Shown here in pieces: positions 1 through 38,810 of a stretch of 38,810 nucleotides of DNA. The stretch comes from a virus (lineage: Duplodnaviria > Caudoviricetes), in IMG/VR virus record IMGVR_UViG_3300032218_003242, positions 1-38,810 of that record, one strand, 5' to 3'. Position 1 is the first letter of the stretch, and each line of letters opens with the position of its first letter. The notes under the pieces are model-generated. The model ran no database searches, was not told the origin of the DNA, and saw only the letters and a list, made by a program, of their open reading frames with translations. Made by a program: the position numbers and the translations under genes.

Positions 1-9
1 AAGAATCCG

Positions 10-495
10 ATGTTTGACTCCGCTAAGCGGGTAGAGCTTCTTATGAGTAAGATCGCTAAAGACCCAAAGACGCTAAAGATCGACGACTATCTAGCCATCG
101 CGACTATAGGTCTATCTAACTTTTTCTTCTCCGCACCTATGGACGAGTCAAGCGAGAACACCGCGGTAACAAGCGAGAAGCTTGCAATGCAAAGAGTCTA
201 TGAAGCTGACCAAGGACGCGACGTCGGAGTCGGTCTTGCCGTAGCATCTGACGATATTGACCAGGTATTTCAAGACTACCCAGAGCTGTACGAGCAACTT
301 GCAAGTGAAGATCCAGAGCAAGAAATCACAGCATCTGGTATGATTGAACTAGTTTTTGCTGCCCTTGGATCTGTAGATCCAAATGGACCTAACGCATGGC
401 TGTTAGATTACATGGATGGTCAGACGGCAGACGGCTTTGTAGGAGACATAGTTTTTGACGCTCAACCCGGCACCAATGAAACAGGGAAGAAGTAA
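10..495 (+). CDS. Acidic hypothetical protein, possibly C-terminal part of a longer head-associated ORF
   Basis: 161-aa ORF; frame is open from base 1 so it may start upstream of the window; stop abuts next ATG (497). Confidence 0.6.
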   Translation: MFDSAKRVELLMSKIAKDPKTLKIDDYLAIATIGLSNFFFSAPMDESSENTAVTSEKLAMQRVYEADQGRDVGVGLAVASDDIDQVFQDYPELYEQLASEDPEQEITASGMIELVFAALGSVDPNGPNAWLLDYMDGQTADGFVGDIVFDAQPGTNETGKK

Positions 496-496
496 A

Positions 497-3400
497 ATGA
501 ATATCGTAGGTAAGCACGGATCATATGTTCTATTCTCGAACGAGGGAAATGGCGTCATTATTGACGTTGAAGAAAACGTCATAGTCGACTCTGGTTCACT
601 ATCAGCGCTTATCGCTTCTGCCAAGTGGCAGGATGACAGTATCGAGTTTGACGAGTCAACCGCCGAGCTTGCGCAGGCTGCGTTAACAACATTAAACGTA
701 AGCATTGTTTCTTCCGCGGGTCGTATGTACACCATCCCTAAAGGCGCCCAGGAGGAAGCTAAGCGCGCTCTAGATTGGCATAAAGAGTACCATCGCGGTG
801 GCACACCTGTTGGTCTTAACAGCGCTCGTATTCTTGCGAAGGGTGGACAAATTGGAATTGAAAAGGTTCGTCATATTGCTAAGTATTTTCCTCGTCATGA
901 GGTTGATAAGAAGGCGACGGGCTATCAGCCGGGTGAAGAAGGCTTTCCTTCTCGTGGGCGTATTGCGTGGGCTCTCTGGGGCGGAGACGCAGGGTGGAAA
1001 TGGGCGCAAACAATCGTCGAGCGCGAAAATAAAAAAGCATTAAGAGCAGACGGATACACAGACCATGGCTACGAGGAAGATGCGTATAACTACGCAACCG
1101 ACACTAGCTACGACGCAGACGTTGATGCGTTTAAGTTAGCGGCAGCCACGGATAATGGAGCAGTTGAATTTATTGCGCGTATGCGTATGGACGGATCAGG
1201 AATTGATCGTCTTTATAAGATAGATGACAGTTATAACGTCTCTGTGTGGGATGCAGGATTCTGGCACTCTATTCCAGACGTAAACTCTGACTTTGCAAGC
1301 TATGACCTAGCACTTGACAAACCAGACGATACTGTGGAAAAGACTCACGTCAAGATTGACGCAGAGTCTGCACTATTTATCTCTGCATGTCTACAGGAAA
1401 ATCCAGGACACTACGTCTCGTTATTTGACATCAACTACGATGAAGCAGACATGATTGTTAAGGCTGCTTCAGAGCTTGACTTTACTCTTATGGACAGAGT
1501 TGTTATGGCAGCGGGAGCTATTGCAGATCCTTCTACTCCTGTAAATCAAGACGGTAACTATACTCCTGAAGAGCGTTCAGTTAAGGCTCAAAAACAGGTA
1601 CGCGATAAGACAGGTAAATTTGCACAGGTTGGCTCGCGAGTCGTTATCGGAGGAGATGCGACTAAAGGCTCAGGAAATATTATTTCAATCGATCCTGCAA
1701 AGCAATCTGTTAAAGTTCAGCTAGACTCCGGAAGTGTTGTTGACGTCCCTGCGGTATCAACAGCACCTGAAAGCACTGTCATGGCTCCAACAAACACACC
1801 TACCAATGTTACTCCCTTGGATACCACAGGAATTCTTGGACAGCCTCGCGCTCCTATTGACAGACCAAATGCGGTTATCCCTGGAACTCTTCCCGCACTT
1901 TCTCAAGGAGACCTAGCAACTATTCTTGCTGATTGGCCGGCCTGGGTAAAGTCACAACGCGACGCATTTAACGCTAACCCGGCAGCTCCTGCCGCAGGTT
2001 TACCAAGTGCTACCCCTGACAAGCCAACAAAACTTATTACAGGTCCAGGACAAGTTCCGCAGCCTCCAAAAACAGATAACCTAAAGGCTCTTGAAAAACT
2101 ATTAGGTGTAAAGTTAATCACAGATCCGTATATGCATCCTGTTCTTAAGAGCTTCTTAAACAAGAAGGTAAAAGGCTCAGATGGAAGTTACTACTACCCT
2201 AATAAAGTTTACTACCAACCCGTAGTTCGCGGTAGCGGTGCCTACGAGGCTCCAGAAGACATAAAAAAGATTAAGGATAAAGAGACTAATCCAACTAAGC
2301 CTGGTAACTCTACAGAGATGACACCAGAAAGTAGTGACGTACAGCCTATGTTCTTTGCTGTTGTTTCGCAGGACGATCCTTCAGCTGTTTTAGATTTAAT
2401 TTCACTAGTGCCAGCAAGCTCTACTTCATTAGAACCGATGACATATACACGTAAAGATGAAAAGTGGGTAAGAGATGAATCTGTTCTTGCGGATATTAAG
2501 TCTGCTACTCCGCCGCCTATCGTTCCTCTTGACGGAGAATCACTAAAGAGCGTTATCGAGCAGGTTGACGGTACTATTCCTCTTGTTTCTGCCGGATATG
2601 CAGACGCTGACATTATTACAGTTCTATGGGGTGCTAACGGAAACGTCATGATGATGACAGCTGCTGGCGGACCAGATCGTAACCGTGGAAATGCCGAGCG
2701 ACTTCGTCGTTACTGGGTTCATGGAGAAGGTGCGGCTAAGATTCGCTGGGGGACAGGCGGAGACTGGAGTCGCTGTGTACGACACCTTGAAAAGTTTATG
2801 GGACCTAGAGCAAAAGGATACTGTCAACTTCGTCATCACGACGCAATTCATATGTGGACTGCTCAGCACGCAAAGCTTGACCGTAATAAGCACCATTCAG
2901 TAGAAGAATTTAACGGTGATCACGGCACGTTTCCCACTAGTGTAACTGCAGATGACATGAAGATGTCTATTCCAGAAATTCATAAGAAGCACAAGCACGA
3001 CAAACTTTATGATCACAACTGGCGTCCGCATGGTTACATCATTCCTATTATCCGTGCAGTTACACCTCACGATGAGACTAAGGAAATTGAAGAGCCAAAC
3101 GAACCTATTGATTCAGAAATAATGCCATCAGGTGGTGGAGTCGCGCCTGTTGCAACTAGCTTAAATGTAATTTTAGCTGCAGGAGAAGGCGGACTAGACA
3201 GAAATAGAGGCAACGCTGAAACGTTGCGTCGTTACTGGACCATAGGTAAGGGTGGCTTAAAGATTCGCTGGGGAACTCCCGGCGATTGGACACGTTGTTA
3301 TCGACACCTAAAGAAATACATGGGCCCACGCGCTAAGGGATATTGTTCCCTACGTCACCACGAAATGACAGGCATGTGGCCTGGAGATAAAAACAATCCT

Positions 3401-5185
3401 GGTCATAACAAAGGAGCATTTGCCATCGACAGCATAAACTCATATGAAGACGTGTTAGCAGCATCTGTACTTTCTGCTAGGGCCGCGGATGCGCGTCTAC
3501 GCGTTATTACCGCCGGTGCCGAGATAGAGATGCCGGACGGCGCGGCGTTTAGGATTCCTCTTGTTATTCCAGAGGATCTTGAATCTGGAGACGGTCGCAA
3601 GTTTGAAAAGGGAGCGATTGAAATTCGCGAACTACCGCTCCCATTGATGTGGCAGATCAAGACTGACGAAGGCCATAACGGCTCGGTCGTTGTTGGCCGC
3701 ATTGATACGATGGAACGTGTTGAAAACGGTATTGGAAATGCTACAGGAGTCTTTGACTCTGGTGCCTATGGACAGGAGGCTGAGCGTCTTGTACGCGAAG
3801 GCTTTATCCGCGGTGTTTCCGCTGACTTAGATCAATTTGAGGCAAGTCAGCACACAGCTGAATTATCTGAAGATGAAGAAGATGGTAAAATCGGAACGGA
3901 CAAGCTCATGATTACTCATGCGCGAGTTATGGCGGTAACTCTAGTGCCTAAACCGGCATTTCAAGAGTGCCAAATCTACCTTGTCAATAATGACAAGACT
4001 CAGGAGGACAGCGTGACTATCCCAGACGGAGTATACGCCGATGAAATGGATCCCACAGAAGCGTCAGCGCTTGTAGCATGCGGCCTTGTCGCAGGTTCGA
4101 TCCCCGTGACGCCACCAACCTCGTGGTTTAACAACCCGCAGTTGCGTCAGGCAACACCTTTAACAGTAGATGACGACGGTCGCGTATTTGGTCATATTGC
4201 TGCATGGCATGTAGATCATATTGGAATGTCATTTGGAACTCGCCCACCTCGCTCGAAGAGCAAGTACGCCTACTTCCACACAGGAGTCGTTCGTACCGAT
4301 GAAGGTACGGATATCCCTGTAGGTCAACTAACATTAGCTGGAGGTCACGCGTCACTAGAAGCATCGGCTCATGAAGCTGCTCGTCATTATGACGACACTG
4401 GCTCAGCAATTGCAGATGTTCATGCTGGAGAAGATGCATTTGGTATCTGGGTATCTGGGGCTCTTCGCCCAGGTACAACTCCAGAGCAAGTTCGTGCCCT
4501 TCGCGCATCAGCACCTTCCGGTGACTGGCGTCCAATCAAGGGGCAACTTGAGCTCGTAGCGGTATGCCAGGTAAACGTACCAGGCTTCCCTATCGCACGC
4601 GCCCGTGTAGCCTCAGGCGCGGTTATGGCATTGGTTGCTGCAGGTGCCCAGGTACTTGCGCGCATGAAGTCAGATCCAGTCGCAGAATTGAGCTCTAGAA
4701 TTGAAAAATTGGAGCAGTTAGAAAACGCGCAACTTTCTACAAAAGCGGATGCTGCAAAGGCAAAGTTTGATGTAGTCCGTGATGAGAAGGAAGCTCAGCT
4801 TTCAATTAAGGCAGCCGAGGCTTACGCCCGTATCTATGGAGCACCGCGCTATGACGACGAGTTTGCTACAGTATCACGAGCAAAGAGAATGCAGCTAGCC
4901 AAGGAAGGTAGAGCTCTTCCAGATGGTTCATTCCCTATCTCTAACGTTGAAGACGTCAAGAATGCTATCCAGTCGTACGGTAGAGCTAAGCCTGGTAATA
5001 GAGCATCTGTTCGTCGTCATATTACAAAGATGGCTAAGAAATTAGATCGCCCAGATCTAGTCCCTGACGAATGGAAGTCTTTGTCCACCGTGGACGAGGA
5101 CGTTAATGATCTTCGTTTACGTTTAGCGAAGTTTTCTGCTAAACTAGACGATGGTATAGGAAAAACATCACCGGTCGAGGATTGA
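497..5185 (+). CDS. Large multidomain capsid maturation (prohead) protease protein
   Basis: ATG 497 just after TAA 493-495. HK97/herpes-fold protease motifs (H in EGHNGSVVVGRI, S in RGVSADLD, VTLVPKPAF) at ~3545-3980; second conserved actinophage domain (GHIAAW...SGDWR...VNVPGFP) ~4150-4600; RGGT..RHEVDK..WALWGGD domain ~725-1030; two RYW..KIRWG..C..H repeats; C-terminal ALPDGSFPI..V.NAI (DUF6582-like). Directly upstream of the capsid gene. Confidence 0.8.
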   Translation: MNIVGKHGSYVLFSNEGNGVIIDVEENVIVDSGSLSALIASAKWQDDSIEFDESTAELAQAALTTLNVSIVSSAGRMYTIPKGAQEEAKRALDWHKEYHRGGTPVGLNSARILAKGGQIGIEKVRHIAKYFPRHEVDKKATGYQPGEEGFPSRGRIAWALWGGDAGWKWAQTIVERENKKALRADGYTDHGYEEDAYNYATDTSYDADVDAFKLAAATDNGAVEFIARMRMDGSGIDRLYKIDDSYNVSVWDAGFWHSIPDVNSDFASYDLALDKPDDTVEKTHVKIDAESALFISACLQENPGHYVSLFDINYDEADMIVKAASELDFTLMDRVVMAAGAIADPSTPVNQDGNYTPEERSVKAQKQVRDKTGKFAQVGSRVVIGGDATKGSGNIISIDPAKQSVKVQLDSGSVVDVPAVSTAPESTVMAPTNTPTNVTPLDTTGILGQPRAPIDRPNAVIPGTLPALSQGDLATILADWPAWVKSQRDAFNANPAAPAAGLPSATPDKPTKLITGPGQVPQPPKTDNLKALEKLLGVKLITDPYMHPVLKSFLNKKVKGSDGSYYYPNKVYYQPVVRGSGAYEAPEDIKKIKDKETNPTKPGNSTEMTPESSDVQPMFFAVVSQDDPSAVLDLISLVPASSTSLEPMTYTRKDEKWVRDESVLADIKSATPPPIVPLDGESLKSVIEQVDGTIPLVSAGYADADIITVLWGANGNVMMMTAAGGPDRNRGNAERLRRYWVHGEGAAKIRWGTGGDWSRCVRHLEKFMGPRAKGYCQLRHHDAIHMWTAQHAKLDRNKHHSVEEFNGDHGTFPTSVTADDMKMSIPEIHKKHKHDKLYDHNWRPHGYIIPIIRAVTPHDETKEIEEPNEPIDSEIMPSGGGVAPVATSLNVILAAGEGGLDRNRGNAETLRRYWTIGKGGLKIRWGTPGDWTRCYRHLKKYMGPRAKGYCSLRHHEMTGMWPGDKNNPGHNKGAFAIDSINSYEDVLAASVLSARAADARLRVITAGAEIEMPDGAAFRIPLVIPEDLESGDGRKFEKGAIEIRELPLPLMWQIKTDEGHNGSVVVGRIDTMERVENGIGNATGVFDSGAYGQEAERLVREGFIRGVSADLDQFEASQHTAELSEDEEDGKIGTDKLMITHARVMAVTLVPKPAFQECQIYLVNNDKTQEDSVTIPDGVYADEMDPTEASALVACGLVAGSIPVTPPTSWFNNPQLRQATPLTVDDDGRVFGHIAAWHVDHIGMSFGTRPPRSKSKYAYFHTGVVRTDEGTDIPVGQLTLAGGHASLEASAHEAARHYDDTGSAIADVHAGEDAFGIWVSGALRPGTTPEQVRALRASAPSGDWRPIKGQLELVAVCQVNVPGFPIARARVASGAVMALVAAGAQVLARMKSDPVAELSSRIEKLEQLENAQLSTKADAAKAKFDVVRDEKEAQLSIKAAEAYARIYGAPRYDDEFATVSRAKRMQLAKEGRALPDGSFPISNVEDVKNAIQSYGRAKPGNRASVRRHITKMAKKLDRPDLVPDEWKSLSTVDEDVNDLRLRLAKFSAKLDDGIGKTSPVED

Positions 5186-5220
5186 AATAAGCAAGCTTAT
5201 TCAATTATTAACCTAGAAAA

Positions 5221-5343
5221 TATAATGTATTATTCAATCTAGGTGGAGTGCCTTAATGCGCCGCATTGAGTCCCTCGGCCTTGACTGATTAGCGAGATGA
5301 ACTAACTAATCTTGTTCATCATGACTGGCCCAGAGGAGGGACA
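5221..5343 (+). promoter_or_regulatory. -10 box (TATAAT 5221-5226) and structured 5' leader of major capsid gene
   Basis: AT-rich intergenic with perfect TATAAT; several complementary segments (5252-5270 hairpin; 5296-5302/5314-5320; 5273-5280/5327-5336); SD GAGGAGG before GTG 5344. Confidence 0.55.
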
Positions 5344-7401
5344 GTGGACCAAATTAAAACAATGCTTGACAGCCTGACTGAGCTCAGCGAGGAACAACTC
5401 GCCGACTTGCAGACAGCCATCGTCAATGAGTTTGAAACGGTTGAGAAGGAAGATCCTACTCCTCAGACAGTAGACGCCATGACATCACTAGCCGATATGC
5501 TTGACACCGTTCGCGGTGAAATCAAGGGTCGCGCAGCTGCAGCTGAAGAGCTTGCAGCACGTGCTGCGGAAGCAGCAATGCGTGTTAAAGGCCAAGAAGA
5601 TGTTCCTGCAGAAGATGTCCCAGCAGACGAAATGCCTGCCGAGACTCCTGCCGAGACTGAAGGAGCTCCAGCTGAAGAAGCTAAGGAAACTCCTGAAGAA
5701 GAGAAGAAGGAAATGCCTATGGCAGCGTCAACATCTGTGGAAAAAGGATCTGAGCTTTCAACCTCAGTAGAACCTGAAACAACAGAAACAACAGAGACAA
5801 CCGAGCCTGTAGCTGAATTCTCAGCTCCAGAAGAAGTTGTTGCAACTGAGACTGAACCAGCAGCTGACGCTGTTGTAGAAGTTGAAGCTGCTGCAGAAGC
5901 AACAGTCGAGGCAACTCCACAAGCTGAGCTTTCAACAGTAGAAGAAGTACCAACAGAATCGACCGAACCTGAAGTTGTCGTAGAAGCACCTGCTGAAGAA
6001 GCAGTTGTAGCGTCAGCTGAAGAAGAGGTACAACCAACAGAACCAGAAACAATCGAAGCGCCAATCGCGCAGGAAGATCAGGAGGCACCAGTGACCGCCG
6101 CCGCAAACAACGAGTTGGACGCTTTAATCGAAGCTCCAGCTGATCGCCGACCTGTTGCTCAGGTATCAGCTGCTGCAGTAGCAATCACTGCTGGCGCTGA
6201 CATTCCTGGCTACACAGCCGGAAGCACTATTAACGACATGGGTGGAGTTGCCGAAGCAATGGCAAAGCGTATCCACACACTTCGTCGTGTAAATGGTGGA
6301 GATGGAGAGCAGCACATCGTTGCATCTATCACCACTAAGTTCCCAGAAGAGCGCACCCTTACCCAGGATGCAGAATCTAACTGGAACAAGATTCAGTCTG
6401 TAGTCGGCCCAGAGGCACTCGTTGCATCTGGTGGACATCAGGCTCCATTCGAAGTTAAGTATGACATCTTTGGAATTGGCACAGCAGTACGCCCAGTCCG
6501 CGATTCACTACCTCGCTTCCAAGCAGATCGTGGCGGTATCCGCTACATCGTTCCACCAGTTCTATCTGACTACCCAGGGGCTGTCGGTATCTGGACTGCT
6601 GCAAACGATTCAGCACAGACACCATCACCATCAGCTAAGCTAAGCTTGACTGTTACAGCAGCATCTGAGACAACAGTCTCAACTGACGCAGTAACACTAC
6701 AGCTACAGTTTGGTAACCTTCTAACACGTGCTTATCCTGAATTGATCGCTCGTCACAACGAGCTTGGTCTTATTCAGCACGCACGCGAAGCTGAAGGAAA
6801 CCTTCTAACAAATATCGGTGCAGCTTCAACAGCAGTCACATCCACATCTCTCGTAGGTATGGGTCGCGACTTCCTAGTACAGCTTGGCCGCGCAGCAGCA
6901 GCTTACCGTGCACGTCACCGTCTAGAGGCTGATGCGCCACTTCGCGCAATCATCCCTGCATGGATCAAGGACGCAATGGCAGCTGACCTTACACTATCAA
7001 TGCCTGGCGATTCAACAATGAACGCCTACGGTGAGATCGATGCATACATCGCTTCACGCGGTATCAACGTGACATACTCACTTGACACACCAGCTGGTGC
7101 AGGAGCATTCGCTGCCCAATCAGCAGGCGCAATGAACGAATTCCCAGACACATTCGTCTGGTACTTGTTCGCTGAAGGAACATTCTTGTTCCTTGATGGT
7201 GGCACAATGGATCTCGGAATTATCCGTGACTCAACACTCGTCGGTACTAACGACTACAAGATGTTCGTTGAAACCTTCGAAAATGTTGCACTTGTTGGAG
7301 TTGAATCACTTAAGGTGACATCAACAATCAACGTAAACGGTACAGCATCTGCTCTACGCGACCTACTTGGTGGCGCATCAGCAACAACTATCGAATACTA
7401 A
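5344..7401 (+). CDS. Major capsid protein (hexamer-type) with N-terminal acidic scaffold/delta region
   Basis: N-terminal helical then E/P/A/T-rich low-complexity ~250 aa; C-terminal LVASGG.APFEVKYD..RPVRDSLPRFQADRGGIRY and LDGGTMDLGIIRDSTL..NDYKMFVETFE typical of cluster-B-like actinophage capsids; highly biased codons; strong SD. Confidence 0.88.
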   Translation: MDQIKTMLDSLTELSEEQLADLQTAIVNEFETVEKEDPTPQTVDAMTSLADMLDTVRGEIKGRAAAAEELAARAAEAAMRVKGQEDVPAEDVPADEMPAETPAETEGAPAEEAKETPEEEKKEMPMAASTSVEKGSELSTSVEPETTETTETTEPVAEFSAPEEVVATETEPAADAVVEVEAAAEATVEATPQAELSTVEEVPTESTEPEVVVEAPAEEAVVASAEEEVQPTEPETIEAPIAQEDQEAPVTAAANNELDALIEAPADRRPVAQVSAAAVAITAGADIPGYTAGSTINDMGGVAEAMAKRIHTLRRVNGGDGEQHIVASITTKFPEERTLTQDAESNWNKIQSVVGPEALVASGGHQAPFEVKYDIFGIGTAVRPVRDSLPRFQADRGGIRYIVPPVLSDYPGAVGIWTAANDSAQTPSPSAKLSLTVTAASETTVSTDAVTLQLQFGNLLTRAYPELIARHNELGLIQHAREAEGNLLTNIGAASTAVTSTSLVGMGRDFLVQLGRAAAAYRARHRLEADAPLRAIIPAWIKDAMAADLTLSMPGDSTMNAYGEIDAYIASRGINVTYSLDTPAGAGAFAAQSAGAMNEFPDTFVWYLFAEGTFLFLDGGTMDLGIIRDSTLVGTNDYKMFVETFENVALVGVESLKVTSTINVNGTASALRDLLGGASATTIEY

Positions 7402-7423
7402 GATTACTCGATAAAGTCGTGGA

Positions 7424-7449
7424 GGGAGCGCTCAGAAATGGGCGCTCCC
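7424..7449 (+). terminator. GC-rich hairpin after major capsid gene (terminator/attenuator or stabiliser)
   Basis: GGGAGCGCTCA-GAAA-TGGGCGCTCCC: 11-bp stem (one G-U) with GNRA tetraloop; no U-tract. Confidence 0.65.
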
Positions 7450-7491
7450 GATACGAATCAATAACTAGATTTTAGGTTAGGAATAAGGAAT

Positions 7492-8592
7492 ATGGCATTC
7501 AAAGGAATCCATCCAGCAGCGGATATTGAACCAATTGAGTTTGGTCTCTTTGCCGTAGCTAAGCCATCTCTTTCCGAAGATCACACTAATGAAAATGAGT
7601 GGACACGTGGTTTCTCTCAGGAATACATCACTGAGCCAAACTATGTTCGCAACTGGGATGAGACATCTACAACAAGTTATGTTGTATCAGATAGCCCTAG
7701 CTCAAAGCTGTATCAAGAGCTTAAGCCAATTTTTATTGAAGTAGAAGATCAGCGCTCTGCATTTAGCCTCGCTGGAGAGGACCGATTTGCTCGTGTTCTT
7801 AAGCAGCTTGAAGGCGTATCACAGAAGGCGCTTGAATACGAACTATGGAACGGTGAGATTGCTCTAGCTCAGTCCCTTCCAAATACATTTTTAACAAAGC
7901 CGAGCGTAACTGTTATCGCTGACGGCGCAAAGTTCAGTCCTCGCCGTGGTCTTTCTCTTCTAGAGCACTACGTAGGAGAAATGTCAGCAGCTGGAGAACA
8001 TGGAGTTATTCACCTTACTCGTGACGCTTTTGTTCTTATGACTAGCAATAACCAGATGTTTATGGACACTAAAGGTGCTCAGCATATGCAGACTGCGTCA
8101 GGCGCCCACGTTATCATCGGTTCAGGTTATCCGGGAGACGGGCCACACTCGAACATCGTCTCTTTTGCAGTGTCTTCTAATACAGTAACTGTAGTAACAA
8201 GTGGCCGTCACTATCTAGAAAATGGCGAGTCAGTGCAGATCGTAGGAAATGTTGATGCGGTTGATTTTGCTGGAACCTACACGGTAGCATCTACGCCATC
8301 TGGTTCATCATTTACCTTTGCTAAGACTGCCTCTAACTTAGGCACATCTGCACCTAATGGCTACGGCCCAGCGACAGCCCAGCACAAGGCTGGAGATGAC
8401 AGTAAATGGATTTACGCTACTGGCAAGGTGTTTGCGCACCTAGGAAAGTCAGAAGTGGTAAATGACACTCTAGCACAAGGCTACGATGTGTCAGCGAACA
8501 GGAATAACATGAAGATCAAGGCAACTCGCTCTGCGATTGCATACTTTGATCCATCAGTCCATCTCGCAGTCAAGCTCGACCTAACGGTATAG
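7492..8592 (+). CDS. Minor/pentamer-type capsid protein with inserted beta-domain
   Basis: Follows MCP as in cluster-B-like phages with separate hexamer/pentamer proteins; QKALEYELWNG, GVIH, IIGSGY, WIYATG.V, N....ATR motifs. Confidence 0.65.
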   Translation: MAFKGIHPAADIEPIEFGLFAVAKPSLSEDHTNENEWTRGFSQEYITEPNYVRNWDETSTTSYVVSDSPSSKLYQELKPIFIEVEDQRSAFSLAGEDRFARVLKQLEGVSQKALEYELWNGEIALAQSLPNTFLTKPSVTVIADGAKFSPRRGLSLLEHYVGEMSAAGEHGVIHLTRDAFVLMTSNNQMFMDTKGAQHMQTASGAHVIIGSGYPGDGPHSNIVSFAVSSNTVTVVTSGRHYLENGESVQIVGNVDAVDFAGTYTVASTPSGSSFTFAKTASNLGTSAPNGYGPATAQHKAGDDSKWIYATGKVFAHLGKSEVVNDTLAQGYDVSANRNNMKIKATRSAIAYFDPSVHLAVKLDLTV

Positions 8593-8635
8593 AATACATC
8601 TAGTAGCCGCTTCCAAATAAGGAGAAAAATAAACA

Positions 8636-9682
8636 ATGGCAACTCAAGAATACGCCGCCAGTATTCAGGGCGTCTCAATTCGAGTAACTCGACTTGACGC
8701 ATCTGGCAACCTCCTGAATCAGCCCGGCGATAGCTATACAACATCTGCATTCATGCGTCTCTCATTCACACCAGAGTACGAACAAGGCGATGAAATTACA
8801 GAAAAAGGCGCTAACGGAGCTGTTGCTGTAACCTACAAGTCTCCAGACACGCTAAAGCGCGTCACTATGGAACTTGCAATCACGGAGCCAGACCAAGAGC
8901 TAACTCAGCTGGTCTCAGGCGGCTTGCTACTTCGTAAGAACCTAGGCACATACGCTTCACCAGATCGCAAGTCAGTCGGTTGGTCTGCTCCTTCAGTAGG
9001 CGATGACCCTGCTGGCAACGGTGTTGCTATCGAGACATGGTCTAACGCAATCATCGACGGTAAGAAGTCAGCAACATATCCTTACTTCCACTGGGTGTTT
9101 CCATACTGTAAGCTTCGTCTTTCAGGAGACCGTATTATTGAAAACGGCCTACTTGCAAGCAGCTTCCAGGGTTACGGTCTTGGCAACACGGCGTTTTCAA
9201 CGGGTCTTGACGAGCGCTGGGAATACCCAGTTGCAACAGAGCGCCCTTACTCGTATGCTCGTTCTAACTGGGCGCCAACAGGCCGCAGAGGCTTCTATCG
9301 CTGGCATGGAGATATCTCAAAGACTGTTTCAAACGTTGCCCGTACTGGAACAACTGCTACAGTCACTACCTCAACTGCCCATACCCTTGAAGTTGGTGAC
9401 TCAGTGGTAATTGCAGGTCTAACTAACTCTGCTCTCAACGGTACATACACAATCGTAACAGTGCCAACAACAACAACATTCACATACACAACAACTACTA
9501 CCGGCTCTATCGCATCTGTATCCGATGCTGGTACAGTTTTGTGCGCTGCAAACTCACGTGCGGTAACTGACTTTACTTCACAAGGTTCAACTACAGCTTA
9601 TAACGTTCCTGGAAACGCTGACTACAACGCAGACAACGCGACAGACTTTATCATCGCGTCTACAGAGGATCCATCCTCTTAA
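8636..9682 (+). CDS. Major tail (tube) protein
   Basis: IRVTRLDASG..., EYEQGDEITEKGANG, LKRVTMELAITEPD, YFHWVFP motifs typical of actinophage tail tube proteins; SD AAGGAG. Confidence 0.8.
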   Translation: MATQEYAASIQGVSIRVTRLDASGNLLNQPGDSYTTSAFMRLSFTPEYEQGDEITEKGANGAVAVTYKSPDTLKRVTMELAITEPDQELTQLVSGGLLLRKNLGTYASPDRKSVGWSAPSVGDDPAGNGVAIETWSNAIIDGKKSATYPYFHWVFPYCKLRLSGDRIIENGLLASSFQGYGLGNTAFSTGLDERWEYPVATERPYSYARSNWAPTGRRGFYRWHGDISKTVSNVARTGTTATVTTSTAHTLEVGDSVVIAGLTNSALNGTYTIVTVPTTTTFTYTTTTTGSIASVSDAGTVLCAANSRAVTDFTSQGSTTAYNVPGNADYNADNATDFIIASTEDPSS

Positions 9683-9693
9683 TAATAGAATGT

Positions 9694-9744
9694 GAGCGGC
9701 ATGCCGATGTGTTACCACCAACACAGGCATGCCGCTCCTTTATT
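9694..9744 (+). terminator. Intrinsic terminator after major tail gene
   Basis: GAGCGGCATGCC(9694-9705)/GGCATGCCGCTC(9726-9737) plus inner TGTGTT/AACACA, followed by CTTTATT. Confidence 0.75.
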
Positions 9745-9781
9745 AAGATCTACATTAACGACGATTAGACAGGATAGATAA

Positions 9782-11146
9782 GTGTCAAACCTTTGGATTA
9801 ACGTTGAAGAGCTTGACTCTTACGCAGATCATGAATACGCATATGACGCCGTCAAGGTTGCGTCTCAGCTTCTATGGTCTATGTCTGGTCGTAAATATGG
9901 TGGAATCTCTACAGTAAGTGAAAAGTACGTGTGCGCGTCTCGCGCGTATCGCCTAGGCGCATCTGCACGCAACTACACGCCGGAGCTTGTTGGCGGCGAC
10001 ATGTACAACATTCCTTTTGATGAATTTGACGACTACGCGGAGCTAACTACAGACGGTATGTCCCCGTCTACCCGCCTACGCCTACGCGGACGGCCTGTTA
10101 TTAAGATTGACTCTGTCCGTGACCGCACCGGAAAGATCGTTGACCCATCTAACTACTATCTAGTAGATCACTCTACCCTTCAGGCACGTTCGGGCACCGC
10201 ATGGGCACCGTGCAATATTGAGGTTACCTATACATACGGATCTCCTCCTCCTGCGTCTGGTAGAGCTGCAGCCCGCGTTCTTGCAACAGAGTTTATTAAA
10301 CTTTGGAACGGTGACGACTGCGATCTTCCACAACGTATCACCTCTGTTTCACGCCAAGGTATCTCCTATACAATTCTTGATAACCAGGACTTCATCGCAG
10401 ATATGCGAACAGGTCTATACATCGTAGATCTATTTTTAAAGTCTGCAAATCCAGATAAGGCGCGCGCAAAGGCACGTGTATTCTCACCAGATGTTCCTCG
10501 TGCACGTCGTCATATACCTAAGCCTCTTTCACTTGCGCCAAGTATTCTTGATATGAATATCACCGGCAAGGATGGTGGAACACTAGACGTAAACATCGAC
10601 TACATCAACGCTGCGTTCTTAGTTCTTGATGATGCCTGGGTTCCTACACTTAAGATAGGCAACTACAGTGGCAGCAAAACTCGTGACCTAGGATCTGGCG
10701 CCGTGTCTATCAACACTATCATTAACGATATCTCTAAGTCAGTGTCCTTTAAGCAACTTGCAGATAACATGGCTATTATTACCACGTCGACTGCTCACGG
10801 GTTCTCGGTAGGCGACTATGTGACAATCTCGGGCGTAGATGCGACATTTAACGGCTCCTATTACATCGCAGATGTTCCTACGACTACTACTTTTATGTTT
10901 GTCAAGGTTACGGACAACGTTGCCCGTGTTGCAGCTACAGGCACGGCGCTTGTTACAAACGAGTCACGTGACACACTAACATTATCAGTCGCGTATACAG
11001 ATGCATATGCCTACGCAGGTTTTGTTGATCCAGGTACGTGGGATCTTTACGCGACAAAGGGTGAAGAAACTGTATATATTGCGTCTGGTAATCTTTCCCT
11101 CAGACTTGGTACCCCTACAACACCTACCTATACATTAGATAACTGA
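9782..11146 (+). CDS. Head-to-tail adaptor protein with C-terminal extension
   Basis: ASQLLWSMSGRKY, YTYG.PPP.SGR.AA..LA.EF, C.LPQRITSVSRQGIS, TGLY.VDLFL..ANP motifs of actinophage adaptors. Confidence 0.75.
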   Translation: MSNLWINVEELDSYADHEYAYDAVKVASQLLWSMSGRKYGGISTVSEKYVCASRAYRLGASARNYTPELVGGDMYNIPFDEFDDYAELTTDGMSPSTRLRLRGRPVIKIDSVRDRTGKIVDPSNYYLVDHSTLQARSGTAWAPCNIEVTYTYGSPPPASGRAAARVLATEFIKLWNGDDCDLPQRITSVSRQGISYTILDNQDFIADMRTGLYIVDLFLKSANPDKARAKARVFSPDVPRARRHIPKPLSLAPSILDMNITGKDGGTLDVNIDYINAAFLVLDDAWVPTLKIGNYSGSKTRDLGSGAVSINTIINDISKSVSFKQLADNMAIITTSTAHGFSVGDYVTISGVDATFNGSYYIADVPTTTTFMFVKVTDNVARVAATGTALVTNESRDTLTLSVAYTDAYAYAGFVDPGTWDLYATKGEETVYIASGNLSLRLGTPTTPTYTLDN

Positions 11147-11156
11147 GGAGGCTAAC

Positions 11157-11660
11157 ATGCAAATTGTTAATATAGCCTCGGTAAGTGAAGACGCACTACA
11201 CCTTAAGAACTTTCTTGACAAGATTCTTGATAAGGTAGTTAAAACTTACGAGGACTACAATGTTCCTCTGCCTCATCGTCAATTTTGGACAATGGGCGAG
11301 CCTGCTATCGACTGCGAGCAGCTCTGCGTTTCGTTTATTCAAATGTACCTAGGGCTTCCTGGTGATCAAGCTAGCCAGCCACAGAGAGCAACGTCGCCTC
11401 GTAGCGCGGTGTTGAGTATTGCTATTTCTCGTGCAATCCCTGTCGTAGGTTCTAACGGAAAAGCTCCTACAGGTGAAAAAATTCAAGAAGGTTCAGAGAT
11501 CTCGGCAGTTGACGCATATATGTTTATGGAGCTTATCACAAAGCTGGATCAGTGGGAGCCTGGAGAATTTGGCATGGGTGTTATCGCTACAGTCGAGGCA
11601 ACAACTGCAGAAGGTGGTTTCGAGACTACTAAAATGCAGGTAACGTTAGTGGTACCATAA
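11157..11660 (+). CDS. Tail terminator / head-tail connector protein
   Basis: Size, position, PAIDCEQLCV motif; SD GAGGAGG. Confidence 0.55.
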   Translation: MQIVNIASVSEDALHLKNFLDKILDKVVKTYEDYNVPLPHRQFWTMGEPAIDCEQLCVSFIQMYLGLPGDQASQPQRATSPRSAVLSIAISRAIPVVGSNGKAPTGEKIQEGSEISAVDAYMFMELITKLDQWEPGEFGMGVIATVEATTAEGGFETTKMQVTLVVP

Positions 11661-12049
11661 TGACAGTAAAAGTAGTTTTCTATAAGCCAGTACTTGATGA
11701 AGTCTTAAAAAGTCCCAATGGTATGGTAGGACGCTACCTTGCTGAACGTGGTCGTCGTATCGTTATTGCAGCAAGAATGCAGGCAGGTGTAAAGACTGGT
11801 AAACTTAAAGCTTCTATTCATATGCGCCACGAGGTCGGCGGGACTAGCGGTCAATATGTAAAGGTTGGATCTAGCTTACACTATGCGCTGCTACATCACG
11901 AAGGCACTAAGCCTCACATCATCGTTCCAAATAGAGCAAGCGTGCTGCGATTCTCTTCAGGTGGAAGAGTTATCTATACACATGCAGTGCGACATCCTGG
12001 AACACGACCAAATAGGTATCTCACCGATAACCTATATTTGATAAAATAA
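11660..12049 (+). CDS. HK97 gp10-like neck/tail-completion protein
   Basis: AGVKTGKLKASI, YALLHHEGTKPH.I, V.HPGT.PNRYL motifs. Confidence 0.75.
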   Translation: MTVKVVFYKPVLDEVLKSPNGMVGRYLAERGRRIVIAARMQAGVKTGKLKASIHMRHEVGGTSGQYVKVGSSLHYALLHHEGTKPHIIVPNRASVLRFSSGGRVIYTHAVRHPGTRPNRYLTDNLYLIK

Positions 12050-12103
12050 GAATTGAGACATACGTCTCGATAAAGACACTAACACACTACAAAGGAAGAA
12101 AAC

Positions 12104-12445
12104 ATGACTAATAGATTCAAGGACTTTGGTTCAGGTATCGGGCAAGAGGCAAGAGAGCCTCTTTCTTTTAAGCTTCACGGAGAAGATTTTAACTGCATCC
12201 CAGAGGTGCAAGGTAAGACTATGCTAAACCTTATCTCTGACGCAAGCTCAAATGACCCGGCTAAATCAGCAGAGCTTATCAACACTTTCTTTAAGAAAGT
12301 TCTAGTTGAAGAAAGCTTCGAGCGCTTCAATGCTTTATGCGAGCACCCAGAAAAGATGGTAACAGTAGAGACACTTGCCGACATTACATCCTGGCTTGTT
12401 GAGGAGTACTCAGGACGCCCGGAAGAGCAGCCTACAGTCTCCTAG
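12104..12445 (+). CDS. Tail assembly chaperone (gpG-like)
   Basis: Two ORFs before tape measure; ends WLVEEYSGRP, typical of actinophage chaperones. Confidence 0.75.
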   Translation: MTNRFKDFGSGIGQEAREPLSFKLHGEDFNCIPEVQGKTMLNLISDASSNDPAKSAELINTFFKKVLVEESFERFNALCEHPEKMVTVETLADITSWLVEEYSGRPEEQPTVS

Positions 12446-12840
12446 AGTGGGGGATTGACCTATGGCCTTATGTGAATGGAAGAGCATTAGTGAATGGACT
12501 ACAACTTGCAAGCATGGAATTTAGTGACATGCTAGACGTTCTTCACTACTTCCTTGAGGACGACATGAACTACAGCACCGCGGAGCAGGCTGAAGCTCGC
12601 AATAAGACTAGATCTTCTATCTACTCTGATCTATATCATAGCGAGTATAAGTACGCATCAAGTAAGAGTGATATTTCTGCATCAGGTGCTATGGACTTTG
12701 ACGCTCCTCAGGTAAGTGAACCAGAGCTTAAACCATTTGAACCAAAGAAGAAGCCTAAGCCGTATCTAGAACCGACAAGCGTGAATGCAAATTCATCTAA
12801 GCCGTTTGGCGATATTCTAGATTCTCCACTCGGGCACTAA
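12421..12840 (+). CDS. Tail assembly chaperone C-terminal frame (gpGT-like), probably reached by -1 frameshift
   Basis: -1 frame open from 12403 and overlaps upstream ORF; reads GRAAYSLLEWGIDLWPYVNGRALVNG..; no good SD before GTG 12472. Confidence 0.65.
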   Translation, partial: GRAAYSLLEWGIDLWPYVNGRALVNGLQLASMEFSDMLDVLHYFLEDDMNYSTAEQAEARNKTRSSIYSDLYHSEYKYASSKSDISASGAMDFDAPQVSEPELKPFEPKKKPKPYLEPTSVNANSSKPFGDILDSPLGH

Positions 12841-12874
12841 GAACTAATAATTAGAAAAGGAAGGAGGTGACACC

Positions 12875-15800
12875 ATGGCAGTAGTCGGTGAGGCATATAT
12901 AGTTATCAAGCCTGTAACAACTGGGTTTGAGTCTGCAGTACGCAGAGATCTACAAAAACTTGAAGGTGTTGCCTCTGGAGTTGGAAGAAACGCTGGAGCT
13001 AAGTTTGCCAGCGCTTTTTCTAAGAATCTTGGAGCTCTAGGTGTTAGCTCTGACTTTGTAAATAAGATAGAAGACCAAGGAAAAGCTTTATATGCCTTGC
13101 AGTCAGCAGGGATTGGTGTTGGTACTGTTATTTCTGAGCTATTAGGAAGTGTTGCGGCTCTTGCAGGTGGCGTAGTTGCTCTCGGCAGTGCGCTGCTTTC
13201 TGCTGCGCCGGCTGCACTAGCTCTTGGTGCAGGTCTAGTAGACATAGGGATAGGAGCAATAACTGCCAAGCTTGCCTTGTCTGGTATATCAAAGGCTGTA
13301 ACTACACTTAATAGGGAAAAGAATTTAGCAGCAGCTAGCGACACTGCTGCAAAACGAAGAGTTGCAGACGCTGAAAAAGCTCTTCTACAAGTTGTTTTAT
13401 CAAATACAGAAGCTCTAACTAAAGCTGATAAAGATGTAACAGATGCAAAAAATAAGTTTACAAAAGCTCAAGAAGCGCTTACTACAGCACTTAAAGACGG
13501 CAACGAACAACTTCAGCAGATGGGTTTTGATGCGGAAAGTGCTGCGCTTGCAGAAAAACGAGCAGGACTTGATCTTGAAAAAGCTCGTGAAGGTTTAGCG
13601 CGTGTTCAAGATTTACCTCCTAACTCTCGTGCCCGTCGCGAAGCACAGCTTGCATACGCCGAGGCTGATCTTAATCTTCGTCGCGCTAAAGACAAGAACT
13701 CAGATCTTGCTAAGCAACAAGAGTTACTTGCAAAAACAGGTGTTGAAGGTCTTGACTCGGTCGTTGCCGCTCGTGAGGCTGCAGCACAAGCGGACTCCGC
13801 GGTATCTGACGCAAAAGACGCTAGATCAAAAGCTGAAGTTGATGCCCTACAGAAGCAAAAAGATGCAGAGGAAGCTCTTCGTCGAGCGCAAACAGACGCG
13901 GCAAACGGTCGTAGAAGTGGAACTGTAGATCCTCTAGCTAATTTGTCAGCATCACAAGCTGAGTTTGCTAAGTTCATCTCTGGCCTTCAACCAGAACTTC
14001 TAAAATTAAAAGAAGCGGCGGCAGGTGCTCTTCTTCCTGCGCTGCAGACAGCAATCACAACTCTGATTGATAAGGCATTTCCTACATTAAAAGTTGGTCT
14101 TAGAGAAGTAGGAACTGCCTTAGGTGACGCAGCAATTCATTTTGCCAATGTTGTTGTTACTCCAGTAAATTTGCAAAAACTTTCAACGGCATTCACAAAC
14201 GCGGCAACTGCCATTGAAAAACTTGGAAGCATCGGAGGAAACCTTTGGGGAATCTTCCTATCAGTTCTTGTTGCAGTTGACCCGCTGTTACAGAAGTTTC
14301 TTGATTGGCTAAATGCAAGCACAAAGACTCTTGATGAAAAGCTTAACGCGAACCCAGAGAAACTTAAGGCATTTTTTGCCGAAGCTGGCCGCGTGGCTGC
14401 CGAGGTTGGAAAGATCATTGGAAACATCGCTAAAGGCCTTGGAAACATCATCAAGGCAAATACCGGTCCTGGTACAGGCGGCCAGATTATGCTTGACTAC
14501 TTTAAAGATATCACCGGCGCGTTTGCTATATTCTCTAAGTCAGAGAGTGGCCAAAATAAGTTAAAAGACTACTTTGCGGGTGCGGCTGAAAATACAAAAG
14601 CTATCCTAAGCAGCGTTGGCGCTTTTGTAAAAGAGCTACTTAAACTTGGTAATGATCCAAACATCAAAAAGTTTTGGGACATCATAAAAGAAGCCGCACC
14701 TTCATTTGGTAACATAATGAAGATGACCAACGAGGCAGCTCCTTCAATGGGCAGACTATTTGTAACTATAACAAAGATACTTGAGGCTTTTACACAGACA
14801 TCTACCATACAGGTCTTCTTTGATACACTTAATACTATAGCTTCAGTAATTCTTGCAATTTTTAGCAGTGATATTCTTAAGAAGATAATGGACTTTACAG
14901 CTCCTATCCATGGTCTTGCACTAGCGTTATTCTCAGTTGGATTTTTATGGGCTAAGTTTGGTGCAGGTATTCTCTATATAGTTGGAAAACCATTCTCTAT
15001 GTTTATTACAGGACTTAGCGGAATAGGTAAGGCTGTAGGCCTCCTTATGAATCCTTTTGAAGCAATGTCTGGACTTCTTAATAAATTAGTTTTAGGCTAC
15101 CTAAAACTTGGACCCCTACTAGAACCTATAGCTGCAAGTTTTGGTGTTGCTGTTGGCCCATTCTTAGCAGTAGTTGCAGCTATTGTTGCATTGGTTGCTA
15201 TATTTGCTATCGCGTACAAGAGTAGCAAAGATCTTAGAGATGCTATAAGCGGACTAGTTGATGCTGTCGGCGGAGCTCTTGGTAATGCGTTTAATAAGAT
15301 AAAAGATGCGATTGGCCCACTAGCTGCAAACTTCTCCGGGCTAGGTGATATATTTAAGGGAATAGGAGACTTCCTAGCAAAGTACGTCGTGCCTATATTC
15401 CAGTTTTTACTTGTAGGCGCTATTAACATACTTGCAGATGCCATTGTTGTTGTTATAAATATTGTCAAAGGTCTATGGAAAATTCTTACCTTTGACCCGT
15501 TGCCGACTCTAAAAGCCGTTTTTGATGCGGTAGTTGGATTTCTTGCCGGGCTAGGTGCACGATTTGCTAAAGGCGCTGGAAACATATGGGGCTGGTTAAC
15601 AAGCGGCCTTAAAGACACTATAAATATGGTAATCAACCTGATAAATGTTCTTATTCGAGCAATGAATAAGATCTCATTTAAGATCCCAGACATCATTGGC
15701 GTCCCTGGGCGTGGAACTACGTTTGGTATTAACATTCCAACAATTCCTAATTTTGCTTTAGGCGGTGTAGTTAATCCTTCATACGGAGGAACTATCGCGC

Positions 15801-16009
15801 GTATTGGGGAAGCTGGTCGTCCAGAGAGAATTGAGCCTCTTGATCCAAATGGAATGTCTAAGCGTGATAAGGCTATGATTGAACTTCTTGCAGGAGGCTC
15901 TGGAGGGAATACTATTAACGTCTACCCATCAGCGGGTATGAACGAGTCAGAGCTTGCATCTATGGTTTCCCGTCAGATTGCTTTCCAGATGCGTAAGGGC
16001 GGTTCATAA
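12875..16009 (+). CDS. Tape measure protein
   Basis: 1044 aa, Ala/Leu/Gly-rich helical, VGEAYIVI N-terminus, coiled-coil, hydrophobic segments, C-terminal FALGGVV...IGEAGRPE.I.PL; SD AGGAGGTGA. Confidence 0.92.
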   Translation: MAVVGEAYIVIKPVTTGFESAVRRDLQKLEGVASGVGRNAGAKFASAFSKNLGALGVSSDFVNKIEDQGKALYALQSAGIGVGTVISELLGSVAALAGGVVALGSALLSAAPAALALGAGLVDIGIGAITAKLALSGISKAVTTLNREKNLAAASDTAAKRRVADAEKALLQVVLSNTEALTKADKDVTDAKNKFTKAQEALTTALKDGNEQLQQMGFDAESAALAEKRAGLDLEKAREGLARVQDLPPNSRARREAQLAYAEADLNLRRAKDKNSDLAKQQELLAKTGVEGLDSVVAAREAAAQADSAVSDAKDARSKAEVDALQKQKDAEEALRRAQTDAANGRRSGTVDPLANLSASQAEFAKFISGLQPELLKLKEAAAGALLPALQTAITTLIDKAFPTLKVGLREVGTALGDAAIHFANVVVTPVNLQKLSTAFTNAATAIEKLGSIGGNLWGIFLSVLVAVDPLLQKFLDWLNASTKTLDEKLNANPEKLKAFFAEAGRVAAEVGKIIGNIAKGLGNIIKANTGPGTGGQIMLDYFKDITGAFAIFSKSESGQNKLKDYFAGAAENTKAILSSVGAFVKELLKLGNDPNIKKFWDIIKEAAPSFGNIMKMTNEAAPSMGRLFVTITKILEAFTQTSTIQVFFDTLNTIASVILAIFSSDILKKIMDFTAPIHGLALALFSVGFLWAKFGAGILYIVGKPFSMFITGLSGIGKAVGLLMNPFEAMSGLLNKLVLGYLKLGPLLEPIAASFGVAVGPFLAVVAAIVALVAIFAIAYKSSKDLRDAISGLVDAVGGALGNAFNKIKDAIGPLAANFSGLGDIFKGIGDFLAKYVVPIFQFLLVGAINILADAIVVVINIVKGLWKILTFDPLPTLKAVFDAVVGFLAGLGARFAKGAGNIWGWLTSGLKDTINMVINLINVLIRAMNKISFKIPDIIGVPGRGTTFGINIPTIPNFALGGVVNPSYGGTIARIGEAGRPERIEPLDPNGMSKRDKAMIELLAGGSGGNTINVYPSAGMNESELASMVSRQIAFQMRKGGS

Positions 16010-16010
16010 A

Positions 16011-17417
16011 ATGTCAAGAGTCAACCTAGTAACTAATCCTTCTTTTAAGACGGATACTACAGGATGGTCTGCTACAGGTTCCTCTACTATCGCGCGTATC
16101 ACCACCGACGCATTCTACGGCACATCTTGTTTACAAATTACCAAGGCTGCCTCGGCTAACTCCGGTGTTATTACATCTGCACGAATCGCGGTGACAGCCG
16201 CGGCTTCGTACTCTGTATCCGCATATGTAAAGGTACCTGATAACCAGGAAACCGGGACACTACGCATTGACGTCAAGTGGTATACCGCTGTCTCCGGTGG
16301 AAGTCTTATATCAACAAGTTCAACTAATCCGATAGAAATTCCAACAGGCAGTGACTTTACTCGTCTAGAAGGCGTAATGATAGCGCCTGCGCTTGCGGTT
16401 GCAGCTACTATATCTGTTATTCAACCTCTAGCAGGCACGGCCGGCAAGAAGTTCTTAGTCGACGCTTTATTATTTGAGAATGCTTTATATGTTGGAGAGT
16501 ACTTTGACAACATAACGCAGTCATACGAGAATACGCAGGTAAACCTAGGCCTTACACCTTTGCCGATTCCTCATATCACGGGAATGAAGCTTAACGCCGA
16601 CATTGCTATCGGCGACCTTATTCTTAATACAATCGACGAGAACGGCGTGGTATGGGTGTGTACGGACATTGACGGCTGGTGGGTACACCCGGAGCCTGAG
16701 GTTCGTGATATTCCTCGTGGTTGGGGAGACGGCTCCTATGATGTACGTGGGCGCTATATGGCACGCCAGCTAACCCTTAATGGGGTGTTTCTTACACCTG
16801 ACCCTGCGCTCGTTCAAGTGTCACGCGATAAACTTATTAAGGAAACCGACCTAGTCTATATAGGTGCATGGATTAAGGTAGACGAGGAACCAACAAAGGC
16901 TTCCTTTGTGCGCCTTAGCGGACGTCCTAACATTAAGACAGTTAATGCGAGAGGACGCACCGAGTTTTCTATCGGCCTGCGCGCTCCAGATCCTCTCAAG
17001 TACGAATGGTATGCGGAGGACGAGCTAGGATACCGCTATGTAACTATCCAGGGGGCAAACTCAGGAGTTGCCGGTTCAGGCGCTGGTACAGTGACTAACA
17101 CAGGAAACGCCTATGCACCGGTAATCTTACAAATTACAGGACCGTTAACAGGCCCTGCAACTATTCTTAACGAGACCACCAACGAGTCTATTACAATTAT
17201 TGAAACTTTGACATCTGGACAGGTTCTAGAGATTGACACACGAGATCACGTAGTTACGCTTGATGGAGACTCTGTCGGTAAGCGCAGTCTTGTTGATGTT
17301 CTTGCAGAGTGGACTCTTTTAGCTCCAGGAGATAATTCGTTTAGCTTTGTAGATGATGGAGACACAACAAGTGATGCGTCTTTGGCTGTCTATTATCGCT
17401 CCGCGTGGCTTGGATAG
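16011..17417 (+). CDS. Distal tail (Dit-like) minor tail protein with N-terminal carbohydrate-binding-like domain
   Basis: ATG 16011 right after TMP stop; NLVTNPSF...TGW CBM-like start; RQLTLNG, APDPLKY, N.GNA.AP.I.ITGP, L.PG.N, RSAW motifs of Dit family. Confidence 0.78.
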   Translation: MSRVNLVTNPSFKTDTTGWSATGSSTIARITTDAFYGTSCLQITKAASANSGVITSARIAVTAAASYSVSAYVKVPDNQETGTLRIDVKWYTAVSGGSLISTSSTNPIEIPTGSDFTRLEGVMIAPALAVAATISVIQPLAGTAGKKFLVDALLFENALYVGEYFDNITQSYENTQVNLGLTPLPIPHITGMKLNADIAIGDLILNTIDENGVVWVCTDIDGWWVHPEPEVRDIPRGWGDGSYDVRGRYMARQLTLNGVFLTPDPALVQVSRDKLIKETDLVYIGAWIKVDEEPTKASFVRLSGRPNIKTVNARGRTEFSIGLRAPDPLKYEWYAEDELGYRYVTIQGANSGVAGSGAGTVTNTGNAYAPVILQITGPLTGPATILNETTNESITIIETLTSGQVLEIDTRDHVVTLDGDSVGKRSLVDVLAEWTLLAPGDNSFSFVDDGDTTSDASLAVYYRSAWLG

Positions 17418-17464
17418 TATACAATGTATTCAACGACGAATCTACTTAATGAGGTACAACTTAG

Positions 17465-19432
17465 ATGGTAATGACCGATACGGTATCCGTAGAATACCGG
17501 TATTTTACTACTGATCTTTTAACAAATCAGGTACTTGCAGAGATTCCATTTCGCGGTGTCTCCTTCGAGCGCTCGATTAAGGCAGCGGGCTCATTTAGCG
17601 GAACTATTCCTGTAATTCCAGACACATCTTCGATGGATATCTACAACAGTACGATGCCCGGAAAGACAGGGCTGTACGTCGTACGCGACGGTGTGTGCAT
17701 CTGGGGTGGCATTGTCTGGCACCGTTCATATGACGTTGTCACACGCTCGTTAAACGTCTCTGCATCCGAGTTTACAAGCTATTTCCACCACCGTGACATA
17801 TGGAAGACATGGACACATGATTTTGGCGCAGACCTTGTTGTTTCAGGTGGAACTATCACGGGAACTCTTCAAGCTTTAGAGTATGACTTTCCCGTTGGAT
17901 CATCGATTCAGATCTCTTTTGTAGAGGTTGGAGATTTTCAATACAGCGGTTACTATACGATTGCAACTTCTCCAAATGCCACGACCTTTACAGTCACCGG
18001 CACCTCGGTTCCTAACGGTTCATATCCTGGAGTGACGGTCTATGCCCGCGTAGATACATATGACTTTGTTCGCCAGCTTCTTGACGAGATCCTTGTTGAT
18101 TTTAGCGGTATAGCATTTCCTAACACAGACATCGAGCCTGCCCTTGCTACAGAGTTGCAGATCACGTCAGTTACAGCTCCTGGTGGTGTTAGCATGATCA
18201 CCACTTCTACAGCGCATAGCATCATGCCTACACAGACTGTAGAAATTTATAATGTTAATGGAACTTTAGATGGCCTATGGGATGTTATTGCTACGCCTAG
18301 TGATACTACATTTACTATAAATTCTTCTTCTACTGCGTCAGTATCAACAAGTACTAAAACTGTCACGTCTAAGTCTATCGTTGATTTCACTGGAGTATTA
18401 ACTACGTCAGGCAGTCATGGGTTTACAGCAGGCGACTACGTAGTTTTATCGGGTGTAGACGACCCTACAACTTTTGTTACGATATTTGATGGTAAGCAGT
18501 ACATATTGTCAACTCCTACATCAAACACTTTTACAATTGCCGTATCTGATAGCGACATGGCTGCAACTGCAGTCGCGTCGGGTTCTGCCGTGGTACAGCC
18601 TACAGTTAAGTATGGAACGTATGGACCATATCCTGGAAACTCTGACATTGATATGCAGTACTCTACAGACGCATACAGCGGTAAGAACGTGCCAAATACT
18701 AACTACCGTGGTTATGAGCTAAAGTCCGCGGGTGAAGAGCTTGACGCGTACTCAGATACGGTTGACGGCTTCGAGTATCGCATCGACTGTGATCTTGTAT
18801 ATATTGGAAACGTACCTACATTTACACGTACGTTTGTTCTTATCGCTATTGACTTTCCAAATCCTCCTGCCCCAGGAGAGGTATCGCCTCCTAGCCGCTA
18901 CGGCGCAGACCAGCTTGTGTTTGAGTATCCTGGAAGTATCATCAACGTTACGATGGAAGAAAATGCAGAGCACGCGGCAACACGTTTCTTTGTCGTAGGA
19001 AACATCCCGGATCTTGGAAGTGACATTAGCCAGCCGTACGCCGTCGCTAGTGCGACCGACATGCTTCTTAACGGTTGGCCTATCCTTGACGCAAATGAAA
19101 CACGCAGCGAGGTTGACAACGAAGAGCTTCTTTACTCGCATGCGGAGCGCTATCTAACCGAGTCACGTCCTCCTATCTCAGATATTAAGGTTAGGGTTAA
19201 CGGATCTTTATCTCCTGTTATCGGAGAGTACGTTCCGGGAGACTGGTGCTCTATCATAGTTGAAGACGAGTTTATCCGCATGCGTCTTGCAAGCGACCTT
19301 GAAGTGCGTGACACGGTTATCGTTCGTAAGATCGACGGATATAAGGTAACGGTTCCTGATACACCAAGTTTTGGCGAGGAAGTAGAGCTAACACTAGTCA
19401 CGGAAGCGCAGGTTGATAAACGTGGTCAGTAG
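17465..19432 (+). CDS. Minor tail protein (Tal/hub-like) with three inserted beta-domains
   Basis: DLLT..VLAEIP, GVCIWGGIVW.R, GFEYRID, FEYPG.I motifs of actinophage baseplate hub proteins; follows Dit. Confidence 0.75.
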   Translation: MVMTDTVSVEYRYFTTDLLTNQVLAEIPFRGVSFERSIKAAGSFSGTIPVIPDTSSMDIYNSTMPGKTGLYVVRDGVCIWGGIVWHRSYDVVTRSLNVSASEFTSYFHHRDIWKTWTHDFGADLVVSGGTITGTLQALEYDFPVGSSIQISFVEVGDFQYSGYYTIATSPNATTFTVTGTSVPNGSYPGVTVYARVDTYDFVRQLLDEILVDFSGIAFPNTDIEPALATELQITSVTAPGGVSMITTSTAHSIMPTQTVEIYNVNGTLDGLWDVIATPSDTTFTINSSSTASVSTSTKTVTSKSIVDFTGVLTTSGSHGFTAGDYVVLSGVDDPTTFVTIFDGKQYILSTPTSNTFTIAVSDSDMAATAVASGSAVVQPTVKYGTYGPYPGNSDIDMQYSTDAYSGKNVPNTNYRGYELKSAGEELDAYSDTVDGFEYRIDCDLVYIGNVPTFTRTFVLIAIDFPNPPAPGEVSPPSRYGADQLVFEYPGSIINVTMEENAEHAATRFFVVGNIPDLGSDISQPYAVASATDMLLNGWPILDANETRSEVDNEELLYSHAERYLTESRPPISDIKVRVNGSLSPVIGEYVPGDWCSIIVEDEFIRMRLASDLEVRDTVIVRKIDGYKVTVPDTPSFGEEVELTLVTEAQVDKRGQ

Positions 19433-21479
19433 AAGAAGACGTCGTCAAGGTATAGGCAAAATTATTGTCAGCGTTGAAAGTCGCATCAGAAAGATTGAAA
19501 AAAATCCTTCTCCAAAGCGTCTTAAGACAAACGTTGTAACAACTGAGAAATTGGGTTTTCGTGCGGTAACCACAAAGACCGTCGCGGCAGACGCCATTAC
19601 CCCTAATGAGGCTGCGTTTGGAACTACTATAGTTACAGACACACAGCCGACCGAGTATCTTAAGGAAGGTACAACCTGGATAAATCCAGACGATGGTGTA
19701 ACTAATATCTACAGTGAAAATCTTAATGATTTTATTACAGTTACAGATGCAAATGCAGTAGAAGCACTATCTATCGCGCAAGGAAAAAATAAGACCTACG
19801 TGCAAAATGATGAACCAACAGGCGGCTCATACTCTGAAGGCGATCTTTGGATCGACACAAATGACGGTAATAAACTTTACGTCTATAGTGGTACAGCGTG
19901 GGTTGCACGACAAGATGCTGCGATATCTACCGCCCAATCAACTGCAAACGGAAAAAATACAGTCTACTACTCTACGTCAGAACCAGGCAGCACCGCTAAT
20001 ACAGCTGGAGACATCTGGTGGAAGTATGGAATAACTAGATCTATATCAAATAAGGCTTTAACTAGCAACGTAGCAACACTTACAACCTCTACGGCGCACG
20101 GTTTAGCGGTAGGTAGCACAGTAAAAATATCTAGTGTTGATGCTACGTTTAACGGCACATTTACTGTTACATCAATTCCTACAACAACAACGTTTACATA
20201 TGCTAAGACAGCAACTAACGTTGTATCATCAGCAGTTTCTCCTGCAGGTACACTTCTTTACTCAGACGGCATCATTACGGGCCAGTGGACTGGTGCAGGT
20301 GGCACAAGTTGGACATCTACTACAGTAGGAAACTTAGTAATTGCAAATATTGACGCCGGAAAGATTACAACAGGCTATCTTGACGTAGCGGGTGCGGTAA
20401 AGATTACAACAAGTGCTACCGCTTCAAGTACAGGTGGAAATACGGCTCGTATAGAGATAAACTCTAGCGGTTTTTACGCATATGACGGTACGGTTGCTAC
20501 TGTATCTATTACCAACGCCGGAACCGCTGTATTCTCCGGCACGGTTAACGCAACAGGCGGAACCTTTACGGGATATGTTACTGCAGGAACTGCAAGATTT
20601 GGCGCGGCAGTTCAAACTGGTAAAAATGGCATATACATAAACGCTACAAACTACTGGTACGACGATGGAAGTTTTAAGGCAGGAACAGGTACATCAGCTA
20701 TTACCTATGACGGCTCAGGCACGTTGACTATTGGCGCAGGTTCTTCTATTGGAGGAACTACAGCTTCAACATTAGTGTCAAATGCAGCTGAAGGAGCAAC
20801 AGCACTTCAAGATGGAAATGGAGTATCTAAAAACGGCAGTGACCAGATCACTAGCATTAGTACCTCAAGCGGCATAAAAATTGGAACAAGGGTCGATGGA
20901 ACTGGCGCTCGCGTTGAGATGAACTCAACTGGATTTTATGCATATGACGGTGTGTCTGGGACACCAACTGTTCAAATACTAAACACCGGCAGCGCAACTT
21001 TTACAGGAGAAGTAAAGGCTGGATCTTTCTCTGGCGGTATATCCTCTACTGCAACTATCACCGGTGGAACCTTTGCAACAGCGTCTAATGGGACAAGATT
21101 AGAAATATCTGGTGGTAACATATATACGTATGACGGCAGCGAACAGCAGGGTGTTATAAGTAGCACGGCTGGGGCTCTATATTTTTATGGACCTGGCAGC
21201 AGTCTAGGCGCCGGTGGAAAAATGCAACTGTACTCTGACACTAACAGCACATCTTCATTGGCAGGACTCGTCTCTCTAACTGCTGGCGGGACAGGCGATG
21301 TTACACTATCTACTGCAACTAATCTTCTTAGAGTTGACGGAGCAACTACCGCAGTCACACTTGATGCGGCTACTCCTGTAGCAACGTTCGGATTAAGAAA
21401 CATTAGAGGGTACACTTCTTTTGATCCGGCTACTAATTCAAGTGGCACAGATGGCGACATAGTGGTGGTCTATTCATAA
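19422..21479 (+). CDS. Tail fibre / minor tail protein
   Basis: G/T/S-rich; repeats GKN..Y....P....GD.W and ARIEINSSGFYAYDG / ARVEMNSTGFYAYDG; IDAGKITTG motif; C-terminal GTDGDIVVVY. GTG 19422 chosen over TTG 19413. Confidence 0.75.
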   Translation: MVSRRRRRQGIGKIIVSVESRIRKIEKNPSPKRLKTNVVTTEKLGFRAVTTKTVAADAITPNEAAFGTTIVTDTQPTEYLKEGTTWINPDDGVTNIYSENLNDFITVTDANAVEALSIAQGKNKTYVQNDEPTGGSYSEGDLWIDTNDGNKLYVYSGTAWVARQDAAISTAQSTANGKNTVYYSTSEPGSTANTAGDIWWKYGITRSISNKALTSNVATLTTSTAHGLAVGSTVKISSVDATFNGTFTVTSIPTTTTFTYAKTATNVVSSAVSPAGTLLYSDGIITGQWTGAGGTSWTSTTVGNLVIANIDAGKITTGYLDVAGAVKITTSATASSTGGNTARIEINSSGFYAYDGTVATVSITNAGTAVFSGTVNATGGTFTGYVTAGTARFGAAVQTGKNGIYINATNYWYDDGSFKAGTGTSAITYDGSGTLTIGAGSSIGGTTASTLVSNAAEGATALQDGNGVSKNGSDQITSISTSSGIKIGTRVDGTGARVEMNSTGFYAYDGVSGTPTVQILNTGSATFTGEVKAGSFSGGISSTATITGGTFATASNGTRLEISGGNIYTYDGSEQQGVISSTAGALYFYGPGSSLGAGGKMQLYSDTNSTSSLAGLVSLTAGGTGDVTLSTATNLLRVDGATTAVTLDAATPVATFGLRNIRGYTSFDPATNSSGTDGDIVVVYS

Positions 21480-24100
21480 TGTCTGCTTACATTAAGAAAA
21501 CAGGTGGAACCTGGAGTAACTCCATATCTGCCTTTTATATTAAAAATAGTACATGGAGAACTGTAAGCAACGGGTACATAAAGGTTGCAGGTACATGGAG
21601 ATCTTTTTTTACGAGCACTCGTACTCCTTCAATCGCGTCGACGGTAACAATTTCACGCAACAACGCGACGTACCCTTCAACACTTACAGGCACAAACTAC
21701 TACTGGACCGACTCTACGTCCTTAACGTACGTCTTTCAAAAATCTTCCGACAACTCTTCCTGGTCTAACATAGGCTCCGCAACATCTATTGCCAACCCTT
21801 CTTCAGGGTCTTCAAATACGGTCACCTATGCGCTTACACTTTCAGACTTTCCTGCGTTTACCTCCTATTATCGTTTTGTTGTAACCGCGGTGAACTCTAC
21901 ATACTCTACCTCCGCAACCTCGACAAGTACGTCCGTGTCCGTATCTCGCCCTGCACCAATTAACACCGTCGCGCCTACGATCTCTCCTTCATCAGGAACA
22001 GTAGGAGTTACGCAATACAGCGTGACAAGTAACGGCACCTGGGATCCTGACGACGCAGATGGCATATACGAGTATCTGTGGCAGTCATACGACACGCCAA
22101 GTTACGTCAGCGCTCCTGGCACCAACACTCTATCTACATACACTCCGCCTTCTAACTTTTTAAGCTTAGGCTACTTCAGCCCGATTCGTTGTCGTGTTAC
22201 CGCAACAAACGCCAGCGGCTCTACCGCCGCGTTCTCTAACACAGCTACCGTCTCCGCCGTTACGCCTTCAGCTAGTAACCTTGCTACTTCGGACACGACG
22301 ATAACACCAGGTGCTCCTTCTTCTATCACCGTGGCTAATACCGCTCCTTCTAATACAGGAACAGTTACGTGGGCTAATGGATCTAACGCAACAAGCTCTT
22401 GGGTTTCTTCTGTTACGCCTGGGGCGTCGTATACGGGCAGCGACGCCGGTACATTGATAACAAGTCAGACATTTACAGTAACCTCTACAGCTACCGCCGT
22501 AGCTACCGTCTACAATAAAAATAACAGCAAGAGAGTTACTCTCTCATGGGATCAGTCCAACGCGGCTAGCTATAGTGTGAACTACACTATAACGAACGCA
22601 GGTCTTGCGAACGGAACATATAACTCCACAGGTAACTCTACAGCGTCATCTGTTAGCGTTGTAGTTACACTTGGAAACGTATCTGGCACGGTTCGCGCTA
22701 ACTCTGTGACGGTGTACTCTAGCAGCGGGCAGTCAGGTGTTTCTTCAACGTTTACTCCAGGATCTGCTCCGCAAACTTCTCCTACAGATAAGACAAGTTC
22801 TAATACGGGAAGTGGCTCGGTTACATACACCCCTCCTGCGCCTGTAAACACCGTTGCACCAACAATTACTCCTACCTCTGGCACGGCTGGAACTACTACA
22901 TATAGTGTCAACAGCGTTGGCTCGTGGACTAATTCTCCTACCGGTTACACATACCAGTGGAAATATCAAGATCAACCTGGAGTGTTCCTAAGCATATCTG
23001 GTGCAACTAGCTCTTCATACTCTCCACCATCTAACTTCTTCTCTGGCCTCTTCTACGCAAGCCCTATCCGTTGCGATGTTACGGCTTCTAATGCAGGAGG
23101 GTCTTCTTCTCCTGCTGCGTCTAATACTGCAACAGTAGCAGCCCCGGTAGTGATACCTTCAGGCGGAACAGTTTCAATATCTACAAACACAGGAAACTAT
23201 ATTGTTGGAAGCATCATAACGTACTCAACTTCAGGGTGGGCTAACACACCGACAAGCTATAGTTTAAGACTATATAACGGAACTAACCCAGTATTAACTA
23301 GCGATCCTCTTAGAGCTTCAACGTCTAGCACATCTGGTACCTACACTATCAGTTCTTCTGATGTGCCAAACTACTTTAAAGCATACGCAACTGCAAGCAA
23401 CTCTGCAGGCACATCTACAGAAGTCGGCTCTACACAAGTAGGACCTGCAGTTGCAGCTGCACCTGTAAACACCGTCGCGCCTTCTGTAACACCTTCCTCT
23501 GGAACTGCAGGAGTTACTACGTACTCAACTACAAATGGCACATGGAGCAACTCTCCAACCTCATATACATATCAGTGGCAGTACCTAGATCAAGGAACTA
23601 CATATCTAAGCATATCTGGTGCAACTAGCTCTTCATACTCTCCACCTTCAAACTTTAGCGCTCTTGGATATGCTAGTCCTATTCGTTGTAGAGTCACAGC
23701 TACAAACTCTGGTGGATCTGCTTCAGCATTCTCTAACACGGCAACTGTCACATCACCAACCGTACCAGGCACAGTAACTTCGTTAACTGCGTCCTCTGCA
23801 CTTAGCGGTACAAACTTAAACTGGTCTGCGTCATGGTCTGCACCCTCAAGTGATGGCGGCTCGGCTATTACTGGGTATAAAGTTTATGTTGAAAGAGCAG
23901 CTTCGTCTTCAGGGCCGTGGACTGCCTCAACTACCCAGATTCCTGCAGGATCAGGCGCGTATACAGCAGCAGCTCCCTACTCTACAGCATCAACAAGCGT
24001 CAGTGGCCGTGTCACGGGAACGACAGCAACATGGATTCGAGTCTATGTTGCGGCGGTTAATGCTATAGGCACTGGCTCATATACGACTGCGGTAGGTTAA
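21479..24100 (+). CDS. Ser/Thr-rich Ig-like/FN3 repeat virion protein (putative receptor-binding or adhesion protein)
   Basis: Three AP.NTVAP...GTW....Y.YQW...IRC.VTA.N repeats, a fourth divergent, and a C-terminal FN3 (WSAPSSDGGSAITGYKV...VAAVNAIGTG). Confidence 0.72.
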   Translation: MSAYIKKTGGTWSNSISAFYIKNSTWRTVSNGYIKVAGTWRSFFTSTRTPSIASTVTISRNNATYPSTLTGTNYYWTDSTSLTYVFQKSSDNSSWSNIGSATSIANPSSGSSNTVTYALTLSDFPAFTSYYRFVVTAVNSTYSTSATSTSTSVSVSRPAPINTVAPTISPSSGTVGVTQYSVTSNGTWDPDDADGIYEYLWQSYDTPSYVSAPGTNTLSTYTPPSNFLSLGYFSPIRCRVTATNASGSTAAFSNTATVSAVTPSASNLATSDTTITPGAPSSITVANTAPSNTGTVTWANGSNATSSWVSSVTPGASYTGSDAGTLITSQTFTVTSTATAVATVYNKNNSKRVTLSWDQSNAASYSVNYTITNAGLANGTYNSTGNSTASSVSVVVTLGNVSGTVRANSVTVYSSSGQSGVSSTFTPGSAPQTSPTDKTSSNTGSGSVTYTPPAPVNTVAPTITPTSGTAGTTTYSVNSVGSWTNSPTGYTYQWKYQDQPGVFLSISGATSSSYSPPSNFFSGLFYASPIRCDVTASNAGGSSSPAASNTATVAAPVVIPSGGTVSISTNTGNYIVGSIITYSTSGWANTPTSYSLRLYNGTNPVLTSDPLRASTSSTSGTYTISSSDVPNYFKAYATASNSAGTSTEVGSTQVGPAVAAAPVNTVAPSVTPSSGTAGVTTYSTTNGTWSNSPTSYTYQWQYLDQGTTYLSISGATSSSYSPPSNFSALGYASPIRCRVTATNSGGSASAFSNTATVTSPTVPGTVTSLTASSALSGTNLNWSASWSAPSSDGGSAITGYKVYVERAASSSGPWTASTTQIPAGSGAYTAAAPYSTASTSVSGRVTGTTATWIRVYVAAVNAIGTGSYTTAVG
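22988..23646 (+). repeat. Exact 41-bp direct repeat (22988-23028 and 23606-23646) in Ig-like repeats
   Basis: CTAAGCATATCTGGTGCAACTAGCTCTTCATACTCTCCACC occurs at both positions. Confidence 0.9.
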
Positions 24101-24101
24101 A

Positions 24102-24299
24102 ATGACAAATGAATTAACACAAGAAGAAAAGATTTCTCTAGTCCAAAGCAAAACGCGCACATACATCCTGATGCAGGAAAGCTTAGAAAGCTACTTACTA
24201 GAGGAAACGGACACAGAGACTGTAAAAGAATATGAAGACAGTATAAAAGAGTGTAAAAGCATAATAAATGCTCTAAAAGCATTTAAAGAAACGTGCTAG
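24102..24299 (+). CDS. Small coiled-coil protein (possible fibre chaperone)
   Basis: 65 aa, starts 1 nt after upstream stop; LTQEEKISLV similar to next gene. Confidence 0.6.
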   Translation: MTNELTQEEKISLVQSKTRTYILMQESLESYLLEETDTETVKEYEDSIKECKSIINALKAFKETC

Positions 24300-24373
24300 A
24301 ATAGGCACAAAATAGTAGTAAATGTTATACAATTTAGCGTTACAAGGACGCTAAATGGACGCAAGGAGACACA

Positions 24374-24592
24374 ATGGCAGACTACGACCTAACCGCGACT
24401 GATAAGATTGCGGTTATCAACTCACACATTAAGAACATTAACTATAATAAGTTTAATGCGGAGTTAGTTATCATCGAGGAAAACGCTACAGAAACGCCTT
24501 CCGCTACTAAGATCGCAGACGCTAACGCGCAGATAGATGAGGCCGAGGCACAGATTACAGCGCTAGAAGCACAGATCACAGCTCTTTCCTAA
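24374..24592 (+). CDS. Small coiled-coil protein
   Basis: 72 aa, SD AAGGAG; heptad C-terminus. Confidence 0.7.
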   Translation: MADYDLTATDKIAVINSHIKNINYNKFNAELVIIEENATETPSATKIADANAQIDEAEAQITALEAQITALS

Positions 24593-24622
24593 TAACTAAC
24601 CTACGACAAGGACGTTTACTTA

Positions 24623-24811
24623 ATGGACAAGCCAAAGACCAAGGACGAGCTGATTATCATCGCGCTTCAACAGCGCATCGGTGAGATGGCTATGCAATAC
24701 GAAGGGGCTATCGCATCATTGCGCGCGGATCTGACTCAGCTTCAAGATGTACTCAATGTAGTTAATGGAGATAACATCAAGAAGATTGAAGGAGATACGA
24801 CGAGTGCATGA
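24623..24811 (+). CDS. Small coiled-coil hypothetical protein
   Basis: 62 aa; ALQQRIGE...YE..IA.LRADLT; AAGGA upstream. Confidence 0.7.
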   Translation: MDKPKTKDELIIIALQQRIGEMAMQYEGAIASLRADLTQLQDVLNVVNGDNIKKIEGDTTSA

Positions 24812-25274
24812 GGTAAAGGACGGCTCGCGTACCCTACAGTTTAGCGGAAAACTCCTTGCGGAGTCTTCCTCCTGGCGCCCTGGAACATACCGTTGGATCG
24901 AGTTTAAGCTCTACAAGACGGATAATGGCTCGTATATTCTTTCTCGCATAGGTGTATCTTTAATCTTCCACGGAGCCGCGTGTCCGTTGGTTAAAAGATA
25001 CGCTCTTACAGAGATGCCTATATCTACGTTAGTAGATGACGCTCTCCCTTGCGAGGAGTGTCGCCCTACACGCAGCGTTGCAATTATCTTTCCAGAGAAA
25101 CATCGTCACTGGGCACAGGTATCCGAGGAGCCAACTCCCGTCTTAGATGCGTTATATAAATATGACCAAGGCGGCGCACGATACCTTACCAATGTCGCGC
25201 AAAGACTATTAGAGGACGCATCGGACGCGGATAAAGGTATTGAGTCGGTGTATAGGATAGAGCTTATTCCGTAA
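24804..25274 (+). CDS. Hypothetical protein with H-x3-C...CxxC putative metal site
   Basis: GTG 24804 with SD AAGGAG 24789-24794; FHGAAC and CEEC. Confidence 0.65.
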   Translation: MHEVKDGSRTLQFSGKLLAESSSWRPGTYRWIEFKLYKTDNGSYILSRIGVSLIFHGAACPLVKRYALTEMPISTLVDDALPCEECRPTRSVAIIFPEKHRHWAQVSEEPTPVLDALYKYDQGGARYLTNVAQRLLEDASDADKGIESVYRIELIP

Positions 25275-25286
25275 ATCAAGTTTTGA

Positions 25287-25295
25287 TGTTATAAT
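25287..25295 (+). promoter_or_regulatory. Extended -10 promoter (TGTTATAAT) for nucleotide-modification/replication operon
   Basis: Perfect TGnTATAAT in AT-rich intergenic 26 nt before ATG 25322. Confidence 0.7.
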
Positions 25296-25321
25296 TTTCT
25301 TAGAGACAAAGGACGCAAAAG

Positions 25322-26338
25322 ATGTTTATAGTTATTGAAGGCACGGATGCCTCAGGCAAATCTACTCTTGTGTCTGAGGTTCAAAAACAACTTAGCGAAA
25401 AGTTTCCTAAAAAAGAAATCGAGTTCTACCATAAGTCTAAGCCTGAAGAGATGACGCGTCGTTGGGTTTTACAGGACTATGTAACCTCTATTGAAAAGGC
25501 AGATTGGTCTCAACGTATTGCGGTTGCAGATCGCTGGCATTGGGGCGAGGTAACATACGCCGCTGTTAAACGTCCTGAGACAGGTACAGGCGACGGATAC
25601 GGTCTCCTCGGTAAAGCTGGTTGGCGTTGGACAGAGCTCTTTCTTCAATCACGTGGTGTTGCTCAATTTTGGCTCTATCAACCTCTTGATGTTATTACTC
25701 GTCGTCTTAATGCTCGCGGTGACGATTATGTACAGGTACACGAGTTAGAAGAGATCTTAAAATTCTATGAGCTTGCGGCTTCAGCGTCCGCAGGTCTTGC
25801 CGGACGCCTAACTCCTTCTCCAGATTCGCTTGACGCGATATCTCATCTTGCGTCTCACGTTATTAACCGCGCGGAGTCTTTTCAAGAAGATACACAGGAG
25901 CTAATAAAGTTTCCGGAGTACATCGGACAAAGATTTCCAAGGGTATTACTCGTAGGAGATACAAGAAACATCACTAAAAAATATGGCGAGGAAACTATCC
26001 TGCCTTTCATGCCTGTTGATGGAAATTCCGGCGAGTTTTTACTTACGGCTCTTGAGTCTGATAGGTGGAAGACCATGGGTATCGTGAATATAAACGACAT
26101 GTCATCAGAGCGTTTTGAAGATCTATGGTGTACGTTGCGTCGTCCACCTGTAGTTGCCTTAGGGCGTCTTGCTGAAAAAGGACTTATCTATGCAAATATA
26201 CCTAGCTATCTTTACTCTGTAACCTCCCACCCGCAGCACGTTAGACGATTTTTTCATGCACAAAAAGAAGAGTACGGCAAGGCAATAACACGACTTACAC
26301 AAGAAAAGAACCTGGGAGACAAATGGATACTGCGATAA
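25322..26338 (+). CDS. dNMP (thymidylate-like) kinase fused to C-terminal uracil-DNA-glycosylase-fold domain
   Basis: P-loop IEGTDASGKST and DRWHWGEVTY; C-terminal VLLVGD...PF....SGEFL..AL...N...P.VVALGR.A...HP matches UDG family 4/5 motif order. Confidence 0.75.
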   Translation: MFIVIEGTDASGKSTLVSEVQKQLSEKFPKKEIEFYHKSKPEEMTRRWVLQDYVTSIEKADWSQRIAVADRWHWGEVTYAAVKRPETGTGDGYGLLGKAGWRWTELFLQSRGVAQFWLYQPLDVITRRLNARGDDYVQVHELEEILKFYELAASASAGLAGRLTPSPDSLDAISHLASHVINRAESFQEDTQELIKFPEYIGQRFPRVLLVGDTRNITKKYGEETILPFMPVDGNSGEFLLTALESDRWKTMGIVNINDMSSERFEDLWCTLRRPPVVALGRLAEKGLIYANIPSYLYSVTSHPQHVRRFFHAQKEEYGKAITRLTQEKNLGDKWILR

Positions 26339-27174
26339 TCAACATACCTGACGGAGTTAACGGATACGTTGATCTTGTACAGCACGTACTCAAAAACGGT
26401 AAAGAGGTTGCTCCTCGTGGTATGAAGACACGCGAGATCGAGGATGCAATTATTCGTATAGATGACGTGTATAACACCTTACCTTTAGGTGTAGGACGTG
26501 GAACTGTTCCAGGTATCGGCGCGGTTGAGGCTTGCCAGCTTATCGCAGGTGCAAGCACGCCTAAACTTGTTATCGCCATCGGTCCACAGTTTGCTAACTA
26601 TACCGAGGATAACGGACTATTTCACGGAGCGTATGGAATTCGTACACAGTCGCAGTATGCTCCTATAGTTGAAAGACTTAAGGCAGACCCAGATACACGA
26701 CAGGCTGTCGTCACGATTTGGAATCCGGAGCTAGATCTTCTTTCAAATAAGCGAGATTACCCGTGCACTATCCTGCATCAATTTAGAATTCGCAACAACA
26801 AACTTAACATGAGCGTGTACATGCGCTCAAACGACGTATGGCTAGGAGCGGCGTATGACTTCTTCCAGTTTACCCGCGTTCAACTTGCAATAGCGTCTAT
26901 CCTGGGCATCGAGCCAGGAACGTATCACCATCACGTCGGATCTCTTCACATCTACGAGCAGCACTATGATTCAGCAGAAAATCTAAAGCACACAACCGAG
27001 CCTTATGAAAGTATCCCTGCAATTATCGGTGCCAACTGGCAACAGATCAAGAATCGTGCGATGGGTGCGTTGACAGCGGCAATACATAGAGACGAGCCTA
27101 TGCTTCTTTATAACCTTCATCCGTTTGAAGGTTGGTACGCTAACGCGATGATTAAGGCTATCAAAAGCCGATGA
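26323..27174 (+). CDS. Thymidylate synthase-fold enzyme, predicted dCMP hydroxymethylase/methylase
   Basis: DTRQA, catalytic PC (Cys 26764-26766), MRSND, GSLHIY; residue equivalent to E. coli ThyA N177 is Asp (RSNDVWLGAAYD, 26857-26859). Confidence 0.8.
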   Translation: MDTAIINIPDGVNGYVDLVQHVLKNGKEVAPRGMKTREIEDAIIRIDDVYNTLPLGVGRGTVPGIGAVEACQLIAGASTPKLVIAIGPQFANYTEDNGLFHGAYGIRTQSQYAPIVERLKADPDTRQAVVTIWNPELDLLSNKRDYPCTILHQFRIRNNKLNMSVYMRSNDVWLGAAYDFFQFTRVQLAIASILGIEPGTYHHHVGSLHIYEQHYDSAENLKHTTEPYESIPAIIGANWQQIKNRAMGALTAAIHRDEPMLLYNLHPFEGWYANAMIKAIKSR

Positions 27175-28214
27175 AAATTAACGGAATAGTCATAGCAAGA
27201 AACGAGTGGCCTTTGCTGGGTCTCTCTATCTCACATGCGCTTTTTTACCATGTTGATAAAGTTTTTGTTATTGACCACTCCAGCACCGACGACACAAAAA
27301 ATGGTCTTGCCGAGCTGCAAAAGGTTTGGCCGGATCAGATAGAGGTATTTAGATATGAGGATAACCTATTTGACCAGGAAGCCTTAACTAATATTCTTCT
27401 ACATATCAGTAATCAAGAAAATCCTGACTGGAACTTTATCTTCGACGCGGACGAGTTTTTAGTTAGCCCTACCGACAAAGATATAGAGGATCTTTTATCT
27501 AATCTAGGTGAAAAATGGAATGCCATAGCTATGCAGCTAGAAAACTACATAGTACCTGCAGGATTTATTGACACTAGACTAGATGATTACCAGCTTGTAG
27601 ATCACTACGTGACGTCTGTAAATCACGTAGGAGATCGTGACGAGTTCCACGAGGAGGTTAAAAGAAACGAAAAACTTCTTCACGAGTTTAGGGTTCCCTC
27701 AAAGATTCTGGTAAAAAACAACTCCGGTGACTTTGTTGATGCAGGACAGCACCAGCTTAAATACGGGGATGGTAAGTTCTGGCACCTTTGGGATACTACG
27801 GTTGCCGCATCAAATAAGGAAGATTGGTTAATATGCCATCTTCCATACACAAGCCTAAAAAGATTTAAGGCTCGCAAGGATGTACACGAACGCATCAACA
27901 ATAACTTTGCCAACAAGGTTTTTGCAAAGACGATAACACCTGATGAAGATATAGCGCAGATGTGGGATAGACTTCAGATGCATCCTGGAGACACTAATCC
28001 AATCTTAGTTAGAGATTCTTCGCTTTCTAAAAGTTTTGCTCCTTTAACTATAAAGTTAGCACCTTACTGGGGAAAAATACTGCAGCCAGAACACCATAAT
28101 GTAGTGTACAGAATATCGTCCGAGGCAATAGAGTTTGCAGTTGGTGTTGCAAACAAGTATATCCGCATATGTGATGAGCTGTGGGCAAACCAGAAAGGAG
28201 ACCGAATTGAGTAA
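27171..28214 (+). CDS. GT-A (family 2-like) glycosyltransferase
   Basis: IARNE, IDHSSTDDT, DxD motif FDADEFL, GQH, HLPY.S...F motifs. Confidence 0.8.
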   Translation: MKINGIVIARNEWPLLGLSISHALFYHVDKVFVIDHSSTDDTKNGLAELQKVWPDQIEVFRYEDNLFDQEALTNILLHISNQENPDWNFIFDADEFLVSPTDKDIEDLLSNLGEKWNAIAMQLENYIVPAGFIDTRLDDYQLVDHYVTSVNHVGDRDEFHEEVKRNEKLLHEFRVPSKILVKNNSGDFVDAGQHQLKYGDGKFWHLWDTTVAASNKEDWLICHLPYTSLKRFKARKDVHERINNNFANKVFAKTITPDEDIAQMWDRLQMHPGDTNPILVRDSSLSKSFAPLTIKLAPYWGKILQPEHHNVVYRISSEAIEFAVGVANKYIRICDELWANQKGDRIE

Positions 28215-28386
28215 CGAGCTAGAGGGTTTTGGACAAAGTAGTCCACTTCGCGAGGCAACCGTGCAACTGCACGAGATGTACGTTGAACTTAGATCTGCGG
28301 GCTTTAGTAAGAAAGAAGCGCTACATCTAGTATCAAAGATTCTTTCAAGTGCTGTTATCGGTGGGATTGAGGATATTGATAGATGA
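28207..28386 (+). CDS. Small hypothetical protein
   Basis: TTG 28207 with SD AAGGAG; LHEMYVELRSAGFSKKEALHLV is a common small phage protein pattern. Confidence 0.65.
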   Translation: MSNELEGFGQSSPLREATVQLHEMYVELRSAGFSKKEALHLVSKILSSAVIGGIEDIDR

Positions 28387-28862
28387 ATAGTCGCCCTTCC
28401 TGGGACGAGGTCTGGATGCAGGTTGCAGATGCAATCGCGCAACGATCTCGCTGTAGCCGTGCTCAGATCGGAGCCGTCGTTGTGTCTAAGGACCAGCGCA
28501 TTAGCTCTACTGGGTATAACGGTCCTGCAGCTTTGTTCCCAGTAGAAGGAGACTGCATTGACTGGTGCCCACGTGCCCAAGGAGTAACTGCGCTTGATAA
28601 CACATATGATTCATGTCCATCAATCCACGCAGAGTCAAACGCACTACTATACGTTGACCGTTCTCGCGTAGAAGGTGGTACCATATACATAACAGATGCA
28701 GCGTGTTATCAGTGCGCAAAGTTAATTTCTAACTCTGGAATTACCCGCGTTGTTATGCGAATTGGAACGCGTGCGGCTCATCGTTTGCCAGATGCGACTG
28801 TAGATTATTTTAAGAAATGCAACATTGAGGTAGTAGTAACAGAGGACGTAAATGACAGTTGA
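28383..28862 (+). CDS. dCMP deaminase
   Basis: RPSWDE..M..A..IA.RS.C, TGYNG, HAESNAL, CYQCAKLI zinc motifs. Confidence 0.92.
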   Translation: MNSRPSWDEVWMQVADAIAQRSRCSRAQIGAVVVSKDQRISSTGYNGPAALFPVEGDCIDWCPRAQGVTALDNTYDSCPSIHAESNALLYVDRSRVEGGTIYITDAACYQCAKLISNSGITRVVMRIGTRAAHRLPDATVDYFKKCNIEVVVTEDVNDS

Positions 28863-30675
28863 AGGTCTAGGTGACGTACAACTTCACCTCGTAGACAGCG
28901 TTGAAAAGGCAGGGGAGTTTTTAACCTGGCTTGGCGAGCGTCGTCCTCATGATGCAATTGCGATTGATACTGAAACTGGAGAGTACCCAGGACGAGATCG
29001 TAAGGACGCCTTATCTCCTTGGCACGGGCGTCTTCGTCTTGTGCAGGTTGGCGATGGGCAACAGGCATGGGCAATGCCGTGGGACGAGTGGGCAGGTGCG
29101 TTCTATCAAGCTATGGATAAGTTTGATGGGCAAGTTGTTTGTCACAACATAGCATTTGAGGCAAAATGGTTTGACATCCAGTCACGTTGGAAGCTGCCGT
29201 GGCACCGCGCGCACGACACTATGATTATGGCGCACATCATTGATCCACTTGGCGTGGGCGCGTTAAAACGTCTTGCAGCTCTATATGTTGACGGGCGTGC
29301 GGTTGCTCTTCAAGATACGCTAGATACAGAGTTAGCAACTAACGGCTGGACATGGGGCACCGTTCCGACTAATTTTCAGCCTTACTGGGCGTACGGTGCG
29401 TTAGACTGCATCTTAACTATGCGCCTGTGGGAAAAATTTTATGAAAAGTGTGGTCCTGGCGGTCCATACAACAGGGCATATGAACTAGAAATGGCAACAC
29501 GTCGCATCGTTACCCGTATGGAAATCAACGGCGCGCGCATTGACCTTGACTACTCGAGGAAGAAGTTTGACGAGCTAACAGAGTACGCGGGCTCGGTTAA
29601 GACATGGGCTAAGGAAAAGTACAACGGCGTCTCTATCGGCAGCAACATTCAACTAGTGCGTTTACTAGAATCACTTGGCGCAGAGATCAACGAGTTCACA
29701 CCTTCGGGACAAAAATCAGCTTCAAAGGACCAACTTAAGCTTCTTACTATCGAAGGCAACGATGAGGTAAAGTCATTAGCTGAAATCGTGTTAAAGCAAC
29801 GCAAGGCAGATAAGCTTGCTAACACGTACTTTGCAAACTTTATCAATGACAACGTCAATGGGTTTGTTCATCCTTCTGTAAAAACGCTTGGCGCTCGTAC
29901 CTCGCGCATGTCAATCCAAAATCCTGCGCTGCAGACATTGCCTAAGGGTGATGACGTTGTGCGTCGTGCATTTATTCCTAAGGACGATGACCACGTCATT
30001 ATTACCTCTGACCTTGACCAGGTTGAGTTTAGAATGGTCGCGTCTCTTACTGGAGATCCAAACCTTATCGGTATGTTTCATCAGGCAGACCTCACAGGAT
30101 CAGATCCGTTCACCGAGATTGGAAAAGAAGTATACAGCGATCCAAACTTCCAGCGTTCTGATAAACGACGCGGTCTTATTAAAGGCATGATTTATGGTCG
30201 TCTCTACGGCGCGGGTGTTGCAAAGCAGGCGCTTACCGCGGGTGTACCCGAGAACATAATGAAGACTGTAGTTAATCAATTTGATGTACGCTTCCCAGGC
30301 ATGACTGGTTTCCAGCAAAAGATTGAAGACGTTGGAATGCGTCGTCTTAAGGCAGAAGGCCAAGGGTATGTTTACACCTGGACAGGGCGTAGACTTCCTT
30401 GTGACGAAGATCGAGTTTATACCTTGCTTAATTATTTAGCCCAGGGAGGCGCGGCAGAGATCTTTAAGGCAAATCTTGTAAAACTAGATCAGGCAGATCT
30501 AACCGAACTTCTCATCGTTCCTGTGCACGATGAAATTGTTCTTAACGCACCGCGTAACGACGTTGAAGAAATTAAGCGTATCGTTAAGGAGTGTATGACA
30601 ACTACCGAAGGCTGGGCAGTTCCGCTTACAGCAGGCATTGATGGTCCTATGGAAAACTGGGGAGAAAAATACTAG
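28852..30675 (+). CDS. polA: DNA polymerase family A with 3'-5' exonuclease
   Basis: ExoI DTETG, ExoII HNIAFE, ExoIII YGALD; motif A DLDQVEFR, motif B KGMIYGRLYG, motif C VHDEIV. Confidence 0.95.
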   Translation: MTVEGLGDVQLHLVDSVEKAGEFLTWLGERRPHDAIAIDTETGEYPGRDRKDALSPWHGRLRLVQVGDGQQAWAMPWDEWAGAFYQAMDKFDGQVVCHNIAFEAKWFDIQSRWKLPWHRAHDTMIMAHIIDPLGVGALKRLAALYVDGRAVALQDTLDTELATNGWTWGTVPTNFQPYWAYGALDCILTMRLWEKFYEKCGPGGPYNRAYELEMATRRIVTRMEINGARIDLDYSRKKFDELTEYAGSVKTWAKEKYNGVSIGSNIQLVRLLESLGAEINEFTPSGQKSASKDQLKLLTIEGNDEVKSLAEIVLKQRKADKLANTYFANFINDNVNGFVHPSVKTLGARTSRMSIQNPALQTLPKGDDVVRRAFIPKDDDHVIITSDLDQVEFRMVASLTGDPNLIGMFHQADLTGSDPFTEIGKEVYSDPNFQRSDKRRGLIKGMIYGRLYGAGVAKQALTAGVPENIMKTVVNQFDVRFPGMTGFQQKIEDVGMRRLKAEGQGYVYTWTGRRLPCDEDRVYTLLNYLAQGGAAEIFKANLVKLDQADLTELLIVPVHDEIVLNAPRNDVEEIKRIVKECMTTTEGWAVPLTAGIDGPMENWGEKY

Positions 30676-31127
30676 TGAAGATGATCTTATCGGTAGACCC
30701 AGGAAAGGCAACAGGCATGACCCTGTTCTCGTTTGAAAGAGGACAGGAGCCAGTCTTAATCTGGGCAGGTGAGTATCAACAGGAAGAGTACGCCAAGCCT
30801 ATCCGTGACACTCTCGTTGAGTATCCTGATGTGACCGTTGTCTGTGAGCGCTTTATCATTAACGCTCAGACTGCTAAAAAATCACAGGCTCCCTACAGCC
30901 TTGAGCAGATTGGAATTTTACGCCAATGTCTTATGGACGCAGGAAGAAAGGCAGATGACGTTATCTTCCAGTCACCTTCCGACGCCAAGGCGATGTTTGA
31001 TAATCCTAAACTTAAGAAGCTGGAGTACTGGCATAAGGGCGGTGAAGGACACGCACTTGATGCGATACGACATGCCCTATTACAGTGTGTAAAGCTTGGA
31101 TGGATCCCTAGAAGGCTCCTACAATAA
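30675..31127 (+). CDS. RuvC-like (RNase H fold) Holliday junction resolvase
   Basis: ILSVDPGKATG, VVCERF, HALDAIRH acidic catalytic pattern. Confidence 0.7.
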   Translation: MKMILSVDPGKATGMTLFSFERGQEPVLIWAGEYQQEEYAKPIRDTLVEYPDVTVVCERFIINAQTAKKSQAPYSLEQIGILRQCLMDAGRKADDVIFQSPSDAKAMFDNPKLKKLEYWHKGGEGHALDAIRHALLQCVKLGWIPRRLLQ

Positions 31128-31174
31128 ATAAAGTAGATACTAAGCAGAAATAATAAACAACTTCTGCAAAATCC

Positions 31175-31183
31175 TGTTAGTAT
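31175..31183 (+). promoter_or_regulatory. Extended -10 promoter candidate (TGTTAGTAT) before helicase
   Basis: TGn + TAGTAT in AT-rich intergenic; GCAGAA/TTCTGC inverted repeat (31144-31167) just upstream. Confidence 0.5.
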
Positions 31184-31214
31184 AGCGAAATAATGACGAA
31201 AGGAACGACAAACA

Positions 31215-33017
31215 GTGCCAGTTGACGTAGAGCTCGACGAGTCGGGCAAGCACGTAATTATCAATACTGAGTGGCGTCTTAAGGAACTTTGCAAAAGTAT
31301 TCCTGGAGCAAAGTGGGATGCAAGAACTCAGGTATGGAACGTGCCTACAAGTTGGGCAACATGTTTGGCATTACGTAGCACCTTCAAAACTGACCTTCAA
31401 ATTGGCCCTAGATTGACCGCCTGGGCTTCCAACGAGGTAGCCACACGTATTACCCCGGCAAACACGTTACGTGACCTAGAAACCCTGGAAGAGGGCAACG
31501 AGGACCTGTTCCCGCATCAGCGTGCAGGTGTCAAATTCCTATCGGTAGCCCGTAGAGCATTACTAGCAGATGAACCTGGTCTAGGCAAGACAGCGCAGGC
31601 AATTCGAGCATTAAAACAATTACAGGATAACGGCGAGGATGTTTTTCCCGCGCTTATCGTTTGCCCTAACACCCTCAAGAAGAACTGGAAGCGCGAGTTC
31701 GATATGTGGTGGCCTGGAGTTGACGTAGAGGTTATTAAGGGATCAGCGACTCAACGCCGTAAGGTCTTTGAGGAAGAGGCTGACGTATACGTTATTAACT
31801 GGGAATCCTTGCGCTCTCATTCTAGACTTTCTTCCTACGGCTCTATTGCCCTTGCGCGGTGTCAAGAATGCGGCGGGCATGACGAGAAGGTTACTATAAA
31901 TCGCTGCGAGGTTCACAAGCGAGAACTTAACATGATTGATTTTAAGTCTGTAGTTGCGGACGAAATCCATCGAAGTAAAGAGCCGAAGTCTAAGCAATCT
32001 CGTGCCCTATGGGCTGCAACAGGCGATGCGGATATTCGCTTTGCATTGACTGGAACACCTATCGCAAACAACGTTTTAGATCTATGGTCAATCCTTCACT
32101 GGCTATCGCCTGAAGAGTGGCCAAGCAAGACACGTTGGGTTGACCGCATGGTTAACGTAATGTTGAATGCCTTCGGTGGCATGATGGTTTTAGGTGTAAA
32201 GCCTCACATGGAACAAGAATTCTATGCGACGGTAAATCCTCGCATGCGTCGCATGTTAAAGGCAAAGGTACTGCCTTGGCTTCCTGAAATGATGTTTGAA
32301 CGTCGCGACATCGAGATGTCTACTAAGCAAAAGAAAGCTTATGACCAGATGCGTGACACGATGATTGCAGAGTTAGAGAACGGAGATGCGATTACCGCAC
32401 CTTCAGCTCTTACGCAGACAATTCGTCTACTACAGTTTGCAAGTTCTTATGCCGAGATGAGCGTGAACGAAGAAACAGGCGAGACGCGTGCAGTACTTAC
32501 TGAGCCTTCCTGTAAGGTTGACTCGCTTATGGACGACATTGAAAACGGCGACTTTGGAGATGACTCCGTTGCGGTGTGCGCGGTGTCACGTCAGTTGATT
32601 GATTTACTTAGTGCAGAAATGACTAAGGCTAAGATTCCACATGGTCTCATCACTGGTGCCCAGGACGAGGACGAACGTCAACAGGCGGTTGACGACTTCC
32701 AGTCCGGCAAGATCAAGTGGATACTTTTTACAGCGCAGGCTGGCGGTGTTGGCATTACACTTACCGCGGCGCGACGTTTAGTAATGTTGCAGCGTCCATG
32801 GTCACTTGTAGATCACAAGCAGGCACTTGACCGTGTTCACCGTATCGGATCTGAAATTCACGACTCAATTATCGTCACAGACTATGTTACAGATGGTTCT
32901 ATCGAGGAAAGAGTTATCCAAGTCTTATCAACTAAGGCTGATAACTTTGAACAAATCGTAAAAGATAAAGACAAGCTTCTCTCACTACTCAAAGACGATA
33001 AGGCAGGAAAGCTATGA
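31215..33017 (+). CDS. SNF2-family (SF2) helicase with N-terminal HARP-like domain
   Basis: LADEPGLGKT, DEIH, LTGTP, AGGVGITLT, QALDRVHRIG. Confidence 0.92.
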   Translation: MPVDVELDESGKHVIINTEWRLKELCKSIPGAKWDARTQVWNVPTSWATCLALRSTFKTDLQIGPRLTAWASNEVATRITPANTLRDLETLEEGNEDLFPHQRAGVKFLSVARRALLADEPGLGKTAQAIRALKQLQDNGEDVFPALIVCPNTLKKNWKREFDMWWPGVDVEVIKGSATQRRKVFEEEADVYVINWESLRSHSRLSSYGSIALARCQECGGHDEKVTINRCEVHKRELNMIDFKSVVADEIHRSKEPKSKQSRALWAATGDADIRFALTGTPIANNVLDLWSILHWLSPEEWPSKTRWVDRMVNVMLNAFGGMMVLGVKPHMEQEFYATVNPRMRRMLKAKVLPWLPEMMFERRDIEMSTKQKKAYDQMRDTMIAELENGDAITAPSALTQTIRLLQFASSYAEMSVNEETGETRAVLTEPSCKVDSLMDDIENGDFGDDSVAVCAVSRQLIDLLSAEMTKAKIPHGLITGAQDEDERQQAVDDFQSGKIKWILFTAQAGGVGITLTAARRLVMLQRPWSLVDHKQALDRVHRIGSEIHDSIIVTDYVTDGSIEERVIQVLSTKADNFEQIVKDKDKLLSLLKDDKAGKL

Positions 33018-33943
33018 CCCAGCCGATAAGAATCTCTAACTCCGAGATCCAAACCTTCAAAGATTGTCGTAGAAGATGGTGGTTATCATATTACCGTCGA
33101 TTGCAACCTAGAACTCAACAGATGACAGGTGCACTTGCACTTGGTTCTCGTGTTCACGAGGCACTTGATATGTACTACGGCAAGGGCATCCCACTTCTTG
33201 ACGCACATGCAGAACTTGTCGTGAAAGATAAGTTAATTCTTGAGTCTACATTCCGTGATACATACGATTTAGACTCCGAGGCCGAGCTTGGTCGCATCAT
33301 GCTTGAAGGCTACCTACAGTGGGTTGATGAAAACGGAATTGACGCAGAGTTAGAGATGATTTCTACAGAAGAAATTATCGAGATGCCTTTACTTAACGGC
33401 GAGGTTATCCTGCAAGGTAAGATTGATATGCGTGTTCGTCGTAAGGCTGACGGAGTGCGTATGTTTAGAGACTTTAAGACTGTCGGCGGCTCGTTTACAG
33501 ACTTCTCCGCGATGGCACACATGAACGAGCAGATTCTTACGTATATGATGTTAGAAACTGCGCAGAACAAAGAAGGTGAACGCTCTGAAGGCGGAATCTT
33601 TACTATGTTAAAGAAGGTTAAGCGCTCTGCAAACGCAAAGCCACCCTTCTACGAACAAATTGAAGTACGTCATAACGTTTTTGCCTTGCGCTCGTTCTGG
33701 CAGCGTATCCACGGTGTTCTAACGAACATGATGGGTGCACGCAAGGCACTTGATGAAGGTGGAGATCACAGATTTATCGTGTACCCAAGTCCTTCACGCG
33801 ATTGCAAGTGGAAATGCTCATTCTTCTCTATATGTCCGATGTTTGATGATGGGTCTGCGGCAGAGGCTGCACTTGAAGACGCGTTCCAACCGTCAGATCC
33901 CTATTCCTATTACGGTGTAGAAGAGAAGAAGGGTAACGCTTAA
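33014..33943 (+). CDS. Cas4/AddB-like PD-(D/E)xK exonuclease (4-Cys Fe-S type)
   Basis: SNSEIQTFKDC, GSRVHEALD, GKID..DFKT, C-terminal CKWKCSFFSIC. Confidence 0.85.
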   Translation: MTQPIRISNSEIQTFKDCRRRWWLSYYRRLQPRTQQMTGALALGSRVHEALDMYYGKGIPLLDAHAELVVKDKLILESTFRDTYDLDSEAELGRIMLEGYLQWVDENGIDAELEMISTEEIIEMPLLNGEVILQGKIDMRVRRKADGVRMFRDFKTVGGSFTDFSAMAHMNEQILTYMMLETAQNKEGERSEGGIFTMLKKVKRSANAKPPFYEQIEVRHNVFALRSFWQRIHGVLTNMMGARKALDEGGDHRFIVYPSPSRDCKWKCSFFSICPMFDDGSAAEAALEDAFQPSDPYSYYGVEEKKGNA

Positions 33944-33979
33944 TAATGTTAAACAAACACAAAGAGATGAAAGGAAACA

Positions 33980-34762
33980 GTGATGTCTGACGTACAACGT
34001 TCGTTGACTATCATGGTTTACGGCGAATCAAAGGTTGGTAAATCAACCTTCGCGGTAACCGCACCATATCCACGTCTCATGCTTGACGTTGAGGGTGGGC
34101 ATCGATTCCTACCTATCACCGTTAAGTACTGGGACCCTATTCGAGAAGAACCTCCAGTTGCCGATGGCACCTGGGACACCGTAGTCGTTAACGTTCGCGA
34201 CTATGATGTTGTTCTTAAAACATTCCAGTGGTTACAGACTGGAAAGCATCAGTTCAAGTCACTTATCATTGATTCCATCTCTGAACTTCAAGTGAAGTGC
34301 ATGGATTCAATCGCAGGTACTGAACAAATGAAGATGCAACAATGGGGCGAGTTGCTTCGTCACATGGGTGCGCTACTGCGTGACCTACGTGACCTTACAA
34401 TGCACCCTACACAGCCGTTAGAAGCTGTTGTATTGACTGCTATGGCACGACCTGGAGCAGACGGACGTTCACGTCCTTACCTGCAAGGTCAGCTTGCAAT
34501 TCAAGCGCCATACTTCTATGACATCCTTGGCGCAATTACAGTAGAAACGTTTCCTAATCCGGACCCACTGCAATCACCGTTTAAGGCACGTCGTATGTAC
34601 GTAGAACGCACAGACGAATACGAAGCAGGCGAGCGAGTACAAGGCAGACTTGGAAAGATCGTTGAACAAGAAAACCTTGGTATCGAACGCATGCTTGACA
34701 TGATTTTCGGTCCAACTACACCAGCAGTAACACCACCACCAACAACTAAGTCAGGAGAATAA
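33980..34762 (+). CDS. AAA_24 / Sak4-like ATPase (recombinase)
   Basis: YGESKVGKST Walker A, LDVEGG, IIDSISELQ Walker B; between exonuclease and SSB. Confidence 0.82.
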   Translation: MMSDVQRSLTIMVYGESKVGKSTFAVTAPYPRLMLDVEGGHRFLPITVKYWDPIREEPPVADGTWDTVVVNVRDYDVVLKTFQWLQTGKHQFKSLIIDSISELQVKCMDSIAGTEQMKMQQWGELLRHMGALLRDLRDLTMHPTQPLEAVVLTAMARPGADGRSRPYLQGQLAIQAPYFYDILGAITVETFPNPDPLQSPFKARRMYVERTDEYEAGERVQGRLGKIVEQENLGIERMLDMIFGPTTPAVTPPPTTKSGE

Positions 34763-34767
34763 ACCAG

Positions 34768-35319
34768 ATGAGTTCACTCAATTGGGGCGATCTTGTAAAA
34801 GACGCCGGAGATGTAGGCAGTTTCGAACCACTACCAGACGGTGACTACGATCTCGTATGTCAAGAAATCACTGCAAAGGTTTCGCAGTCAGGTAAGACTA
34901 TGTTTGCGCTTAAGGCGCAGGTACAAGGTGGCGCTCATAACAAGCGCATTGTTTGGGATAACTTAGTTGTTACTCCAGAATCACCTGCTGCTCTTGGTAT
35001 GTTTTTCCGCAAGATGGCAGCTCTCGGTTTAGGCCGCGAGTTCTTTGCAACAAGTCCTTCTAACGCTGCAATCGAGCAAGCTGCTAAGGGACGCGCATTT
35101 CGTGCACAGGTTGGCTCTCGCACATGGCAGGGTCAAAAGAAGAACGAAATTAAGATGTACTACGTAGCTACAGCACCTGCAGGTACTCCTGCAGCACCTG
35201 CCGCTGCAGCACCTGCACCAGCGCCTGCACCTGCACCAGCTCCAGCGCCCGCCGCTGCTCCAGTAGCAGAAGCATCAGCGCCAGCAGTTGCAGCAGCTCC
35301 ACCTTCTGCTCCGTTCTAA
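34768..35319 (+). CDS. Single-stranded DNA-binding protein (DUF669-like)
   Basis: FEPLPDGDY, SQSGK.M, KNEIK, Pro/Ala linker ending APF. Confidence 0.8.
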   Translation: MSSLNWGDLVKDAGDVGSFEPLPDGDYDLVCQEITAKVSQSGKTMFALKAQVQGGAHNKRIVWDNLVVTPESPAALGMFFRKMAALGLGREFFATSPSNAAIEQAAKGRAFRAQVGSRTWQGQKKNEIKMYYVATAPAGTPAAPAAAAPAPAPAPAPAPAPAAAPVAEASAPAVAAAPPSAPF

Positions 35320-35326
35320 ATAGCAG

Positions 35327-35394
35327 TCTAAGTAAGTCTGGTTTATCACCTATTCCTGGTACAGTGAATAGGTGATACTCCAAATCTACTTAGA
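35327..35394 (+). promoter_or_regulatory. Long hairpin between SSB and first GT-B gene
   Basis: TATCACCTATTC(35344-55)/GAATAGGTGATA(35366-77) plus outer TCTAAGTA(35327-34)/TACTTAGA(35387-94). Confidence 0.7.
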
Positions 35395-35406
35395 AAGGTA
35401 GTGGGC

Positions 35407-36618
35407 ATGAAGGTTCTAATTACAGGATTTACTGCACTCCAAATTAACACGGAGAAGCGTACGATCCAAAAGATTGACGTGCCTGCTTCTATCGCAAAAG
35501 CATTGCGTGAAGCTGGCCATGATGTTGATTGGCGCAAGGTTACACCAGGCGAGGATCTTTCATCTTATGATGTTGCGTGGGTAAACCTTGCACCGTTAAA
35601 CTCACTTAATGGACGTCAAGGTGCGATGGGTGCACTCTATACTTTGTCATCTGGATTACCTTGCGTAGGATTCTTTGATGATTGGCAATTTAATACCGTG
35701 TTCAACGGTGCTCGTGCTTTAATTCGTAAACCTGAGATGTTATATAAGCATCTGCTTGTAGGAACTGAGCATCGCGGAGAAGAAGGCGCAACTTACTTTA
35801 GTCGTGCAGATATTGAAGCGGCAGTTGAACGTATCAAGGAAACAAACCCTGCGGCGGCAAAAAAGTGTTATATCGAACGCTATTATATGATGGACTCAGA
35901 CGAAAACGTACAGCCTTACGAAAAACGTTTAGTCGAGGCATCACGAGATCTCATCGCAGATCGTTGGCTAGCAGGTATGGTTCCAGTTTGTCCTATGTAT
36001 TCTTTCGGTGACAGAGCTATCGTGCGTAAGCGCATGCCTGACGCGGTAGGACCTATCGAGGCGTTAGACCCAACGTCAACTGTTATTCCAACCCTACAAC
36101 CTGTTACCGCACTTCCTCCTACGGAGAAAAAGCGTGCATGGGTTCTTGGAGCTCTTATGCCACATGACGGTTGGCTTGAAAGAAAGAATCCAGACTGGCA
36201 AGTTGAGATCGTAGGAAGTCGTAAGCTTATTAAGAAACTTGGCGGACAAAGATTTGCTACAGAGCAGGACGTACTTGAGTTCTATAACAAGCACTGGGGA
36301 ATTCTTTCTCCACCGTATCCACACGCTGGATCCGGCTGGTGGCGTAGTCGTTTCCTATATGCAGCCCACGTAGGATCTATCCTTGTTACCGATAAGGGCG
36401 AAGGTGATCCACTTGGTGATGCGTATAAGCTAAAGATCTCTGACGTTGAAAAGATGTCGGACACAGAGCTGCACGCAACTGCCATGGCACAACGCGCGGC
36501 ATTAACTCCATATATCCCAGAGTACACCGCGTTTGTTGAACACTGTGACCGTATCATTAAGCGTGCGGTTGCCGAGGACAAAGGCCGTGCATTGAAGGCA
36601 GACGGTACACTTGTATGA
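35407..36618 (+). CDS. GT-B glycosyltransferase, T4 beta-glucosyltransferase-like
   Basis: ATG 35407 after GAAAGG. MKVLITG..LREAGHDV..DLSSYDV..N...FFDDWQ; C-terminal GILSPPY..GWWRSRF..A..GSIL. Confidence 0.6.
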   Translation: MKVLITGFTALQINTEKRTIQKIDVPASIAKALREAGHDVDWRKVTPGEDLSSYDVAWVNLAPLNSLNGRQGAMGALYTLSSGLPCVGFFDDWQFNTVFNGARALIRKPEMLYKHLLVGTEHRGEEGATYFSRADIEAAVERIKETNPAAAKKCYIERYYMMDSDENVQPYEKRLVEASRDLIADRWLAGMVPVCPMYSFGDRAIVRKRMPDAVGPIEALDPTSTVIPTLQPVTALPPTEKKRAWVLGALMPHDGWLERKNPDWQVEIVGSRKLIKKLGGQRFATEQDVLEFYNKHWGILSPPYPHAGSGWWRSRFLYAAHVGSILVTDKGEGDPLGDAYKLKISDVEKMSDTELHATAMAQRAALTPYIPEYTAFVEHCDRIIKRAVAEDKGRALKADGTLV

Positions 36619-37643
36619 GTAAAATTCTTATCACAGGTATGAGCGCTTCTCATGCTTCAGAGAAGGCTAACATGCGCTCGTTATCTTTTGCTGGAGTGAT
36701 GAAGTTAGTTCTTGAGCAGCAAGGGCACGAGGTTATCCAGGAAAATCCTGAGGTCTCCTGGAACCTAAATGATCTTGAACAATATGACTCCGTACTTGTT
36801 GGAATTAGTCCTATAACAAGCTTAAGTGCAAATCACGTCTACGGAGCGTTAAGTGTTATTGACGTGCTGCTTGACTCGCCTAAGTTACGTTTATTTATCG
36901 ACGCACCTGAACCTGGAAAGATTACCGCAAGTCTTCGCGCGATGGTTAAGACACCTGACAACCTTACCAAGCCTTTTTATTCCTACCGTAGAGGTTTTAG
37001 TCACGCGTCACAACCAAACATGCTTAATAACCTTATAGAGGTCATAGAGGATCTGCTTAATAAGCCTTGGCCTATAACGTTGTACCCGTCGCTGTCTTGG
37101 ACAGACGAGACAGAGCACGTTGCTAACTTCCTACCTGAAGGCGCACGTAACTCACTTAAGGCTATTAACTTAGATGCGTACTTAATCTCAACACAGGAGA
37201 TGATAGACATCGAGCGCCGTGATAAATGGGTAGTAGAAAATTACTCTACCAAGTGGGTTAAGTCTACCGCGTCTACGTTATCAACTCCTACAGTTCCTAT
37301 GAAGTGGAATAAGTCCTGGAGTGACTCGCAGGTGTATGCACAGATAGCCTCAGGTATAGGCGCGCTTATCCCTCCGTATCCTTCTAGTACATGGTGGAGT
37401 TATAGATATATCCAGTGCATGAACGCGGCAACGCCTATCGCAACAAACTGGAAGGAAAGTCAACTCTTGGGTTCATCATGGACTCATCTTGCGTCAAGTA
37501 TCGAGAGTATGTCAAAGGAAGAACGCTTAGCGCTTGCTACGCAGCAACGCAACGCATATCTAGAAAATATACCTACACGTAGGGAAGCAGCAATTAACTT
37601 ATCACAGGCACTAGGTCTATTCACGAGAAAAGAGCAAAACTAA
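36615..37643 (+). CDS. Second GT-B glycosyltransferase-like paralogue
   Basis: KILITG..LEQQGHEV..DLEQYDSV..LFID; GALIPPY..WWSYRY; clearly paralogous to upstream gene; ATGA overlap. Confidence 0.58.
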   Translation: MSKILITGMSASHASEKANMRSLSFAGVMKLVLEQQGHEVIQENPEVSWNLNDLEQYDSVLVGISPITSLSANHVYGALSVIDVLLDSPKLRLFIDAPEPGKITASLRAMVKTPDNLTKPFYSYRRGFSHASQPNMLNNLIEVIEDLLNKPWPITLYPSLSWTDETEHVANFLPEGARNSLKAINLDAYLISTQEMIDIERRDKWVVENYSTKWVKSTASTLSTPTVPMKWNKSWSDSQVYAQIASGIGALIPPYPSSTWWSYRYIQCMNAATPIATNWKESQLLGSSWTHLASSIESMSKEERLALATQQRNAYLENIPTRREAAINLSQALGLFTRKEQN

Positions 37644-38128
37644 TGACCATCTTGTTTAATAACTGGTTAAAGCGTACACGTGAACTACAAAAGGACGTAT
37701 ACTTCATTAACTACGAAGAAATGCAAGGCGATAAGCCTCAGAACATCCGTAAGTTTGTAGAGTACCTACGCTGGAATATGCTAGCGGTAGATGATGAACT
37801 TGCAGAGATGCGCCAGGCAATCTCATGGAAGCCTTGGCAACACGACGCTCCTTATGCAGATAGAGAAGAAGTAATTAAGGAAGCGGTTGACGTTTTACAC
37901 TTTGTCGCCAACATTATCGTTGCGGCGGGTGGAACAGACGAGATGCTTGATAAGTTTTATCTTGAAAAGATGGAACGTAACAAGCAACGTCAGCTAGACG
38001 GCTACAAGGTTAAGGACATCGGAGTAAAGTGTGCTCTATGCCAGCGCGCAATTGACGACGTAGGTCGCGGCGCAAGCCCAGAAATGTGCGCAAAATGTTT
38101 ACCAAGGGAGGTAGATTACAGTGCCTGA
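37643..38128 (+). CDS. All-alpha (dimeric) dUTPase/dCTPase with C-terminal CxxC-CxxC
   Basis: DELAEM...SWKPW...EEVIKEAVDVLHF...Y.EK...N..RQ..GY; CALC...CAKC tail. Confidence 0.82.
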   Translation: MTILFNNWLKRTRELQKDVYFINYEEMQGDKPQNIRKFVEYLRWNMLAVDDELAEMRQAISWKPWQHDAPYADREEVIKEAVDVLHFVANIIVAAGGTDEMLDKFYLEKMERNKQRQLDGYKVKDIGVKCALCQRAIDDVGRGASPEMCAKCLPREVDYSA

Positions 38129-38540
38129 GATCAACGAGCAATGGATTAAAGAACAGATGCAGGAGGCAAAGGTTAAAGTTGGCGTGGGAAACGCGCTACT
38201 AAAACTTCTTGCTGCATGGGAGCCTCTAAAATTATCTGATCCTCAGCAAAAAGAAGTACTTGCGTTATTCAATAAGCTAGCGCTTGGCCACGCGGTAACT
38301 CCTGAGGTTGCCAACGAGGTATGGACTGATGCGCAACCAGGAGCGATTACCGTAGGAGATCAGGTGCGCGTAAAGCTAGACGCATACCAAGGATCTACAG
38401 GCTCTCTTCACAACGGACGTAGAGGTAAGGTTGTAGGAATTCGCTACGGCGACATCATCTTTAAGTCTAATGATAATAGGGAACCTATCCTTGACGGAGC
38501 TCACTATTCACCTCATCAACTTCAAAAGAGAGTTCAATAA
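38121..38540 (+). CDS. Hypothetical protein with C-terminal SH3/KOW-like domain
   Basis: VGDQVRVK...HNGRRGKVVGIRYGDI; SD AGGGAGG. Confidence 0.65.
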   Translation: MPEINEQWIKEQMQEAKVKVGVGNALLKLLAAWEPLKLSDPQQKEVLALFNKLALGHAVTPEVANEVWTDAQPGAITVGDQVRVKLDAYQGSTGSLHNGRRGKVVGIRYGDIIFKSNDNREPILDGAHYSPHQLQKRVQ

Positions 38541-38743
38541 TGAGATCTACAGTTGAATTTTTTATTACAGGTTCTACCTTGACTGAGATTATGGAGGGTG
38601 CTAAGCAGCGTTGGCAGGATTTTTGCGGTGACGAAAACGCGACCCTGCCTGTGGACTCAGAGTTGCAGATCAAGGATAAACGCGATGAAGGAAACGTACT
38701 TACAGGAATCATCACTATTCGCACGAAGGTAGAAGATAAATGA
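38540..38743 (+). CDS. Small hypothetical protein
   Basis: 67 aa, translationally coupled on both sides. Confidence 0.65.
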   Translation: MRSTVEFFITGSTLTEIMEGAKQRWQDFCGDENATLPVDSELQIKDKRDEGNVLTGIITIRTKVEDK

Positions 38744-38810
38744 CAGAGAATGAAGCGGTAGTTCAGTATCGTGTTGAGGCTTTACGCGAGGCCGCAAAGA
38801 TCATCACAGG
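38740..38810 (+). CDS. Partial CDS, possibly DUF6378-like nucleotide hydrolase-associated protein
   Basis: ATG 38740 (ATGA overlap); MTENEAVVQYRVEALREAAKIITG.. resembles R..L.EA..II.G(DR) N-terminus of DUF6378; truncated by window. Confidence 0.4.
   Translation, partial: MTENEAVVQYRVEALREAAKIIT

Follow-up and report, generated by a model that had tools for sequence, protein, structure and literature searches.

A probable T4-like route to glycosylated hydroxymethylcytosine in an uncultured PolA siphovirus

Does an uncultured tailed phage with its own family A DNA polymerase replace its cytosine with a glycosylated hydroxymethylcytosine (hmC), and which of its genes would do so? The window (the whole stretch of 38,810 nucleotides analysed, IMG/VR record IMGVR_UViG_3300032218_003242) had been read in the original prediction as a siphovirus with a complete functional parallel to the T4 system, and every gene named there is present as an ORF on the + strand at the position given for it. 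The siphovirus background is borne out by tape measure, major tail and Dit matches among the 32 ORFs scanned, which included no tail sheath match. The phage likely infects lake actinobacteria; we infer an actinobacterial host from its relatives, which include DSL-LC01, Gordonia phages and L172, the last with a WhiB gene. A promoter scan was at chance (16 found, 19.4 expected). We consider it quite probable that most of the cytosine is converted to hmC before replication and then glycosylated by two paralogues that resemble T4 beta-glucosyltransferase (BGT), which would shield sites from restriction. What we observed directly is the gene content, the active-site residues, the predicted fold of one of these transferases, co-occurrence among relatives and a k-mer pattern.

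The thymidylate synthase (TS) homologue (26323..27174, +) is one of the core genes. It matches PF00303 (E 2e-27), scores below the NCBIfam TS cut-offs or close to none, and has the CMP hydroxymethylase 5b6d as its best PDB match (E 6e-24). It had been described as having Asp at the specificity position, and Asp179 does align to the Asp of 5b6d and to the Asn of true TS; T4 gp42 aligns with it at D145, C148, D171 and D179 (prob 98.9). According to the accessible text of PMC13326640, Asp at ThyA 143 and 177 is the signature of dCMP hydroxymethylases, and D169N is diagnostic of the RB69 gp48-type 5-hydroxy-dCMP synthase. Our homologue has the first signature, with acidic D145 (ThyA-143), D179 (ThyA-177) and the catalytic C148, and retains the ThyA-169 Asp as D171. 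Among 24 aligned TS sequences D179 is invariant and D171 is kept in 23, the only exception being our control, the arabinose-cluster phage Rgz1, which carries Asn. Asp at both positions does not fit a canonical ThyA (Asn177, Leu143), and because Asp169 is kept and D169N is absent, the protein is not an RB69 gp48-type hydroxylase. From these residues we predict a dCMP hydroxymethylase of the T4 gp42/MilA type.

Directly upstream is the dNMP kinase (25322..26338, +; phrog_761; core), which occurs in 78 of the 80 TS-anchored loci. A kinase was expected here and one is present, but it is of TMK/YorR type: a profile search matched YorR (E 4e-9) and TMKs, while the T4 gp1 chain was not among its 24 PDB matches (search to E 10). 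We reject homology to gp1, and judged by sequence the kinase is its analogue. At its C-terminus (about aa 195-338) it carries a fused UDG-like domain, which did not appear in the earlier list of genes. This domain has an ESM Atlas match of 0.93 to UDG clusters with 19-36% PF03167, and its own PF03167 match is weak (10/30 homologues, best E 0.01).

The predicted dCMP deaminase (28383..28862, +; PF00383, E 6e-19; phrog_174; core) is confirmed and occurs in 78/80 TS loci, and in 4/4 TS+ genomes vs 0/4 TS-less genomes. Usually a small ORF of no assigned function (28135..28386, +) lies between TS and deaminase; it also has a counterpart in the TS-less locus L062. The phage does have a PolA of its own (28852..30675, +; PF00476), which is common to the TS-less sisters and so is not specific to the module. 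A conserved block of RuvC-like, SNF2 helicase, PD-(D/E)XK exonuclease, Sak4 and SSB-like genes (30675..35319, +) divides the module into two parts. In the second part is an all-alpha NTP-PPase (37643..38128, +; PF08761, E 9e-11; core) that shares the all-alpha acidic motifs of T4 gp56 in an alignment, in agreement with the dUTPase/dCTPase-type gene that had been proposed. Since RB49 is annotated with gp56, dCTPase specificity stays a prediction, and we call the protein a predicted dCTPase/dUTPase.

The two GT-B genes also lie there: GT1 (35401..36618, +) and its paralogue GT2 (36615..37643, +; hhalign 99.4). Neither has a Pfam or NCBIfam match, including PF09198 (T4-Gluco-transf) in hmmscan at E 0.1, and profile searches of both against PDB sequences gave nothing significant; GT1 resembles PF09198-type proteins via the ESM Atlas only. 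An AlphaFold model of GT1 built from 143 sequences reached a pLDDT of 97.4 (35.9 for a single-sequence fold). T4 BGT is the top Foldseek match of this model (E 8e-7) and also ranks first in VIA (Z 18.5, rmsd 3.7, 292 aligned; next Z 17.1). The likeness is structural only, because the profile match between GT1 and BGT is weak (prob 11). Two GT-B genes were predicted and two we find, GT1 by its modelled fold and GT2 by homology alone. By local-motif match only, BGT Asp100 and Arg269 correspond to D94 (142/143) and R317 (143/143) in GT1 and to D96 (48/48) and R264 in GT2, and BGT E272 is seemingly replaced.

Do these genes belong together? The original prediction had suggested checking co-occurrence across related phages, and we compared 80 PolA-anchored loci, 41 of them TS-less and 10 of them TS+ and seen to both ends. 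The TS-linked genes travel together: GT1, GT2 and the NTP-PPase are all present in 10/10 of the latter, and GT1 or the NTP-PPase in 0/41 of the former. TS itself is found as one copy in 5/5 TS+ genomes and zero in 5/5 TS-less genomes. Only seven ORFs of TS+ genome G006 are found in 4/4 TS+ and 0/4 TS-less genomes, and five of these are the kinase, TS, deaminase, GT1 and NTP-PPase. GT2 is in all TS+ loci visible to that point; a divergent GT2-like gene persists in 37/41 TS-less loci, so the GT2 family need not act on hmC. One locus (L198), seemingly recombinant or chimeric, has GT1, GT2 and NTP-PPase although the kinase-TS-deaminase set is missing ahead of PolA; we left it out of the PolA tree. 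On this quick tree, whose root is not fixed, TS status changes about three times, and because the Gordonia row is too long for rooting, the tree does not decide between gain and loss of the module.

Gene order as in the window, with an Asp-type TS, is found in the records DSL-LC01 (which is metagenome-assembled), BlueNGold and Kurnik, the last two being cultured phages of Gordonia and Micrococcus. The Gordonia phages Forza, Sixama, GodonK, Phendrix and GMA2 have tblastn matches to GT1, GT2 and the C5-MTase-fold gene described below. Literature searches, thin on subscription papers, found no paper on hydroxymethylcytosine and glycosyltransferases in Gordonia phages and none for two of five Gordonia phages looked up by name, and for hydroxymethylcytosine DNA modification in actinobacteriophages the match was on 7-deazaguanine.

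Restriction sites give a further line of evidence. From several TS-less genomes GATC, AGCT or CCGG has disappeared almost completely (observed/expected GATC 0/338 in G002, 0/375 in G005 and 0/333 in G004; AGCT 0/500 in G002 and 0/589 in G004). Unlike most TS-less sisters, the window keeps its C-containing sites (GATC 159/184, AGCT 216/177, CCGG 59/69), as expected if a sugar coat protects the DNA, and three TS+ genomes retain these sites too. The observed/expected ratio of CCGG is 0.55-1.13 in TS+ vs 0.00-0.47 in TS-less genomes. ATTAAT is observed 0/10 times in the window and 0/26, 1/24 and 0/19 times in TS+ G006, G007 and G008; according to the accessible text of PMC7653180, AseI (ATTAAT) digests hmC DNA to completion and glucosyl-hmC DNA in part. 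As a control (40 kb each), C-containing 6-mer palindromes were depleted in 0/13 cases in T4 and 6/25 in RB49. There are exceptions: TS+ G009 depletes GATC (63/376), as does T4 (43/130), TS+ G008 is without CCATGG and CGTACG, TS+ G007 has CCGG at 121/221, and TS-less G001 retains GATC. C-site avoidance is seen in 10/11 rows of one TS-less group and 2/6 of the other, and five-base interrupted palindromes did not clearly set the groups apart. The site pattern points to a modified C, but about three evolutionary changes lie behind the contrast, which inflates its P values, and differences in host or GC may play a part.

In the pathway that we propose, the NTP-PPase would break dCTP down to dCMP, the TS homologue would hydroxymethylate the dCMP, the TMK-type kinase and host kinases would make hm-dCTP, and PolA would incorporate it. 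GT2 and GT1 would then transfer one sugar or two to it from nucleotide-sugar donors. Once dCTP is destroyed, the deaminase would sustain the flow of dUMP to the host thymidylate synthase, and the UDG-like domain might perhaps remove uracil or hydroxymethyluracil that arises in the scheme. Of the complete parallel to T4, the pre-replicative hmC route and the BGT-like transferases hold up (by signature, fold, joint gain and loss, and site pattern), while gp1 and the three-transferase saccharide do not.

In relatives, a rewired C5-MTase-fold gene, missed by the original prediction, sits just past the window end. Its motif X is GKAV vs GNAV in M.HaeIII, and motifs I and II are also altered. It is strange for such a gene to travel with the module if no C5 is left free. 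We rejected a CmoA-CmoX carboxymethylcytosine system: CmoA (TIGR00740) was found beside the MTase in 0/5 carriers, and no CmoX chain was identified by name among 41 PDB matches. The gene is found with its catalytic Cys intact in 3/4 TS+ and 0/4 TS-less genomes, as would suit a phage in which hmC replaces only part of the C or is hardly glycosylated, the MTase modifies the rest and the GTs act partly elsewhere. The continued avoidance of some C-containing sites by G007, G008 and G009 and the GT2-like gene of TS-less phages would also fit, but we think partial replacement unlikely. Under full replacement NTP-PPase and deaminase should accompany TS, and they do; G009 is without the MTase, yet keeps CCGG, AGCT and TCGA; and the GT2 Arg that seemingly matches BGT R269 is present in 33/34 TS+ copies vs 5/14 TS-less copies.

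Could the module simply provide nucleotides in the usual way (dCMP to dUMP to dTMP, or through 5-methyl-dCMP), while the GTs act on the virion or host surface? No second TS was found in the complete relatives tested and no ThyX in 5/5 TS+ relatives, and other surface-type GTs lie further downstream in these phages. Given Asp at 177 and 143, the BGT-like fold, the fact that genes lying 8 kb apart are lost together and the restriction-site contrast, however, we find this very improbable. We give slightly less credence still to a modified thymine, in which hm-dCMP would be deaminated to hm-dUMP and glycosyl-hmU would replace T. That would leave C free for the MTase and so account for it, the deaminase is adjacent to TS in nearly all loci, and the TS matches include SPO1-type dUMP hydroxymethylases (33-35%); but Asp179 predicts dCMP, and the A/T-only ATTAAT is purged while the T-free CCGG is tolerated. 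Least credible is 5-hydroxycytosine of the RB69/DLP3/RL38J1 type bearing furanose sugars: a GT1 homologue lies within the Rgz1 arabinose cluster, MilA is also the top structural match of the hydroxylases and cassette B has kinase, HAD and nucleotidyltransferase genes as in RB69, but the D169N described in the accessible text of PMC13326640 is absent, Asp171 being kept in the window and nearly all aligned sequences.

The preferred reading, glycosylated hmC, leaves the number and kind of sugars to consider. Three GTs had been suggested to build a mono-, di- or trisaccharide. The GT-A gene exists (27171..28214, +; PF13704, E 5e-14) and has a dN/dS of 0.05-0.14 (six pairs), but it is an optional extra to the system. 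It is present in 7/80 TS-anchored loci, missing from relatives with a 91% identical TS, changes at least three times on the TS tree and has a GC of 0.41 vs 0.45-0.48 for eight other genes. No match was found in 50,697 phage records; its closest kin outside these phages are bacterial GT2-family proteins, with glycan-related genes near 4/6 of those inspected. The JGT-like motif R...DDD...EDY/F was not seen in it, the alignment giving NEW and DADEF. DSL-LC01, the Gordonia phages and Kurnik have other GT cassettes, none with the window's GT-A. A trisaccharide built by three enzymes is therefore unsupported, since this gene is an optional insert with kin among bacterial glycan enzymes.

As to the sugar, GT1 homologues adjoin UDP-galactopyranose mutase (UGM) or arabinose-5-phosphate isomerase, a furanose link that had gone unnoticed, and the GT1 slot is exchanged together with sugar-donor genes in relatives. 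With UGM as a neighbour, the sugar may therefore not be glucose, and galactofuranose or a similar furanose is a real candidate for GT1. The window has no sugar-donor gene and UGM was not found in 5/5 TS+ relatives tested; in the accessible text of PMC10611076 the UGM of DSL-LC01 is treated as a cell-wall auxiliary gene. It is possible, though rather doubtful, that all this amounts to an undescribed cytosine: hmC with a furanose (galactofuranose) or mixed glycan, made by an uncatalogued BGT-like family with swappable sugar cassettes, an optional GT-A elongator and a non-SAM MTase acting on hmC, its cofactor pocket rebuilt and its catalytic Cys doing new chemistry.

If our preferred reading is true, T4-style cytosine replacement extends to actinobacterial PolA siphoviruses, in a system built partly of non-orthologous parts and a glycosyltransferase family without a Pfam model. 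Sisters with and without the module are a natural contrast between coating cytosine and deleting sites to escape restriction, and the cultured Gordonia and Micrococcus carriers make testing easy. Useful 5hmC-labelling enzymes would follow if the DNA sugar is new or the C5-MTase rewired.

The glucosyl-5-hydroxymethylcytosine pathway of T4 consists of gp56, gp42, gp1, cd and the alpha/beta-gt. The window resembles it in the Asp-type TS that aligns with gp42, the gp56-like NTP-PPase, the dCMP deaminase and the BGT-fold transferases. It differs in being a PolA siphovirus with a TMK-type kinase and UDG-like fusion instead of gp1, with GTs that match neither PF09198 nor any other Pfam family, no phage td, an optional GT-A and, in relatives, a rewired C5-MTase.

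RB69 and DLP3 have arabinosyl-5-hydroxycytosine and RL38J1 has galactosyl-glucosyl cytosine, according to the accessible text of PMC13326640. Shared with these are a TMK-like kinase adjoining the TS homologue, several GT-B enzymes and, in the window's relatives, furanose-donor genes (UGM, isomerase, kinase/HAD/nucleotidyltransferase); their TS enzymes have D169N, whereas the window's keeps Asp and has no sugar-donor gene with it. The MTase-like gene has the C5-MTase fold and a basic motif X residue in common with the CmoX carboxymethyltransferase (PMC12783734) and engineered M.MpeI N374K, but its carriers are without CmoA (5/5) and its motifs I and II are changed. In the 5mYOX-linked phage systems, as far as the accessible text of bioRxiv 10.1101/2023.12.21.572611 describes them, tandem GT-A and GT-B enzymes put mono- to tri-saccharides on hmC and the GT-B is often TS-linked, as here; there hmC is post-replicative and the GT-A motif is R...DDD...EDY/F, whereas the window's GT-A has DAD.

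The genes of the predicted 5-hydroxymethylcytosine (hmC) module travel together. We compared 80 loci anchored on PolA (28852..30675 in the window, + strand like all module genes), of which 22 carried the TS homologue (TS+), 51 did not (TS-less) and 7 were cut upstream. GT1 (35401..36618), GT2 (36615..37643) and the all-alpha NTP-PPase (37643..38128) were present in 10/10 TS+ loci seen to both ends, and neither GT1 nor NTP-PPase was found in any of the 41 TS-less loci with both ends covered. Co-occurrence across related phages, one of the checks proposed with the original prediction, is seen for these genes. None of the 5 TS-less genomes examined has TS, and three of the five are at least 90% complete. 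A GT2-like gene (30–43% identity) is kept in 37 of those 41 TS-less loci (L034:16468-17490 and 36 others), where it stands without hmC genes. Loss of the Arg that putatively binds the donor is frequent there; Arg264 is conserved in 33/34 TS+ versus 5/14 TS-less copies. One counter-example, L198, has GT1, GT2 and NTP-PPase but lacks the kinase, TS and deaminase upstream of PolA. Its PolA region is about 71% identical to that of L011 and the rest 92%, and it looks recombinant or chimeric. A 215-aa ORF (G006:30380-31027) and a thioredoxin-like ORF (G006:48304-48621) also occur in 4/4 TS+ and 0/4 TS-less genomes.

CMP hydroxymethylase is the top PDB match of the window TS (26323..27174), and D145, C148, D171 and D179 align with T4 gp42. 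The part of PMC13326640 available to us names three diagnostic substitutions (ThyA numbering): N177D points to dCMP, L143D/E to a non-methyl product and D169N to 5-hydroxy-dCMP synthases. We located these positions by their distance from the catalytic Cys and from the RS motif. The first two diagnostics are present and D169N is absent, so 5hm-dCMP is the predicted product; the missing D169N makes a 5-hydroxy-dCMP synthase unlikely. In an alignment of 24 sequences (the window, 19 of 38 non-redundant relatives and 4 GenBank records) D179, the Asp proposed at the pyrimidine-specificity position, is invariant, and Asn at ThyA 169 occurs in Rgz1 only. The kinase (25322..26338) has a TMK/YorR-like N-terminal part and is not of the T4 gp1 type. 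Residues 195-338, present in 30/30 aligned homologues, resemble UDG-family proteins; we assign a UDG-like domain there with weak to moderate confidence, and, going by general UDG chemistry, it might remove U or hmU.

GT1 and GT2 are paralogues, neither has a Pfam or NCBIfam match, and the GT1 family is wide (691 representatives at E 0.001). Two structure searches with the GT1 model (pLDDT 97.4) both placed T4 BGT first, narrowly ahead of other GT-B enzymes. By a local motif match only, Asp94/Arg317 of GT1 and Asp96/Arg264 of GT2 would correspond to BGT D100/R269. UDP-galactopyranose mutase directly adjoins GT1 homologues in DSL-LC01, Erwinia phage FBB1 and Aeromonas phage 25, and arabinose-5-phosphate isomerase adjoins one in Rgz1. 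FBB1 and Aeromonas phage 25 have a gp42-type TS, and we found no T4 alpha- or beta-gt in either. Because of these neighbours, and of the gp42-type TS without alpha/beta-gt, the GT1 family is suggested to transfer a furanose to hmC, and these two cultured phages are candidates for galactofuranosyl-hmC. Both are T4-like, with the pair formed by the mutase and a GT1-family gene at L244:7937-10062 and L245:7364-9545, respectively. The mutase was found in 0/5 of the window's closest complete relatives, so the furanose donor would be host-derived.

In 11 other TS+ loci, some of which share a contig, a 415-aa protein other than GT1 fills the GT1 slot, followed where the flank was long enough by a kinase, HAD, nucleotidyltransferase, GT2, NTP-PPase and MTase. 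This alternative cassette lies 3' of SSB (L316:10001-14728, likewise L322, L137, L148, L151 and L157). The 415-aa protein is related to the Gordonia gp126 GT, the cassette kinase is APH-like, and the cassette suggests an NDP-sugar made by the phage. L143 has GT2 alone. Thus, GT2 stays constant, and what fills the GT1 slot varies together with the sugar-donor genes. An unrelated 56-kb siphovirus (L246, MW202657.1, 12001-24932) carries a GT1 homologue, NTP-PPase and an Asp-type pyrimidine hydroxymethylase.

The GT-A (27171..28214) had been proposed as a standing member of the system, but it is present in only 7/80 TS-anchored loci and is optional. It shows at least three changes on a 31-row TS tree, its gene has lower GC, and none was found in cultured phages. 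Its next kin are bacterial GT2-family proteins (a class name; 27–41%). Glycan-related genes (other GTs, polysaccharide pyruvyl transferase, RmlD, LCP) occur in 4 of the 6 neighbourhoods inspected out of 78, with 25/62 ORFs scanned. The JGT-like DNA GT-A motif, as described in the part of the Pyle preprint available to us (bioRxiv 10.1101/2023.12.21.572611), is missing from the window GT-A. The gene is intact, and a dN/dS of 0.05-0.14 in six pairs indicates purifying selection. We keep a role in DNA modification open because the gene overlaps the TS stop codon, and consider that role possible but doubtful. At L037:9169-10002 a 277-aa GT-A-like gene (weak Anp1 match) occupies the kinase-TS-deaminase slot, as in some TS-less phages.

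The restriction-site pattern is more consistent with modification of C than of T. Across the window and four TS+ genomes, a single C-containing 4-base palindrome, GATC in G009, had an observed/expected ratio under 0.3, versus 2, 5, 2 and 4, several at zero, in four TS-less genomes. ATTAAT is missing or nearly so in the window and G006-G008. When 136 loci were reduced to 55 representatives at 95% PolA identity, a C-containing palindrome was depleted in 5/37 TS+ versus 12/18 TS-less loci, and A/T-only palindromes, pooled, did not differ. T4 and RB49, the latter with unmodified DNA, show the same contrast in 6-mers. T4 DNA is resistant to 94% of type II enzymes and is digested, wholly or in part, by A/T-only cutters, according to the part of PMC7653180 available to us. 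Host differences may contribute to the contrast. The tree shows about three changes of TS status, and one TS-less group shows C-site depletion in only 2/6 rows. In five TS+ loci A/T-only 4-mers are purged: all four are at zero in L138, and ATAT or TTAA in L002, L114, L143 and L187.

In L163, a near-identical locus (GT1 98%, NTP-PPase 100%), a further gene begins about 300 bases beyond the point where the window stops. This C5-MTase-fold gene starts there at 13726, about 1.5 kb after the NTP-PPase start. It also occurs at L013:20266-21531, L002:28375-29619, L003:11038-12336 and L402:15896-17278, and in all five loci its catalytic Cys is intact but its cofactor motifs are altered. It travels with the hmC module (3/4 TS+ versus 0/4 TS-less genomes), and at a cover of 80% or more it was matched in 15 phage records, all of them Gordonia carriers, DSL-LC01 or Kurnik. 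Micrococcus phage Kurnik (L402), cultured and 56 kb, has the kinase, gp42-type TS, deaminase, PolA, NTP-PPase (MazG) and rewired MTase in the same order with different GTs. The protein retains PPC, the Glu of motif VI and RxR; motif I is altered, motif X has Lys for Asn (GK for GN), and Arg apparently replaces the motif II acid. N374 of M.MpeI is the motif X Asn. The basic residue at motif X is the likeness to CmoX and M.MpeI N374K, as far as the available part of PMC12783734 describes them. CmoA was absent from 5/5 carriers.

The window is a linear IMG/VR record of 38.8 kb, about 30% complete, and its relatives reach 115-155 kb. It carries siphovirus-type virion genes. Portal and head-maturation protease PHROG matches fall in the C-terminal third of a 1576-aa ORF (455-5185) whose N-terminal 1000 aa are without explanation, and 19413-24100 encodes two long tail-fibre-like proteins rich in Ser/Thr/Gly, of which the second, of 873 aa, has repeated units. 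The closest annotated record, DSL-LC01 (TS identity 62%), is metagenome-assembled with Actinomycetia as predicted host; cultured Gordonia phages come next (TS 37-41%), and a near relative encodes WhiB. From these relatives we infer an actinobacterial host and a lake origin.

By destroying dCTP, the NTP-PPase would starve the dCTP-deaminase route by which the host makes dUMP. The phage dCMP deaminase (28383..28862) would fit a T4-like scheme, supplying dUMP once dCTP is destroyed, because of this starvation and because the complete relatives tested have no TS of their own for dTMP. We think it probable that the module follows T4 logic with partly different parts: it would work like the T4 pathway, but by the tests run its GT1, GT2 and kinase fall outside the T4 sequence families.
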